46,310 nt of DNA from contig CALVSR010000002.1 in the NCBI GenBank assembly GCA_944359075.1, positions 1-46,310 on the forward strand. The letters are read 5' to 3'. Positions within the stretch are counted from its first letter, which is position 1. Each line of letters begins with the position of its first letter. Below, one piece after another: positions 1-46,310 of the stretch. The notes below the pieces were generated by a model. That model saw only the letters and a program-made list of their open reading frames with translations. It was not told the DNA's origin and ran no database searches. The translations under genes and the position numbers were made by a program. Source of the stretch: an uncultured Bacilli bacterium (GTDB lineage Bacteria > Bacillota_I > Bacilli_A > RF39 > UBA660).

Positions 1-68
1 TACTTCACCAACTTTATCCTTTTTCTTTATTATACATGAAAAAAACGCATTTTTAAAATTTCATGCGT

Positions 69-575
69 TTATCCTGCTAAAATAGAGCTGATAAATCTTG
101 CCAAATTTTTATCCTCTTCACTAATATTCTGATCTACTAATATCACACTTCCCAAAGTATCACTATTTACTAGAAGTGGTACTAAGAAAAAAGAAAAATC
201 AGTGGCCTCATCTATAATAATGAAAGAGCCCTCTCTAGAATAAGATTCTTCTCTAGAATCAATTTTTTCTTTAATACTATTAGATAATTCTTTTCCTAAA
301 AAATTACGATTAAAATATTTAGGAGCAGCAATAACTTTTTCTTTATTAGTAATTAAAATATTCTTATCATAAATTCTAGATACAGAATCTACCAATACAA
401 CAGCACCCTCTACCATATCATCTAATAAAGAATATTTTTTTAAAATAATATCACCATCATCTACGAAAATTTCTAGACTATCTCCCTCATTAATTTTGAA
501 ATTTCTCCTAATTTCTTTAGGAATCACGATTCTACCCAAATCATCAATTCTTCTAACAACACCAGTTGCTTTCAT
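69..575 (-). CDS. spoVT: AbrB/SpoVT-family regulator (AbrB-type N-terminal DNA-binding domain plus C-terminal GAF-like domain)
   Basis: From the internal ATG the product begins MKATGVVRRIDDLGRIVIPKEIRRNFKINEGDSLEIF, the AbrB/SpoVT signature. It is ~168 aa, like SpoVT, and lies in the mfd neighbourhood as in Bacillus. The ORF-track start (617) was trimmed to the ATG at 575. Confidence 0.8.
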   Translation of the reverse strand: MKATGVVRRIDDLGRIVIPKEIRRNFKINEGDSLEIFVDDGDIILKKYSLLDDMVEGAVVLVDSVSRIYDKNILITNKEKVIAAPKYFNRNFLGKELSNSIKEKIDSREESYSREGSFIIIDEATDFSFFLVPLLVNSDTLGSVILVDQNISEEDKNLARFISSILAG

Positions 576-651
576 ATATAACCTTCTTTCTATCATTAGT
601 GTTAGAAAAATTATCAAGATTATACAAAAAAAGTATAGAAATTAAGCTATA

Positions 652-1281
652 CTAATGATCTGTTGTTTTAGATGAAATGGCTTGAAACCGCAAATAACTT
701 TCTTTGGCTTTATTAATCAAATTATTATCACGCAGCATAATTTCCATATGAATTTTTGTTTCCAATTTTCCATATAAACGATTTTTCGAATAATCCGCTA
801 TACGACTAAGTGCTAGTTTTTCTTTTTCTTCATCAACATGTTTTAAAATATACTGATTTAATTTTTCTAATCCATATTTCTGAACATTTATTACACAATG
901 CTCATTCAAACTTTTTTTAAAATCTTTTGTAGTTTGTAAAACATGCTCATAATAATCATTCAATGAGGACTCTTCAAACTCTAAATGATCAATATTTTTT
1001 TCTAATTCATCTTTTTTAATCCATAAAAGTCTTTCTATTTCTGTATAACTAGAAGTCTTCATTTGATTAATCGTATTGGTTATAAATTTATCACTATGAT
1101 AAATTCCAGAATCTTCATGAATAGAAATAATATTTTTAATAGCGGTATCGAATTCTAAATTAAATATATTAGTAATAGTATCCAATAAACTATTAATATT
1201 CTTTTCTAGATCATATTTTAAATTGTTAATGATAATAATTCTATTTTTTTCACGAAACATCTCTTTTAAATCTTTGTCCAT
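652..1281 (-). CDS. hypothetical protein (helical, Lys/Glu/Asn-rich; no family recognised)
   Basis: 209-aa ORF, the only long ORF at this locus and co-oriented with its neighbours. No motif I can name. Confidence 0.45.
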   Translation of the reverse strand: MDKDLKEMFREKNRIIIINNLKYDLEKNINSLLDTITNIFNLEFDTAIKNIISIHEDSGIYHSDKFITNTINQMKTSSYTEIERLLWIKKDELEKNIDHLEFEESSLNDYYEHVLQTTKDFKKSLNEHCVINVQKYGLEKLNQYILKHVDEEKEKLALSRIADYSKNRLYGKLETKIHMEIMLRDNNLINKAKESYLRFQAISSKTTDH

Positions 1282-1403
1282 GCTATCAATCCTTTTATTC
1301 TTAAGATAATCATAACAGTTTACACAAATTTAGTCAAATTTAAAAAAAGTATTGGATGCTTCTATTGTTTTAATATTAGAATATCATCATCAAAAAAGAA
1401 AAA

Positions 1404-1850
1404 TTAGTTAAAATCACCCGTCTTAAATTTTGCCAAAACTTTTTCTTTTCTTCCCTGTTCTTTTCTTTTGTAATCATTATGATGATATTTAATATCTCTA
1501 CTATAAGCAACCGGTAATTGATATAAATCGGCCATTCCTTTACTATAAGAAATTAATTTATGATTTACCAAAAAATGGAAAATAGATGGGTCAATTAGAA
1601 ACTCTCTTGCTAATACTTTTTTAGCCTGACAGTCTAATGGTTTCAACAAACAAACACCATGTTCATATCCCACATTTTCAAAATAAGCCCATAAGTCTGG
1701 TTTAATTAATAGATGTGTAATACGATTAGGACAATTTTCTAAAATAAGATAAGGCTTATCTGCATCCTCTACTACCTGAAATACATGACAATTATCATCG
1801 AATGTTTCTACTACAATCGTTTTAGTACCTTCTAATTTTGAATCTAACAT
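1404..1850 (-). CDS. hypothetical protein
   Basis: 148-aa ORF with a strong Shine-Dalgarno (AGGAGGGA, reverse complement of 1855-1862) 4 nt upstream of the ATG. No family recognised. Confidence 0.5.
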   Translation of the reverse strand: MLDSKLEGTKTIVVETFDDNCHVFQVVEDADKPYLILENCPNRITHLLIKPDLWAYFENVGYEHGVCLLKPLDCQAKKVLAREFLIDPSIFHFLVNHKLISYSKGMADLYQLPVAYSRDIKYHHNDYKRKEQGRKEKVLAKFKTGDFN

Positions 1851-1896
1851 GAAATCCCTCCTATTATTTTTATATGCATAGATAAATATAGAAATT

Positions 1897-1930
1897 AAAA
1901 AAACGAAGCCAGATAAACAAAGCTACCGTT
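1897..1930 (-). terminator. terminator-like imperfect hairpin plus U7 tract within the leader of the 148-aa gene (possible attenuator)
   Basis: The minus strand reads AACGGUAGCUUUGUUUAUCUGGCUUCGUUUUUUU. There is no upstream minus-strand gene for it to terminate. Confidence 0.25.
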
Positions 1931-2058
1931 TACTACCTACTATACACCGAAAGGGTGCTCATTTAAAGTATAATATTTTAACGAATTTGTCAAGCAAATA
2001 GGAAAAACTTTACGAAAAAGAAAAAAACTGATATAGTAAAATCAGTTTGGTGAGAATC

Positions 2059-3537
2059 ATGAAAAAAAAATTAATATTTTGTCTGACAATATCTATTTTA
2101 TTCTTATTAATTGGAACAAAGTCTTCTCCATTATATGCTTTAAATGATTGGTATGATGCTCAATGCTTTTTTACAATGGGAAAATCAATGATGAATGGAA
2201 GTGTTCCTTATCTAGATTTATTTGAACAAAAAGGTCCTTTATTATTTTTAATTTATGGAATCGCATCACTGATCTCTATCGATAGTTTCATTGGTGTCTT
2301 TGTAATAGAAGTAATAGCCTATACCATCTTTTTATACTATATAGATAAAATTATTACTATATATCTTCCTGAAAAATATAGTTACATCCTACTAACGATT
2401 TTATCACTATTAATATTATCATCAAGATCCTTTACTCATGGTGGTAGCTGTGAAGAATTATGTTTTCCTTTATTAGCAATGATTGCTTATTATTTTATAA
2501 AATATTTAAAAAATAACTATATTTCCAACAAAGAAACTCTAATCATTGGAATATTAACAGGATGCATATTTTGGATGAAATATACTCTACTAGGATTTTC
2601 TTTTGGATTTATCTTAGCAGTAACAATCAAGAAAATAAAGAATAAGGAATGGAAAGATTTTATTATAAAAATATTCTATTTCTTATTGGGAATTACTGTT
2701 ACTAGTATTCCTTGGATAATCTACTTTGGTATTCATAAAGGAGGATTAAAAAGTTTAGTAGACATCTACTTTTTATTCAATATTACCAGTTATGCAGATA
2801 ATATAACTATCATACAAAAAATAATTAACTTCTTTATTACTATCAAAGGTGTCCTAATAAAATATTATCAATATTTAATTCTAATTATTATCCCAATGAT
2901 CGTGTCAATAAAAACAAAATTATTTTTCAATCACACAAAAGATAATATCTACCTATTGATTTCCACCTTATTACTACTAACTTTTTTATTTATTGGAGGA
3001 ACTAACTATAGATATTATTCATTGCCAATGCAACCATTTATGATATTCGGATTAATATATATAGCTAGTATTATAGACAAAAATAAAATTGGTACACTAA
3101 TAAAAAAGTATCCTATCATAATGACCATTTTAACAATAATCGTTTGTTTACCAATAGCCTACTATCGATCACCAAATACTGAATACATAAAAAACAATAA
3201 AAATGATTATGCTCAATATACCTTTTTAGAAGAAATAGCTCCAAATAGCACGATTCTAAATTATGGTTTTTTAGATGGGGGCTTCTACTTTACTACAAAA
3301 ACATATCCAACCCAATATTACTTCCAAAAAAACAATATTAAATACGATATATTTTCACAAAATATAGATGAACAAAGAAAATATGTACAAGAAAAAAGAA
3401 TAGATTATGTGGTAGCATCTAATAAAACCTCTAAAAAAGACTTAGAATTATTAGAAAAAAATTATACTTTAATAAAAACTCATACTCAAAAATATGAAGA
3501 ACATGAAAGAACTTATTACTTATATGAGAAAAAGTAA
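2059..3537 (+). CDS. polytopic membrane glycosyltransferase, GT-C fold (ArnT/PMT, GT39-like)
   Basis: About 12 or more hydrophobic segments. The N-terminal region (SSPLYALNDWYDAQCFFTMGKSMMNGSVPYLDLFEQKGPLLF) is typical of GT39/ArnT-like enzymes. GGTGAG RBS lies 4 nt before the ATG at 2059; the ORF-track TTG at 2047 was rejected. Confidence 0.5.
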   Translation: MKKKLIFCLTISILFLLIGTKSSPLYALNDWYDAQCFFTMGKSMMNGSVPYLDLFEQKGPLLFLIYGIASLISIDSFIGVFVIEVIAYTIFLYYIDKIITIYLPEKYSYILLTILSLLILSSRSFTHGGSCEELCFPLLAMIAYYFIKYLKNNYISNKETLIIGILTGCIFWMKYTLLGFSFGFILAVTIKKIKNKEWKDFIIKIFYFLLGITVTSIPWIIYFGIHKGGLKSLVDIYFLFNITSYADNITIIQKIINFFITIKGVLIKYYQYLILIIIPMIVSIKTKLFFNHTKDNIYLLISTLLLLTFLFIGGTNYRYYSLPMQPFMIFGLIYIASIIDKNKIGTLIKKYPIIMTILTIIVCLPIAYYRSPNTEYIKNNKNDYAQYTFLEEIAPNSTILNYGFLDGGFYFTTKTYPTQYYFQKNNIKYDIFSQNIDEQRKYVQEKRIDYVVASNKTSKKDLELLEKNYTLIKTHTQKYEEHERTYYLYEKK

Positions 3538-3662
3538 AAAAAGAAAAAAGGAATGATTTCCATATATAACATAAGATATGGCTACCTTGGAAACAATAAT
3601 GATAATATTAGGTATCATACTTACAGTAATTACCTTCTTTATATATATTGATAAATTAAAAA

Positions 3663-3691
3663 AATAACTAGCGCATAATAAACTAGTTATT
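3663..3691. terminator. bidirectional hairpin between convergent genes
   Basis: AATAACTAG-N11-CTAGTTATT, a 9-bp stem flanked by an A-run on the left and a T-run on the right. It overlaps the mfd stop codon. Confidence 0.5.
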
Positions 3692-6600
3692 TTTCTTTGC
3701 TATCTTACTAAGTAATTCTACTAAATAATAAACATAATGTTTTTCTAATTTAATTGTATCTAAAACAATAATTAATTTTTCTTCCCGCATCTTAAAACGA
3801 AACATTGGAGTAATATGAAAAGCATCCGTAAATAATTTTTCTCCATCTATTTTAGTAGTCATTTCTTTACTAAAGATTAATTCCAGTGAGTTTCTTGTAT
3901 GGTTTACTTTTTCTATTTCTAAACTCTTAGCAAGTTTTTCAAACCATTCTTGATACATGTAAATAATAATTGTTTCATCTAGATTACCAAAACGGTCTTC
4001 TAAATCTGCTTGAACTTCTTTTAATTTTTCTAAAGAATCAATGGTATTAATTTGTTTATGAACTGCAATTTTTAAATTATCATCATCGGTATAATTATTA
4101 GAAATATGAGTCGATACATCTAAAAGAGGTTTTTCATTTTGAATAATTTCCTCTTTAGGCACAATACCCTTCAGGCGATTAATCTCATCTTGTAACATTT
4201 TTAAATATAAATCAATACCTACAGTATCAATAAATCCCGCTTGTTCACTACCTAAAATATCACCTGCGCCACGAATGGATAAATCGCGAGTAGCTATCGA
4301 AAAACCACTGCCTAACTCCGTAAAATCTTTAATAGCATTTAATCTCTTAACTGCCGCATCATTCAACATTTTAGCAGGAGAATACATTAAATAAGCATAG
4401 GCAATTTTGTTACTACGACCAACTCTACCACGAATTTGATATAATTGACTAAGACCAAAGCGATCCGCATCTAAAATAATTAAGGTATTGGCATTAGGAA
4501 TATCGATACCTGTTTCGATAATAGTAGTACAAATCAAAATATCATACTCATGGTCAATGAAAGCCTGCATTCTATCCTCTAACTCATCCTTAGTCAGTTG
4601 TCCATGAGCAAAAATGATTCTAGCTTCAGGAACTAAGCTCTGAATTTCATAAACTTTTCTTTCAATACTATCTACACGATTATAAAGTAAGAAAACTTGT
4701 CCATCTCTAGACATTTCTTTATATATAGCATCTTTTATGATTTGCTTATTTTCTTCAATTACATAAGTTTGTACAGGATATCGATCAACGGGTGGTGTTT
4801 CAATCAAAGATAGACTTCTAATGCCTATCATAGACATCTGTAGTGTTCTTGGAATAGGGGTAGCAGTTAAAGTAAGTACATCTACATTACTCTTATACTC
4901 TTTAATTTTTTCTTTATGTGTAACACCAAAACGTTGCTCCTCATCAATAATTAAAAGTCCTAAATCTTTTGGTTTAATATCATTACTAAGCAAACGATGA
5001 GTCCCTATTACAAAATCTATAGTTCCATTCTCTAAACCCTCCAAAATTCTTTTTTTCTCTTTCGGAGTCGTAAAACGATTTAAAAGTCCAATATTGATAG
5101 GAAAATCACGAAATCTAATAAGAGCATTTTGATACTGTTGATTGGAAAGAATAGTAGTTGGACATAAGTATAAAACTTGTTTAGAATCCATTACAGCTTT
5201 GAATACTGCTCGAAAAGCAACTTCTGTTTTTCCATAACCGACATCACCACATAAAAGTCGATCCATTGGGTGTTGGGATTCCATATCTTCTTTGATTTGT
5301 TCGATTGCCAGTAGTTGATCTTTCGTTTCCGTATATTCAAAAGCATCATCAAACTTTTGCTGTAGTTCTGTATCTTTAGAGAAAGCAAAACCACTTTTCA
5401 TTTCTCTTTCCGCATAAAGTTTTAATAATTTGTCCGCAATATCATGAATTTTACTTTTAACACGGGCTTTCACTTTGTTCCAATCAGAACCACCCAATTT
5501 ATTAATTTTAGGAACAGCTCCTTCATTACCAGAATACTTGCTGATTAAATCAATTTTCTCAACAGGAATATAAAGTTTATCGTTTCCAGCATAGATAACC
5601 TCAATATAATCTTTAATCAGTTCTCCATGTGTTAATGTTTTTATACCATTATAAATCCCAATACCATTCACAGCATGAACTACATAATCTCCAATTTCTA
5701 ATTTATTAATGTCTTTAATCTTGGAAGAATATTTAAAATTTGTCTTATATTTTTTACGAACGATTGGATAGTTAAATAATTCCTTATCTGTTAAAACTAC
5801 CATATCCTGATATAGAAAACCCTTATTTATAGTTTTCGCAACAATATTAATAACACCTTTCTCAAGATGATCTTCTGCTGTTATTATATAAGAACTTTGT
5901 AATTCCTTTACAAAATTTTTAATTTGAATTTCTTTTAAATAAACAACAACTAATTTATTTAGATATAATTGTTCATTTAAAAAGTGATTAATTGCTTCTA
6001 TATTTTCATGAAAAGGAGTAATTTCTTTTACATCAAAATAATAAATTTGAATGCTTTTATCTTCTAAAAGATTATCTATCGTTAAATAGTGATTTAAATA
6101 TTTTGGAGAAAACTGATGAAAATCAAACATGTATTCCCCATAAAAATCCTGATCTTTTTCATTACGATATTCTATCGCTTCTTTTAAAATATTTTGATAA
6201 GCAATTTCTAACTGTGGTTGGTCCTTATAAAAAACAATGGAATCTTCCAAATAATCAAGTAAAGAAGAAACTGTAGAAAATTCTTTTAAATACTTCTGCT
6301 TATTCTCTAATATTTCAATATCAGAATCTAATATAAATTCACTATATGGAAAAATTTTAACTTTTTGAATTTCGTTAATAGATTTTTGAGTATCCTCATC
6401 AAAAGTTCGTATAGAATCAATGGTATCGCCAAAAAATTCAAAACGAACAGGATGATTTTCACCCAATGGAAAAACATCTACAATAAAACCTCTTACTGCA
6501 AATTCACCTGTTTTCGTTACTAAAGATTCTCTTTTATACCCAATATTATTTAAATATTTTGCGAACTCTATTTGATCTAAATCTTGATTCATAGAAATGA

Positions 6601-6991
6601 CTCGAATACTTTTCTGATAAGTAGATACCTCTGGTAGAAATCTTAAATATCCCATTAGATTGGTAATAACAATTTCTTTTTTATTGTTTATAATACTATT
6701 TAAAGTTTCTAATCGATTTACCATCAAGTCAGGACTGGCAGCAATAGCTTCACTCGTCAAAAAATCATCCATTGGAAATAAATAAACATTTTCTTGATAA
6801 TTAGAAAGACTATCATATAATTGATTTGCTTCAAATAAGCTAGATGTAACAATCAAAATAGACCGATTATTGTTTTGATAAATAGTATCTAGATAACGAC
6901 AAAAAAGCTCATCAGTTAAACCTGCTAAGCCAATATTTTTTACATCCTTAGTTGGAATACTAGCATCAAATATATTCATTTTACTCACCAT
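3683..6991 (-). CDS. mfd: transcription-repair coupling factor Mfd
   Basis: 1102 aa. Has a CarD/TRCF RNAP-interaction region (GDYVVHAVNGIGIY), superfamily-2 helicase motifs (GDVGYGKTEVA, DEEQRFG, TATPIPRT) and a TRG-type C-terminal region. Follows pth as in Bacillus. An alternative start is the ATG at 6979 with a GGTGAG RBS. Confidence 0.95.
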   Translation of the reverse strand: MVSKMNIFDASIPTKDVKNIGLAGLTDELFCRYLDTIYQNNNRSILIVTSSLFEANQLYDSLSNYQENVYLFPMDDFLTSEAIAASPDLMVNRLETLNSIINNKKEIVITNLMGYLRFLPEVSTYQKSIRVISMNQDLDQIEFAKYLNNIGYKRESLVTKTGEFAVRGFIVDVFPLGENHPVRFEFFGDTIDSIRTFDEDTQKSINEIQKVKIFPYSEFILDSDIEILENKQKYLKEFSTVSSLLDYLEDSIVFYKDQPQLEIAYQNILKEAIEYRNEKDQDFYGEYMFDFHQFSPKYLNHYLTIDNLLEDKSIQIYYFDVKEITPFHENIEAINHFLNEQLYLNKLVVVYLKEIQIKNFVKELQSSYIITAEDHLEKGVINIVAKTINKGFLYQDMVVLTDKELFNYPIVRKKYKTNFKYSSKIKDINKLEIGDYVVHAVNGIGIYNGIKTLTHGELIKDYIEVIYAGNDKLYIPVEKIDLISKYSGNEGAVPKINKLGGSDWNKVKARVKSKIHDIADKLLKLYAEREMKSGFAFSKDTELQQKFDDAFEYTETKDQLLAIEQIKEDMESQHPMDRLLCGDVGYGKTEVAFRAVFKAVMDSKQVLYLCPTTILSNQQYQNALIRFRDFPINIGLLNRFTTPKEKKRILEGLENGTIDFVIGTHRLLSNDIKPKDLGLLIIDEEQRFGVTHKEKIKEYKSNVDVLTLTATPIPRTLQMSMIGIRSLSLIETPPVDRYPVQTYVIEENKQIIKDAIYKEMSRDGQVFLLYNRVDSIERKVYEIQSLVPEARIIFAHGQLTKDELEDRMQAFIDHEYDILICTTIIETGIDIPNANTLIILDADRFGLSQLYQIRGRVGRSNKIAYAYLMYSPAKMLNDAAVKRLNAIKDFTELGSGFSIATRDLSIRGAGDILGSEQAGFIDTVGIDLYLKMLQDEINRLKGIVPKEEIIQNEKPLLDVSTHISNNYTDDDNLKIAVHKQINTIDSLEKLKEVQADLEDRFGNLDETIIIYMYQEWFEKLAKSLEIEKVNHTRNSLELIFSKEMTTKIDGEKLFTDAFHITPMFRFKMREEKLIIVLDTIKLEKHYVYYLVELLSKIAKKNN

Positions 6992-7552
6992 CTATCTATG
7001 ATTATATTTTGACATTAATTCACCAAATGATACTTTAAAATAATCATCTAATATCTGTAAAACAGTATTTTCTACTTCATTTAACTTTTTTATTTCTTCA
7101 GTAGACAGTTTACCAAGAACATAATCTTTTGTATCCATATTTTTATTATTAGAAATACCTATTTTAATCCTTTTATATTCTTGAGTGCCTAAATGAAGCT
7201 CAATGTTTTTTAAACCGTTATGACCACCACTAGAACCTTTTTGTTTTAATTTATAAGTTCCTATTTCTAAATCTAAATCATCATGAATGATTAGAATATC
7301 ACGAATAGAAATTTTATAGAAATCCACAAATCTGCGGATAACCTCTCCACTTAGATTAATAAAAGACTGTGGTTTTAACAATAAAACTTTTTCCCCATCA
7401 ATCAAAACTTCACCATATAATCCGTTAAATTTAGACTTCGTAATAAAAATACCTAACTTACTAGCGTATTTGTCTATCGTCTGAAAACCAATATTATGAC
7501 GAGTTGCTTCATACTCTTTTCCTGGATTGCCAAGTCCAACGATTAATTTCAT
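6992..7552 (-). CDS. pth: peptidyl-tRNA hydrolase
   Basis: MKLIVGLGNPGKEYEATRHNIGF and GSSGGHNGLKNI are the Pth signatures. 186 aa. Confidence 0.95.
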   Translation of the reverse strand: MKLIVGLGNPGKEYEATRHNIGFQTIDKYASKLGIFITKSKFNGLYGEVLIDGEKVLLLKPQSFINLSGEVIRRFVDFYKISIRDILIIHDDLDLEIGTYKLKQKGSSGGHNGLKNIELHLGTQEYKRIKIGISNNKNMDTKDYVLGKLSTEEIKKLNEVENTVLQILDDYFKVSFGELMSKYNHR

Positions 7553-7744
7553 TTTATCTCACCTACTTATCTTTTTTTACTTATCCATATCTACAAATTT
7601 TTAATAACTAGAGTTTTTTAATTATATTTTCATTCAAATGCCTTATATTTTATAGTAGAAATCCATTTCATTATAATATCTAGAATGTAATATTGCAGAT
7701 TAAAATTTTATTCACAATCATATTACATCTTTATATCCAAACTT

Positions 7745-7770
7745 AAAATTATTTCCCGGGAAATAATTTT
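7745..7770. promoter_or_regulatory. Noc-binding-site (NBS) palindrome AAAATTATTTCCCGGGAAATAATTTT
   Basis: Core 7750-7765 is TATTTCCCGGGAAATA, an exact match to the B. subtilis NBS consensus (ATTTCCCGGGAAAT). It lies directly 3' of rsmI and touches the stop codon, so it could also act as a weak bidirectional terminator. Confidence 0.65.
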
Positions 7771-8609
7771 CAATTATCAATATGATATTCTTTATATACG
7801 ACGGACTTAGGAATACCTCTTTCTACAGCTACTTTTTTTAGAGCTTCTTTCTCTGTCATACCATCTTCTAAATAAAGATTAATATGTTCTAAAATAGTCA
7901 TAGTAGAAAAATCTTCCTGTTCTAAATTACCTTCTACTATAACAACCATTTCTCCTTTTAAAGTATCAGCTATTTCCAAAACTTCTTCTACTCTACCACG
8001 AATTGCTTCTTCATATTTCTTGCTGATTTCTCTACATAAAGCTATTTTTCTATTACCAAAAACTTGGAGTAATGATTTTAACATATCACTAATTCGATGA
8101 GGTGCTTCATACAAGATGATAGTATAAGGTAATTTTTTCAAACTTTCAAGCTCTTTTACACGTTTAGATTCTTTACTATTTAAAAATCCATAAAATAAGA
8201 AAGGTGCAGGATGAATCCCTGACATTGTTAAAGCAGGAACAAAAGCAGTTGGCCCTGGTAAACTTATAACATTAAAACCATTACGACTCACATATTCAAC
8301 AATCTTATAACCTGGATCACTAATAATAGGAGTTCCTCTATCTGTAACAAGACCAATATTTAGTCCTTCTTGAAGCTTTGATAATACCATCTCTTTCAAC
8401 GAATCTTCGTTATGGTCATCAGAATGGATTAATTTTTTCTTAATATCCAATTTATGAAGCAATTCAGCTGTTACTCTAGTATCTTCACAAAGTAATAAAT
8501 CTACCATTTTCAAAGTATTAATACTACGTAAAGTAATATCTTCCATATTTCCTACTGGAGTTGGAATTAAATATAAGCTTGGGCTATTATCATAACTTTT
8601 TTGTCTCAT
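7770..8609 (-). CDS. rsmI: 16S rRNA (cytidine1402-2'-O)-methyltransferase RsmI
   Basis: Tetrapyrrole-methylase-fold N-terminus (LYLIPTPVGNMEDITLRSINTL...CEDTR) and synteny with yabB/yabC of Bacillus. Confidence 0.9.
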   Translation of the reverse strand: MRQKSYDNSPSLYLIPTPVGNMEDITLRSINTLKMVDLLLCEDTRVTAELLHKLDIKKKLIHSDDHNEDSLKEMVLSKLQEGLNIGLVTDRGTPIISDPGYKIVEYVSRNGFNVISLPGPTAFVPALTMSGIHPAPFLFYGFLNSKESKRVKELESLKKLPYTIILYEAPHRISDMLKSLLQVFGNRKIALCREISKKYEEAIRGRVEEVLEIADTLKGEMVVIVEGNLEQEDFSTMTILEHINLYLEDGMTEKEALKKVAVERGIPKSVVYKEYHIDN

Positions 8610-8620
8610 AAAATCTACCT

Positions 8621-9340
8621 CTATTCAAACATCTTCAAAATTTCTTCTGTGTAACTACCATCTTCATTATGAGCATAAAGTGGAGGTAATAATTTAAGCC
8701 CAACTTTTCCATTTTTTCTACCTTCTATTAAAACCATATTGGATTCCATATTGATTTTAGGATAAACAAAACGAAGTTTTTTCACTTCAAGACCATATTT
8801 TTGAAATAAACTAATAATTTCAATAAGTCTATCGGCTCTATGAACCATAGCAAGTACACCATTATTTTTTAATAAAAATTTAGATAAAGAAATAATTTCT
8901 TCTAAAGTAATCATCTTCTCATGCCTAGCTATGATTTTATGTTCATCTTCATTTAGATTACTAGTTTCTAAGTATTTAAAATATGGTGGATTACAAGTAA
9001 TCACATCAATACTATCACTAGGATAAATATATCTTAACTCTTTCATGTCTATATTTAATAATTCTATTCTAGCCTCTAAATGATTATAAAATATACTCTT
9101 CTTAGCCAAATCATAACTATCTTTCTGAATTTCTACCCCTATAATTTTTGCATCCGTTTTCGTAGATAAAATAAGCGGAATAGGAGCATTTCCACAACCT
9201 AAATCTATGATTGTATCTATATTTTTATTAAGTGTTACAAAATTTGGTAACAGAACAGAATCTAAAGAAAAAGAAAACCATTCTGTATTCTGATAAATTT
9301 TTAAATTTTTATAACCGACCAAATCATTTAAAACTTCCAT
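8621..9340 (-). CDS. class I SAM-dependent N6-adenine methyltransferase, YabB/TrmN6-like
   Basis: SAM motif IDLGCGNAPIPLIL and catalytic NPPY (CNPPYFKY). Sits between ricT and rsmI, as yabB does in Bacillus. Confidence 0.8.
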   Translation of the reverse strand: MEVLNDLVGYKNLKIYQNTEWFSFSLDSVLLPNFVTLNKNIDTIIDLGCGNAPIPLILSTKTDAKIIGVEIQKDSYDLAKKSIFYNHLEARIELLNIDMKELRYIYPSDSIDVITCNPPYFKYLETSNLNEDEHKIIARHEKMITLEEIISLSKFLLKNNGVLAMVHRADRLIEIISLFQKYGLEVKKLRFVYPKINMESNMVLIEGRKNGKVGLKLLPPLYAHNEDGSYTEEILKMFE

Positions 9341-10128
9341 TATACTTCGACCTCTACTAAAGTTTTATTCTTAGTTTCAATAGTAGCGGTTCTTTTCAGC
9401 AAATTTATAGAAGTTACTTTACCTTCTATTTCCCCATTTTTATACAATTGGCCAATAGATGGCATTCCTTTTTTCATTTCTGTATATACTTCATCTTCAT
9501 AATTTAAGCAACACAATAATCTACCACATACACCATTAATTTTAGTTGGATTTAAAGCAAGCATTTGATTCTTGGCCATATTGATAGATACACTATTAAA
9601 ATCGGTTAAAAAAGTACTACAACACAAAAATCTACCACAAGGACCAATTCCACCTATTTCTTTTGCCTTATCACGAACACCAATCTGCCTAAGTTCAATA
9701 CGTGTATGATAAATTTGAGCTAATTTTTTTGCAAATTCTCTAAAATCAACCCTTGAATCTGCTAAGAAATTAAATAATAATTGATTACGATCAAAGGTAT
9801 AGGTAGCATCAATAATACGCATATTTAAAGATAGTTGATGAGAAATCTCTCGGGCTTTTAATAAAGCTTCACCAGAATCCTTTTGATTTTTAAGATATTG
9901 CTTATCATCATCTTTTGTAGTAAGACGAATGATATTTTTTAAAGGAGAACCTAAATCTTCCTCTGTTACCTCGTAAGGATTTACAACAACTTGTCCATAT
10001 TGTAATCCTTTCTCCGTTTCCACAATAACGGTATCATCTTTCTTTAATTCTAAATTATTAGATGAAAAAAAATAAGTTTTTCCCTTACCATTTAAAACAA
10101 CACCAACAATTTTATCCATTCTTCCCAC
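9340..10128 (-). CDS. ricT: PSP1-domain protein RicT (YaaT)
   Basis: RIELRQIGVRDKAKEIGGIGPCGRFLCCSTFL and GVCGRLLCCLNYE are the conserved YaaT Cys motifs. Follows holB as in Bacillus. Confidence 0.9.
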   Translation of the reverse strand: MGRMDKIVGVVLNGKGKTYFFSSNNLELKKDDTVIVETEKGLQYGQVVVNPYEVTEEDLGSPLKNIIRLTTKDDDKQYLKNQKDSGEALLKAREISHQLSLNMRIIDATYTFDRNQLLFNFLADSRVDFREFAKKLAQIYHTRIELRQIGVRDKAKEIGGIGPCGRFLCCSTFLTDFNSVSINMAKNQMLALNPTKINGVCGRLLCCLNYEDEVYTEMKKGMPSIGQLYKNGEIEGKVTSINLLKRTATIETKNKTLVEVEV

Positions 10129-11011
10129 CTCCTGAAAATTCTATAATAAATTGATCCAACATCATAGTGATATTTAAATTATAATTTAATCGATTCATTG
10201 TAGTAAATAAAATATCAATTTTATAAATCATACTAGATAAATCATTAGAATTGATAATAATATCTAATATTTCTCCATAGTCATGATAAATTAAATGTTC
10301 TTTCTTGCGAACGGAACTTTCATAAATAGTAATCATTTCTGAAAAAATAGTATACCAAAAATCCTTTGTTTGATAATCATTCTCTAAAATAGTAGGTAAA
10401 TAAGCAATCGCTTTATTTTTCTTACTTTCTAATAATTGAATAATTTCTACTAATAATTCAAAATTTGTAAACTCTCTCTTTGTCTGATGATTAATCAAAG
10501 TGTATATTTGGCAACGACTACGAATAGTTTCTAATACTTTATAACGATTATCTACCTCTAGGACAGCAATCACATTACCATCAGGTTCTTCTAAAAATTT
10601 TAATAAAGAATTAGCTGCTTGGGAATTTAATTTATCAGTCTGTTTAATCCAATAAATACGAGGTCTATTTTGAAGTGAAGTAGTTTTAAACCTTTCTTTA
10701 ATATCTAAGATTTGATTTTTTTTAATCCAATTACCGTCAGGTTCTATAACAACGAAGTCTGATAATGCATGAATATCAACCAAATGACAAAGATTGCATT
10801 CCTCACAATGATCATGATCAATGTAATGATTGGGACAAACTAATGTTTTAATAAAAGATAAAATCAAATCATCCTTTTCCAAATAATGATTGGTTTCAAT
10901 CAAATAAGCATGACTAATTTTTTGATGTTTTATACTATTTAAAACTTCTTCATAAAACAATGGCTGCTTGTCCTGATAAACCTCTAGCATACTCTTCACC
11001 TCAAAATGCAA
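10112..11011 (-). CDS. holB: DNA polymerase III delta' subunit
   Basis: Has a zinc-module-like CPNHYIDHDHCEECNLCH, LLKFLEEP and the SRC motif (TIRSRCQ). Synteny also fits. The start is uncertain (alternative Met at residue 8). Confidence 0.85.
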   Translation of the reverse strand: MHFEVKSMLEVYQDKQPLFYEEVLNSIKHQKISHAYLIETNHYLEKDDLILSFIKTLVCPNHYIDHDHCEECNLCHLVDIHALSDFVVIEPDGNWIKKNQILDIKERFKTTSLQNRPRIYWIKQTDKLNSQAANSLLKFLEEPDGNVIAVLEVDNRYKVLETIRSRCQIYTLINHQTKREFTNFELLVEIIQLLESKKNKAIAYLPTILENDYQTKDFWYTIFSEMITIYESSVRKKEHLIYHDYGEILDIIINSNDLSSMIYKIDILFTTMNRLNYNLNITMMLDQFIIEFSGGGKNG

Positions 11012-11186
11012 TTACTAATAACAGAACTAAAGAAAATAAAGCGGGAAAACCCAAAAAGGTAACCAATGATAAAGTAATAAAATTAATAGGAACTATTAAG
11101 TTAAAGTTGCTCCCAATCGTATTAAAACCATAAAGAATTACAAAACTAAATAAAATTCTTTTTAATAAATGAACTATTTTTTTCAT
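11001..11186 (-). CDS. bofA: BofA-family small membrane protein (pro-sigma-K processing inhibitor-like)
   Basis: 61 aa with two TM segments. NLIVPINFITLSLVTFLGFPAL resembles the BofA motif (HVPINlvT..LG.PG). Sits downstream of recR, as bofA does in Bacillus. Confidence 0.65.
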   Translation of the reverse strand: MKKIVHLLKRILFSFVILYGFNTIGSNFNLIVPINFITLSLVTFLGFPALFSLVLLLVIAF

Positions 11187-11232
11187 AAAATCATCACCTA
11201 TTAAAAAGTATGAAGTAGTAATTTTTTTATTC

Positions 11233-11829
11233 TTATTCTACATTTTTTCGATCTATCAATGCTCTTTCTAAAGTCATAGCATCTATGTATTCCATATCTG
11301 CTCCAATTGGAATACCACTAGCAATCTTAGTAATAGAAAGATTCATATCCCCTAATATTCTTTTAATATATAAGGAAGTAGTTTCTCCTTCAATACTTGG
11401 TTTAAATGCTAAAATAATTTCTTGATACGATTCTTTTTTGACACGATCTACTAACTTTTCTAATTCTATATCTTCTGGATTAATGCCCTCTAATGGAGAA
11501 ATCAATCCTTTTAAAATATGATATTTGCCTTTAAAAAGTCCAAGCTTTTCGAATAGAAAAACAGATTTCGGATCCTCTACTACGCATAAAATACTATTAT
11601 CACGAGTTTTATCATTACAAATAGAGCAATATTCTAAATCTGTTAATCCATTACAGATAGGACATCGATGAATATTCTCTTTTACTTTAGATAAACTAGT
11701 AGCAAACTGTTCTACCCGCTCTTCTTCCATATCCATAACAGCAAAAGCTAATCTCTCAGCAGTTTTCTCTCCAATACCTGGCAAATATTTAAAAGAATTA
11801 ATTAATTGTTCCAAACTACTAGGATACAT
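11233..11829 (-). CDS. recR: recombination protein RecR
   Basis: LPGIGEKTAERLAF helix-hairpin-helix, C4 zinc finger (CPICNGLTDLEYCSIC) and a Toprim region. Confidence 0.95.
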   Translation of the reverse strand: MYPSSLEQLINSFKYLPGIGEKTAERLAFAVMDMEEERVEQFATSLSKVKENIHRCPICNGLTDLEYCSICNDKTRDNSILCVVEDPKSVFLFEKLGLFKGKYHILKGLISPLEGINPEDIELEKLVDRVKKESYQEIILAFKPSIEGETTSLYIKRILGDMNLSITKIASGIPIGADMEYIDAMTLERALIDRKNVE

Positions 11830-11841
11830 CTTATCACCTAA

Positions 11842-12141
11842 CTAAAATAATCCACCGGGCATCATACTATTGAATTTACCCATTTTTTGTTCAGTCACTT
11901 TATCTATTTGTTTAAAAGCATCATTTAAGGCAACAACCAACATATCTTCTATCATTTCTTTATCATCATTAGATAAATCATCATTATTAATAGTAACTTT
12001 AATAACTTCCTTAGTACCCTTTACCGTAACACTAATAAAAGAACTAGTTCCAGTAAATGTCATATTGTCAATTTCTTCTTTAGCTTTCATCATATCTTTC
12101 TGTAATGTTTGAGCTTGTTTCATTAACGCTTGTATATTCAT
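11842..12141 (-). CDS. ybaB: nucleoid-associated protein YbaB/EbfC
   Basis: 99 aa beginning MNIQALMKQAQTLQKDMMKAKEEI and ending in MPGGLF. Lies between dnaX and recR. Confidence 0.9.
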   Translation of the reverse strand: MNIQALMKQAQTLQKDMMKAKEEIDNMTFTGTSSFISVTVKGTKEVIKVTINNDDLSNDDKEMIEDMLVVALNDAFKQIDKVTEQKMGKFNSMMPGGLF

Positions 12142-12156
12142 ATTTTCTCCTCTTTT

Positions 12157-13812
12157 CTAATTAATAGATATCATATCTTCTCCAAATAAGTCAATTGCTT
12201 GAGAAGTAATAGAATGATCAGATACCTCTTTTTTTTCTTTATGATACTGCCCTAATTCTAAAGGAATATACTGATATGAAATATTATTGTTTTTCTTTGC
12301 AATAAATTCATCTTTTGCAGTAGTCCATTCATCATTAGTCACCAAAGCAACATCATAATGTCTATTATAAATCTTTTCTAATAATTTTTGAACCTTTTCT
12401 AGTAAAGAAAATCCTCTATTAACCATAGAATCATAATCAAAAGAAATAATAACTTCTCCAGTTCCTACAGCTCTAACTATTCCATCTGAAATGTAACAAG
12501 CCGCAGCACCATATTCACTATCTAAAGCATAATCATTTAGTTTATTCCAGTTAGATTCAAAAAATTTTTTTTCTTTCTTATCTGCCCTAGCAAAACAGTT
12601 ATTAATAATTTGCTGATTTATTTGCTTTCTTTCAGAATCAGAAACTACAATCGATGAGGAAATTATTTCCCGGGAAATAATTTTGGAATCTGTTATGTTG
12701 TTTTTGTAATGTTCTAATTGAGAACTATTATCATTAACACTTAATATTTCAGGAGTTACTGAATTTTCTGATTTTTTATGATTCTGATTCATAAAAGATA
12801 ACATATTAATTTCCAAAATTGTTTTAATATCAGAAGCAGACTTAATATTTTTTAATAAATCATTAAAAACATTAGAAAAAGATAATAAAAATTCAATATT
12901 ATAAGAATCTTCATTTTCAATATAAAATTGAATACTCTTATTTTTGCACAATTGAAGCATATCTTGAATAAAAATAGCTAAATCTTTGCCATTATCATAA
13001 ATATTATCTATAAATTGAATTACCTCAGCGACTTGTTCATGATAAACACAATCTAAAAAATATTTCTTTTGCTGTTCTGAGACAATACCATTTACTTTTT
13101 GAAAATCATCCATTGAAATATTAGAATCAGAATAAGCATTTAATTTATCTAACATACCTACAGCATCTCGTAGACCACCATCCGATAATTCTGCAATTTT
13201 TTCTAATACTTCTGGATCTACTTTAATAGATTCTTTTTCACAAATATATTTCAATCTTTTTACAATATCAGAATTACTAATACGGTGAAACTCAAAGCAT
13301 TGACATCTAGAAATAATAGTGTTGGGAACCTTATGAAGATCAGTAGTAGCCAGAATAAAAATAACATGCTCAGGAGGTTCTTCCAAGGTTTTTAAAAGAG
13401 CATTAAATGCACCAATAGACAACATATGCACCTCATCAATAATATATACCTTATATTTTAATTGATTAGGAACTAAATTAATTTTACTCTTAATTTCTCT
13501 AATTTCATCCACTCCATTATTAGAAGCTGCATCAATTTCAATAATATCGGAGCTAAAACCTTGATTAATAGAAATACAATTTTCACATTTTTCACAGGCA
13601 TCTCCATTATCTAGATTAAGACAATTAACTGTCTTAGCCAGCAACTTAGCAATAGATGTTTTTCCAATCCCCCTAGGTCCAGAAAACATATAAGCATGAC
13701 ATACCTTATTTAACTTAATAGCATTTTTCAATATTTTAATAATTACATCTTGGCCAATTACATCTTCTAAAGTAGAAGGTCTATATTTTCTATATAAAGC
13801 TTGATAAGACAT
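12157..13812 (-). CDS. dnaX: DNA polymerase III gamma/tau subunit
   Basis: YRKYRPSTLEDVIGQD, Walker A GPRGIGKTS, Zn module CEKCENC, DEVHML and the SRC motif (ISRCQ). Confidence 0.95.
   Translation of the reverse strand: MSYQALYRKYRPSTLEDVIGQDVIIKILKNAIKLNKVCHAYMFSGPRGIGKTSIAKLLAKTVNCLNLDNGDACEKCENCISINQGFSSDIIEIDAASNNGVDEIREIKSKINLVPNQLKYKVYIIDEVHMLSIGAFNALLKTLEEPPEHVIFILATTDLHKVPNTIISRCQCFEFHRISNSDIVKRLKYICEKESIKVDPEVLEKIAELSDGGLRDAVGMLDKLNAYSDSNISMDDFQKVNGIVSEQQKKYFLDCVYHEQVAEVIQFIDNIYDNGKDLAIFIQDMLQLCKNKSIQFYIENEDSYNIEFLLSFSNVFNDLLKNIKSASDIKTILEINMLSFMNQNHKKSENSVTPEILSVNDNSSQLEHYKNNITDSKIISREIISSSIVVSDSERKQINQQIINNCFARADKKEKKFFESNWNKLNDYALDSEYGAAACYISDGIVRAVGTGEVIISFDYDSMVNRGFSLLEKVQKLLEKIYNRHYDVALVTNDEWTTAKDEFIAKKNNNISYQYIPLELGQYHKEKKEVSDHSITSQAIDLFGEDMISIN
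12660..12683. promoter_or_regulatory. NBS palindrome embedded in-frame in dnaX
   Basis: Core 12664-12679 is TATTTCCCGGGAAATA. It encodes the peptide IISREII in the variable tau linker. Confidence 0.6.
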
Positions 13813-13873
13813 AATCCACCTCCAAAATATACATATATTATACCATTAAAAAAGCAATAATTATAATCAATTA

Positions 13874-14317
13874 TCACCTTTTTTTCAAAAAAAATTCTTT
13901 CAAAAGCTTAGTACATTCATCTTCCATTACCTTTTCACAGATTTCCACAGATGAACCATAATTTTTATCATTCAAAATAAATGATATAATATCCTTTTCT
14001 GCATATTCTGGAATAGTTCCATAAACAAGCCTTGAAATTCTAGATTGATTAATAGCACTTGCACACATTGGACATGGAAACATAGTTACATATATAGTAC
14101 ATCCAATCAATCTCCAATTTTTTAATTTTGCACAAGCTTTTTCCAACGCAATAATTTCTGCATGCTTTATAACACTTTGTTGTGATTCTCTTAAATTATG
14201 AGCCTTAGCTATAATTTTATCATTTTTCACAATAACAGCACCAACTGGAATCTCTCCTTTAGAAAAAGCTTTTCTAGCCTCTTCCAATGCAATTTTCATA
14301 TAATATTTATCATTCAT
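13874..14317 (-). CDS. tadA: tRNA-specific adenosine deaminase TadA
   Basis: Deaminase motifs HAEIIALE and PCPMCASA. 147 aa. AAGGTGA RBS. Confidence 0.92.
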   Translation of the reverse strand: MNDKYYMKIALEEARKAFSKGEIPVGAVIVKNDKIIAKAHNLRESQQSVIKHAEIIALEKACAKLKNWRLIGCTIYVTMFPCPMCASAINQSRISRLVYGTIPEYAEKDIISFILNDKNYGSSVEICEKVMEDECTKLLKEFFLKKR

Positions 14318-14330
14318 ACATAATCACCTT

Positions 14331-14412
14331 AAAAAAGGTGCACATAAATATTAAATGTTAAGGCTGCTATTTTCCAATCCTGACCTGATTCCACCAATAT
14401 TTATTGCACCAT
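14331..14412 (-). ncRNA. ffs: small (4.5S-type) signal recognition particle RNA
   Basis: The minus strand reads GGUGCAAUAAAUAUUGGUGGAAUCAGGUCAGGAUUGGAAAAUAGCAGCCUUAACAUUUAAUAUUUAUGUGCACCUUUUUU. It contains the conserved domain IV (CAGGUCAGG...GGAA tetraloop...AGCAGCC), a 15-bp closing stem with one bulge and a 3' U-tract. It is adjacent to tadA/dnaX, as scr is in Bacillus. Confidence 0.85.
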
Positions 14413-14416
14413 AAAT

Positions 14417-14445
14417 ATAATATTATATTTTTTGCAAAATTTCAA
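14417..14445 (-). promoter_or_regulatory. sigma-A-type promoter of the SRP RNA
   Basis: On the minus strand: TTGAAA (14440-14445), a 17-nt spacer and TATTAT (14417-14422), about 7 nt upstream of the GGUGC 5' end. Confidence 0.55.
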
Positions 14446-14455
14446 TTATTTTCTA

Positions 14456-14471
14456 TGTTTCACGTGAAACA
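14456..14471. promoter_or_regulatory. parS: parS site 1 (ParB loading site)
   Basis: 16/16 match to TGTTTCACGTGAAACA. Lies ~10 bp upstream of the SRP RNA -35 element. Confidence 0.85.
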
Positions 14472-14660
14472 TCGCAAAAAATTTCAAAAACATCTCTATT
14501 GCAATTTAGTTTAACCAACCTATCATCTATAATTAAAATTTAAAAAAATCAGCATTAAAATTTAAAAGAGATATTTTCATCAGTTAATATAATAATGTTA
14601 TAATTGTTAGAATTTTAAATATATATAGAATACATAAAATTATAATAATAGTCATTCATA

Positions 14661-14676
14661 TGTTTCACGTGAAACA
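14661..14676. promoter_or_regulatory. parS: parS site 2
   Basis: 16/16 match. The palindrome extends to 30 nt (14654-14683). Confidence 0.85.
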
Positions 14677-14875
14677 TATGAATTCTTTTTTATAAATAAA
14701 AAAAGCAATCAATTTGTTTAGTTTCTATTCACCAAATAAAATCATTCTATATTAAATTTAATATTTAATAATCACAGCCAATTATATTAATCAAAATAAT
14801 ATAGTTTCCTATAATATAGGATAAAATATATAAATGAGTATCATATTAATCAAACACTATTTTCTATATAATCAA

Positions 14876-14891
14876 TGTTTCACGTGAAACA
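14876..14891. promoter_or_regulatory. parS: parS site 3
   Basis: 16/16 match. First element of a parS-DnaA box-NBS composite. Confidence 0.85.
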
Positions 14892-14892
14892 T

Positions 14893-14901
14893 TGTGGAAA
14901 A
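14893..14901 (-). promoter_or_regulatory. DnaA-box-like 9-mer TGTGGAAAA (reverse complement TTTTCCACA)
   Basis: Identical to the dominant box variant in this window's oriC. Sandwiched between parS 3 and an NBS. Confidence 0.4.
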
Positions 14902-14924
14902 TTATTTCCCGGGAAATAATTTTC
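14897..14924. promoter_or_regulatory. NBS palindrome (28 nt)
   Basis: Core 14903-14918 is TATTTCCCGGGAAATA. Its centre is 27 bp from the centre of parS 3. Confidence 0.7.
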
Positions 14925-15106
14925 ATGCAATTTCTAGAAAGTAAATATTTCTAATCTAATTTCAACACCTATAATCAAAATTTAAATACGACATTATCAA
15001 ATAATCTTTCATAATATTATTAACTCAGTCATATCAAAAATTACAACTTACATAAGTTCAAAATAATGCAAAAAATAAATATAGCATTCAAATAATCATC
15101 ATTTAA

Positions 15107-15122
15107 TGTTTCACGTGAAACA
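15107..15122. promoter_or_regulatory. parS: parS site 4
   Basis: 16/16 match. The palindrome extends over 15103-15126. Confidence 0.85.
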
Positions 15123-15472
15123 TTAATTTTTTTTATTACTACTTAATTTTTAGTAAATAAGTTAACAAAAAATATCACTACTTTTAAAAAAAAACTAATA
15201 ATTAAATAAACATAATAATATAAATAATTAATATAAATATTAAAAATCATTAAAAAATTATTTTAACAACTATAAATATATATTAATCAAAAAAGCTCAA
15301 ATTCATAATTTTAATTATAACATTTCAAATATATTCTAGTAGTAATATTAATAATTATTTATGCTCCCCATTAATAGAATCTTAATCTCATTAAAATTTT
15401 TATTATCAATAGATTTCAGGATAATAAAAATTTAAACTCATCTATCAATAAGCAATTTAGCTATATGCACAA

Positions 15473-15488
15473 TGTTTCACGTGAAACA
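15473..15488. promoter_or_regulatory. parS: parS site 5
   Basis: 16/16 match. First element of the second composite. Confidence 0.85.
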
Positions 15489-15489
15489 C

Positions 15490-15498
15490 TGTGGAAAA
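15490..15498 (-). promoter_or_regulatory. DnaA-box-like TGTGGAAAA
   Basis: Same 9-mer and same position relative to parS and NBS as in the other composites. Confidence 0.4.
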
Positions 15499-15520
15499 TT
15501 ATTTCCCGGGAAATAATTTT
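15495..15520. promoter_or_regulatory. NBS palindrome (26 nt)
   Basis: Core 15500-15515 is TATTTCCCGGGAAATA. Its centre is 27 bp from the centre of parS 5. Confidence 0.7.
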
Positions 15521-15696
15521 TACTCGATTTATAAAAAATAAATATCTCTAATCTAATTTCAACATCTATAATTAAAATTTAAACACGATATTATTGAAGT
15601 AATTTTGTATAATATTATTACCTAATCTTGCTAAAACTATAACCATAAAATTTTTAAAATATTACTAAACATAGATATATAATTATAATCTTTGAA

Positions 15697-15712
15697 TGTT
15701 TCACGTGAAACA
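15697..15712. promoter_or_regulatory. parS: parS site 6
   Basis: 16/16 match. Confidence 0.85.
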
Positions 15713-16101
15713 TTGTATAAAGTTTATTTTATTGATTATTCTAATTTTTGAACAAAAAACTAATACAAATTATTACCATGCTTTTTAATATAATGATAAA
15801 CACAAAAATAGATATAATAATGTAGAACTATTAATGAAAATATTAAAATTAATTTTCTAACAACAATATTTCAGTAACTATAAAATATATTTTAAAGATC
15901 ATAAAAAATAGAATCATAATATTTAAAATTCAGCTACAATACCTCGAAAATTAAAAATATATTCTTAGTAGTCATATTGATAGCTATTTTCTATTTTAAC
16001 CAATAAAATTTCAAATTTTACTAAAATTTTTATCATAAATAGTTCTAAGAATAATTAATAATAAACTCATCTATTAATAAGAATTTTAACTATATATACA
16101 A

Positions 16102-16117
16102 TGTTTCACGTGAAACA
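16102..16117. promoter_or_regulatory. parS: parS site 7
   Basis: 16/16 match. The palindrome extends over 16098-16121. First element of the third composite. Confidence 0.85.
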
Positions 16118-16118
16118 T

Positions 16119-16127
16119 TGTGGAAAA
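16119..16127 (-). promoter_or_regulatory. DnaA-box-like TGTGGAAAA
   Basis: Same 9-mer and same geometry as in the other composites. Confidence 0.4.
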
Positions 16128-16149
16128 TTATTTCCCGGGAAATAATTTT
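16124..16149. promoter_or_regulatory. NBS palindrome (26 nt)
   Basis: Core 16129-16144 is TATTTCCCGGGAAATA. Its centre is 27 bp from the centre of parS 7. Confidence 0.7.
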
Positions 16150-16337
16150 TATTAAATCTCTAGAAAAGTGAACATTTTTAATCCAATTTTAGTAGATTTT
16201 AACATCCATAATTAGAATTTAAATACAATATTATTAATCTAACTTTTTATAATATAATTACCTAATGGTACTAAAACTATAACTATAAAAAATTTAAGAC
16301 ATCACTAAATGTAAATATTCAATAATAATTATTTCAA

Positions 16338-16353
16338 TGTTTCACGTGAAACA
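16338..16353. promoter_or_regulatory. parS: parS site 8
   Basis: 16/16 match. Lies ~50 bp beyond the gyrA stop codon. Confidence 0.85.
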
Positions 16354-16400
16354 TTATTAAAAACTTTTGCAATTTTACTAATAACAAAAAAGAAAACGTA

Positions 16401-19040
16401 TTACTTATCTTCTAATACGTTTTCCTCTACAACAGTTTCAGTTATATCATTTGTATCATCTGAATCATCTTTTAAAATGGTAGAAACAGTAGCTACTTTT
16501 TGGTCATCTTTTAATTTTATTAATCTAACACCTTGAGTAGCTCTACTTAAAGTAGAAATTTGATCCATCGCCATTCTCATGATAATTCCGCTATCTGTAA
16601 TAATAACCAAATCTTCTTCTCCCGTTACAGCCTTCAAAGATACTAACATACCATTCTTTTCTGTCACATTTAACGCTTTCACACCTTTACTTCCTCGGTG
16701 AGTTAAACGATACTCATCAATTGGGGTCTTTTTACCATAACCCTTTTCTGTAACAATCAAAACTTGCTCATTATTTGTAATAACTTCTCCTCCTACTACT
16801 TTAGCACCATTAAGCTCAATTCCTTTAACACCTGAAGCCGTACGACCCATAATACGAATCTCATTTTCTGTAAATCGAACCATTCTACCATTGGAAGCAC
16901 CAATGATAATCTCATTTTCACCAGTTGTCTTACGGACAGAAATTAACTCATCATCATCTTTAAGATTAATAGCGATTTTACCACTACTTCTAATATTATC
17001 AAACTCTGATAAATCCGTTCTCTTCACAATACCATTTTTAGTGATGAAACATAAATATTTGTATTCATGCTCTTTTGCACTTAAAGATACAATAGAATTA
17101 ATTTGCTCGTCTTTTTCCACAGATAATAAATTAATAATTGGCAGTCCTTTGCTTTGTCTGCTAAATTCTGGAATTTCATACCCTTTCATTCGATACACTT
17201 TACCTTTATTACTAAAGAATAATATATAATCATGCGTTTCCATATTTAACATTTTTTCCACAAAATCTTCCTCATTGGTAGCCATACCTTTTATACCAAC
17301 ACCACCACGGTTTTGTGTTCTATATTCGTCCACTAGCATTCTCTTAATATATCCCTTATTAGTTAATGTTATTAATGTATTTTCAACTGGAATTAAAGAC
17401 TCATCTTCAATATAATCAATCGCAGTCATATCAATTTTAGTTCTTCTATCATCACTGTATTTTTTCTTAATTTCTAACATTTCTTCTTTGATAATATCTA
17501 ATACTCTCTGCTCAGAAGCTAAAATTGCCTTATAATCTGTAATTTTAGCAATTAAATCATTCAATTCTGCTTCTACTTTTCCACGTTCTAAGCCTGTTAA
17601 ACGACGTAATCTCATTTCAAGAATACTATTAGCTTGTATTTCATCCAAATTAAATCGTGTCATCAAGTTAGATCTAGCCTCTTCATCACTATCGGCAGCT
17701 CTAATAATACGAACTACTTCATCAATGTTATCTAAAGCAATTCTTAAGCCTTCTAAAATATGAACTCTTTCTTCTGCTTTTCCCAATTCATAACGAGTTC
17801 TTCTAATAATAACCTCTTTTTGATGATCAATATACTTAGAAATAATATCTTTAATTCCTAAAGTTCTAGGAGTTTGACCATCCAAAACTAAGAAAATAAT
17901 ACCATATGAAATTTGAAAATTAGTATGTTTATACAAGTTATTTAACACAACTTGAGGATTAGCATCTTTTTTTAATGTAATAGTAATTTTAATTCCATTT
18001 TTCAAATCTGTATGATAATCAGAAATACCATCAATTACTTTATTATGAACCAGTTCAGCCACTTTGTTTTTTAGTTCCATTGTATTAACACCATAAGGAA
18101 CTTCATCAACAATAATACAACTATGATTTCCATGTTCTTCAATTGTCGCTTTACTTCTAACTGTAATAGATCCCCTACCTGTTTCATAAGCTTTTTTAAT
18201 ACCAGAATTTCCTAAAATAATACCTCCAGTAGGAAAATCAGGCCCTTTTATATATTGCATTAAACCAATAGTATCAATATCTGGATTGTCAATATAAGCA
18301 ATACAACCATCAATTACTTCACCAAGATTATGAGGAGGAATATTAGTAGCCATACCTACAGCAATTCCCATAGATCCATTAACCAATACATTAGGAAATC
18401 TTGAAGGAAGAACCTTCGGCTCTTTTCTAGTAGCATCAAAATTATCATTCATATCCACAGTATCTTTATTAATATCTCTTAATAATTCCAATGAAATTTT
18501 AGCTAGCCTAGACTCCGTATAACGCATTGCTGCGGCACCATCACCTTCAATATTACCAAAGTTTCCATGTCCATCAATCAACATATATCTTTGATTAAAA
18601 TCCTGAGCAAGTCTAACCATCGCTTCATAGATAGAAGAGTCTCCATGAGGATGATAATTACCCATAACTTCTCCGACTGTTTTAGCACTCTTTCTATGAG
18701 GTTTATCAGGAGTATAACCAGATTCATACATAGACCATAAAATACGTCTATGAACAGGCTTTAAACCATCTCTAAGATCTGGTAATGCACGAGAAGTAAT
18801 AACACTTAAAGAATACTCTAAAAAAGAGGTTTCTACTTCATCTACAATATTATTATTATCTAATCTATCTCTTTCATGAAAATATCCATGAAATTCTCCA
18901 TTTTCTACATTATCAATTCCTAATTGAGAATTATTATCATTAACAATTGATTTATCATCTATAGATTCATTTATATTATCCGTATTATCATTTTCATTTG
19001 CTCTATTTAATAATTCATCTAAATCCTCTTTATTATTCAT
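16401..19040 (-). CDS. gyrA: DNA gyrase subunit A
   Basis: SRALPDLRDGLKPVHRRIL, the active-site region AAMRYTE, and C-terminal beta-pinwheel repeats. Follows gyrB. Carries an Asn/Asp-rich N-terminal extension of about 50 aa and an acidic tail. Confidence 0.97.
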   Translation of the reverse strand: MNNKEDLDELLNRANENDNTDNINESIDDKSIVNDNNSQLGIDNVENGEFHGYFHERDRLDNNNIVDEVETSFLEYSLSVITSRALPDLRDGLKPVHRRILWSMYESGYTPDKPHRKSAKTVGEVMGNYHPHGDSSIYEAMVRLAQDFNQRYMLIDGHGNFGNIEGDGAAAMRYTESRLAKISLELLRDINKDTVDMNDNFDATRKEPKVLPSRFPNVLVNGSMGIAVGMATNIPPHNLGEVIDGCIAYIDNPDIDTIGLMQYIKGPDFPTGGIILGNSGIKKAYETGRGSITVRSKATIEEHGNHSCIIVDEVPYGVNTMELKNKVAELVHNKVIDGISDYHTDLKNGIKITITLKKDANPQVVLNNLYKHTNFQISYGIIFLVLDGQTPRTLGIKDIISKYIDHQKEVIIRRTRYELGKAEERVHILEGLRIALDNIDEVVRIIRAADSDEEARSNLMTRFNLDEIQANSILEMRLRRLTGLERGKVEAELNDLIAKITDYKAILASEQRVLDIIKEEMLEIKKKYSDDRRTKIDMTAIDYIEDESLIPVENTLITLTNKGYIKRMLVDEYRTQNRGGVGIKGMATNEEDFVEKMLNMETHDYILFFSNKGKVYRMKGYEIPEFSRQSKGLPIINLLSVEKDEQINSIVSLSAKEHEYKYLCFITKNGIVKRTDLSEFDNIRSSGKIAINLKDDDELISVRKTTGENEIIIGASNGRMVRFTENEIRIMGRTASGVKGIELNGAKVVGGEVITNNEQVLIVTEKGYGKKTPIDEYRLTHRGSKGVKALNVTEKNGMLVSLKAVTGEEDLVIITDSGIIMRMAMDQISTLSRATQGVRLIKLKDDQKVATVSTILKDDSDDTNDITETVVEENVLEDK

Positions 19041-19051
19041 AATTCACCATC

Positions 19052-20989
19052 CTAAACATCCAGATTTTTAACTTTTCTAGCATTCTCTTCAATAAATCTT
19101 CTTCTAGGCTCTACTTCGTCTCCCATAAGTCTTTCAAATACTGAATCAGCAGCTACGCAATCATCTATAGTTATTTTTCTTAAAACTCTCTTTTCAATAT
19201 CCATTGTTGTTTCATTTAATTCATCAGCATCCATTTCTCCTAATCCTTTCATACGAGCTATTTCTGCCTTAGAACGAATATTATCGGGTAAAGTAGCTAA
19301 ATAAGAAGCAAGTTCCTCATCATTTAATACATATTTTCTAGTTTTGCCATGCGTAATTCTATAAAGTGGAGGCTGTGCAGCATAAACATGACCAGCTTCT
19401 ACAATTGGTCTAAAAAATCTATAAAATAAAGTTAATAATAATACACGAATATGAGATCCATCAACATCAGCATCGGTCATGATAATAATTTTATCGTATC
19501 TTAACTTAGATAAATCAAAATATTCCCCAATACCAGTACCAAAAGCTGTAATAATGGTTTTAATTTCTTCATTTCCAAGAGCTTTATCCATTCTAGCCTT
19601 TTCAACATTCAATATTTTTCCTCGCAATGGTAGAATTGCTTGAGTCATAGAATCTCTACCCTTTTTAGCAGAACCACCAGCACTATCCCCTTCGACTATA
19701 AATATTTCTGAAACACTTGGATCTTTACTTTTACAGTCAGATAATTTTCCAAAGAAATTAGTAACTGCTAAATCACTCTTTCTAGTTGCTTCTCTAGCTC
19801 TTTTAGCAGCCATTCTAGCATTTCTTGCCAATATTGCCTTATTTACAATAATCTTAGCTTCATCAGGATTTTCTAATAAAAATCTATCAAATCCTTCAGC
19901 AAAAACACTATCAGCCAAAGCTCTAACCTCAGAATTTCCTAATCTTCCTTTCGTTTGACCTTCAAATTGTGGATTAGGGTGCTTACAAGAAATAATCATA
20001 GTAAGCCCTTCTTTTACATCATCTTCTTTTAAATTCTCATCTTTTTCTTTTAAAATATTAGTTTTTCTAGCATAATTATTAATGACTCTAGATAAAGCTC
20101 TTTTTACACCATCTTCATGAGTTCCCCCATCATGTGTATTAATATTATTAACAAAAGAATAAATATTGGTATTATAAGAAGTATTATATTGCATAGCTAC
20201 TTCAAAAAATACTCCATCTTTTTCTCCACTTAGATGAATAATATTATTGTGAATTGGCGTTTTTTCTTGATTAATAAATCTAACATATTCACTAATTCCG
20301 CCTTCATATAAAAAGGTTTCACCAGTAGTATCTTCTAAATCTCTATCATCTCTAATATTAATAGACAATCCTTTATTCAAGAAAGCAAGTTCACGAACTC
20401 TTACTTTTAAAGTCTCATAATCATAAATATCAGTATCAAAAATGTTAGGATCTGGTTTAAAAGTTACCGTAGTCCCGGTTCTATTTTCACTACAATCCCC
20501 TATTACATGTAAAGGTTCCACTGTATGTCCACCATTTTCAAAACGAACTTTATGTATTTTTCCATTTTTATAAACAGTAACCTCTACCCATCTACTAAGT
20601 GCATTCACTACACTAGCTCCTACACCATGAAGACCACCGGAAACTTTATATCCTCCTCCACCAAATTTTCCACCAGCATGAAGCACTGTATAAACGGTTT
20701 CTACAGTAGAAATTCCTGTTTTAGGATGTACATCAACTGGAATCCCTCTTCCATCATCCTTAACAGTAATAGAATTATCCTTATTAATTACTACCTCTAT
20801 ATTATGACAATATCCAGCTAAAGCTTCATCAATTGCGTTATCTACAATTTCCCATACTAAATGATGAAGTCCCTTTACATCTGTTGTACCAATGTACATT
20901 CCAGGTCTTTTTCTAACAGCTTCTAATCCTTCTAAAACTTGAATATCAGAAGCATCATAATGATTCATTACTTTTTCTTGAGTATCCAT
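19052..20989 (-). CDS. gyrB: DNA gyrase subunit B
   Basis: [19 protein letters not shown], the GHKL ATPase region, Toprim ([16 protein letters not shown]) and [10 protein letters not shown]. Confidence 0.97.
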
Positions 20990-20991
20990 TT

Positions 20992-22107
20992 TTATTCCAC
21001 CTTTTCTGTTATATTTCCATGCTCAACAATAAATATTTTTGCTTGATGTATAATTTTTTTTTGAATATTTTTTAAATCTGTAGTCGTAATAATCGTTTGA
21101 ATATCCTGAGGAATATATTGCATTAGTTTATTTCTCTTTTGAATATCTAATTCACTAAAAATATCATCAAGTAAAAGAATTGGACTTGATCCCTTTTCTT
21201 CTGTAAACAGAAAGATTTCAGCCAATTTAAAAGCTATGATTGCTAATCTCTGTTGACCTTGTGAAGCATAAAACTTCATATTTTCTTCATCGATATAAAA
21301 AGAGAAGTCATCTCGATGAGGACCATATAATGTCATTCCTTGAGAAATTTCTCTCTTTCTGTTGGATTTCAATTTCTGATAAAACTGCTTTTTAATAGAT
21401 TCTAATTCAAATGAATCCAAATCTAAATTATTTTCATATATAATATGAAGTCCTTTAATATTCATAATTTTTTCATAAATACTACCAATTTTTGTATTTA
21501 TATAATCTAAATATTTTTTACGATATAAATATATTTGTACTCCTCTATCCACTAATTTATCATCAATAATATCTAAATATCGGAGATCTGAAAACCCATT
21601 CACTCCGAGTTGTTTTAAATATTCATTCCGAGTCTTTAAAATTTTGTTATATTCGTTTAAATAATTTACATACAAAGGATATAATTGACTAATTTGAATA
21701 TTCAAAAGATTCCGTCTAATTTGAGGAGACCCTTTAATAATATCTAAATCGTTAGGACAAAACATAATTACATTCATATTAGATATATAAGCAGCAATTT
21801 TTCTAATTTCTTTTTGATTAATATAAACTTTTTTTTGATCTTGAATCCATTTAATTTCCAGTTCTTTTAAAATCTCATTATCTCGTAATAACCCTGAAAT
21901 TTTACAAGAATGAAATCCTTTTTGAATAATATTATTTTCAAATCCTAAACGATGTGATTTGGTAAGTGCAAGTATGTAGATACTTTCCAAAATATTAGTT
22001 TTTCCTTGGGCATTATCTCCTATAAAAATATTAATTTTATTACATAACTTTACTTTTTCTTTTTTATAATTTCGAAAATGATCGATCTCTATCTTGGATA
22101 AATACAT
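20992..22107 (-). CDS. recF: DNA replication/repair protein RecF
   Basis: Walker [10 protein letters not shown], signature region SQGQQR and Walker [12 protein letters not shown]. Confidence 0.95.
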
Positions 22108-22204
22108 AAAAACCCCTAAAAAAACTCATATTATCACCTTTTATACTTTCAAGTACTCCTATACCTACAATTACATTATACCATATTAGAAGCCTAAAAA
22201 CATA

Positions 22205-22231
22205 AAAAAAGAAGAAAAAATCTTCTTTTTT
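22205..22231. terminator. A/T-flanked hairpin downstream of comK
   Basis: AAAAAAGAAGA-AAAAA-TCTTCTTTTTT. It is symmetric and so potentially bidirectional. Confidence 0.45.
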
Positions 22232-22234
22232 ATG

Positions 22235-22684
22235 TTATTTTTTCATTTTTCGATCATTTAAAATTAAATTTAATCTAGAAGCTCTCATAATTTGATTTTG
22301 GACAGACTGTTTAGAAGCAATGCATTCTATTTCTTTGCCATTTTTTAATAAAATATATGTCTTATGATTTTGCTCATAAACCTTATCTACCCATTTTAAT
22401 GATATCCAAGTACATTGAACATTTTCTGGTGATGAAATAGGAAAAAAAATCAAATCAGAGCTTTCTTCTACAATAATAGGCAACTTATAATTAGCCCCTA
22501 ACATTTTTCTACTCCCATCTACCCTACCTACATAAGAACTTCCAAAATATTTACAAGAATAATCCATTACTTCATAAGCCATATCTTGAACTAAGTATTC
22601 CCGATTCTGTTCTACGATTCTAGTCTGATTTTTATCCAAACCAATGACAGCTAATGTTTCCTCATTTACTTCATATTTTTCCAT
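22235..22684 (-). CDS. comK: ComK-family competence transcription factor
   Basis: The pattern YEVNEETLAVI...YSCKYFGSSYVGRVDGSRKMLGANYKLPIIV...IFFPISSPENVQCTWISL matches the ComK family. Strong GGGGGGAG RBS. Confidence 0.7.
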   Translation of the reverse strand: MEKYEVNEETLAVIGLDKNQTRIVEQNREYLVQDMAYEVMDYSCKYFGSSYVGRVDGSRKMLGANYKLPIIVEESSDLIFFPISSPENVQCTWISLKWVDKVYEQNHKTYILLKNGKEIECIASKQSVQNQIMRASRLNLILNDRKMKK

Positions 22685-22897
22685 AAATTTCTCCCCCCTG
22701 CAATATAAAATTGCGAGCTATATATTACCAAACCTATAAATCGAAAAATGAGGAAATATGACGAAAAATTATAAAAATTGAAATTTTAGAAAAATAAGTA
22801 TCCTTTTTATTATAATTTCTATATTAAATGGATGATATTATATAAAAAAGACTATTAACCAATATAAATCAGTTAACAGCCTAAAATATTATTTCTT

Positions 22898-24019
22898 CTA
22901 ATAAGTTCTAATTGGTAATACCAATTGTGTTAAACCTTCATCCTTACTAGATTTTAAAATAATTGGCTTTACTTCTCCTACGAAAGAAATTTCCACTTGT
23001 TCATCTTCAAAAGATTTCAATGCTTCCATCATGTATTTTGCTACAAAGGAAATCTTTAAATTTTCAGAATTGTCTTTCTCAATATTCATTTTTTCTTCTA
23101 CCCTACCAATTTCTGCAGAACTACTTCTAACAAATAATTTATTTCCATCAATTTCAAAAGTAACAATATTCTTTTCTTTATCACTAGTTAAAATACTAGC
23201 ACGATCAATAACATTATATAAATCATTTACATTAACTTTTATAGTTAACATAAACTCATCTGGTAATAAATTAGCCGTATTTGGATAAGTACCACTAATT
23301 AATCTAGATTGAAATAAAATGTTTTGATATTTAATTAATACCTTATTATTAAAAATATGTAACTCAATATGATCTTCTTCATCATTCATAATCTTTAAAA
23401 ATTCCAACAAATTTTTACTAGGGATAACGATATTATAATTTTCTTCTACAGCGTTATCTAATGTTAATAATCTTCTAGCTAAGCGATAAGAATCAGTAGA
23501 ATTACATTCCATAGAAGTTCCTAAAATTTTAAAATTAATACCAGTAAGAATTGGTCTAGATTCATCATTAGAAGAAGCAAAAGAAGTTTGTGAAATAATA
23601 CTTCTAAAAGCTTTACTATCTAAAATTAAAGGATTCTTACTTAAATCTAGATGAATAGATGGATATTCATTTTTATTAATACCATTTAAATTGAATTCAC
23701 TATTATCTGTATAAATCGTAATTTTAAGTTCATCAATTACTTCAATATTAATAAATTCATCAGGTAATTTTCTTACAATATCTAAAATATATTTTCCTTG
23801 AATAATAATACTACCCTCTTTTTCTATTTCCATTTCTTCAGTTTTATCTAAGAAAACTTGAATAGTAATATCATTATCACTAGCAGTTAAGACTAATCCT
23901 TTTTCTGTTAGATCAAATTTAATTCCAGCTAGGACAGGAACAAGATTTTTAGTAGATAGTGCTTTAGACACTTTATTAAGACCATCTAATAATAATTCTT
24001 TTTTGATTTTTAATTTCAT
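22898..24019 (-). CDS. dnaN: DNA polymerase III beta sliding clamp
   Basis: 373 aa with three-domain clamp architecture, ending in QLVLPIRTY. Immediately downstream of dnaA. Confidence 0.95.
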   Translation of the reverse strand: MKLKIKKELLLDGLNKVSKALSTKNLVPVLAGIKFDLTEKGLVLTASDNDITIQVFLDKTEEMEIEKEGSIIIQGKYILDIVRKLPDEFINIEVIDELKITIYTDNSEFNLNGINKNEYPSIHLDLSKNPLILDSKAFRSIISQTSFASSNDESRPILTGINFKILGTSMECNSTDSYRLARRLLTLDNAVEENYNIVIPSKNLLEFLKIMNDEEDHIELHIFNNKVLIKYQNILFQSRLISGTYPNTANLLPDEFMLTIKVNVNDLYNVIDRASILTSDKEKNIVTFEIDGNKLFVRSSSAEIGRVEEKMNIEKDNSENLKISFVAKYMMEALKSFEDEQVEISFVGEVKPIILKSSKDEGLTQLVLPIRTY

Positions 24020-24157
24020 ATTTATTCCTTCTTTCTTAATATTTATTATTATTATTACTGTGGAAATTGTGCATAACTAAATATTTACTTTATTTTATCA
24101 CAATTTTTCTTATTTTTGGTTGTGGAAAAAAATTTTAAAAATGCAAAATTATCCACA
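24020..24157. promoter_or_regulatory. oriC: oriC, dnaA-dnaN intergenic half (DnaA boxes plus candidate unwinding region)
   Basis: Boxes are TGTGGAAAT (24059-24067), TGTGGAAAA (24121-24129) and a perfect TTATCCACA (24149-24157), plus a weak TTATCACAA (24095-24103). (TTA)5 and an AT-rich tract abut the first box. Confidence 0.75.
24043..24057. repeat. (TTA)5 = (TAA)5 trinucleotide repeat, candidate DnaA-trio array
   Basis: Five perfect trinucleotide repeats 1 nt from the DnaA box at 24059-24067. On the opposite strand it reads ATTTCCACA-G-(TAA)5. Confidence 0.4.
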
Positions 24158-25555
24158 TTAAACAATTTCTTTCTTTAATTTCTCTATAATATTAGCAAGT
24201 TCTTTATTAGTCAATATCTCTTTTTCAATTTTTTCTACAGAATGCATAACAGTAGAATGATCTTTTCCACCAAATTCAATTCCTATTTTTGGAAAAGATT
24301 CATTGGTAAGTTTTCGACAGAGATACATAGCTACTTGTCTTGGAAATGCAAGGTTAGCACTTCTCTTTTTAGATTTCATATCTTCTACCGATACTTGAAA
24401 ATATTCTGCTACAATTCGTTGAATTCGATTTACACTATTTTTTTCACTATATCCTTTATTAACAAAGTCTTTTAATACATCCACTGCTAAATCTAGAGTA
24501 ATTTCAGTACCACCCATGATAGTGGAATATGCAAGTAATCTCGTAATAGAACCTTCGAGATGTCTAACATCGCTACCAACATTAGAAGCAATATATTCAA
24601 TTACATCATCGGGTATGCTTTTATTAATAGACTCCCCTATGATTTTCTTTTTGATAATAGCAACTCTTAAATCAAAATCGGGAGGAAAAATATCCGCAGT
24701 CAATCCCCAACAGAACCTAGTTCTTAAGCGATCCTCTAATAGTTTTAAGTCATCTGGAGATCGATCAGATGATATAATGATCTGTTTATTTTCATCATAT
24801 AGTTTTGTAAAAGTATTAAAAAATTCATTTTGTGTTTGTGGCGCACCTTGAAAAAATTGAATATCATCTACAATCAAAACATCTATACTTCTATATTTAT
24901 TTTTAAAATAGGAAACATAATCAAAATTTTTTCCATGTTCATCTTTTTTATTAATTCCAAGAAAGTCAGTAATAAATTGGTCACTAGATACATATAAAAC
25001 TTTTTTATTAGAATGTTCTGTAATATAATTTCCAATTGCGTGCATCAAATGTGTTTTCCCTAACCCACTATTTCCATAAATAAATAAAGGATTATAAAGA
25101 ACACCTGGGTTTTCAGCTACTTCTAGTGCCGCAGCTTGGGCAAATTTATTAGTATTTCCTACAATAAAATTATCAAAGGTATAATTTTTATTCAAATTAG
25201 AAGAAAAATTATTAGATGAGTTTTGAAGATTAGTATTTTGTTCATTTTCATTTTGCCAATAAATAGGCTGAATTTTCTCTTGTTGAGCTTGTTGAGAAAG
25301 TTCTTCTATTTCTTCTTGTGTATAAAATTCAATATCTACATTATCTCCTACAACATTACTTAAATTTTTAACAATCAAATCATAGTATTTTGTCGTAAGA
25401 TGTTTTTTATAAATCGACATAGGGACAATGATTTTACAAATACCATCTTTATATTCATATAATTCAGTATTTTGAAACCAAGTCTCAAAGGAAAGAGGAT
25501 TCATTTCGGTTTTAATATTATTTAAAAAATTAGACCATATAATTTTTATATTCAC
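24158..25555 (-). CDS. dnaA: chromosomal replication initiator DnaA
   Basis: AAA+ Walker A GNSGLGKTHL, Walker B VLIVDDIQF, and the domain IV region KIGIEFGGKDHSTVMHS. GTG start with a strong GGGGGGA RBS. Confidence 0.97.
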   Translation of the reverse strand: MNIKIIWSNFLNNIKTEMNPLSFETWFQNTELYEYKDGICKIIVPMSIYKKHLTTKYYDLIVKNLSNVVGDNVDIEFYTQEEIEELSQQAQQEKIQPIYWQNENEQNTNLQNSSNNFSSNLNKNYTFDNFIVGNTNKFAQAAALEVAENPGVLYNPLFIYGNSGLGKTHLMHAIGNYITEHSNKKVLYVSSDQFITDFLGINKKDEHGKNFDYVSYFKNKYRSIDVLIVDDIQFFQGAPQTQNEFFNTFTKLYDENKQIIISSDRSPDDLKLLEDRLRTRFCWGLTADIFPPDFDLRVAIIKKKIIGESINKSIPDDVIEYIASNVGSDVRHLEGSITRLLAYSTIMGGTEITLDLAVDVLKDFVNKGYSEKNSVNRIQRIVAEYFQVSVEDMKSKKRSANLAFPRQVAMYLCRKLTNESFPKIGIEFGGKDHSTVMHSVEKIEKEILTNKELANIIEKLKKEIV

Positions 25556-25614
25556 CTATTATCCCCCCTGCCTAAAGATAATTCGAAATTGCAAGTCTTA
25601 TTTTAACTTAAAAC

Positions 25615-25789
25615 TGTGGAAAAATAAATAGATATTTTCCTGTTTTTTTTAATTCACATGAAATCCACAACTTTTTCCACAAGAAAAAACTATATATATA
25701 TTCATTATAACGCATTTTTCCACAAAAAATAAAAAAATAAATTCACAATGAAGAAAAAGTTATAAACAAGTCTGTGGAAATGTGGAAAA
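25615..25789. promoter_or_regulatory. oriC: oriC, dnaA-upstream DnaA-box cluster
   Basis: TGTGGAAAA at 25615, AAATCCACA at 25661, TTTTCCACA at 25673 and 25716, TGTGGAAAT at 25773, TGTGGAAAA at 25781. Weaker boxes at 25650, 25739 and 25760. Confidence 0.8.
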
Positions 25790-25829
25790 GTTTTTATGAT
25801 GGCAAGATTTATATATGATAAAGTTTGTA

Positions 25830-25879
25830 TTTTTAAAGTTTTTAAAGGAAAATATTTTTAAAGTTTTTAAAGGAAAATA
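25830..25879. repeat. perfect 25-bp x2 tandem direct repeat TTTTTAAAGTTTTTAAAGGAAAATA
   Basis: The units 25830-25854 and 25855-25879 are identical. The repeat lies immediately upstream of the rpmH -35 element. Confidence 0.9.
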
Positions 25880-25880
25880 A

Positions 25881-25910
25881 TTGACAAATGGGCTGGAATC
25901 TTATTATAAT
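25881..25910 (+). promoter_or_regulatory. rpmH promoter
   Basis: TTGACA (25881-25886), an 18-nt spacer and TATAAT (25905-25910). Confidence 0.6.
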
Positions 25911-25940
25911 AATGTAGATTTTATGTCTGGAGGTGGAACT

Positions 25941-26063
25941 ATGAAAAGAACTTATCAACCAAATAATCGTAAGATGAAGAAAACGCACGGATTTTTTTCA
26001 AGAGTTAAAGGTAATGTATTAAAGAAAAGAAGAGCAAAAGGTCGTAAAAGATTATCTAAATAA
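25941..26063 (+). CDS. rpmH: 50S ribosomal protein L34
   Basis: [18 protein letters not shown]...[22 protein letters not shown]. The ORF-track start at 25881 is the promoter -35. The product is 40 aa, a few residues shorter than typical L34. Confidence 0.93.
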
Positions 26064-26066
26064 AAT

Positions 26067-26087
26067 ACCACTTTTAGTGGTTTTTTT
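26067..26087 (+). terminator. weak intrinsic terminator after rpmH
   Basis: ACCAC-TTTTA-GTGGT followed by a T7 run. Confidence 0.4.
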
Positions 26088-26120
26088 GCTTCTTTAGAAA
26101 ATATAAAATAGGTGATACTA

Positions 26121-26459
26121 ATGAAAAAAATCAATATTGTAAAAGATAGTAGAGACTTTGAAAAAGTAATACACAAAGGAAATTTGTACAAAAATCAACT
26201 TTATATTATATATGTATTGAAAAATGAAAAACCATATTATCGATTTGGAATTTCTGTCGGAAAAAAGATTTCAACCAAAGCAGTAGTTAGAAATAAATTA
26301 AAGCGCAGGTTAAAAAATATAATTAATAAATATAAAAATCTATACCCAATTTGTCAAGATTATATTATAATAATGAAAAGAAGCTGTTTAGAAAAAAACT
26401 ATCAAGAATTAGAACAAAGTTTTCTAGATATTATCAATAAAATAATAAAGGAGAAATAA
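26121..26459 (+). CDS. rnpA: ribonuclease P protein component
   Basis: Basic 112-aa protein with the RNR-like motif AVVRNKLKRRLK. Sits between rpmH and yidC. The ATG at 26121 is preferred over the GTG at 26112. Confidence 0.9.
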   Translation: MKKINIVKDSRDFEKVIHKGNLYKNQLYIIYVLKNEKPYYRFGISVGKKISTKAVVRNKLKRRLKNIINKYKNLYPICQDYIIIMKRSCLEKNYQELEQSFLDIINKIIKEK

Positions 26460-27392
26460 ATGAAATCACAAAAAAATAAAAGAAAATTGTTAATTGTTTT
26501 TATGTTAGTGTTACTATTCACAACAGGATGTACCAAAACCTTAAAAGGGGAAGATAAAAAAGTTGTAACGAATCCAGAAACAGGTCAAAGTTTAACTGAA
26601 AATATATTGTGTCAACCAGAAAATGAAGAAACAATTAAAGCTTATGAAGAAAACGGTGTAGATTTATCAGAATATCCGAAATGTAGTGAATTTAAGATAA
26701 CCAGCGGTGGTTATGAAGGATTGTGGGATAGTATTTTTATAAAGCCTTTGGCTTTTGTAATATTATGGTTTACTAAATATGTAAAAAGTGCTGCATTAGC
26801 CTTAATTATTACTAGTCTTATTATTCGTTTAATTGCTTACCCAATTACAAAAAAGACGGCTCTACAATCAGAGTTATTAAATAAAGCAAAACCAGAATTA
26901 GATAGGTTAGAAAAAAAATATGCCAATAAAACAGATCAAGAATCTATTATGAGAAAAAGTCAAGAAATGACTATGATCTATAAAAAATATAATATTAATC
27001 CAATATCAGGCTGTCTATATGGATTTATTCAATTACCATTATTTATAGCATTTTTAGAAGCAATTAATCGTGTTCCAGCTTTATTTGAAGAAACTTTTTT
27101 AGGATTACAACTTGGAACTACACCATCTGTAGGTTTATTAAATCAAGGAAATTGGTTATATATTATATTGATTATCTTAGTAGGAATTACTACTTATTTC
27201 TCATTTAGATTAAACAAAACAACCGCTCAGGCAGATAATGATCCTATGAAAAATATGACTACTATTATGACAATTATGATTATTGTAATGGCTTTCTTTA
27301 TGCCAGCAGCATTATGCATTTATTGGATTACAACAAACTTATTTACAGTAGTACAGAATTTAATTGTAAAAAGGAGTAAGGAAGTATGTTAG
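26460..27392 (+). CDS. yidC: membrane protein insertase YidC/SpoIIIJ (lipoprotein type)
   Basis: Lipobox LLFTTGC and 60-kDa insertase core motifs (YKKYNINPISGCL, LQLPLFIAF). Synteny fits. Confidence 0.92.
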   Translation: MKSQKNKRKLLIVFMLVLLFTTGCTKTLKGEDKKVVTNPETGQSLTENILCQPENEETIKAYEENGVDLSEYPKCSEFKITSGGYEGLWDSIFIKPLAFVILWFTKYVKSAALALIITSLIIRLIAYPITKKTALQSELLNKAKPELDRLEKKYANKTDQESIMRKSQEMTMIYKKYNINPISGCLYGFIQLPLFIAFLEAINRVPALFEETFLGLQLGTTPSVGLLNQGNWLYIILIILVGITTYFSFRLNKTTAQADNDPMKNMTTIMTIMIIVMAFFMPAALCIYWITTNLFTVVQNLIVKRSKEVC

Positions 27393-28000
27393 TAAAGAAT
27401 AGATATAGTGGTAAAACCAAAGAAGAAGCAATCAATAATGCCAAAATAGCATTACAAGAAATGGAAGATCAGTTATATATCAAAGAAATAGAAGTAAAGA
27501 ATGGTTTATTTAATAAAAAAGTGGAAATAGAAGTAATTCGATATGATGATGTGATAGATTATTTAAAGGAATTTTTAAAAGAACTAATACACAACATGGG
27601 TATAACTTGCAATTTAGAAACCAAAAAAAGAGAAAATAGTTTAAATATAACAGTAATCTCTAATAATAATTCCATTTTAATAGGAAAAAATGGCAAAACA
27701 TTGGAAGCAATTACTTTAATAGTAAAGCAAGCAATTTACAATGAAATAGGAGAGTACTTCCCATTTGTACTAGATATTGGAGAATATAAGGCAGTAAAGA
27801 AACAAAAACTAGAAAATTTAGCAAAAAGAACAGCAAAAGAAGTATCTACCTCTAAAATACCTGCCAAACTGGACCCAATGAATTCTTATGAAAGAAGAAT
27901 TATTCATACCGCCTTAGCTAATAATAAAAAAGTAATGACAGAAAGTGAAGGGGAAGAACCTAATCGTTATGTAGTAATCAAACCGAAAGAAGATGAATAA
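27386..28000 (+). CDS. jag: RNA-binding protein Jag/KhpB (Jag_N, KH, R3H)
   Basis: The R3H region MNSYERRIIHTALA and a KH-like IGKNGKTLEAI. Follows yidC. Confidence 0.9.
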   Translation: MLVKNRYSGKTKEEAINNAKIALQEMEDQLYIKEIEVKNGLFNKKVEIEVIRYDDVIDYLKEFLKELIHNMGITCNLETKKRENSLNITVISNNNSILIGKNGKTLEAITLIVKQAIYNEIGEYFPFVLDIGEYKAVKKQKLENLAKRTAKEVSTSKIPAKLDPMNSYERRIIHTALANNKKVMTESEGEEPNRYVVIKPKEDE

Positions 28001-28008
28001 TCTTCTTT
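27986..28008 (+). terminator. hairpin overlapping the jag stop codon
   Basis: AAAGAAGA-N7-TCTTCTTT followed by TGCTTTTTG. Confidence 0.4.
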
Positions 28009-28028
28009 TGCTTTTTGTATAAAAAAGA

Positions 28029-28057
28029 TTGATGAACTTTTATTTTCCGATTATAAT
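28029..28057 (+). promoter_or_regulatory. candidate promoter of the HEPN-like gene
   Basis: TTGATG (28029-28034), a 17-nt spacer and TATAAT (28052-28057). Confidence 0.45.
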
Positions 28058-28214
28058 AATAAAACATAAACAACACGAAGGTAACTTTTATCAAGCATAT
28101 AAATTAGATTTGCTAGGAAAAAATATTTTATTTATAAAATAGAAATATCAATAAACAAAGACTAGGACGAATAATTTTATTCTACATATGAAAAAGTAAT
28201 AAGAAGGTAATAAG

Positions 28215-29192
28215 ATGAATACTTTAGCATTTATTAAAAGAAAATTAAATTTAATTGACTCTGAGGAAACTGTAAAAAAATTAAAAATTATTTTAAATCA
28301 TTTAGAAGTAGCTGAAAAGCATTTTATCTCTGGAATCAATGATTGTGAAATAGATTTATTTAATGATGCAATTTATAGAACCAATCAAGCGTACGAAGGA
28401 ATATTGCGTCTTGCATATGAGAATATTTTAGAAAAACCTGAAAAAAACAAAACAAATATTGAAATAGAAAAAACACTGTTACAAGAAAAAATTATTAATG
28501 AGCGTACAAAAAATTATATATCGTTATATAGAGGAGATTTTAGAAATAGTTCTATTCATAACTATCAACTTAGATTTAATGAATCAGATGCTTTTATGGC
28601 AATCAACAATACAACTAGTATTTTATATACTTTAATTAATCAATTACTAATTCATGATGCTTATCTAGTAATGAAAGAAAAAAATCACTTAATTGAAGAT
28701 GAAGTGAAAGTATTAATTCACAAAAATTTAAATTTTATAGATTTATTAAAAGAAGCATTATTAATATTTCCAAATATATATTTTAAAAATCCGAAAGAAT
28801 CTGATTTTAATAATGGATTTTATATAATAGGAGAGTTACAAGCTTATTTAGAAAAGATAAATTCAAATTGGAAAATAACTATATTGCCAGGTATAGAAGA
28901 TATGAAAATGATGGAATTATTGGAACAAGCAAATGTATCTTCACCACCAGATTTAATAATAGAACATCAAGAAGAAATGATAAGAATAGATATATGTACA
29001 GATAAAGATTTTCATTTTCGGAAAAATTTTCTTCACAATATAGAACAAAGTAATATTTTTTATAATGTAAAACAAGCCTTTATTCTACAATTAACAGAAA
29101 AAACTGAATATACGATTACCCGGGAACTAAAAGAACCCATTTTAGTCGAAAGAATACATCCAATTAAGGAAAGGAAAGATGAATATGAATGA
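28215..29192 (+). CDS. two-domain hypothetical protein with an N-terminal HEPN-like domain (Rx4HxY motif)
   Basis: FRNSSIHNY (R110...H115.Y117, nt 28542-28565) fits the HEPN/HepT RNase motif R-x4-H-x-Y. It is preceded by helical segments (AIYRTNQAYEGILRLAYENIL). The C-terminal ~170 aa are unassigned. AGAAGG RBS. The 3' end overlaps the mnmE start by 14 nt. Confidence 0.5.
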   Translation: MNTLAFIKRKLNLIDSEETVKKLKIILNHLEVAEKHFISGINDCEIDLFNDAIYRTNQAYEGILRLAYENILEKPEKNKTNIEIEKTLLQEKIINERTKNYISLYRGDFRNSSIHNYQLRFNESDAFMAINNTTSILYTLINQLLIHDAYLVMKEKNHLIEDEVKVLIHKNLNFIDLLKEALLIFPNIYFKNPKESDFNNGFYIIGELQAYLEKINSNWKITILPGIEDMKMMELLEQANVSSPPDLIIEHQEEMIRIDICTDKDFHFRKNFLHNIEQSNIFYNVKQAFILQLTEKTEYTITRELKEPILVERIHPIKERKDEYE

Positions 29193-30540
29193 TACAATTA
29201 CAGCTATTTCAACTGCTTTAGGAGTAGGGGCTATTTCTATTATTAGAGTAAGTGGAAATAATGCTATCCAAATAGTAAATAAAATATTTAAGGGTAAAGA
29301 TTTAACAAATGTTGCAACTCATACCATTCATTATGGTCATATTATAAATAAAGATGAAATAATCGATGAGGTATTAGTTTCCATTATGAAAGCACCTAAA
29401 ACTTTTACAGCCGAAGATGTAGTAGAAATAAATTGTCATGGTGGTATTTCTACTACCAACAAAGTACTAGAATTAGTATTAAATAATGGGGCTAGACTTG
29501 CAGAACCGGGAGAATTTACCAAAAGAGCCTTTTTAAATGGCAGAATTGATTTGACCCAGGCAGAATCGGTAATGGATTTAATTAATTCTAAAAATGAATC
29601 AAAGAGAAAAGTAGCAATCAAAGGATTAAATGGCTATGTAAGTAATATTATTAGAAATTTAAGACAAGAAATATTGGAATTATTAGCATCTATTGAAGTA
29701 AATATTGATTATCCAGAATATGAAGATGCTGAAGTGATGACAAACGAAAAAGTTAAACCTAAAGTAATAGAAATTAAAGAAAAATTAAAGAAAATTATTA
29801 ATGAATCCGAAAATGGTAAAATATTAACCAATGGTATTAAGACCATCATCATTGGTAAACCAAATGTCGGAAAGAGTAGTATTTTAAATCGATTATTAGA
29901 TGAAGAAAAGGCAATTGTTACGGATATAGAAGGAACCACTCGTGATACAGTTGAAGGAAATATTTCAATCAATGGAGTATCTTTAAATATTATAGACACT
30001 GCTGGAATTCGTGAAACAGAAGATATTGTTGAAAAAATTGGGGTAGAAAAGAGTTTAAATTTAATACCAGAAGCAGACTTAGTAATCTTAGTATTAAATA
30101 ATAATGAGAAATTATCAGAAGAGGATAAAATGATACTAGATGCTTGTAGAGACAAAAAGACTATTGTAGTAATTAATAAAAATGATTTAGAAAGAAAAAT
30201 AGATATTACAGAAATTTCATATGAAAATATCATTTATACCAACACAATAGATTTAAATGGGATTGATTCTTTAAAAGAAAAAATAGTAGAATTATTTAAT
30301 TTAAATGAATTAGAACAACAAGATTATACACATTTAAGTAATGCAAGACAAATATCTTTAGCAAAAGAAGCATATCAAATATTAGAAGAAGTAGAAAAAG
30401 GTATTCAAGATGAAGTACCAGTCGACATGATAGAAATTGATATTAAACGTGCATGGGAAAAACTAGGAGAAATTATAGGAGAGACATACACGGAAGAATT
30501 AATAGATCAGTTGTTTAGTCAATTCTGTTTAGGAAAATAA
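29179..30540 (+). CDS. mnmE: tRNA modification GTPase MnmE (TrmE)
   Basis: G1 GKPNVGKSS, G3 DTAGIR, G4 NKND and the C-terminal FCLGK. Confidence 0.96.
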   Translation: MNMNDTITAISTALGVGAISIIRVSGNNAIQIVNKIFKGKDLTNVATHTIHYGHIINKDEIIDEVLVSIMKAPKTFTAEDVVEINCHGGISTTNKVLELVLNNGARLAEPGEFTKRAFLNGRIDLTQAESVMDLINSKNESKRKVAIKGLNGYVSNIIRNLRQEILELLASIEVNIDYPEYEDAEVMTNEKVKPKVIEIKEKLKKIINESENGKILTNGIKTIIIGKPNVGKSSILNRLLDEEKAIVTDIEGTTRDTVEGNISINGVSLNIIDTAGIRETEDIVEKIGVEKSLNLIPEADLVILVLNNNEKLSEEDKMILDACRDKKTIVVINKNDLERKIDITEISYENIIYTNTIDLNGIDSLKEKIVELFNLNELEQQDYTHLSNARQISLAKEAYQILEEVEKGIQDEVPVDMIEIDIKRAWEKLGEIIGETYTEELIDQLFSQFCLGK

Positions 30541-30541
30541 T

Positions 30542-30950
30542 ATGAGGAAATTTTTAAGATTAAGTATAGAAGAATTATTTGATTATATAATAAAAAATAT
30601 GAATTATGGTTGGATAGATACAAAAGGAATGAAGCATTATAGTAGTAATAATGATGATTTTGAATATCATCTTCAAACTCCTCAAGAAACTCTAGAAAGA
30701 AAAAATTGGTATTTGTTGGGATATATGTGAATTATTAAGATATCATTTTGAAAATAATAATTATCCATTTCAAACATACTTTATCTATTTATATATAAAT
30801 GATGATTATTGTCCATCTCATGCAATGCTAGTATTTGAAAAAGATGATTTAACCAGAATTTATTGTTATGCATTTGATAAACCAACTTATGGAATTAGAG
30901 GATCTGAATATTATAATCATTGTAGAAAAGGTAAAAAAATAAATATATAA
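30542..30950 (+). pseudogene. frameshifted gene for a small GxCxD-motif (transglutaminase/cysteine-peptidase-like) protein
   Basis: Frame 1 (30542-30730) ends ...LERKNWYLLGYM*. Frame +1 continues from the A6 run (30700-30705) as IGICWDICELLRYHFENNNYPFQTYFIYLYINDDYCPSHAMLVFEK... to the TAA at 30948-30950. Removing one A restores a single ORF of ~135 aa. Confidence 0.6.
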
Positions 30951-31112
30951 GTTATAAAAAATGAATTATAAAAAATACAAATCATAATTTTGCTGAGCTG
31001 AAAAAGTAAATGCAATTTCGAAAGGTTAAAAGTAACTAGATAGTTTTACTTAGTTAAATGAAACCTTTTACAAAATAAGAGTTGTGTTTTAGAAAAAAAT
31101 TTTACATTACAT

Positions 31113-31140
31113 TTGACAAAATGCTTATTTTGAGTATAAT
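31113..31140 (+). promoter_or_regulatory. near-consensus sigma-A promoter
   Basis: TTGACA (31113-31118), a 16-nt spacer and TATAAT (31135-31140). Confidence 0.55.
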
Positions 31141-31172
31141 AAGACTACTTTATTTGAAAGGAGGGGTATATT

Positions 31173-31388
31173 ATGACAGATGAAGAAATAAGGAGACAAA
31201 AACAAATATTAGAACAAGACTTAATAGTGTTAAGAAATCAGGTTGCACTTGTATCCAAAGAATTAGATAAATTGAATACAATGCAACATATTAATAGTTA
31301 TATTGCAAATCAAGCTTCTTATGACTATGACAGTGAAGATGATCCACTATATAATTACTCTGACAATGGTCATTTTTTGCAAAAATAA
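31173..31388 (+). CDS. small hypothetical protein (coiled-coil N-terminus, acidic Tyr/Asp-rich tail)
   Basis: 71-aa ORF with a strong RBS (AAGGAGGGG) 7 nt upstream and its own promoter. Confidence 0.55.
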   Translation: MTDEEIRRQKQILEQDLIVLRNQVALVSKELDKLNTMQHINSYIANQASYDYDSEDDPLYNYSDNGHFLQK

Positions 31389-31441
31389 TAAAATTAATTA
31401 TAAAAAATGAGCTATAAAAACATTAATAATAATTTAAAGTT

Positions 31442-31469
31442 AAAAATTATTTCCCGGGAAATAATTTTT
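31442..31469. promoter_or_regulatory. NBS palindrome (28 nt)
   Basis: Core 31448-31463 is TATTTCCCGGGAAATA. Lies between the small ORF and mnmG and may also act as a terminator. Confidence 0.65.
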
Positions 31470-31550
31470 TTCATATATTCTTAAAAAAATTCCCGAAAAA
31501 AGTAAAAGTATTGTATAATAGTTCCAGAAAAAAAGAGGAAGTGTAGCAAA

Positions 31551-33410
31551 ATGAAGTATGACATAATTGTAGTAGGAGGAGGGCATGCTGGATGTGAAGC
31601 ATCACTAGCAGCAGCTCGCCTTGGAAATAAAACTTTACTAGTAACAGGAAATATCAAAAACATAGCTGATATGCCTTGTAATCCATCAATTGGAGGACCA
31701 GCTAAAGGAATTATCGTAAGAGAAATTGATGCACTAGGTGGAGAAATGGCTAATAATATTGATCACAGTTGTCTTCAAGTAAAGATGCTAAATACTAAAA
31801 AAGGTCCTGCAGTCCGCGCTCTACGTGCTCAAGGAGATAAAATTACTTATCCAAAAGTAATGTTAGAAACATTAAATAAACAAGAAAATCTAGATATAAA
31901 AGAATCATTAGTAGAAGATTTGATGATAGAAGATAACATAGTAAAAGGAGTAGTATTAGAAGATGGAGAAAAAATCACATCTAAAGCTGTCATTCTAACA
32001 ACAGGAACCTACTTAAAAGCAGTAATATTAAGAGGATCTAAGAAAACAGAAAGTGGGCCTCATGGTGAAAGACCATCTAAATTCTTAAGTGATAAATTAA
32101 GAGAATATGGATTTACCATTCAAAGATTAAAAACAGGTACTCCTCAAAGGATTGATAAGAATAGTATTGATTACTCCAAAACCAGTTTAGAATCAGGGGA
32201 TAACATAGCATATACTTTCTCCTTTGATAATGAGCCTTTATATAAAGTAGAAGATCAAGTGCCATGTCATTTGATTTATACAACGAAAGAAACTCACCAA
32301 ATTATTATGGAAAACCTAGAAAAATCTAGTATGTATGGTGGTTATGTAGAAGGAATTGGGCCTAGATATTGTCCATCTATTGAAGATAAAGTAGTTAGAT
32401 TTAAAGATAAAGAACGACATCAATTATTCTTAGAACCAGAAAGCTTATATTATGATGATATTTATATTCAAGGATTTTCTACTAGTATGCCAGAAGATGT
32501 GCAAGATTTAATGGTACATAGTTTGCCAGGATTAGAACATGCTAAGATTTTAAAATATGCTTATGCTATTGAATATGACGCCATTGATCCGTTACAGTTA
32601 AAGCAATCATTGGAGACAAAAATCATTGAAAATTTGTTTACTGCCGGTCAAATTAATGGAACTAGTGGTTATGAAGAAGCAGCTGGTCAGGGATTAATAG
32701 CTGGAATCAATGCATCACGTAAAATTCATCATCAAGAACCATTAATATTAAAAAGAAATGAAGCTTATATTGGAGTTTTAATTGATGATTTAGTAACCAA
32801 AGGAACCAAAGAACCATATCGAATGTTAACTTCTCGTGCAGAATATCGATTGCTTCTTCGTCATGATAATGCAGATTTAAGATTAAGAGACTATGGTTAT
32901 AATATTGGACTGATATCAGAAGAAAAATATCAGAAATTCTTAAAGAAAAAAGCAGATATTCAAGAGTTAATCAATTTATTAAAAACGAATAAAATTACTC
33001 CAACTAAAGATAACAATGAATATTTAGAGAGTATTGGTTCAACTAGATTATTGGATGGAATTACCTTATATGATTTATTAAAAAGACCAGAAATTGCCCT
33101 AGAAACTATAAGTCATTGGCTAGATATTGAATATTCTAATGAAGTAAAAGAACAAGTTGAAATTCAAATAAAATATGACGGATACATTCGAAAAGCAACT
33201 AGAGAAGCAGAAAAAATGTTAGATTTAGAGAAAGTAAAAATACCAGAAAATATAGATTATGATCGTATACCCAATTTAGCTAGTGAAGCAAGACAAAAAC
33301 TATCCAATATAAGACCAACTACGATTGCTCAAGCATCTCGAATTAGTGGAGTAAATCCCGCAGATATTTCCATTCTAATGATATATTTAAAAAAGGAAAA
33401 AAGAATATGA
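31551..33410 (+). CDS. mnmG: tRNA uridine 5-carboxymethylaminomethyl modification enzyme MnmG (GidA)
   Basis: FAD motif YDIIVVGGGHAGCEA, GPRYCPSIEDK and 619 aa. Confidence 0.97.
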   Translation: MKYDIIVVGGGHAGCEASLAAARLGNKTLLVTGNIKNIADMPCNPSIGGPAKGIIVREIDALGGEMANNIDHSCLQVKMLNTKKGPAVRALRAQGDKITYPKVMLETLNKQENLDIKESLVEDLMIEDNIVKGVVLEDGEKITSKAVILTTGTYLKAVILRGSKKTESGPHGERPSKFLSDKLREYGFTIQRLKTGTPQRIDKNSIDYSKTSLESGDNIAYTFSFDNEPLYKVEDQVPCHLIYTTKETHQIIMENLEKSSMYGGYVEGIGPRYCPSIEDKVVRFKDKERHQLFLEPESLYYDDIYIQGFSTSMPEDVQDLMVHSLPGLEHAKILKYAYAIEYDAIDPLQLKQSLETKIIENLFTAGQINGTSGYEEAAGQGLIAGINASRKIHHQEPLILKRNEAYIGVLIDDLVTKGTKEPYRMLTSRAEYRLLLRHDNADLRLRDYGYNIGLISEEKYQKFLKKKADIQELINLLKTNKITPTKDNNEYLESIGSTRLLDGITLYDLLKRPEIALETISHWLDIEYSNEVKEQVEIQIKYDGYIRKATREAEKMLDLEKVKIPENIDYDRIPNLASEARQKLSNIRPTTIAQASRISGVNPADISILMIYLKKEKRI

Positions 33411-34108
33411 ATATAAAAGGATTTATAGAAGAAACAAAAAAGTTAGGAATAGAATTAACAGATGCTCAACTACAAAAATTAGAAAAATTTTATGAATTAT
33501 TAATTTTCTGGAATGAAAAAATAAATTTAACCCGAATTACTAAAAAAGAAGATGTATATCTAAAACACTTTTATGATAGCCTAACTTTATATAAAGTAAT
33601 CAATCTAAATGATGATTTCACTTTATGTGATGTAGGTAGTGGAGCAGGATTCCCAGGTATTGTTTTAAAAATAGTTTTTCCTAATTTAAAAGTAACTTTA
33701 ATTGATTCTCTCCAAAAGCGAGTAAATTATTTAAATGAAATAATCCAAGAGTTAGATTTATTCAATATAGAGGCAATTCATACTAGAGCAGAAGATTATG
33801 CTAGAAATAATAGAGAAAAATTTGATATTGTAACAGCACGAGCCGTAGCAAACTTAAAAATTTTATCTGAATTGTGTCTTCCTATGGTAAAAGAAAAAGG
33901 CTATTTTATAGCTTTAAAAGCTAATATAGAAGAAGAACTAGAAAATAGTAAAGAGATGATAAAAAAATTAAATAGTAGCATAGAAAAAATAGAAACTTTT
34001 AATTTACCAATAGAACATAGTCTTAGAAACCTAGTAAAAATAAAAAAAGAAAGAAAAACAAATCCCATATATCCAAGAAGAATGGATAAAATAAAGAATG
34101 AAAGCTAA
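33407..34108 (+). CDS. rsmG: 16S rRNA (guanine527-N7)-methyltransferase RsmG (GidB)
   Basis: WNEKINLTRI...HFYDSL and the SAM motif DVGSGAGFPGI. Overlaps the mnmG stop. Confidence 0.95.
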   Translation: MNIKGFIEETKKLGIELTDAQLQKLEKFYELLIFWNEKINLTRITKKEDVYLKHFYDSLTLYKVINLNDDFTLCDVGSGAGFPGIVLKIVFPNLKVTLIDSLQKRVNYLNEIIQELDLFNIEAIHTRAEDYARNNREKFDIVTARAVANLKILSELCLPMVKEKGYFIALKANIEEELENSKEMIKKLNSSIEKIETFNLPIEHSLRNLVKIKKERKTNPIYPRRMDKIKNES

Positions 34109-34137
34109 GTCAAAACCACAATTTTTGACTTTTTTTC
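34108..34137 (+). terminator. intrinsic terminator after rsmG
   Basis: AGTCAAAA-N7-TTTTGACT followed by a T7 run. Confidence 0.65.
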
Positions 34138-34209
34138 TTGTGAAATGATAAAATTATGTTATACTATAGATAGTAGAAAAGAGTAAAAAGAACGAAAAGA
34201 GGGTAAATT

Positions 34210-35256
34210 ATGGATAAAGAAGTAGTAGAACTATACTTAGATGATATAATTCCAAATCGTTTTCAACCACGTGAAGTATTTAATGAAGAAGCGTTAAAGG
34301 AATTATCAGATTCTATTAAAGAACATGGAGTAATTCAACCAATTATTGTGAGAAAAATAGGCGATAAATATGAAATTATTGCGGGAGAAAGAAGATATAA
34401 AGCATCTGCTATGGCTGGTCTAACTAAAATTCCAGCTATTATCCGTAATCTTGATGATAAAGAAGCTTCTAAAGTAGCTCTTTTAGAAAATTTGCAAAGG
34501 AAAGATTTAACAGCAATAGAAGAAGCAAGAACTTATCAAAAAATATTAGAATTAGATTCTATGACACAAGAAGAATTAGGACGAACTATGGGAAAATCTC
34601 AAGCAGCAATTGCTAATAAAATGAGATTATTATCACTACCAGATGAAGTTCAAGAAGCACTTTTACAAGATAAAATATCAGAGCGTCATGCTAGAAGTCT
34701 ATTAAATTTGGATACAAGTGAAGAACAAATAAACATGTTAAGAAAAATTATTGAAAATCGTATGACAGTAAGAGATTTAGATAATGAAATTAGGAATATA
34801 AAAGGAGAAAATACAATTTCATCTATTATGAATCATGATAATATAGCCATAGTGCCAGAAAATAAATCCACAATAAATCAACCAACTTCTATTTTAGAAA
34901 GCTCAAAATTAGAATCTAATTCAGTGGAAGAAAAACAATCCGAAGCAGAAGATGCTTTACCTGATTTTCCTTTACCAACTCCTAATCCAATTGAAAATCT
35001 AGAAGAATATATGGAAGAAGACTCAAAAGACCAAATCAAGATAGAGCCTGTTTCTAAACCTTCTCAACCGGATTCTGATTTTAAAATGATTGATGAATTA
35101 TTAAAATCTACACAGACTTATACTATAAAAGATGCAGTAAATGAAATTAAAAGTGTAACTGCTAAAGCAGAAAATAAAGGAATCCATATAAAAGTAGAAG
35201 AAATGGATTTTGAAAACAATTATCAAATCATTATAAATATCGAAAAAAATAAGTAA
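34210..35256 (+). CDS. noc: Noc-like ParB-family protein (nucleoid occlusion protein paralogue)
   Basis: ParB N-domain (IPNRFQPR, IIAGERRYKAS). The HTH GKSQAAIANKMRLLSLP has Gln where ParB has Arg, as Noc does. The C-terminus VEEMDFENNYQIIINIEKNK resembles the Noc C-terminus as I recall it. Sits between rsmG and soj as in Bacillus. Perfect NBS sites are present in the window. Confidence 0.75.
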   Translation: MDKEVVELYLDDIIPNRFQPREVFNEEALKELSDSIKEHGVIQPIIVRKIGDKYEIIAGERRYKASAMAGLTKIPAIIRNLDDKEASKVALLENLQRKDLTAIEEARTYQKILELDSMTQEELGRTMGKSQAAIANKMRLLSLPDEVQEALLQDKISERHARSLLNLDTSEEQINMLRKIIENRMTVRDLDNEIRNIKGENTISSIMNHDNIAIVPENKSTINQPTSILESSKLESNSVEEKQSEAEDALPDFPLPTPNPIENLEEYMEEDSKDQIKIEPVSKPSQPDSDFKMIDELLKSTQTYTIKDAVNEIKSVTAKAENKGIHIKVEEMDFENNYQIIINIEKNK

Positions 35257-35281
35257 AAAGTAGAAGTTCTACTTTTTTTTT
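35255..35281 (+). terminator. intrinsic terminator after noc
   Basis: AAAAAGTAGA-AGT-TCTACTTTTT with a long T-run. Confidence 0.6.
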
Positions 35282-35347
35282 CGAAAATCATTTCATAATT
35301 GGCCATTATTTGTTAAAATAGAAGAGTACAAAAGAAAAGGTGGTAGT

Positions 35348-36136
35348 ATGGGAAAGATCATTTCATTAGTAAATCAAAAAGGTGGAGTAGGAAAAACAAC
35401 AACTAGTATTAATCTTTCTGCATCACTGGCATATTTAGGTAAAAAAGTATTATTAATTGATTTAGATCCTCAAGGAAATACAACAACGGGAGTAGGAATT
35501 AATAAAGGGGATATTACAAACAGTGTCCATGAAGTATTAACAGAAAAATGCAATATCACAGAAGCAATTATTAAAACAAAATATAAAAATCTTTATGTTT
35601 TACCAGCAACTATTAATTTAGCAGGATTAGATATGGAATTAATGGAAAAGAGTAAAACAAATCAAAATTTTATCAAGAATGCACAGTTAAAAACATTTCT
35701 AGATCCTATTAAAGATGTATTTAATTACATTATCATCGATTGTCCTCCATCTTTAGGACTTATTACAACCAATGCTTTAACTGCTTCTGATTCTGTAATT
35801 ATTCCTGTTCAATGTGAATTTTTTGCTTTGGAGGGAATTACGCAATTATTGAATACCATTATGCTAGCTCAAAAGAATTTAAATCCTAATCTAGATATAG
35901 AAGGTGTTTTATTAACAATGTTAGATTCAAGAACTCTTTTAGGATTAGAAGTAGTGGAAGATATTCGTAGATTTTTTAAAGAAAGAGTCTATAATACAAT
36001 TATTCCAAGATTAGTAAAATTAACAGAAGCACCATCTCATGGGAAACCCATATTAGCTTATGACCCAAAACATAGGGCGACAGAAGCATATATAAATTTA
36101 GCAAAGGAAGTGATTGCAAGAAATGGAAACATCTAG
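35348..36136 (+). CDS. soj: chromosome partitioning ATPase ParA/Soj
   Basis: Deviant Walker A NQKGGVGKTTT, followed by DLDPQGN and DCPPSLG. Confidence 0.95.
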   Translation: MGKIISLVNQKGGVGKTTTSINLSASLAYLGKKVLLIDLDPQGNTTTGVGINKGDITNSVHEVLTEKCNITEAIIKTKYKNLYVLPATINLAGLDMELMEKSKTNQNFIKNAQLKTFLDPIKDVFNYIIIDCPPSLGLITTNALTASDSVIIPVQCEFFALEGITQLLNTIMLAQKNLNPNLDIEGVLLTMLDSRTLLGLEVVEDIRRFFKERVYNTIIPRLVKLTEAPSHGKPILAYDPKHRATEAYINLAKEVIARNGNI

Positions 36137-37010
36137 GAGAAAAGCCTTAGGAAGAGGCTTAGAAGAGTTATTTAATAATGAACCAATGGAATATAATAAA
36201 ATTGAGGAGAAAATAATAGAAGAGACCAATAATGAAGAAATTGTAGAACTTCCCTTATCAGAATTAAGAAGTAATCCATATCAACCTCGAAAGAACTTTG
36301 ATGAAAATGCTCTACAAGAATTAGCTACTTCTATTAAAGAACATGGTGTATTCCAACCAATTATTGCCAAAAAAAGTATTAAAGGATATGAAATTATTGC
36401 CGGTGAACGACGTGTAAAAGCTTCTATCTTAGCAGGAAAAGAAACGATTCCAGCTATTATCCGTGATTTTTCTGACCAAGATATGATGGAAATAGCATTA
36501 CTAGAAAATCTACAAAGAGAAAATCTAAATGCCATAGAAGAAGCAATGGCTTATAAAAAATTATTAGATGAATTACATTTAACCCAAGAATCTCTTGCAA
36601 AGAGATTAGGAAAAAGTAGAAGTCATATTACCAATATGTTAGGGTTATTAACTTTACCAGAAGAAGTAAAAGATATGATTATGACTGGCAAACTTTCTAT
36701 GAGTCATGCCCGTGTTTTAAGTAAAATTGAAAATAGTGACCAAATCAAGGAATTGGCTGACAAAATTATTGTAGATGGTTTAAGTGTACGTGAAATAGAG
36801 GAATTATCTCATAATACCAATCTAGAAAAGAAAAATGTTCAAACGAAGCACGATACAAATCGCAATGAATATAAAGTAATAGAAGAAGAATTATCAGAAA
36901 AACTTGGTACCAAAGTTCGTATCAAAAACAACAAAATAGAATTACATTTTGTAAATTCAAGTGATTTGAATAGAATCATAGAAATTATAGGATTAGAAAA
37001 CGAATGTTAG
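36123..37010 (+). CDS. spo0J: chromosome partitioning protein ParB/Spo0J
   Basis: N-terminal ParA-interaction peptide RKALGRGLEELF, NPYQPR, IIAGERRVKAS, and the HTH GKSRSHITNMLGLLTLP (Arg-type). The start is either the ATG at 36123 or the TTG at 36114. Confidence 0.93.
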   Translation: METSRRKALGRGLEELFNNEPMEYNKIEEKIIEETNNEEIVELPLSELRSNPYQPRKNFDENALQELATSIKEHGVFQPIIAKKSIKGYEIIAGERRVKASILAGKETIPAIIRDFSDQDMMEIALLENLQRENLNAIEEAMAYKKLLDELHLTQESLAKRLGKSRSHITNMLGLLTLPEEVKDMIMTGKLSMSHARVLSKIENSDQIKELADKIIVDGLSVREIEELSHNTNLEKKNVQTKHDTNRNEYKVIEEELSEKLGTKVRIKNNKIELHFVNSSDLNRIIEIIGLENEC

Positions 37011-37792
37011 AATTACTAGAGAAAATATTGATTCCTCAAGTTTATTTACCAATTATATATATATGTATTGCGATTTTAACAAATGGTATTATTACAAGAA
37101 TCGTGGATAAAATTTTTTTAAAAAAACAAGAACATCTGAATCGAAATAGTTATAATTATAAGAAAGCAGAAACATTTAAAGTATTACTAAAAAATGTTAT
37201 AAAATATATAATTATCTTATTTTTAATATTAGCTGTATTAAGTACTTATGGAATCGATGTAACTTCTGTCTTAGCAGGATTAGGAATCGCTGGAGTAGTA
37301 TTAGGTTTAGCTCTACAAGATTTAGCCAAAGATATCATTGCTGGTTTTAGTATTATTTTAGAAAATCAATATGCAGTAGGAGACACTATTTCTGTTTCTA
37401 CTTTTAAAGGAGAAGTTATTTTCTTAGGACTTAAAACAACTAAAATAAAAAATTCTGAAGGTCAAGTAAAAATAATTGCCAATCATAATATTACAGAAGT
37501 AATCAATTACAGCATGGAAAATTCTCTAGCTATTGTCGATATTGATATTAATAATGAAGAAAAAATCGAAAAAATAGAAAAAGTATTAACGGAGTTAGTA
37601 GAAGAATTAAGTAAAACATTACCAAAATTAAAAGGAAAAGTAGAATTATTAGGAATTCAACAAATAACATCTAGTGCTGTACGTTATCGAATTACTGCAC
37701 CTACTATTGCTACCGAAAATAATGAAGTAGAAAGAAAGATTAGAAAAGCAATTAAGAAAAAACTAGAAGAAGAAAAAATAAAAATCGGATGA
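37004..37792 (+). CDS. small-conductance mechanosensitive channel (MscS family)
   Basis: TM3/beta-domain signature GIAGVVLGLALQDLAKDIIAGFSIILENQYAVGDTI. Confidence 0.85.
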   Translation: MLELLEKILIPQVYLPIIYICIAILTNGIITRIVDKIFLKKQEHLNRNSYNYKKAETFKVLLKNVIKYIIILFLILAVLSTYGIDVTSVLAGLGIAGVVLGLALQDLAKDIIAGFSIILENQYAVGDTISVSTFKGEVIFLGLKTTKIKNSEGQVKIIANHNITEVINYSMENSLAIVDIDINNEEKIEKIEKVLTELVEELSKTLPKLKGKVELLGIQQITSSAVRYRITAPTIATENNEVERKIRKAIKKKLEEEKIKIG

Positions 37793-37839
37793 AAAGCAAA
37801 CTAGAGTACCATACCAACATCCACAAAAAGAGGTGTAAA

Positions 37840-38037
37840 ATGGAAAATAAAGAATATCAATTAGGAGATAAAGTCATCATGAAAAAGGGACATCCTTGTG
37901 GTGCAAATCAATGGGAAATTGTAAGATTAGGGGTAGATATCAAAATAAAATGTTGCAATTGTGGTAGAGTAGTGATGATTCCCCGAATAGAATTTAATCG
38001 CAAACTAAAAAAGATAGAAAGTAGTGAGGAAGTATAA
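37840..38037 (+). CDS. DUF951-family small protein (YyzM-like)
   Basis: MENKEYQLGDKVIMKKGHPCGANQWEIVRLGVDIKIKCCNCGRVVMIPR matches the DUF951 pattern. AGAGGTG RBS precedes the internal ATG. Lies near ychF as in Bacillus. Confidence 0.8.
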   Translation: MENKEYQLGDKVIMKKGHPCGANQWEIVRLGVDIKIKCCNCGRVVMIPRIEFNRKLKKIESSEEV

Positions 38038-38038
38038 T

Positions 38039-39637
38039 ATGAAAGAAAAAAAGAAGTTAAAACTAAAAAAGTTTTACTTACACCCCATAACTACTTTTAT
38101 ATTGCTGACTATCCTAGTAATGATACTAAGTGGAATTTTTTCTTTATTTCAAATGCAAGCTACCTATACAACACTGAATTCTACAACAGGACAATTAGAA
38201 AGTACTCTAGTAACAGTCGAAAATCTTTTTAGTTTTAATGGCTTAAAATATATTATTAGTAACGCAGCCAGAAATTTTATTAGTTTTACAACACTAAGCA
38301 CTTTATTAATTTCTCTAATTGGTCTAGGAGTGGCTCAAGCAACAGGACTGATAGATACTTTTATTAAGAGAGTATTAGTGAAAATAGATAATAAAAAAGT
38401 AACCTTTATCATTATCTTTCTTGCCACAATTTCTAGTTTAATTAACGATATTGGATATGTAATTTTAATTCCAATTGCAGCCTTAGTATTTCTAAAAAAT
38501 GGACGTAATCCATTGGCTGGGATTATTGCTTCTTTCTGTGGAGTAGCTTTTGGATATGGTGTTACAGTTTTTGTGGGTTCCATGGAAGTAAATTTAATAT
38601 CTACAACAGAGGATGCAGCGAGATTAATTGACTCTGCTTATCATGTAGCCTTAACATCCAATTTAATCATCATCATTATAAGTTCTATTATATTATCTAT
38701 TGTTGGAACTATGATTATAGAAAAAATAGTAATTCCTAAGTTAGGAAGATATAAAGATGTTAATGACATGGCTAAAACAACAGAAATAGAAATTATAGAG
38801 AATGTCGAAGAAGAAGAGCAAAGAAAGTTAGAAGCTGAAATTCATGAAAAAAAAGGAATGAAATATGCAGCTATCATGGCTATTTTATTTGCATTATTCT
38901 TTATCTATTCCTTAATACCAAATTTACCATTTTCAGGAATGCTGTTAGATATGGAAGAATATACTTATTTAGGACAAGTATTTGGCCCAAATTCTTATTT
39001 CCAAGATGGATTTACTTATATGGTATCATTATTCTTCATAGTAACAGGACTTGCTTATGGGATTGGAGCTAAAACAATTAAAAATGATAAAGAATTATTG
39101 GTAGACTCTAGTAAATATATGGTAGAAGTAGCAGCTCTAATTCCTATGGTTTTCTTTGCAACTCAGTTTATCGCTGTATTTAGAAGAACTAACATAGCTA
39201 CGGTAATTACGGCTTGGGGAGCCAATCTAATTAATAGTTTAGATTTTACCGGCATTCCATTACTTCTATTGATAATTATTGTATTAGCTATCATAAACTT
39301 ATTTAATACTACCCCAACCGCAAAATGGACTATTTTAGCACCAATTGTAGTACCTAAATTAATGCAAGCTAATATTTCACCAGAATTTAGTCAATTTATT
39401 CTAAGAGCAACCGATTCTATGACCAAAGGAATTACACCACTTCTTACATATTTCGTGATTTTTGTAGGATATTTAAATATCTATAATCCAAATAAGAGAA
39501 GACCAATTACGATAGGAAGAGCACTTAGATTGATAGCTCCATATTGTATGATTATTAGTCTAGTATGGCTTGCCATTATCTTATTATGGTATTTAACCGG
39601 TCTTCCACTTGGCCCAAATGTTTACCCTACGCTATAG
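38039..39637 (+). CDS. AbgT-family transporter (p-aminobenzoyl-glutamate transporter family)
   Basis: ~530-aa polytopic protein with an AbgT-like N-terminus (KKFYLHPITTFILLTILVMILSGIF). The family call comes from overall pattern recognition only. Confidence 0.65.
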   Translation: MKEKKKLKLKKFYLHPITTFILLTILVMILSGIFSLFQMQATYTTLNSTTGQLESTLVTVENLFSFNGLKYIISNAARNFISFTTLSTLLISLIGLGVAQATGLIDTFIKRVLVKIDNKKVTFIIIFLATISSLINDIGYVILIPIAALVFLKNGRNPLAGIIASFCGVAFGYGVTVFVGSMEVNLISTTEDAARLIDSAYHVALTSNLIIIIISSIILSIVGTMIIEKIVIPKLGRYKDVNDMAKTTEIEIIENVEEEEQRKLEAEIHEKKGMKYAAIMAILFALFFIYSLIPNLPFSGMLLDMEEYTYLGQVFGPNSYFQDGFTYMVSLFFIVTGLAYGIGAKTIKNDKELLVDSSKYMVEVAALIPMVFFATQFIAVFRRTNIATVITAWGANLINSLDFTGIPLLLLIIIVLAIINLFNTTPTAKWTILAPIVVPKLMQANISPEFSQFILRATDSMTKGITPLLTYFVIFVGYLNIYNPNKRRPITIGRALRLIAPYCMIISLVWLAIILLWYLTGLPLGPNVYPTL

Positions 39638-39661
39638 ACAGCTTTTATGAGTTGTCTTTTT
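39636..39661 (+). terminator. intrinsic terminator after the abgT-like gene
   Basis: AGACAGC-N8-GTTGTCT (one G-U pair) followed by TTTTT. Confidence 0.5.
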
Positions 39662-39850
39662 CTATTGTTAAAAATAAAAAGGAATGCTAAAATAAACACA
39701 ATAAAAAAGTGAGATCAATGGAAAATGATAAATTATAGATCGTTAAATCCGTATGATGATGAAAAAATAATATTTCAAAAGAGTATAAAAAATAAAATGT
39801 AATATTATTCATAAATATGATATAATCAGAGTAAGAAAAGAGGTATAAAC

Positions 39851-40951
39851 ATGGGATTAACAGCAGGAATTGTAGGATTACCTAATGTAGGGAAATCGAC
39901 TTTATTTAATGCAATTACCAAAAAAGGAATTCTGGCAGCCAATTATCCATTTGCTACAATAGAACCTAATGTTGGAGTAGTAACGGTACCAGATGAAAGA
40001 TTAGAAATATTAAATAATATGTATCAACCAGAAAGACTAATTCCAACAGCATTTGAATTTACAGATATTGCAGGATTGGTAAAAGGAGCATCACAAGGAG
40101 AAGGATTAGGTAATAAATTTTTGTCTCATATTAGAGAAACAGATGCAATTGTAGAAGTAGTAAGATGTTTTGAAAATAATGATATTATCCATGTCGAAGG
40201 AGAAGTAGATCCTATTCGTGATATTGAAATTATCAATCTAGAATTAGTACTTGCTGATTTAGAAAGTATTGGCAATCGTATTGAAAAAATACAAAAGAAA
40301 ACCCGTACTAGTAAAGATAAAGATGAGTTGGTAGAATTAGAAGCGCTAGAAAAAGCCAAAACAGCATTAGAACAAAATAAAGCTTTAAGAACCGTTGATT
40401 TTACCAAGGAAGAAAAACTAGCTATCAAATCTTATAATTTTTTAACATTAAAACCAATTATCTATATGGCCAATATCAATGAAGAAGAAGTAGCTACAGA
40501 TGATAATCATTATGTTGCAAAAGTAAAGGAGTATGCAGCTAAAGAAGGGGCTAAAGTCATTAAAGTTTGTGCTAAAATCGAAGAAGAATTAAGCCAATTA
40601 GATGATAATGATCATAAAGAAATGTTAAAAGCTTTAGGAATTCAAATGAGTGGATTAGATCAATTAATCAAAGCAACCTACGATTTACTAGGACTAGCCA
40701 CATATTTTACAGTTGGTAAAGATGAAGTTAGAGCATGGACTTTTAGAAAAGGAATGAATGCCAAAGAATGTGCCGGTATCATTCATTCTGATTTTGAAAA
40801 AGGATTTATTCGAGCAGAAATAATGTCTTATGAAGACTTGATTTCTTATGGTAGTGAGTTAAAAGTAAAAGAAGCTGGACGTACTAGATTAGAAGGAAAG
40901 GACTACATTATGCAAGATGGAGACATCTGCCATTTTAGATTTAATGTATAA
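39851..40951 (+). CDS. ychF: redox-regulated ribosome-binding ATPase YchF
   Basis: GIVGLPNVGKSTLFNA, DIAGLVKGAS and the C-terminal TGS-like domain DGDICHFRFNV. Confidence 0.96.
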   Translation: MGLTAGIVGLPNVGKSTLFNAITKKGILAANYPFATIEPNVGVVTVPDERLEILNNMYQPERLIPTAFEFTDIAGLVKGASQGEGLGNKFLSHIRETDAIVEVVRCFENNDIIHVEGEVDPIRDIEIINLELVLADLESIGNRIEKIQKKTRTSKDKDELVELEALEKAKTALEQNKALRTVDFTKEEKLAIKSYNFLTLKPIIYMANINEEEVATDDNHYVAKVKEYAAKEGAKVIKVCAKIEEELSQLDDNDHKEMLKALGIQMSGLDQLIKATYDLLGLATYFTVGKDEVRAWTFRKGMNAKECAGIIHSDFEKGFIRAEIMSYEDLISYGSELKVKEAGRTRLEGKDYIMQDGDICHFRFNV

Positions 40952-40960
40952 GGGAAGAAT

Positions 40961-41458
40961 ATGGAAATATTTAATGTAATACACAGTGTAAATTTAGAAG
41001 ATGAATTACTACAATTTAATCTGAAAGACCATCAAGAATTGATTGCTCAAGTAGAATTTAGAAGAGATATTTTAAATTTAGAACAGGCAAATCATAAATT
41101 TCCAGCACTAGAATCTATTCAGCCAATGCTTTATTCGAAGCAAGACCCATATTTCCAAACTCTAATCATTACATCATTCACAGATCAAGACTCATATACC
41201 GCAACTTCAAAAGAAATAGAAAAAAGCCATGAAGAAAATTTGCAGAAAATAACGCAATTTTTAAAATCTATTATTAAAATAGAACCTACTTATACCCAAG
41301 AAGAGGAATATAAACCAACAGACACCATGGTAGAATACAGTGCCAGATTAATTACAGAAACCAATATTATTGCTTCTGTGATAAGCTATCTTAATTCTCA
41401 AAAAATTAGGATAGAAGAAGAATCTCCAATAATCATGGAGAATATGCATAAACTATAA
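40961..41458 (+). CDS. hypothetical protein
   Basis: 165-aa ORF packed tightly between ychF and the BI-1 gene. No family recognised. Confidence 0.45.
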   Translation: MEIFNVIHSVNLEDELLQFNLKDHQELIAQVEFRRDILNLEQANHKFPALESIQPMLYSKQDPYFQTLIITSFTDQDSYTATSKEIEKSHEENLQKITQFLKSIIKIEPTYTQEEEYKPTDTMVEYSARLITETNIIASVISYLNSQKIRIEEESPIIMENMHKL

Positions 41459-41474
41459 AAAGGAGGAAAAAAGT

Positions 41475-42116
41475 ATGGAAAATAAAATTTACTCAAAAAT
41501 ATATTTTTGGTTATTTGTTGGATTACTAGTAACCTTTGCAACAGGTGCCTATACAGCAAACAATCAAGATGCTTTATCAGTTATCTTTGCAAAAGGATAT
41601 TATTGGATTTTAATTTTGATAGAATTAGGATTAGCTATATTTTTATCAGCTAGAATTCATAAGATGCAACCAACTACAGCTAAAATAAGCTATTTATTAT
41701 ATGCCTTTTTTAGTGGTTTAACTTTTGCATCCCTATTTGTAGTATATAAATTAGAATCTATTATTTTAGTCTTTGCAGTTACAGCTATTCTATTTTTAAT
41801 ATTTGCTTTGATAGGTCACTTTACGAAACTAGATTTAAGTAAAATAGGAACTTATTTAATCATGCTATTAATTGGGATAATTTTATGTACATTAGTAAAC
41901 TTATTTTTACAGAACTCAACATTTGATATTATAATATCTATAATTAGTATTATTATCTTCTTAGGATTTATTGCCTATGATGTTCAAAAAATAAAAAGAT
42001 TAAACGGTTACTTGATAGAAGATAATTTAGCAGTTTTAGGTGCTTTTGAATTATATTTAGATTTTATTAATATCTTTATTGATTTATTAAGATTATTTGG
42101 TAAAACAGATGACTAG
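41475..42116 (+). CDS. Bax inhibitor-1/YccA-family membrane protein
   Basis: Seven TM segments and the C-terminal LYLDFINIFIDLLRLFG typical of BI-1/YccA. GGAGGA RBS. Confidence 0.85.
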   Translation: MENKIYSKIYFWLFVGLLVTFATGAYTANNQDALSVIFAKGYYWILILIELGLAIFLSARIHKMQPTTAKISYLLYAFFSGLTFASLFVVYKLESIILVFAVTAILFLIFALIGHFTKLDLSKIGTYLIMLLIGIILCTLVNLFLQNSTFDIIISIISIIIFLGFIAYDVQKIKRLNGYLIEDNLAVLGAFELYLDFINIFIDLLRLFGKTDD

Positions 42117-42130
42117 AAATAGTCATCTGT
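42105..42130 (+). terminator. hairpin overlapping the BI-1 gene stop codon
   Basis: ACAGATGACTA-GAAA-TAGTCATCTGT, a perfect 11-bp stem. The downstream T-tract is weak. Confidence 0.5.
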
Positions 42131-42274
42131 TATCTTATTTAGATAAGACTTAGTAAAAATGCAAAATAAGTGATAGACAAAGAAGTAAAATAATGTTATA
42201 TTGAGTCTACACACCCAGTAATTTCTAAGAAAGGCGATGAAAGAATCGTTTTTTTGGCGTTTAAAGGAGGGAAT

Positions 42275-44311
42275 ATGGAGTTAAGTCAAAAAGAAAGAAA
42301 TTATGAGCAAAATCATCTTGATAAAACAGTAGAAATTATTAGAAACAAGATCTCAGAATTAGGACAAGAATTTTACGATAAAGAGAAAAAAATTCAACAA
42401 TTTAAAGAACTAATATGGGATTCTAAGCAAGATATGGATCCAACAGAAATGCGTTTTATGATGGCAGAATCCGATGCAGAAGTATTTAGAATAGAAAGAA
42501 AAAGTAAATATTTTCAAACTTTATTTAGAATCCAAGAAAAACCTTATTTTGGAAAAGTGATTTTTAAAGATAACATAAATGAAGAAGAAATCTATATTGG
42601 AATTACTCATGTAGAAGATGATCTAGAGTATTATGTTCATGACTGGAGAAGCCCAATATGTAGTTTATTTTATGATTATGAAGTTGGCCCTGCTAGTTAT
42701 ATATCACCGGATGGAATAGTAACAGGAGAATTATCGGTAAAAAGACAATATAAAATAGAAGAAGGAAAATTAAAAGGAATATTTGATACCAGTATCAATA
42801 TTGAAGATGATGTTTTACAGCAAGTCCTAGCCGAAGACTCTAATGGTAAAATGAAAAATATAGTGAATACCATTCAACAAGAGCAAAATAAAGTAATTAG
42901 AAATACCGAAGATAGAACCTTAATCGTTCAAGGAATAGCTGGAAGTGGTAAAACTAGTGTAGCGCTTCATAGAATTGCCTTTTTACTATATAAGATTAAG
43001 AATCTGTCATCCAATAATATTTTAATTTTTTCCCCTAATAAAGTTTTCTCTGAATATATTTCCAATGTATTACCAGAATTAGGAGAAGATAATACTCTTC
43101 AAACCACTTTTAATCAATTTATGGAAAGTAATATTAAAGAGTTTAGACATGTAGAAGAATTTACGAAATTTATTGAGAGATTCTATAAAGATAAAACTAT
43201 AAATAAAGAATTAATTACCTATAAACAAAGTAATCAAGTAATAACAGATATTACCAACTACATAGAAAATTATAAAAAAACAGCTTATTTTGTAGAAGAT
43301 TTAGAAACAAGGGATTTTACTTATACGAAAGAGGAATTAAACTATTTTTTACATGAAAGATATAATCATATGAAATTTTTTGATATCTTTCCTACCATTG
43401 CTACTAAAATATGTGATACTTACTACAATGGTAAAAAAACAAATCACAAAAAAATAGTATCAGAGCTATATAAAAGATTAAACTATAAGAAAGATTTTAA
43501 AGAAATATATATAAATTTTTATTATAGTAAATATTTTCAAGACAGCTATCCAAAAACTTTATCTGATTATGAAATCCAATCTTTTATAAATAAAAAAGAT
43601 CTGAACTATGAAGATGCTTGTTTATTTATTTATATGAAGGGTTTGTTAGAAGGATTTAGTTATCAAGGAATGATTAAACAAATCGTAATAGATGAAGCAC
43701 AGGATTATAGTAAATTACAGTACCAAGTAATAAAAAATATCTTTCCTAATGCAGGATTCACCATTCTAGGAGATGTGAATCAAACCATTAATCCTTATTA
43801 TAAGTATAAATCGCTAAAAGAATTAGAAGAAATTTTTGATGAAGATACTAAATACTTAGAATTGACCAAAACCTATCGCTCTAGCAAAGAAATTATTGAA
43901 TATACTAATCAAATTTTAGGATTGAATTATGTAACTGCTATTCGTAAAGAAAATCATATTCCCGTTTTATTTAGGGAGGAAAAGAACTTAAAAGAACAGC
44001 TTCAATCGGATATTAATTTGCTACAATCTAAGTATAAATCGATTGCTATAATTACCAAAACAAATGAAGAAGCAAAAAAAATATATGAATTATTAAAAGA
44101 AACTAATCAAGATTTAAGTTTGTTAGAATCTAATACTGAAAAGTTTAATCGCAATTTAATTGTAGTACCAGCTTATACTGCAAAAGGATTAGAGTTTGAT
44201 TCGGTAATCATCTATACTGAAAAAAATAATTCTTATACAGCGGAAGAAAAGTATTTGTATTATGTAGCTTGTACTAGATGTCAACATCAACTACTCGTTT
44301 ACAATCAATAA
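42275..44311 (+). CDS. helD: HelD-like UvrD-family helicase (RNA polymerase recycling ATPase / helicase IV)
   Basis: Walker A QGIAGSGKTSVALHRIAFLLY, Walker B IVIDEAQDY, C-terminal KGLEFDSVII and YVACTRCQHQL. AAGGAGGG RBS precedes the ATG at 42275. Confidence 0.8.
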   Translation: MELSQKERNYEQNHLDKTVEIIRNKISELGQEFYDKEKKIQQFKELIWDSKQDMDPTEMRFMMAESDAEVFRIERKSKYFQTLFRIQEKPYFGKVIFKDNINEEEIYIGITHVEDDLEYYVHDWRSPICSLFYDYEVGPASYISPDGIVTGELSVKRQYKIEEGKLKGIFDTSINIEDDVLQQVLAEDSNGKMKNIVNTIQQEQNKVIRNTEDRTLIVQGIAGSGKTSVALHRIAFLLYKIKNLSSNNILIFSPNKVFSEYISNVLPELGEDNTLQTTFNQFMESNIKEFRHVEEFTKFIERFYKDKTINKELITYKQSNQVITDITNYIENYKKTAYFVEDLETRDFTYTKEELNYFLHERYNHMKFFDIFPTIATKICDTYYNGKKTNHKKIVSELYKRLNYKKDFKEIYINFYYSKYFQDSYPKTLSDYEIQSFINKKDLNYEDACLFIYMKGLLEGFSYQGMIKQIVIDEAQDYSKLQYQVIKNIFPNAGFTILGDVNQTINPYYKYKSLKELEEIFDEDTKYLELTKTYRSSKEIIEYTNQILGLNYVTAIRKENHIPVLFREEKNLKEQLQSDINLLQSKYKSIAIITKTNEEAKKIYELLKETNQDLSLLESNTEKFNRNLIVVPAYTAKGLEFDSVIIYTEKNNSYTAEEKYLYYVACTRCQHQLLVYNQ

Positions 44312-44349
44312 ATTTTATGGTATAATACGTGCATAAAAGAAGGGATAGT

Positions 44350-45192
44350 ATGGATAAAATTTTATTAATTGGTGCTATAAATTCGTGTGGAGTTCCTTAT
44401 AGTAGGGATAATAAAGACCACCTTAGCTTTTTAGATATAGTAAGTAATGAATTAAAAAAAGCATCATTTCAAGTGGAAAAATTAGATTTATATTCACTAG
44501 ATAAGAACAATTCTTGGAATTTTTCTAAAATTTTTACCGATTCAATCGACTATGCAACAATTAAAAATATTCAAATACAGTCTATAGAAAATTTACAACA
44601 AAAGAATTTTATTTTTAGCTGCACAATACCTAAGAAAGTTTGTCAAAGATATTCTATAAATGATGAGGATAAAAGTTTGATTATTAAAAAAAAATATTGT
44701 GAAGCCAATATTCCTGTGTTTATTTACAGTGGGGGTATAAATGATTGGTTTGTTTCTATTCAAGCTGGACCAGTAGAAATGATTTCTAAGGGAGTTAGAG
44801 AAAAATTACCTGAAAACATTATGAGTTTAATTAAAGAAGCAATAGAAAATGTTAGAAAAAATTTAGAACTGTTAATAAGATTAAATCCCAAAGTAACAAT
44901 ATATGTATTAGGAATATATGATACTCCATTATTCTCTATGATTGAAAAGATAGCATATTTTCAAGATGGTAGATTAAACTATAATTATCGAGATTGGATT
45001 AATTATTATAATTTTCTTTTGCAAGAAGTTTGCAATAGTTTAGTAAATGTAGAATACATATCATTAGAGCAAATACAAAGTTATGTTCCAATTTTTGATT
45101 TTCATCCAAATAGAAAAGGACATGAACAAATTGCTTATCAATTACTAAAAAGATTAAATAAGGGAGGTTTACTATGGCAAAAAAAACATTAG
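44350..45192 (+). CDS. SGNH/GDSL-like hydrolase-fold protein (divergent block I)
   Basis: Block III GGINDW and block V DFHPNRKGHEQIA are typical. Block I reads IGAINSCG instead of GDS. Confidence 0.5.
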   Translation: MDKILLIGAINSCGVPYSRDNKDHLSFLDIVSNELKKASFQVEKLDLYSLDKNNSWNFSKIFTDSIDYATIKNIQIQSIENLQQKNFIFSCTIPKKVCQRYSINDEDKSLIIKKKYCEANIPVFIYSGGINDWFVSIQAGPVEMISKGVREKLPENIMSLIKEAIENVRKNLELLIRLNPKVTIYVLGIYDTPLFSMIEKIAYFQDGRLNYNYRDWINYYNFLLQEVCNSLVNVEYISLEQIQSYVPIFDFHPNRKGHEQIAYQLLKRLNKGGLLWQKKH

Positions 45193-46232
45193 GACAACTT
45201 TTATCAGAAAATGGAATTAATGAGCTAAGATTAACCAGCATGGGCAATTCGATTGCTTCCGGATATTCCTATATGAACATAACCCAACCTCTTTTATATA
45301 GAGATGAAACCATTGAAAGCATTATGGCAGAAAAGGGGATAACCTTGAAACGCTATCACTTCGCACGTTATGCTAACAATAACGATGAGCATGTTTATAG
45401 CTGGTTTTTATCAAATATTACGGAAGAAGAAATATATCACTTGAATCGGGTAGATATATTGCATGAAAGAGTCATAGGACTAACACCTGATTTACTTGCA
45501 AAATATTATCCAGAGCATTCAGTAGAAAATCTAGGGTTAAGAAATATTATATTAGAAAATAATCCTAATTTAGCAAATATAGTAATATATCATGGAGCAA
45601 CAGGGTCTTTCTTAGATAATATTAAAAGAAATGGGAAACATAAACTAACAACAGGAATAAAACGTGATTGTACTTCTATAGAGTCAATTTTGAAAGCCAT
45701 TCAAATTAACAATCGTTTCGAAGAAAGTAATACACAGGTCTATTTATGTGGTGCACCAAGACTATTGAATACTCCAGTAACTGATATTTTTATAAACTCT
45801 AGATTAAAAAAGATTGCTTCAACCTATGCCAATGTCACTTATGTACCACCAATTTCTAGAAAAATCCTATACCAACAAAATGGTTATGGTATTTCTCCAG
45901 ATACTCACTACAATGAAGAAGAATATTTAACTTTATTAAATAAAATTATGGAAAGTATAAGCGACAATTATTTGATGAAGAAAGCTATGATAGATATTGA
46001 TAGAGAATTTTTTAATATGAGTAGAAAAATTGAAGAAGGTGGAAATTTAGATAAAGATAGTATGATAGAAGAAAGATTAAATGAATGGATTACTATTTTA
46101 GAAGCCCAAGGAATGAATATTCATTATTTTTTAAATACCCTAAAAAGATACCTTTTAGACAGACAGCCCTATGATTTTCATTATTTAGGAAATGAGACAA
46201 TGAAGACACATATAAATCAATTAAAAAAGTAG
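45174..46232 (+). CDS. SGNH/GDSL-like hydrolase-fold protein (paralogous neighbour)
   Basis: Block-I-like SMGNSIASGYS. A possible block V at SPDTHY has non-canonical spacing. Overlaps the preceding gene by 19 nt. Confidence 0.4.
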   Translation: MAKKTLGQLLSENGINELRLTSMGNSIASGYSYMNITQPLLYRDETIESIMAEKGITLKRYHFARYANNNDEHVYSWFLSNITEEEIYHLNRVDILHERVIGLTPDLLAKYYPEHSVENLGLRNIILENNPNLANIVIYHGATGSFLDNIKRNGKHKLTTGIKRDCTSIESILKAIQINNRFEESNTQVYLCGAPRLLNTPVTDIFINSRLKKIASTYANVTYVPPISRKILYQQNGYGISPDTHYNEEEYLTLLNKIMESISDNYLMKKAMIDIDREFFNMSRKIEEGGNLDKDSMIEERLNEWITILEAQGMNIHYFLNTLKRYLLDRQPYDFHYLGNETMKTHINQLKK

Positions 46233-46310
46233 AAAAACGTGAAATGAAAAGTTAAATTTCAGATTCTGTTCTAAAAGTATATTTGTAAGAGTAAATGGAA
46301 GTTTTTTCAA

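What the first reader, a model, noticed from the sequence alone, without database searches (positions are those of the whole stretch)
14455..16355. Higher-order repeat architecture: parS-bounded 220-250-bp modules alternating with spacers, two of them homologous
Seen: there are four modules, each delimited by a parS at both ends (14456-14676, 14876-15122, 15473-15712, 16102-16353). They share internal blocks, for example TTTCAACACCTATAATCAAAATTTAAATACGACATTAT, TTTCAACATCTATAATTAAAATTTAAACACGATATTAT and TTTTAACATCCATAATTAGAATTTAAATACAATATTAT. The spacers 15127-15472 and 15715-16097 are also alike, for example AAACTCATCTATCAATAAGCAATTTAGCTATATGCAC and AAACTCATCTATTAATAAGAATTTTAACTATATATAC immediately before parS. 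Together this gives a ~600-630-bp period. The leftmost module is the most diverged and lacks the DnaA box and NBS. Inference: the array grew by unequal recombination or replication slippage of a ~0.6-kb unit, with a divergence gradient. The parS cores stay 16/16 while the flanks drift, which points to purifying selection on the sites. The conserved internal blocks might be additional protein sites or small transcripts.
Basis: seen in the sequence. Interest (0 to 1): 0.6.

Follow-up and report, generated by a model that had tools for sequence, protein, structure and literature searches.

The report
Fast-evolving repeat array of centromere sites
The only chromosome-partition (parS) sites of this uncultured gut bacterium sit in one 1.9-kb non-coding repeat array next to the replication origin. 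The protein-binding boxes are kept perfectly, while the DNA between them and the number of repeat units change quickly between related species.

Summary
Eight perfect 16-bp parS sites lie at the stated coordinates (0.02 expected by chance). They are the only parS sites in the 1.34-Mb genome. They fill the gap between the gyrA terminator and the ffs promoter, about 9-11 kb from oriC.

Modules M2, M3 and M4 are 79-82% identical inside (z 13-18) and spacers S2 and S3 are 77% identical (z 13). That gives 2.5 copies of a roughly 600-630-bp two-parS unit. M1 is an older, decayed paralogue and S1 is unrelated to S2/S3.

All 57 parS, DnaA-box-like and NBS columns are invariant, against 55% of the other columns (p=2e-13). 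The sister species (GyrA 98.6% identical) has only 5 parS. Its sites are 79/80 identical to the window's, while the flanks are 60% identical (p=3e-15).

Across the 23 genus genomes examined, the same gap holds 2-11 parS. Repeats occur within a species but inter-site DNA is not similar between species, so units are amplified and replaced quickly around selected sites.

No RNA family, ORF or promoter excess was found.

Independent assemblies tile the structure. This scan has already found mixed parS/NBS arrays at this spot in other genomes. I found no published description.

The parts
14329..14415 (-). ffs (small SRP RNA). Left boundary of the array.
   Evidence: Rfam RF00169, 57.1 bits, E 5e-10.
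14417..14445 (-). Promoter-like site for ffs (TTGAAA-17-TATTAT), 10 bp from parS1.
   Evidence: Consensus scan, 10/12. The sequence is conserved in sister species G011. Function is inferred.
14456..14676 (.). Module M1 (parS1 14456-14471 to parS2 14661-14676). An old, decayed module without the DnaA-box-like 9-mer or NBS.
   Evidence: parS perfect. Only weakly similar to M2-M4, z 2.7-4.2. The orthologous G011 module still carries box and NBS. Groups with G011_P1P2 in the tree.
14677..14875 (.). Spacer S1. Unrelated to S2/S3; orthologous to the G011 parS2-parS3 interval.
   Evidence: z about 1 against S2/S3. z 8.5 against G011 P2-P3.
14861..15457 (.). Repeat unit copy 1. It holds composite parS3 (14876-14891), DnaA-box-like TGTGGAAAA (14893-14901), NBS (14903-14918), the M2 interior, plain parS4 (15107-15122) and spacer S2.
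   Evidence: (D1, D3, D6).
15458..16086 (.). Repeat unit copy 2. It holds composite parS5 (15473-15488), the box (15490-15498), NBS (15500-15515), the M3 interior, plain parS6 (15697-15712) and spacer S3.
16087..16400 (.). Repeat unit copy 3, partial (no spacer). It holds composite parS7 (16102-16117), the box (16119-16127), NBS (16129-16144), the M4 interior and plain parS8 (16338-16353).
   Evidence: Orthologous to G011 parS4-parS5.
16380..16424 (-). gyrA intrinsic terminator. A 12-bp stem (16392-16403 / 16413-16424) overlaps the gyrA stop codon and is followed on the minus strand by TTTTTTGTTATT. Right boundary of the array.
   Evidence: Read directly from the sequence. The consensus scan missed it because its loop is 9 nt.
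16401..19040 (-). gyrA, the flanking gene.
   Evidence: NF004043, 1146.8 bits.
36114..37010 (+). Spo0J/ParB, the presumed reader of the parS sites. It has parS-type specificity residues (R173-type Arg; no Arg at position 201).
   Evidence: TIGR00180, 208 bits. Sequence read against the residue scheme of PMC7383237.
35348..36136 (+). Soj/ParA ATPase.
   Evidence: ParA-family hits.
34210..35256 (+). Noc-like ParB paralogue, the presumed reader of the NBS sites. Specificity residues are Q173, K179, S184, R201. It has no N-terminal membrane-targeting helix.
   Evidence: TIGR04285, 291 bits, below the cut-off of 315. Best PDB matches are Noc 7NG0, 7NFU and 7OL9, and they align from query residue 3-4. 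Residue scheme from PMC7383237.

Best explanation
The stretch is the chromosome's single centromere. It is an origin-proximal, non-coding array of eight ParB-loading sites (parS) in the untranscribed gap between the gyrA terminator and the ffs promoter.

The array is built from a two-parS unit of about 600-630 bp. Each unit has a composite site (parS, then a DnaA-box-like 9-mer, then a Noc-binding site), about 190 bp of interior, a plain parS, and a 350-390-bp spacer. The unit is present in 2.5 copies. In front of it lies an older, decayed module (M1) with its own spacer (S1).

Inferred mechanism of origin. Units were gained by unequal homologous recombination or replication slippage between the perfectly conserved site blocks. 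These are the roughly 50-nt composite and the 20-22-nt extended parS palindromes. The gain happened around or after the split from a sister species that has five parS.

Inferred mode of evolution. Selection keeps every parS and NBS intact. The inter-site DNA drifts, and units are gained, lost and replaced. As a result each species in the genus has its own copy number (2-11), period and filler sequence at the same locus.

Inferred function. Many closely spaced loading sites give a high local rate of loading of Spo0J/ParB clamps, which is expected to organise the origin region together with Soj and SMC. The alternate sites that also carry a DnaA-box-like motif and an NBS may bring DnaA and the Noc-like paralogue to the same complex.

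What is shown: the sites, the repeat structure, the conservation pattern, and the presence of the genes. What is inferred: protein binding, the recombination mechanism and the benefit of high copy number.
For: Site identity and uniqueness:
- 8 perfect parS against 0.02 expected. There is no other parS with 1 mismatch or fewer in the 1.34-Mb genome.

Origin context:
- The GC-skew minimum is near 25.5 kb, with dnaA, dnaN, recF, gyrB and gyrA on one side and rnpA to mnmG, noc-like, soj and spo0J on the other.

Readers present:
- Spo0J with parS-type residues, a Noc-like protein with Q173/K179/R201, and Soj. SMC at 992 bits and FtsZ are also encoded.

Repeat structure:
- M2-M4 79-82% identical, S2-S3 77%, z 13-18. 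Periods of 597 and 629 bp.

Selection on the sites:
- 57/57 core columns invariant against 133/243 others, p=1.6e-13.
- Window against G011: cores 79/80, flanks 440/727, p=3e-15. Four-fold sites of gyrA, dnaX and tadA are 83-88% identical.
- In strains, 0 changes fall in parS or NBS.

Copy-number change:
- G011 has 5 parS in 1.0 kb and is colinear with the window at both edges.
- The genus range is 2-11 parS spanning 144-2284 bp, always between tadA and gyrA in the contigs that span the gap.

Turnover:
- With the cores masked, direct repeats are found inside 6 of the 11 genomes compared. Between species there are only a few short matches: the array edges of one species pair, and 33-130-nt matches at 68-88% identity.

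Independent assemblies:
- They tile the whole array.
Against: - No reads could be examined. An undetected collapse or expansion of near-identical units, in this MAG or in the relatives' MAGs, cannot be excluded. Most other assemblies of this species break inside the array.
- The tree does not resolve whether M2-M4 arose after the split from G011. The clade is unresolved, and only path lengths (0.38-0.49 against 0.67-0.97) favour that order.
- No binding, ParB spreading or segregation data exist for this uncultured organism.
The benefit of eight is therefore assumed.
- The array flanks diverge faster than four-fold codon sites. The 'neutral' benchmark is therefore uncertain.
Confidence: 0.8

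Rival explanations
1. The unit under selection is not parS dosage but the tripartite composite. On this reading the array is a regulatory hub where ParB, DnaA and the Noc-like protein meet. It could act as a DnaA sink or timer, or as a Noc roadblock or tether next to each ParB-loading site. The plain parS sites and the spacers would then be passengers. This overlaps with the best explanation and does not exclude it.
For: - The 31-nt block TGTGGAAAATTATTTCCCGGGAAATAATTTT is the longest invariant run in the units.
- Of 128 parS in 24 loci, 45 have a DnaA box (1 mismatch or fewer) 0-3 nt away on the gyrA side, and none on the mirror side. 42 have an NBS starting 26-31 nt from the parS start.
- Perfect TTATCCACA boxes occur in several species.
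- oriC of this genome itself uses TTTTCCACA boxes.
- NBS-bearing and plain parS alternate more often than permutation predicts: 61 of 104 adjacent pairs against 49 +/- 4.
- All 6 NBS of the genome lie within about 18 kb of oriC.
Against: - In this window the 9-mer can largely be explained as the junction of two extended palindromes. CATTG belongs to the parS extension, and AAAATT belongs to the NBS extension that all six NBS share.
- A second haplotype of this species has the box next to parS3 disrupted, TGTGGAAAA to TGTATGAAAA.
- Some species have arrays almost without NBS (G017, G006).
- The alternation could simply follow from amplifying a two-site unit, and related genomes are not independent samples.
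Confidence: 0.3
2. The repeat architecture is an assembly artefact: a chimeric or mis-joined MAG contig through a repetitive region.
For: - This is a short-read MAG with 90 contigs.
- Nine other contigs that carry the same tadA end inside the array. Two of them end exactly where the repeated unit starts, at 15461.
Against: - Units differ by about 20%, so they are distinguishable at assembler k-mer sizes. The longest exact repeat is about 50 nt.
- An independent assembly from another sample covers 15177-16400 at 100% identity. Others cover 14318-15461 at 98.5-100%. They overlap in the unique spacer S2.
- Arrays of the same kind are assembled at the same locus in the 23 genus genomes examined.
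Confidence: 0.05
3. The internal blocks of the modules, such as CATCTATAATTAAAATTTAAA, are further protein-binding sites, or promoters for small transcripts that arise in the array.
For: The 21-mer is present in all four window modules with 0, 2, 0 and 2 mismatches, including the decayed M1. It is present with 3 mismatches in G011's first module.
Against: - It is not found in other species' arrays, and no AT-rich k-mer exceeds the shuffled null.
- After masking parS and NBS, only DnaA-box k-mers stand out among those shared across species.
- The longest invariant run outside the known sites is 8 nt.
- Promoter-like sites are at chance level.
- There is no Rfam match at E<=1, and no ORF longer than 36 aa.
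- A 21-nt identical run in a pair that is about 70% identical is not clearly beyond chance, and a gene-conversion tract would also explain it.
Confidence: 0.07
4. The sites look conserved only because the duplication is very recent, so there is no selection on them.
For: None beyond the perfect identity of the cores.
Against: - The flanks of the same copies have diverged by 18-23% within the array, and 45% of non-core columns vary.
- Orthologous sites in the sister species are 79/80 identical while the flanks are 60% identical.
- 106 of the 120 sites in the relatives' loci fit TGTTYCACGTGRAACA.
Confidence: 0.02

Closest known systems
Origin-proximal chromosomal parS clusters of the ParABS system. 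Examples are B. subtilis Spo0J-parS and the species with 20 or more sites cited in PMC10786196; the survey is Livny et al. 2007.
   Same: The same 16-bp consensus palindrome near oriC. Spo0J/ParB, Soj/ParA and SMC are all encoded. Having several sites per chromosome is normal.
   Different: All sites of the genome are packed into one 1.9-kb gene-free gap. They are organised as a higher-order tandem repeat whose filler DNA and copy number differ between sister species. No site lies inside spo0J or any other gene.
Iterated plasmid centromeres such as F sopC (12 tandem 43-bp units, each with a SopB site). This comparison rests on my own knowledge and was not tested here.
   Same: A centromere built as head-to-tail repeats, each carrying one binding palindrome. 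Copy number is variable.
   Different: The units here are 5-15 times longer and hold two sites of two kinds. The array is chromosomal and uses the canonical chromosomal parS.
Noc-NBS nucleoid occlusion system of B. subtilis and S. aureus (PMC7383237, PMC8429893, PMC4331003).
   Same: Perfect 16-bp NBS consensus TATTTCCCGGGAAATA. A ParB paralogue encoded next to soj-spo0J carries the NBS-specifying residues Q173, K179 and R201.
   Different: There are only 6 NBS in the genome, all within about 18 kb of oriC, and three of them are joined to parS. The protein lacks the N-terminal membrane-targeting helix and has a C-terminal extension of roughly 100 aa.
DnaA binding at the Caulobacter centromere (Mera et al. 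2014, via PMC6399470) and the oriC-proximal DnaA-box clusters of B. subtilis (PMC3245932).
   Same: DnaA-box motifs lie next to parS or near the origin. This suggests a link between initiation and segregation.
   Different: Here the box sits at a fixed 0-1-nt distance and in a fixed orientation beside parS, and it is repeated with the unit. Binding is untested, and in this window the motif is partly explained by the flanking palindromes.
Higher-order satellite repeats of eukaryotic centromeres, such as alpha satellite with CENP-B boxes in alternate monomers. This is an analogy only, from my own knowledge.
   Same: Short conserved protein boxes sit in a species-specific repeat that is homogenised within a species and evolves fast. 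Boxes occur in every other unit.
   Different: A completely different scale, chromatin and set of proteins. There is no evolutionary relationship.

Membership tests
Chromosomal ParABS centromere (parS) | 16-bp palindrome matching TGTTNCACGTGAAACA | tested here: met
   8 sites at 16/16, against 0.02 expected.
Chromosomal ParABS centromere (parS) | Located near oriC | tested here: met
   The array is 9-11 kb from the GC-skew minimum and the dnaA upstream box cluster.
Chromosomal ParABS centromere (parS) | Cognate ParB with parS-type specificity residues, plus ParA, encoded in the genome | tested here: met
   Spo0J at 36114-37010 has Arg at the position 173 equivalent and no Arg at 201. Soj is at 35348-36136.
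Chromosomal ParABS centromere (parS) | ParB binds the sites, spreads from them, and they support segregation | not testable with these tools
   The organism is uncultured and no ChIP or binding data exist.
Tandem higher-order repeat generated by unequal exchange or slippage | Head-to-tail units whose similarity is well above the composition-matched background | tested here: met
   z 13-18 for M2-M4 and for S2-S3. Periods of 597 and 629 bp.
Tandem higher-order repeat generated by unequal exchange or slippage | Copy number differs between close relatives at the orthologous locus | tested here: met
   Sister species G011 has 5 parS against 8 here, with colinear edges. The genus range is 2-11. Caveat: these are MAG assemblies.
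Tandem higher-order repeat generated by unequal exchange or slippage | Units more alike within a genome than between genomes (concerted evolution or independent amplification) | tested here: met
   Core-masked BLAST finds repeats within arrays and almost no similarity between species. The tree gives shorter paths among M2-M4 than to G011, but the clade is unresolved.
Tandem higher-order repeat generated by unequal exchange or slippage | Structure supported by raw or long reads | not testable with these tools
Independent assemblies give only partial support.
Noc-NBS nucleoid occlusion system | NBS consensus sites and a Noc-type DNA-binding domain | tested here: met
   6 perfect NBS. Residues Q173/K179/R201, and the best PDB hits are Noc.
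Noc-NBS nucleoid occlusion system | N-terminal amphipathic membrane-targeting helix | tested here: not met
   The ORF starts 14 residues before the PNRFQPR box. Noc structures align from query residue 3-4, at their own residue 27-28.
Noc-NBS nucleoid occlusion system | NBS scattered over the chromosome except near the terminus | tested here: not met
   All 6 sites lie on the origin contig, and there are none with 1-2 mismatches elsewhere. The 29 genus genomes have 1-8 perfect sites each; in the rows listed nearly all lie on the contigs that carry the origin region or the array.
DnaA-box cluster (DBC or datA-like) | Several DnaA boxes clustered outside oriC and bound by DnaA | tested here: inconclusive
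   Three TTTTCCACA boxes, the same type as in this genome's oriC. They are partly explained by the palindrome flanks, and one is disrupted in a second haplotype. Binding was not testable.
Small RNA gene or transcribed repeat | Match to a known RNA family, or conserved promoter and structure | tested here: not met
   No Rfam hit at E<=1. Promoter-like sites are at chance level. There is no cross-species conservation. RNA-seq was not available.

The most novel reading that the evidence does not exclude
This lineage may have a bacterial centromere that evolves the way eukaryotic satellite centromeres do. A higher-order repeat is continually amplified, homogenised and replaced within each species. 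Short boxes embedded in it are held fixed by selection. The boxes serve three proteins: ParB, a Noc-like ParB paralogue without a membrane anchor, and DnaA. The alternating composite and plain sites would then form a two-clamp centromere that physically couples replication initiation, origin segregation and possibly division control.
Probability: 0.3. Interest if true: 0.8.

Novelty: new variant of a known kind. Interest (0 to 1): 0.55.

Why it matters
parS clusters are textbook, but they are normally treated as static sets of sites. This array gives a natural series in the 23 genus genomes examined, with related arrays in the wider family. In that series the number, spacing and type of loading sites vary, while the sites themselves stay perfect.

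That makes three questions directly testable:
- How many ParB-loading sites a centromere needs, and at what spacing.
- Whether the selected binding sites themselves drive array turnover by acting as recombination substrates.
- What an origin-restricted, anchor-less Noc paralogue does when its site sits 11 bp from parS.

There is also a practical point. The array breaks most short-read assemblies of this species, so copy numbers taken from MAGs are lower bounds.

Tried and rejected
- A JGI metagenome scan with the ffs-parS1 junction pattern found nothing.
- A permissive BLAST scoring scheme (+1/-1) produced spurious 60% alignments between all the AT-rich arrays. I replaced it with +2/-3 scoring.
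- A first gyrA codon comparison was misaligned (last line) and a second script failed. One search supersedes both.
- Tandem Repeats Finder cannot see the unit, because its longest period is 500.
- CRISPR-like array: rejected. The spacers are 190-390 bp and homologous to each other, and the repeat is the canonical parS.
- Small ORFs: rejected. The five ORFs of 25-36 aa are low-complexity products of AT-rich DNA and overlap parS sites.
- parS spacing rule: the histogram across the genus is broad, 54-844 bp with most values between 100 and 320. I did not pursue helical phasing.
- A tree to date the M2-M4 triplet relative to G011 is unresolved.
Full report
CONTEXT

The window is the whole 46,310-bp contig C2 of a 1.34-Mb, 29% GC, 92%-complete MAG. 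Close relatives are deposited as uncultured gut Bacilli, "Tenericutes" or Candidatus Scybalousia.

The contig carries the replication origin. The cumulative GC skew turns at about 25.5 kb. On the minus strand to the left lie dnaA (24158-25555), dnaN, recF, gyrB and gyrA. On the plus strand to the right lie rnpA through mnmG and rsmG, then a Noc-like gene, soj and spo0J.

The finding lies in a 1.98-kb gene-free gap. On one side is the small SRP RNA gene ffs (14329-14415, minus strand; Rfam). On the other is the gyrA stop codon (16401). The last 25 nt of gyrA and the 20 nt beyond it form a 12-bp hairpin followed by a T-run, that is, an intrinsic terminator (sequence). A promoter-like site for ffs (TTGAAA-17-TATTAT) lies 10 bp from the first parS. 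The array therefore fills an untranscribed gap between two co-directional transcription units.

Eight copies of TGTTTCACGTGAAACA with no mismatch lie at the stated positions, against 0.02 expected by chance. The genome has no other copy with 0 or 1 mismatch, and one copy with 2 mismatches.

I removed the 16-bp cores and compared the interiors against shuffles:
- M2, M3 and M4 are 79-82% identical (z 13-18).
- Spacers S2 and S3 are 77% identical (z 13).
- M1 is only weakly related to the other modules (z 2.7-4.2).
- S1 is not related to S2 or S3.

The repeat finder gives start-to-start periods of 597 and 629 bp.

The architecture is therefore M1-S1, followed by 2.5 copies of one unit. The unit has a composite parS, a roughly 190-bp interior, a plain parS and a 350-390-bp spacer. 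In each composite the parS is followed after 1 nt by TGTGGAAAA. This is the reverse complement of TTTTCCACA, the box type this genome uses in its own oriC. After 1 more nt comes a perfect 16-bp Noc-binding site, TATTTCCCGGGAAATA.

SELECTION ON THE SITES

In the three-way alignment of the units, all 57 parS, box and NBS columns are invariant, against 133 of 243 other columns (Fisher p=1.6e-13). The longest invariant runs are the 31-nt box-plus-NBS block and the two parS sites with their flanks. The next longest run is 8 nt.

The sister species G011 has GyrA 98.6% identical in protein, and four-fold sites of gyrA, dnaX and tadA are 83-88% identical. Its array is colinear with the window at both edges. 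Its parS1-3 match window parS1-3, and its parS4-5 match window parS7-8. In those orthologous blocks the parS cores are 79/80 identical and all other columns 440/727 (p=3e-15).

Among strains of the same species recovered from other assemblies, none of the 17 differences of the main alternative haplotype falls in a parS or an NBS. One difference disrupts the DnaA-box-like motif beside parS3. Another strain carries a 22-bp tandem duplication in M1.

In the relatives' loci, 106 of 120 sites fit TGTTYCACGTGRAACA. The variable position is the known degenerate one.

HOW THE ARRAY GREW

G011 has 5 parS in 1.0 kb. The window has 8 in 1.9 kb, and the extra 1.2 kb equals two units.

G011's first module still carries the box and NBS that window M1 has lost. 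In a small tree, M1 groups with G011's first module. M2, M3 and M4 group with G011's last module (support 88/87). Inside that group, path lengths among M2-M4 (0.38-0.49) are shorter than their paths to G011 (0.67-0.97), but the branching is unresolved.

The best reading is as follows. An ancestor already had two module lineages. The gyrA-side lineage was amplified in the window's line, or lost in G011's line, around or after the split. The only long exact repeats available as substrates are the selected sites themselves: about 50 nt for the composite and 20-22 nt for the extended parS palindromes. That these sites mediated unequal exchange or slippage is an inference.

THE PATTERN ACROSS THE GENUS

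I fetched the locus from 23 genomes of the genus. In every contig that spans the gap, the array lies between tadA and gyrA. These arrays hold 2-11 parS and span 144-2284 bp.

With parS and NBS masked, direct repeats are found inside 6 of the 11 genomes compared:
- G001: 81% identity over 222 bp, period 700.
- G017: 92% over 210 bp, period 623.
- G023: 89-96%, period about 313.
- G006: 74-83%.
- G007: 66-72%.
- The window itself: 72.5% over 830 bp.

Between species there are only a few short matches. One species pair matches at the array edges next to the flanking genes, and there are three other short matches of 33-130 nt. Each species therefore has its own filler DNA, repeated within its own array. 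This is the signature of ongoing amplification and replacement, or concerted evolution, around conserved sites.

After masking parS and NBS, the most widely shared k-mers are DnaA boxes in both orientations, although their genome counts barely exceed the shuffled null. No AT-rich k-mer exceeds the null at all.

Six genomes from other families of the class were also fetched. Five have a parS pair within a few kb of gyrA, tadA or both, which suggests the location is old and the expansion is more recent.

THE COMPOSITE SITES

Of 128 parS in 24 loci, 45 have a DnaA box with 1 mismatch or fewer, 0-3 nt away on the gyrA (oriC) side. None has one on the mirror side. Forty-two have an NBS starting 26-31 nt from the parS start.

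NBS-bearing and plain parS alternate more often than permutation predicts (61 of 104 adjacent pairs against 49 +/- 4). The last site before gyrA is plain in 16 of 17 complete arrays. Related genomes are not independent, and amplifying a two-site unit produces alternation by itself. This is therefore descriptive, not a test of selection.

There is a caveat for this window. All six NBS share the extended palindrome AAAATTATTTCCCGGGAAATAATTTT, and parS is extended to CAATG...CATTG. Most of TGTGGAAAA is therefore accounted for by the two flanks. The DnaA-box reading rests mainly on other species, which have perfect TGTGGATAA boxes, including boxes beside parS sites that lack an NBS.

In a sample of 301 genomes of the order, the tight parS-(8-16 nt)-NBS composite with both sites perfect occurs in 24 genomes of 16 genera.

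THE READERS

The 298-aa Spo0J has ParB-type residues at the four specificity positions defined by Jalal et al. 2020 (R173-type Arg; no Arg at 201). The 348-aa paralogue has Q173, K179, S184 and R201. That paper reports that one permissive lysine at 179 or 184 is enough for NBS recognition.

The paralogue's best structural relatives by sequence are Noc proteins. It starts directly at the ParB N-domain, so it lacks the membrane-targeting helix. Its genome has only six NBS, all near oriC. The 29 genus genomes have 1-8 perfect NBS each; in the rows listed nearly all lie on the contigs that carry the origin region or the array. It therefore fails two defining features of classical nucleoid occlusion. 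Soj, SMC and FtsZ are present.

WHAT THE ARRAY IS NOT

- No Rfam family matches, even at E<=1.
- Promoter-like sites are at chance level, 30 against 27.2.
- No ORF is longer than 36 aa.

RELIABILITY OF THE ASSEMBLY

Reads were not available. Nine other contigs with the identical TadA end 65-1147 bp into the array. Two of them end exactly at the start of the repeated unit. This shows that assemblers struggle with this region.

Two sets of independent contigs support the structure. Some reproduce 14318-15461 at 98.5-100% identity. A contig from another sample reproduces 15177-16400 at 100%. They overlap in the unique spacer S2. The eight-site order is therefore supported by independent assemblies. 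Extra collapsed units cannot be excluded.

LITERATURE AND EARLIER SCAN NOTES

Reviews state that most species have one to four parS sites and some have 20 or more (PMC10786196). Published links among the three proteins are:
- DnaA binding at the Caulobacter centromere (via PMC6399470).
- Noc control of initiation in S. aureus (PMC5540599).
- Joint action of Spo0J and Noc in B. subtilis (PMC6852036).

Four full-text searches found no description of a higher-order parS repeat with turnover, or of mixed parS/NBS arrays.

This scan has already noted mixed parS/NBS arrays at this locus in many other genomes of the lineage.

VERDICT

The feature is real and conserved. It is best filed as a new variant of a known kind: a ParABS centromere organised as a rapidly turning-over higher-order repeat with invariant protein boxes.

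Noticed in passing
window 7750-7765, 12664-12679, 31448-31463 (plus the three array copies): The genome has only six Noc-binding sites, all perfect and all within about 18 kb of oriC. All share the extended palindrome AAAATTATTTCCCGGGAAATAATTTT. One lies inside the dnaX coding sequence, and that copy is conserved in at least twelve other species. The 29 genus genomes have 1-8 perfect NBS each; in the rows listed nearly all lie on the contigs that carry the origin region or the array.
   Followed up: partly
window 34210-35256 (+): The Noc-like ParB paralogue has NBS-type specificity residues (Q173, K179, R201; position 184 is Ser). It has no N-terminal membrane-targeting helix. It has a low-complexity, acidic and Pro-rich C-terminal extension of roughly 100 aa before a small C-terminal domain.
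   Followed up: partly
window 14893-14901; loci L115, L116, L120: A second haplotype of the same species (98.5% identical over the array's left half) has the DnaA-box-like motif beside parS3 disrupted, TGTGGAAAA to TGTATGAAAA. parS and NBS are untouched.
   Followed up: partly
window about 14532; locus L123: A strain-level 22-bp tandem duplication (ATTAAAATTTAAAAAAATCAGC) inside module M1. It shows that slippage operates in the array within the species.
   Followed up: partly
loci L115-L123 (contigs from other assemblies): All nine other contigs that carry the identical tadA end inside the array. Two end exactly at window 15461, where the repeated unit begins. The array is a systematic break point for short-read assemblies.
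   Followed up: yes
window 14654-14683: parS2 sits in a 30-bp perfect palindrome (ATTCATATGTTTCACGTGAAACATATGAAT) followed by TCTTTTTT. The consensus scan scores this as a terminator-like hairpin on the plus strand.
   Followed up: no
window 22235-22684 (-): A 149-aa ORF between dnaN and recF has no NCBIfam hit. Its identical copy in locus L124 is listed with Pfam ComK (PF06338).
   Followed up: no
locus L105 (G010) 2386-4669: All 11 parS of this species' array deviate from TGTTTCACGTGAAACA, nearly all at the degenerate positions 5 and 12, mostly as TGTTCCACGTGGAACA. This looks like a species-wide shift in the preferred variant.
   Followed up: partly
loci L108-L110 (G004, G016, G024): In a subgroup of the genus the NBS lies 45-47 bp from the parS start instead of 27, still on the gyrA side. 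The arrays have a short period (about 120-180 bp between parS).
   Followed up: no

Follow-up and report, generated by a model that had tools for sequence, protein, structure and literature searches.

The window analyzed here is a 46,310-bp stretch of DNA from an uncultured Bacilli bacterium, in which the interval between tadA (13874-14317, minus strand, identified by Pfam) and gyrA (16401-19040, minus strand) carries eight perfect copies of the 16-mer TGTTTCACGTGAAACA. On its left the array is bordered by the SRP RNA gene ffs (14329-14415, minus strand; Rfam RF00169, 57 bits). All eight copies match the 16-bp palindromic parS consensus TGTTNCACGTGAAACA at every position, against 0.02 perfect sites expected by chance, and none of 100 shuffled sequences attained eight. 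The sites lie at 14456-14471, 14661-14676, 14876-14891, 15107-15122, 15473-15488, 15697-15712, 16102-16117 and 16338-16353 (parS 1 to 8), with spacings of 205, 215, 231, 366, 224, 405 and 236 bp, or one site per ~240 bp. Within the window no further copy is found even with up to two mismatches permitted; the rest of the genome may hold others. Ahead of the SRP RNA is a sigma-70-like element (TTGAAA-17-TATTAT, 14445-14417, minus strand), and parS 1 begins 10 bp upstream of its -35-like hexamer; parS 2 sits in the middle of a 30-bp palindrome (14654-14683) that leads into a run of T, and 47 bp separate parS 8 from the stop codon of gyrA. The array region has a GC content of 17-24% and is rich in repeats. 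The longest ORF within 14420-16400 is only 36 aa, and a hidden coding or RNA gene was rejected on the grounds of these short ORFs, SRP RNA as the sole Rfam family, and zero tRNAs. Promoter-like matches in this AT-rich stretch are not enriched (30, against 28.7 in shuffles), and we therefore claim no promoter apart from the element upstream of the SRP RNA.

The array is origin-proximal, since dnaA (24158-25555, minus strand), a switch in the sign of GC skew at ~25.5-26 kb and DnaA boxes all lie nearby. Four copies of the DnaA-box variant TTTTCCACA form the oriC cluster upstream of dnaA (25615-25789), and further DnaA boxes are found between dnaA and dnaN (24068-24157); distances from the array are ~8-10 kb to dnaA and ~9-11 kb to the upstream box cluster. 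A preliminary description of this DNA had listed the eight 16-mers with their seven spacings, no further copy in 46 kb, no ORF of 60 aa or more in the interval, a distance of ~8-10 kb to dnaA and a first parS ~10 bp upstream of the SRP RNA -35 element, and our analysis agrees on every one of these points. It had also held that parS copies are dispersed in other studied chromosomes, dense arrays being typical of plasmids or prophages. This contrast was overstated, as bacteria normally have their parS clustered near oriC: in most, the sites lie within 5-40 kb, and only a few lineages, among them Bacilli, have them scattered (PMC8357415). Corynebacterium glutamicum has 10 parS in 35 kb (PMC7083940), and Myxococcus xanthus has 24 upstream of parAB (PMC3778016). 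The array stands out for the density of its sites and for the gene-free interval given over to them.

Three of the eight parS belong to a composite module, in which a perfect NBS palindrome stands 12 nt downstream of parS and a DnaA-box variant fills the spacer (NBS consensus ATTTCCCGGGAAAT and its 16-bp form TATTTCCCGGGAAATA were taken from PMC7383237). The centre-to-centre distance between parS and NBS in these modules is ~27 bp. Module 1 opens with parS 3 and continues with TTTTCCACA at 14893-14901 (minus strand) and a perfect 26-nt palindrome at 14898-14923 (AAAATTATTTCCCGGGAAATAATTTT), whose core at 14903-14918 is the 16-bp NBS; module 2 opens with parS 5 (box at 15490-15498, minus strand; NBS palindrome at 15495-15520), and module 3 with parS 7 (box at 16119-16127, minus strand; NBS palindrome at 16124-16149). 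Read in the direction of the module the box is TGTGGAAAA, the variant that this genome uses at its own oriC, and in each module it is one mismatch away from the consensus. The window holds 10 copies of TTTTCCACA where 0.61 are expected, five of them flanking dnaA and three occupying the parS-NBS spacers. Perfect NBS number six against 0.18 expected. Besides the three in the array, one is intergenic at 7751-7764 with the same extended palindrome as the array NBS, one lies within dnaX (12665-12678) and is found in independent contigs too, and one lies upstream of mnmG (31449-31462), a frequency beyond the array of 3 per 44 kb of this origin region.

The modules are embedded in a higher-order repeat (14864-16400, plus strand), which a seed-and-extend repeat search resolved into units starting at 14864, 15461 and 16090. 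These units are 597 and 629 bp apart (a period of ~600-640 bp) and 67-88% identical over their first 134 nt, and in each of them parS, box and NBS come first, with another parS 224-236 bp further on. The segment 14444-14863 contains two parS but lacks an NBS, and resembles an older repeat unit that has decayed. The search for repeats that the preliminary description had proposed was blank with Tandem Repeats Finder, which detected nothing on the scale of the array, the units being too divergent and their period too long, and succeeded with the seed-and-extend approach. That description contains neither the higher-order repeat nor the three NBS palindromes with their DnaA-box-like spacers. Because a single duplication underlies all three modules of the window, the adjacency of parS, box and NBS counts only once in this genome.

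Repeat-rich DNA of such low GC content, within which short-read contigs tend to stop, might have no function at all and represent an assembly artefact, a satellite, or the remnant of a plasmid or phage partition system. An artefact, which the preliminary description had also considered, is ruled out by independent metagenome contigs that tile the array at 99-100% identity: the L003/L007 contigs, at 99.0%, span 13800-15461 and L011, at 100%, spans 15177-16900, with an overlap of 285 bp, and they come from other samples and assemblers. A plasmid or phage origin was likewise rejected, as blastn against 72,556 plasmids and 50,697 phages returned no match, and a pattern scan of 2.9 million viral contigs found 0 parS-NBS composites. 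The array also lies between housekeeping genes and not beside parAB, its position is kept at GyrA identities as low as 57%, and conservation is confined to the binding sites. We regard a non-functional origin as largely refuted and highly improbable.

ParA and ParB are encoded about 18-20 kb from the array, in the gene order rsmG-noc-parA-parB as in Bacillus. Downstream of rsmG (33407-34108), the noc position is occupied by a Noc-like ParB paralogue of 348 aa (34210-35256, plus strand), followed by a ParA/Soj ATPase (35348-36136, plus strand) and ParB/Spo0J (36114-37010, plus strand; 298 aa from a TTG start). ParB has an N-terminal LGRGL ParA-interaction motif, a GERR motif and the domains ParB_N, HTH_ParB and ParB_C, and its specificity stretch GKSR has the R at the equivalent of position 173 that is parS-type. 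The Noc-like protein also contains the GERR CTP motif, and its diagnostic residues (GKSQ..NK..ERHAR, i.e. Q, K, S, R) are NBS-type. A set of Q, K, K and R reprograms ParB to NBS (Q173, K179 and/or K184, R201 in ParB numbering), and a single permissive K has been reported to be enough for NBS specificity (PMC7383237); the Noc-like protein differs from this set by S in place of K. Among its 120 closest homologues, 119 have QKSR and one has QKTR. Compared with solved structures it scores higher against Noc (7NG0/7NFU/7OL9, 208 bits) than against Spo0J (183 bits), and with the NCBIfam model for Noc (TIGR04285) it reaches 291.3 bits, under the 315-bit cut-off, where the ParB of the window reaches 237 bits. 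Gene position and DNA-reading residues identify the protein as a predicted Noc orthologue. It has no counterpart of Noc's N-terminal membrane helix, with ~25 N-terminal residues missing: its start lies 14 residues ahead of the PNRFQPR motif with an in-frame TAA two codons upstream, and its residue 4 aligns to Noc residue 27/28. This short N-terminus is common to 116 of the 120 closest homologues. In B. subtilis the N-terminal amphipathic membrane helix is essential to Noc function (PMC4331003), and the role of the Noc-like protein is thus not simply transferable from Noc. The protein further contains a long, variable acidic linker; when the rest of the protein was scanned by hydrophobic moment for an amphipathic helix that might substitute for the missing one, the positive control was itself not distinct.

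Across 185,579 species genomes scanned for parS-NBS composites, these were found in at least 120 species, all of them, among the matches listed, uncultured gut Bacilli. The composite adjoins gyrA and/or tadA in all of these species, at GyrA identities of 57-99%, and the comparison of the tadA-gyrA interval in related genomes that had been suggested earlier thereby revealed composite arrays in at least 120 species; the loci were chosen for one parS-NBS pair each, and the count describes those loci, not the frequency of arrays in the clade or their absence outside it. Each comparative locus has its parS, 471 in all, in a single chain, and the 761 kb of DNA flanking the chains contain 0. The number of parS per interval varies among relatives, with 4 in L112, 5 in both L097 and L058, 7 in L136 and 8 in L068, and the densest relatives have periods down to 75 bp and 9 parS in 0.9 kb. 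Only parS, TGTGGA(T)AA and NBS are conserved across species, and the flanking DNA is not.

These comparisons bear on the possibility that the locus is a plain parS centromere, in which the NBS and DnaA-box-like 9-mers are passengers of tandem duplication with no local role. Such passengers would fit the derivation of the window's three modules from one ~600-bp unit, the presence of NBS elsewhere in the window, the decay of one module NBS in L136 beside its intact parS, and the excess of parS over NBS in the arrays of many relatives. They would not account for the density of NBS, which is 2.0/kb within arrays against 0.066/kb outside (120 loci, 761 kb of flanks) and still 1.1/kb, ~17-fold above the flanks, once the one ascertained NBS per locus is subtracted. 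The island of parS, box and NBS is also conserved base for base across species whose flanks are unalignable, and DnaA boxes recur in the spacers of distant lineages far above chance, with boxes of up to one mismatch at 16 loci (0.8 expected) and perfect boxes at 5 (0.03 expected). The centre distances between parS and NBS moreover follow a helical period of ~10.5 bp (p~0.0008 with duplicates removed and some phylogenetic non-independence left), which again argues against passengers, and we consider this explanation unlikely. Helical phasing between parS and parS is not significant (p~0.09), and NBS-NBS phasing is based on 24 pairs only.

The boxes raise a different possibility, that of a locus controlling replication or transcription, either as a datA-like sink for DnaA or as a ParB/Noc silencing or insulating block that tunes how much DnaA is available or how strongly ffs, tadA and gyrA are expressed. 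Every module carries a DnaA-box variant identical to that of oriC, parS 1 abuts the promoter-like element of the SRP RNA, and Noc of S. aureus restrains DnaA-dependent initiation (PMC5540599). There are, however, just three boxes with one consensus mismatch apiece, and 104 of the 120 species have no DnaA box in the spacer and retain the parS/NBS array. The 16-mer is, furthermore, the universal centromere site of ParB, and both ParA and ParB are encoded nearby. It is improbable, in our assessment, that control of this kind is the main role of the array.

Several known systems share features with the array. Origin-proximal parS clusters (C. glutamicum, M. xanthus, Caulobacter, P. aeruginosa) likewise have several consensus 16-bp parS, mostly intergenic and near oriC, with chromosomal ParA/ParB, whereas the array packs eight perfect sites into a gene-free 1.9 kb, is made by tandem duplication, is interleaved with the predicted sites of a second ParB-family protein, and stands away from parAB, fixed between gyrA and tadA/ffs. 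The Noc-NBS system of B. subtilis and S. aureus has an identical NBS core (TATTTCCCGGGAAATA), noc between rsmG and soj-spo0J, the same Q, K and R residues, CTP-binding motifs, and extra NBS scattered in the region. NBS of this system are absent near the terminus; those of B. subtilis are, in contrast, scattered round the chromosome, with no publication found that pairs them with parS, and the protein described here differs from Noc in its missing amphipathic helix, its acidic linker and its score under the TIGR04285 cut-off. Iterated centromeres of plasmids and phages (F sopC, R1 parC, P1 parS) concentrate many partition-protein sites in a short non-coding stretch by repeat amplification, as the array does; the array differs in being chromosomal, with conserved synteny, the universal chromosomal parS and, in the window genome, irregular spacing. 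RacA-ram sites of B. subtilis, which anchor the origin, and extra-oriC DnaA-box clusters are origin-proximal concentrations of sites that organise or regulate the origin region. They resemble the array in gathering sites for accessory proteins or DnaA near the origin but involve other proteins and motifs, and in the array the accessory sites are fused to parS within ~27 bp between centres. We found no relevant publication on mixed parS/NBS arrays or on parS in RF39/Mollicutes-like lineages, which is not proof that there is none; neither so extreme a density nor conserved modules of parS, NBS and DnaA box appear to have been described.

The interval is probably the chromosomal centromere of this uncultured low-GC gut bacterium of the Bacilli, built as a dual loading zone. 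The preliminary description had also read it as a centromere, and its dedicated, non-coding, repeat-built cluster of consensus parS near oriC holds, backed by the encoded ParA and parS-type ParB and by the at least 120 species in which all parS found lie at gyrA-tadA; the array is not, however, one of parS only. With a DnaA-box-like 9-mer and NBS added to parS, and a Noc-like paralogue in the genome, the likely mechanism changes. From the sites and the encoded proteins we infer that the eight parS would nucleate a CTP-dependent ParB clamp, and that ParB would bind and spread across origin-proximal DNA to give a partition complex that serves ParA and, judging from other bacteria, also SMC, which would be loaded there. 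At the three parS that are fused into the conserved module, NBS would be the nucleation point for the genome's other ParB-family clamp, the Noc-like protein that has no membrane-targeting N-terminus. If parS load ParB and NBS load the Noc-like protein, the origin region would be co-occupied by both, and DnaA may be recruited or occluded between them; any functional coupling of the three proteins would be at this level. The array would have grown by tandem duplication of the ~600-bp unit, with copy number varying among close relatives. A further step, which we propose tentatively and with low confidence, is that the Noc of this clade has been repurposed: having lost its helix, it would no longer serve membrane-tethered nucleoid occlusion and would have become a centromere-resident partner of ParB, with the phased modules loading both.

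The two model DNA clamps with a CTP switch, ParB and Noc, are usually presented as binding different sites for different tasks, ParB in segregation and Noc in control of the division site. An array from nature in which the loading sites of both are interleaved at a fixed helical phase, conserved in at least 120 species and accompanied by a Noc that has no membrane anchor, would be a ready-made test system for how two sliding clamps share or partition one DNA, what Noc can do without membrane binding, and whether the genetic link between Noc and DnaA in S. aureus is physical. The clade also offers the wider field, in which variation in parS copy number and clustering is a standing question, close relatives with 1 to 9 sites in a homologous interval. 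In practical terms, short-read assemblies of these gut lineages break at the array, beside oriC. Arrays of this kind suggest an undescribed way to organise a bacterial centromere. If the proposed repurposing of Noc is true, the array would be the first naturally occurring hybrid centromere to load two different ParB-family clamps, and one compact array would link the segregation of the origin to the compaction of the origin region and to the control of replication initiation, with a DnaA box between the clamps in some lineages.

The 16-mer parS TGTTTCACGTGAAACA occurs exactly eight times in the window, starting at 14456, 14661, 14876, 15107, 15473, 15697, 16102 and 16338. A scan allowing two mismatches found no further copy in the 46,310 bp (0.02 expected by chance), in agreement with the preliminary description, which had reported eight sites here and none elsewhere. 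The interval that contains them is bordered on one side by the SRP RNA gene (14329-14415, minus strand; Rfam RF00169), which adjoins tadA (13874-14317), and on the other by the gyrA stop codon (gene at 16401-19040). This interval had been described as gene-free, and accordingly its longest ORF is 36 aa and no tRNAs or Rfam families other than the SRP RNA were found in it. Based on the position of dnaA (24158-25555), the DnaA boxes flanking it and a GC-skew flip at ~25.5-26 kb, the array is placed on the left replichore, at a distance of ~9-11 kb from oriC. In the simplest reading, it is most likely a dedicated chromosomal centromere. The second parS forms the centre of a perfect 30-bp palindrome, ATTCATATGTTTCACGTGAAACATATGAAT (14654-14683), followed by a T-run; it was detected by a terminator scan and might stop read-through transcripts, if transcribed. 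Elsewhere in the window, the otherwise canonical dnaA-dnaN-recF-gyrB-gyrA block is interrupted between recF and dnaN by a 149-aa ORF with a ComK-domain match (22235-22684, minus strand; 32-60% identity in relatives, no NCBIfam model matched), and a 325-aa ORF with no match in Pfam or NCBIfam lies between jag and mnmE (28215-29192, plus strand).

The preliminary description was correct as to the eight sites but overlooked the ~600-bp repeat in which they are embedded, its palindromic Noc-binding sites (NBS) and the DnaA-box variants in the spacers. Repeat units start at 14864, 15461 and 16090 (offsets of 597 and 629 bp); every unit opens with a parS and has another 224-236 bp further on. The parS at 14456 and 14661 have the look of an older unit that has decayed. 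Past the opening parS and 12 nt of spacer, all three units have a perfect 26-nt palindrome, AAAATTATTTCCCGGGAAATAATTTT (14898-14923, 15495-15520 and 16124-16149), the core of which is the Bacillus subtilis NBS, ATTTCCCGGGAAAT / TATTTCCCGGGAAATA (consensus: PMC7383237). The NBS 14-mer has six copies in the window versus 0.18 expected, and the three outside the array (7751-7764, 12665-12678 and 31449-31462) all carry the extended palindrome; the copy at 12665-12678 sits within dnaX and is also found in independent metagenome contigs. The sequence of this 12-nt spacer is T-TGTGGAAAA-TT, with the complement TTTTCCACA being a DnaA box with one mismatch (14893-14901, 15490-15498 and 16119-16127). 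This exact 9-mer is present 10 times in the window versus 0.61 expected: five times around dnaA (24121-24129; 25615-25789), three times in the parS-NBS spacers and twice in gyrA. The inter-unit spacers at 15123-15472 and 15713-16101 are extremely AT-rich (window GC is 17% at 15-16 kb) and have diverged repeats in common (families D6 and D7).

An assembly artefact, which the preliminary description had considered, is contradicted by contigs from other samples and assemblers, retrieved via exact-protein look-ups with the window TadA and GyrA, that reproduce the array at 99.0-100% identity. Two of these match window 13800-15461 (L003 and L007; 99.0%), one matches 13800-15160 (L009; 99.9%) and one 15177-16900 (L011; 100%). 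Owing to an overlap of 285 bp between contigs from the tadA side and those from the gyrA side, their joint tiling reproduces all eight parS and the three NBS palindromes; the repeat units diverge by 12-33%, which is sufficient for unambiguous tiling. Several short-read contigs (L001-L010) stop inside the array, at window positions 14922, 15024, 15160 and 15461, as expected of a repeat. The array thus interrupts short-read assemblies of this species, and MAGs of such lineages can be expected to be often fragmented directly beside oriC.

Scanning one genome per species across 185,579 species with the pattern parS-N(0-30)-NBS uncovered at least 120 stretches with the composite, all of them, among the matches listed, from gut "Bacilli" that are uncultured; the names under which some were deposited are Tenericutes, Mollicutes, Erysipelotrichaceae or Clostridium sp. 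CAG:710. The taxa listed include Candidatus Scybalousia and Ca. Onthousia (Bacilli incertae sedis in NCBI), with humans, rabbits, chickens and ruminants as hosts; we take the clade to be probably RFN20/RF39-type reduced-genome Bacilli in GTDB. The tadA-gyrA interval of relatives, which the preliminary description had singled out for comparison, bears out the arrangement: by tblastn with window proteins, the composite adjoins the gyrA 3' end and/or tadA at every one of the at least 120 loci listed, with both genes on 78 of them (GyrA identity 57-99%). The loci were selected by the composite pattern itself; counting sites at ≤1 mismatch in the 120 listed loci, arrays hold 471 parS (single chain per locus; 3.5/kb) and 271 NBS (2.0/kb), versus 0 parS and 50 NBS (0.066/kb) in 761 kb elsewhere, and array NBS density is still 1.1/kb once one ascertained NBS per locus is taken out. 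Listed arrays not cut by the locus end (81) contain 1 to 9 parS (median 3-4), and the window, with eight perfect sites, ranks among the highest together with L020 and L094 (9) and L068 and L131 (8). Copy number varies among close relatives, with 5 parS in L097 (GyrA 98.5% to the window), 7 in the related species L136 (~84% nucleotide identity in gyrA), 5 in L058 (GyrA 90%) and 4 in L112 (GyrA 89%), and in L056 and L036 parS and NBS alternate strictly with periods of 75 or 84 bp. The tiling contigs, this conserved synteny, the absence of any similarity to plasmids or phages, and a count of zero parS-NBS composites in 2.9 million viral contigs together exclude an artefact, a satellite or a remnant of a mobile element.

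When the window module is aligned with ten other loci, only ATGTTTCACGTGAAACAT, TGTGGA(T)AA and ATTATTTCCCGGGAAATAATT are conserved and the flanks are unalignable, indicating that selection is on the binding sites, not on the repeat. A DnaA box (≤1 mismatch) is found in the parS-NBS spacer of 16 of the 120 listed species, where shuffling the spacers predicts 0.8 (never more than 4 in 300 shuffles), and a perfect box in 5 of the 120 against 0.03 expected; these species include lineages at merely 67-74% GyrA identity to the window, and the box is thus a recurrent, non-universal third component. In L136 (4287-4330 and 5100-5150), one module retains parS and the box variant with an NBS core altered from CCCGGG to TCTAGA, and another NBS has one mismatch; therefore, the NBS can decay while parS and box persist. 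Adjacent parS-NBS centre-to-centre distances in the 120 scanned arrays (L012-L131) peak at ~26, 36, 46, 56, 67 and 78 bp. Their best-fitting period of 10.5 bp (p ~0.0008 against a smoothed null, de-duplicated; p ~0.009 at distances >45 bp, unconstrained by the search pattern) suggests a preferred rotational setting of the two dimers, at a phase of ~0.4 turn, and is taken as suggestive because kinship among loci is incompletely removed. A centromere of parS only, with NBS and DnaA boxes as passengers, is disfavored by the enrichment of both across species, the conserved island and this phasing. A chiefly regulatory or DnaA-titrating locus would leave the arrays without boxes unexplained, and is possible as a role added to that of a centromere.

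The genes at 33407-37010 encode RsmG, a ParB-like protein (348 aa; 34210-35256), ParA and ParB (298 aa), the gidB-noc-soj-spo0J arrangement of B. subtilis. Preference for parS or NBS is set by four positions, R173/T179/A184/G201 in ParB and Q/K/K/R in Noc, where one permissive K is enough (Jalal et al., PMC7383237). The window ParB contains GKSR..., with R at the first of these positions, an LGRGL ParA-interaction motif, GERR and a ParB_C domain, and the ParB-like protein contains GKSQAAIANK...ERHAR, with specificity residues Q, K, S and R. Its closest solved structures are Noc 7NG0, 7NFU and 7OL9 (208-191 bits), with Spo0J/ParB lower (≤183 bits); the NCBIfam Noc model scores it at 291 bits and the window ParB at 237, below the cut-off of 315 in both cases. 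Gene position and specificity residues identify it as a Noc orthologue, sharing Q/K/R with B. subtilis Noc but differing in one defining feature. Its sequence starts with MDKEVVELYLDDIIPNRFQPR, preceded by an in-frame stop at a distance of two codons, and residue 4 aligns to Noc residue 27/28; the protein therefore has no N-terminal amphipathic helix, which in B. subtilis Noc is highly conserved, membrane-binding and needed for function (PMC4331003). Among its 120 closest database homologues, the specificity residues are QKSR in 119 and QKTR in one, and 116 share the short N-terminus. Residues 1-195 are nearly invariant in this family, followed by a variable acidic linker (200-295; ~100 residues) and a moderately conserved C-terminal domain of ~50 residues.

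The preliminary description regarded dense arrays of partition sites as a plasmid trait, which is too strong, since parS clustering near oriC is the rule: in most bacteria the sites fall within 5-40 kb, scattered sites being typical of a few lineages, Bacilli included (PMC8357415). Corynebacterium glutamicum has 10 parS in 35 kb, mainly intergenic (PMC7083940), Myxococcus xanthus 24 upstream of parAB (PMC3778016), and Streptomyces coelicolor and Listeria innocua 20-23 (PMC7333895). In contrast to the clusters of C. glutamicum and M. xanthus, the window array is gene-free, denser and fused with NBS; the literature searched contained no report of a gene-free parS array of such density, a physical parS-NBS fusion or a Noc orthologue without the membrane helix. 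As a centromere, the array would load ParB-CTP clamps at eight close-set parS, from which they would spread across origin-proximal DNA. They would supply ParA with its cargo and, judging by other bacteria, SMC with its point of entry. A clamp of the Noc-like protein at NBS would constitute a second, superimposed loading system and, in the window lineage, a DnaA box would be wedged between the two loading sites. What the data show is the sites and that their placement is non-random, the diagnostic residues of the proteins and the conservation in evolution; inference extends to protein binding and spreading, the loading of SMC and possible coupling. Because the membrane helix is missing, this protein probably acts unlike B. 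subtilis Noc. In Staphylococcus aureus, genetic evidence indicates that Noc modulates DnaA (PMC5540599). At the centromere, candidate roles of the Noc-like protein would be to take part in co-compaction, to restrict or shape the spread of ParB, or to modulate DnaA.

What the first reader, a model, noticed from the sequence alone, without database searches (positions are those of the whole stretch)
14874..16149. Fixed-geometry composite site parS - DnaA box - NBS, repeated three times
Seen: at 14874-14924, 15471-15520 and 16098-16149 a perfect parS is followed by TGTGGAAAA and then by a 26-28-nt palindrome with core TATTTCCCGGGAAATA. The parS centre to palindrome centre distance is exactly 27 bp in all three. 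Established: ATTTCCCGGGAAAT is the B. subtilis Noc-binding site (NBS). Noc and ParB are paralogous site-loaded CTP-dependent clamps. TTTTCCACA (the reverse complement of TGTGGAAAA) is the box variant used five times in this window's own oriC. Soj/ParA regulates DnaA, and Spo0J controls Soj. Inference: loading sites for the segregation clamp and the nucleoid-occlusion clamp are juxtaposed within about three helical turns, with a potential initiator site between them. I am not aware of such an arrangement being described. It could mean competitive or cooperative loading, membrane tethering of the centromere through Noc, or DnaA titration at the centromere. Caveat: the three copies are duplicates of one repeat unit, so their agreement is not independent evidence. 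TTTTCCACA also occurs by chance in this AT-rich DNA, for example inside gyrA at 17113 and 17254.
Basis: partly seen in the sequence, partly recalled or inferred. Interest (0 to 1): 0.82.

Follow-up and report, generated by a model that had tools for sequence, protein, structure and literature searches.

The report
Centromere spacer with parS, Noc sites, DnaA boxes
The three identical "composite sites" are real but are copies of one duplicated unit inside this gut bacterium's chromosome centromere, a spacer that in many related species also holds ParB sites, Noc-type sites and DnaA-box-like motifs, though without a fixed spacing.

Summary
Three parS–TGTGGAAAA–NBS composites with 27-bp centre spacing lie at the stated coordinates, inside a 2-kb noncoding spacer (ffs/tadA–gyrA, about 9-11 kb from oriC). 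That spacer holds all eight perfect parS sites of the window. The composites are paralogues of a ~600-bp tandem unit.

In at least 120 related species the composite lies in the same region around gyrA, tadA and dnaX. These are uncultured low-GC gut Bacilli. The spacing is not fixed: parS–NBS gaps run from 1 to more than 60 nt. In a sample chosen without regard to the composite, close adjacency is no more frequent than random placement within the shared spacer. What is non-random is co-residence: NBS density is 1.69/kb in the spacer against 0.30/kb in other noncoding DNA.

The DnaA-box-like motif goes with parS, not with NBS. It abuts 69 of 1424 distinct parS flanks (about 5 expected), whether or not an NBS follows.

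The syntenic Noc paralogue has NBS-type specificity residues (Q-K-S-R) but lacks Noc's N-terminal membrane-targeting helix.

Close parS–NBS gaps show a tentative ~11-nt periodicity.

Verdict: a centromere spacer shared by ParB sites, Noc-type sites and DnaA-box-like motifs. It is a new variant of known kinds, not a fixed tripartite module.

The parts
14416..16400 (.). Noncoding centromere spacer between ffs/tadA and the 3' end of gyrA; about 20% GC; three tandem ~600-bp units (14864-15460, 15461-16089, 16090-16400 partial) preceded by an older segment carrying two parS
   Evidence: No ORF of 37 aa or more. Promoter-like sites are at chance level. Repeat families. The same syntenic region carries parS arrays in relatives.
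14456..14471 (.). parS 1 (perfect 16-mer), about 40 bp upstream of the ffs 5' end
14661..14676 (.). parS 2, centre of a 30-nt perfect palindrome
14876..14891 (.). parS 3 (composite 1)
14893..14901 (-). DnaA-box-like TTTTCCACA (composite 1), starting 1 nt after parS and overlapping the extended NBS palindrome
14897..14924 (.). NBS 1: 28-nt palindrome GAAAATTATTTCCCGGGAAATAATTTTC (14-mer core 14904-14917)
15107..15122 (.). parS 4 (lone)
15473..15488 (.). parS 5 (composite 2)
15490..15498 (-). DnaA-box-like TTTTCCACA (composite 2)
15495..15520 (.). NBS 2: 26-nt palindrome (core 15501-15514)
15697..15712 (.). parS 6 (lone)
16102..16117 (.). parS 7 (composite 3)
16119..16127 (-). DnaA-box-like TTTTCCACA (composite 3)
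16124..16149 (.). NBS 3: 26-nt palindrome (core 16130-16143)
16338..16353 (.). parS 8 (lone), about 50 bp from the gyrA stop
7751..7764 (.). Scattered NBS (intergenic) with the same extended flank; orthologous site present in L081
12665..12678 (.). Scattered NBS inside dnaX; orthologous site present in L080 and L113
31449..31462 (.). Scattered NBS upstream of mnmG
34210..35256 (+). Noc-type ParB paralogue (348 aa) in the rsmG-noc-soj-spo0J position. Specificity residues Q131, K137, S142, R159. No N-terminal membrane helix. Long disordered linker and a conserved C-terminal domain.
35348..36136 (+). ParA/Soj ATPase
36114..37010 (+). ParB/Spo0J with an N-terminal LGRGL peptide and parS-type residues R, M, T, S
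24158..25555 (-). dnaA; oriC DnaA boxes (TTTTCCACA x4) lie at 25615-25789 and three more boxes at 24068-24157
14329..14415 (-). SRP RNA (ffs), which bounds the spacer
16401..19040 (-). gyrA, which bounds the spacer

Best explanation
The 2-kb spacer downstream of gyrA is the origin-proximal chromosomal centromere of an uncultured low-GC gut Bacilli lineage. It is an array of eight ParB-loading parS sites that grew by tandem duplication of a ~600-bp unit.

The duplicated unit carries, next to one of its two parS, a site for the syntenic Noc-type ParB paralogue (NBS). At the junction it also carries a DnaA-box-like 9-mer. This is why three identical 27-bp composites exist.

Shown by comparison:
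- The composite-bearing locus lies in the same region (gyrA, tadA, dnaX) across the clade.
- NBS are concentrated in the spacer. Their distance to parS is free, apart from a possible helical-phase preference.
- DnaA-box-like motifs recurrently abut parS, with or without an NBS.

Inferred mechanism:
- ParB-CTP clamps and Noc-type CTP clamps both load in this spacer and spread over the same few kilobases. The centromere would then be a mixed ParB/Noc nucleoprotein domain rather than a site-by-site complex.
- DnaA bound right next to parS (0-6 bp away, so sterically coupled to ParB nucleation) would link initiator status to centromere loading. This resembles DnaA at the Caulobacter centromere.
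- The Noc paralogue lacks the membrane-targeting helix. Its role here is more likely centromere or origin-domain organisation than classical membrane-tethered nucleoid occlusion.
For: Sites and repeat structure.

Synteny: 119 of 120 composite-bearing loci from species-representative genomes match window proteins. Of these, 102 carry gyrA and 95 carry tadA.

Site counts in the gyrA-tadA spacer of 80 loci: 325 parS and 167 NBS, against 45 and 67 in about 600 kb outside it.

Sample chosen by GyrA similarity, not by the composite. Among 40 deduplicated lineages, 31 have parS, 24 have NBS and 20 have both. NBS density is 1.69/kb in the spacer, 0.30/kb in other noncoding DNA and 0.06/kb in coding DNA.

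DnaA-box-like motif:
- TTWTNCACA occurs in 14 linker-bearing loci, against 0.29 expected from shuffles.
- Its offsets cluster 0-6 nt from parS.
- It abuts 69 of 1424 parS flanks, against about 5 expected, independent of NBS.
- In L080, seven of nine parS carry TGTGGAA.
- The linker is 11/12 invariant among the window's paralogous units, against 56% for the remaining columns (P about 0.01).
- The box variant equals the oriC variant.

Proteins:
- The paralogue has Q-K-S-R and ParB has R-M-T-S, read against the rules of Jalal 2020. Q-K-S-R is invariant in 23 homologues.
- The paralogue scores 291 bits on the Noc model, against 237 for ParB.
- Scattered NBS are conserved at orthologous positions.

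Precedents:
- DnaA binds boxes in the Caulobacter parS region (Mera 2014, via PMC6399470).
- S. aureus Noc restrains DnaA-dependent initiation (PMC5540599).
Against: - There are no binding data, and the organisms are uncultured.
- Close parS-NBS adjacency is not enriched over random placement within the spacer (8 observed against 10.3 expected). Coupling at the level of single sites is therefore unproven.
- About 40% of sampled lineages have no NBS in the spacer, and only about 5% of parS flanks carry a box. Neither partner is obligatory.
- In this window the 9-mer is largely generated by the two extended palindromes.
- NBS counts are inflated by tandem duplication.
- The enrichment of NBS over other noncoding DNA rests on a crude coding mask.
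Confidence: 0.6

Rival explanations
1. Passive co-residence. The gyrA-tadA spacer is simply the largest non-transcribed stretch near oriC in compact genomes. Long palindromic sites of any origin-region DNA-binding protein accumulate there and are copied together by tandem duplication. ParB, the Noc-type protein and DnaA act independently.
For: - The random-placement test shows no excess of close pairs.
- Spacing is highly variable.
- Many lineages have parS arrays without NBS.
- The window's three composites are duplicates.
- NBS also occur in other intergenic regions and inside dnaX.
Against: - NBS are about 5.6 times denser in the spacer than in other noncoding DNA of the same loci.
- 24 of 40 lineages have an NBS in a spacer of about 0.8 kb. 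My own rough estimate from the 0.30/kb density in other noncoding DNA is that about 8 would be expected.
- Box motifs sit at preferred offsets 0-6 nt from parS, about 13 times above background.
- parS-NBS gaps show an ~11-nt periodicity.
Confidence: 0.25
2. An obligate fixed-geometry tripartite module (parS, DnaA box, NBS at 27 bp) in which ParB, DnaA and Noc compete or cooperate at each composite, with Noc tethering the centromere to the membrane.
For: - Three copies are identical over 50 of 51 nt while the flanks have diverged.
- The same composite occurs in the close relatives L080 (gap 13) and L033 (gap 12).
- The window's gap of 13 lies on the first peak of the gap periodicity.
Against: - The gap ranges from 1 to more than 60 nt across species.
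- L081 and L113 (GyrA about 85% identical to the window) have gaps of 8 and 12 and no box.
- A box is present in only about 12% of linkers and is equally frequent beside NBS-less parS.
- Five of the eight parS in the window have neither partner.
- The Noc-type protein lacks the membrane helix.
Confidence: 0.07
3. TGTGGAAAA is not a DnaA site. It is either a junction artefact of two abutting extended palindromes or part of an asymmetric extended ParB, or other-protein, recognition flank.
For: - Nine of the 12 linker nt are explained by the parS flank (T, T/A, G/A) and by the NBS flank AAAATT, which is also seen at NBS outside the array.
- The motif is always on one side of parS in the window and in L080.
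Against: - In L080 the motif follows parS without any NBS.
- In other lineages it occurs in both orientations and at several offsets. Its variants fit the relaxed DnaA consensus TTWTNCACA, including perfect TTATCCACA in L013, L017, L068 and L099.
- The variant matches this genome's oriC boxes.
Confidence: 0.2

Closest known systems
Chromosomal ParABS centromere (B. subtilis Spo0J/parS; origin-proximal parS clusters)
   Same: Perfect consensus 16-bp parS; origin-proximal position; soj-spo0J operon nearby; ParB with a parS-type residue (R) at the key position and an N-terminal ParA-interacting peptide.
   Different: - Eight parS are packed into one dedicated 2-kb noncoding spacer, with up to 11 in relatives and tandem arrays of 61-82-bp period.
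- In B. subtilis, by contrast, parS sites are dispersed, as I recall; I did not check this here.
- The spacer also carries sites for two other proteins.
Noc/NBS nucleoid occlusion system of B. subtilis and S. aureus (Wu 2009; Adams 2015 PMC4331003; Jalal 2020 PMC7383237, 2021 PMC8429893)
   Same: - Same 14/16-bp NBS palindrome.
- Paralogue of ParB in the rsmG-noc-soj-spo0J position.
- Q, K and R specificity residues.
- GERR CTP motif.
- NBS also scattered in the origin region.
   Different: - No N-terminal amphipathic membrane-targeting helix. The protein begins at the residue equivalent to about residue 26-28 of canonical Noc, so it is a natural N-delta-26.
- S instead of K at the third specificity position.
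- A long disordered linker.
- NBS concentrated in the parS centromere spacer.
- Score below the NCBIfam Noc cut-off.
DnaA boxes in the Caulobacter crescentus parS centromere (Mera, Kalogeraki and Shapiro 2014, as described in PMC6399470)
   Same: Initiator-box motifs lie within or next to the ParB-binding centromere, which suggests crosstalk between initiation and segregation.
   Different: - A different phylum.
- Here the box directly abuts the parS palindrome (0-6 nt) and is repeated with it.
- It is present in only a minority of lineages.
- Binding has not been shown.
Iterated plasmid centromeres
   Same: Short-period tandem arrays of partition-protein sites, as in relatives L167 (61 bp), L010 (64 bp) and L063 (75 bp).
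   Different: These arrays are chromosomal, and each unit alternates sites for two paralogous CTP clamps.

Membership tests
Chromosomal parS/ParB centromere | 16-bp inverted repeat matching TGTTNCACGTGAAACA | tested here: met
   Eight perfect matches, against 0.02 expected.
Chromosomal parS/ParB centromere | Origin-proximal location with cognate parA and parB | tested here: met
   The array lies 9-11 kb from the oriC boxes and the GC-skew switch. soj and parB lie at 35348-37010.
Chromosomal parS/ParB centromere | ParB carries the parS-specific residue (R at the position equivalent to Caulobacter R173) | tested here: met
   GKSRSHITNMLGLLTLP...MSHAR gives R, M, T, S, read against PMC7383237.
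Chromosomal parS/ParB centromere | CTP-dependent ParB loading and spreading at the sites | not testable with these tools
   Needs biochemistry or ChIP.
Noc/NBS nucleoid occlusion | NBS palindrome ATTTCCCGGGAAAT | tested here: met
   Six perfect 14-mers in the window, all with the extended flank AAATTA/TAATTT.
Noc/NBS nucleoid occlusion | NBS-type specificity residues Q, K, K, R | tested here: inconclusive
   The residues are Q131, K137, S142, R159, so 3 of 4. The third position differs. This pattern is invariant in 23 homologues. QK[STA]R occurs in all 64 representatives where the motif could be read.
Noc/NBS nucleoid occlusion | N-terminal amphipathic membrane-targeting helix (required for function, Adams 2015) | tested here: not met
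   - The protein starts MDKEVVELYLDDIIPNRFQPR and aligns from residue 27-28 of Noc structures.
- A stop codon lies two codons upstream of the ATG.
- All 23 homologues start the same way.
- In 144 of the ~150 most similar cluster representatives, PNRFQPR begins within the first ~21 residues.
- The requirement for the helix is stated.
Noc/NBS nucleoid occlusion | Score above the curated NCBIfam TIGR04285 cut-off | tested here: not met
   291.3 bits against a cut-off of 315, although higher than ParB's 237.
Noc/NBS nucleoid occlusion | NBS scattered over the chromosome arms and absent from the terminus | not testable with these tools
   Only 46 kb around oriC is available. Within it, three NBS lie outside the array.
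DnaA box | Match to TTATCCACA or the relaxed form TTWTNCACA, the same variant as in the genome's own oriC | tested here: met
   TTTTCCACA occurs three times in the array and five times in the dnaA/oriC region.
DnaA box | Conservation in relatives independent of neighbouring sites | tested here: inconclusive
   The motif recurs next to parS in about 41 loci and 69 of 1424 flanks, against about 5 expected. It is absent in most species, including the close relatives L081 and L113.
DnaA box | DnaA binding | not testable with these tools
   Needs EMSA or ChIP.
   Gaps run from 1 to more than 60 nt. A box is present in about 12% of linkers.

The most novel reading that the evidence does not exclude
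In this large uncultured Bacilli clade the Noc paralogue may not be a membrane-tethering nucleoid-occlusion factor. It could instead be a second centromere clamp.

On this reading it loads at NBS interleaved with parS, with a helical-phase preference, and co-assembles with ParB into a two-clamp partition complex. DnaA boxes abutting parS would couple initiation to segregation.

The arrangement (NBS beside parS, and a paralogue without the membrane helix) could preserve the state just after the parB-to-noc duplication, before Noc acquired membrane binding and its sites dispersed.
Probability: 0.2. Interest if true: 0.8.

Novelty: new variant of a known kind. Interest (0 to 1): 0.55.

Why it matters
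ParB and Noc are the two best-studied CTP-switch DNA clamps, and they are normally thought to act on separate site sets.

This clade differs in two ways. Noc-type sites are concentrated in the ParB centromere, sometimes in strictly alternating 61-82-bp arrays. The Noc paralogue also lacks the membrane helix that defines Noc's known mechanism.

If confirmed, this offers a natural system for three questions:
- What can a Noc-type clamp do without membrane binding?
- Do two paralogous clamps share or partition DNA?
- How did NBS specificity arise from parS?

The recurrent DnaA-box-like motif abutting parS would extend the link between initiator and centromere, so far described for Caulobacter, to Firmicutes. 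It may also connect to the unexplained control of initiation by Noc in S. aureus.

All three proteins and a 70-bp DNA can be tested in vitro without culturing the organism.

Tried and rejected
1. A hidden gene or RNA in the spacer. Rfam finds only ffs at 14329-14415. There is no ORF of 37 aa or more. Promoter-like sites are at chance level, 30 against 27.2. The "terminators" found are the parS palindrome itself. Rejected.

2. Conserved 27-bp geometry. Rejected on the gap distribution.

3. Adjacency beyond chance. Tested by random placement in the composite-independent sample and not supported.

4. The box as a parS-NBS linker element. Rejected in favour of a box that goes with parS.

5. Literature search for a described parS/NBS juxtaposition, or for this clade's partition system. 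Nothing was found. The library is incomplete, so absence is weak evidence.

6. A-tract control for the periodicity. NBS-free parS flanks also show 9-10.5-nt A-tract periodicity, so I could not separate protein phasing from intrinsic curvature.

7. Taxonomy. NCBI places the named relatives only in "Bacilli incertae sedis". My impression that this is GTDB order RF39 comes from memory and was not tested.

The true number of species with composites is therefore unknown, and I could not scan Bacillus, Staphylococcus or Clostridium genomes as outgroups.
Full report
**Observation**

The region 14416-16400 is a noncoding spacer of about 20% GC. It lies between the SRP RNA gene (14329-14415, minus strand) with tadA on one side and the 3' end of gyrA on the other.

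The spacer contains all eight perfect parS 16-mers of the window (0.02 expected). Three of them, at 14876, 15473 and 16102, are followed 12 nt later by a perfect ATTTCCCGGGAAAT. The minus-strand TTTTCCACA lies in between. The centre-to-centre distance is 27 bp in each case.

The three composites are paralogues. They belong to a tandem unit of about 600 bp that also carries a second, lone parS. Among the three units the 12-nt linker is 11/12 invariant, while 56% of the other non-site columns are invariant (P about 0.01).

Every perfect NBS in the window shares the extended flank AAATTA...TAATTT. This includes the three outside the array: 7751, 12665 (inside dnaX) and 31449. parS sites in the clade have a conserved outward flank T, T/A, G/A. 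So nine of the 12 linker bases are contributed by the two extended palindromes, and only TGG is free.

**Setting**

The window is the replication-origin region of a low-GC bacterium (about 27% GC). Its gene order is tadA, ffs, array, gyrA, gyrB, recF, dnaN, dnaA, oriC, and further on mnmG, rsmG, noc-type, soj, parB. GC skew switches at about 25-26 kb. TTTTCCACA boxes flank dnaA.

**The proteins**

According to Jalal et al. 2020, four residues set parS versus NBS specificity: R/T/A/G in ParB and Q/K/K/R in Noc. The ParB here reads R, M, T, S. The paralogue at 34210-35256 reads Q, K, S, R, and these residues are invariant in 23 homologues of 63-84% identity. The paralogue scores 291 bits on the NCBIfam Noc model. 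That is below the 315 cut-off but above ParB's 237. I therefore expect it to bind the CCCGGG palindrome.

The paralogue begins MDKEVVELYLDDIIPNRFQPR.
- A stop codon lies two codons upstream of the ATG.
- The protein aligns from residue 27-28 of full-length Noc structures and from residue 3 of 7ng0, which I take to be the N-delta-26 construct described.
- All 23 homologues start the same way.
- So do 144 of the ~150 most similar cluster representatives at 50% identity. These have variable long linkers and QK[STA]R signatures wherever the motif is readable.

The N-terminal amphipathic helix is reported as highly conserved, as required for Noc function, and as the element regulated by CTP. This protein is therefore a Noc-type DNA binder that fails a defining feature of Noc's known mechanism.

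**Relatives chosen by the composite**

Almost all are uncultured gut MAGs labelled Bacilli, Tenericutes, Mycoplasma or Erysipelotrichaceae, or "Clostridium sp. CAG:710/417/1000".

tblastn with the window's proteins shows that 119 of the 120 share the same gene neighbourhood. gyrA is present in 102 (58-93% identity), tadA in 95 and dnaX in 89. The composite therefore lies in or next to the same spacer across a deep clade.

In 80 loci with both flanking genes, the spacer (mean about 0.8 kb) holds 325 parS and 167 NBS. About 600 kb outside it holds 45 and 67.

The parS-NBS gap is not fixed. It runs from 1 to 30 nt, the limit of the search. Among the closest relatives:
- L080 (GyrA 87%) has the identical composite.
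- L033 (89%) has a gap of 12 with the box.
- L081 and L113 (about 85%) have gaps of 8 and 12 and no box.

**Relatives chosen without regard to the composite**

A metagenome scan with an alignment of the GyrA C-terminal domain returned 80 loci of 59-75% identity. After deduplication, 40 lineages have a complete gyrA-tadA spacer. Of these, 31 have parS, 24 have NBS and 20 have both.

Eight of those 20 have an NBS within 45 bp of a parS. Random placement of the NBS within the same spacers gives 10.3 ± 1.9 (p = 0.94). Close adjacency is therefore explained by crowding in a short spacer.

Co-residence is not explained this way. NBS density is 1.69/kb in the spacer, 0.30/kb in other noncoding DNA of the same loci and 0.06/kb in coding DNA. 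Tandem duplicates inflate the first figure.

Several lineages have amplified a unit that contains one parS and one NBS into short-period arrays: L167 (61 bp, 9-10 copies), L010 (64 bp), L063 (75 bp) and L007 (82 bp).

**The DnaA-box-like motif**

In parS-NBS linkers, TTWTNCACA occurs in 14 loci, against 0.29 expected from shuffled linkers. It occurs only 4 and 2 times in the mirrored flanks. The variants fit the relaxed DnaA consensus, including perfect TTATCCACA in L013, L017, L068 and L099.

The motif is tied to parS rather than to NBS:
- Box starts cluster 0-1 nt after parS (as TGTGNAWAA) or 3-6 nt after it (as TTWTNCACA).
- A box abuts 69 of 1424 distinct parS flanks, against about 5 expected. 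That is 51 of 1171 flanks without an NBS and 18 of 253 with one (p = 0.07).
- In L080, seven of nine parS are followed by TGTGGAA and only one has an NBS.
- L013, L004, L015 and L047 each have three or four parS with a box.

Box density in the spacer is 1.0-1.3/kb, against 0.3/kb elsewhere. The motif is real and recurrent but occurs in a minority of species. Precedents for a link between initiator and centromere or Noc exist: DnaA boxes in the Caulobacter parS region and Noc restraining DnaA-dependent initiation in S. aureus.

**A possible geometric rule**

The gaps between neighbouring parS and NBS were pooled over about 200 loci, with one observation per locus and gap. They peak at about 11-13, 22, 34-35 and 43-44 nt and dip at 16, 27 and 37-38. 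The periodogram maximum is at 11-12 nt. The signal has p < 0.001 against a smoothed null and persists after clustering loci at 75% GyrA-CTD identity. The window's gap of 13 lies on the first peak.

Three caveats apply. Gaps above 30 nt were not uniformly ascertained. The test is not tree-aware. A-tracts in NBS-free parS flanks also show 9-10.5-nt periodicity, so intrinsic curvature is an alternative to protein phasing.

**Interpretation**

The best-supported reading is that the spacer is the chromosome's centromere. It is a duplicated parS array that in this clade also serves as a preferred loading zone for a Noc-type clamp without a membrane helix. In some lineages, including this one, DnaA-box-like motifs abut the parS sites.

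The identical 27-bp composites reflect duplication of one unit, with some constraint on the linker. They are not a conserved tripartite module.

The mechanistic steps are inferred, not shown. These are co-spreading of two CTP clamps over the same few kilobases, and steric coupling of DnaA with ParB nucleation.

I found no description of this arrangement in the searchable literature. I rate it a new variant of known kinds, of moderate to good interest.

Noticed in passing
L001-L200 (parS-NBS pairs); window gap 13 at 14892-14904: Gaps between neighbouring parS and NBS across about 200 related loci are periodic, with peaks near 12, 22, 34 and 44 nt and a periodogram maximum at 11-12 nt (p < 0.001 against a smoothed null). 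This suggests a helical-phase preference. A-tract periodicity in NBS-free parS flanks is a possible confounder.
   Followed up: partly
window 34210-35256; proteins P0002-P0284: The Noc-type paralogue belongs to a very large family, more than 150 clusters at 50% identity. Members begin directly at the ParB N-domain with no amphipathic helix, have long variable disordered linkers (total length 335-800 aa) and a conserved C-terminal domain of about 55 aa, and show QK[STA]R specificity residues.
   Followed up: partly
L167:6046-6600; L010:3560-4050; L063:7098-7750; L007:968-1510: Some relatives carry strictly alternating parS/NBS tandem arrays with 61-82-bp periods and 6-10 copies, resembling iterated plasmid centromeres. 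In L167 several NBS copies carry the same C-to-T change (TTTCCTGGGAAA).
   Followed up: partly
L167, L063, L010, L045 linkers: A second recurrent motif follows parS in several array-bearing lineages: TAGGTAGAAGTA, TAGGGTAAA or TAGATAGAAGTA. It is unrelated to the DnaA box and its function is unknown.
   Followed up: no
window 12665-12678 (inside dnaX) and 7751-7764: Scattered NBS, including one embedded in the dnaX coding sequence, are kept at orthologous positions in the close relatives L080, L113 and L081. This implies selection on individual sites.
   Followed up: partly
window 14417-14471: parS 1 lies about 40 bp upstream of the SRP RNA 5' end, next to a promoter-like TTGAAA-17-TATTAT on the minus strand (14445-14417). 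In L080, L081 and L113 a parS likewise sits immediately before ffs. ParB loading might therefore affect ffs transcription, or the reverse.
   Followed up: no
window 14654-14683: parS 2 is the centre of a 30-nt perfect palindrome (ATTCATATGTTTCACGTGAAACATATGAAT), much longer than the other parS palindromes.
   Followed up: no
L080 reverse-complement position 1602 (inside dnaX): The dnaX NBS of L080 is preceded by TTGTGGATTAATTA, a near-DnaA box (TAATCCACA), with no parS nearby. This is a lone example of a box beside an NBS.
   Followed up: no
window 22235-22684: A 149-aa ORF between recF and dnaN had no NCBIfam match at E <= 1e-20. It is conserved in relatives at 32-60% identity.
   Followed up: no
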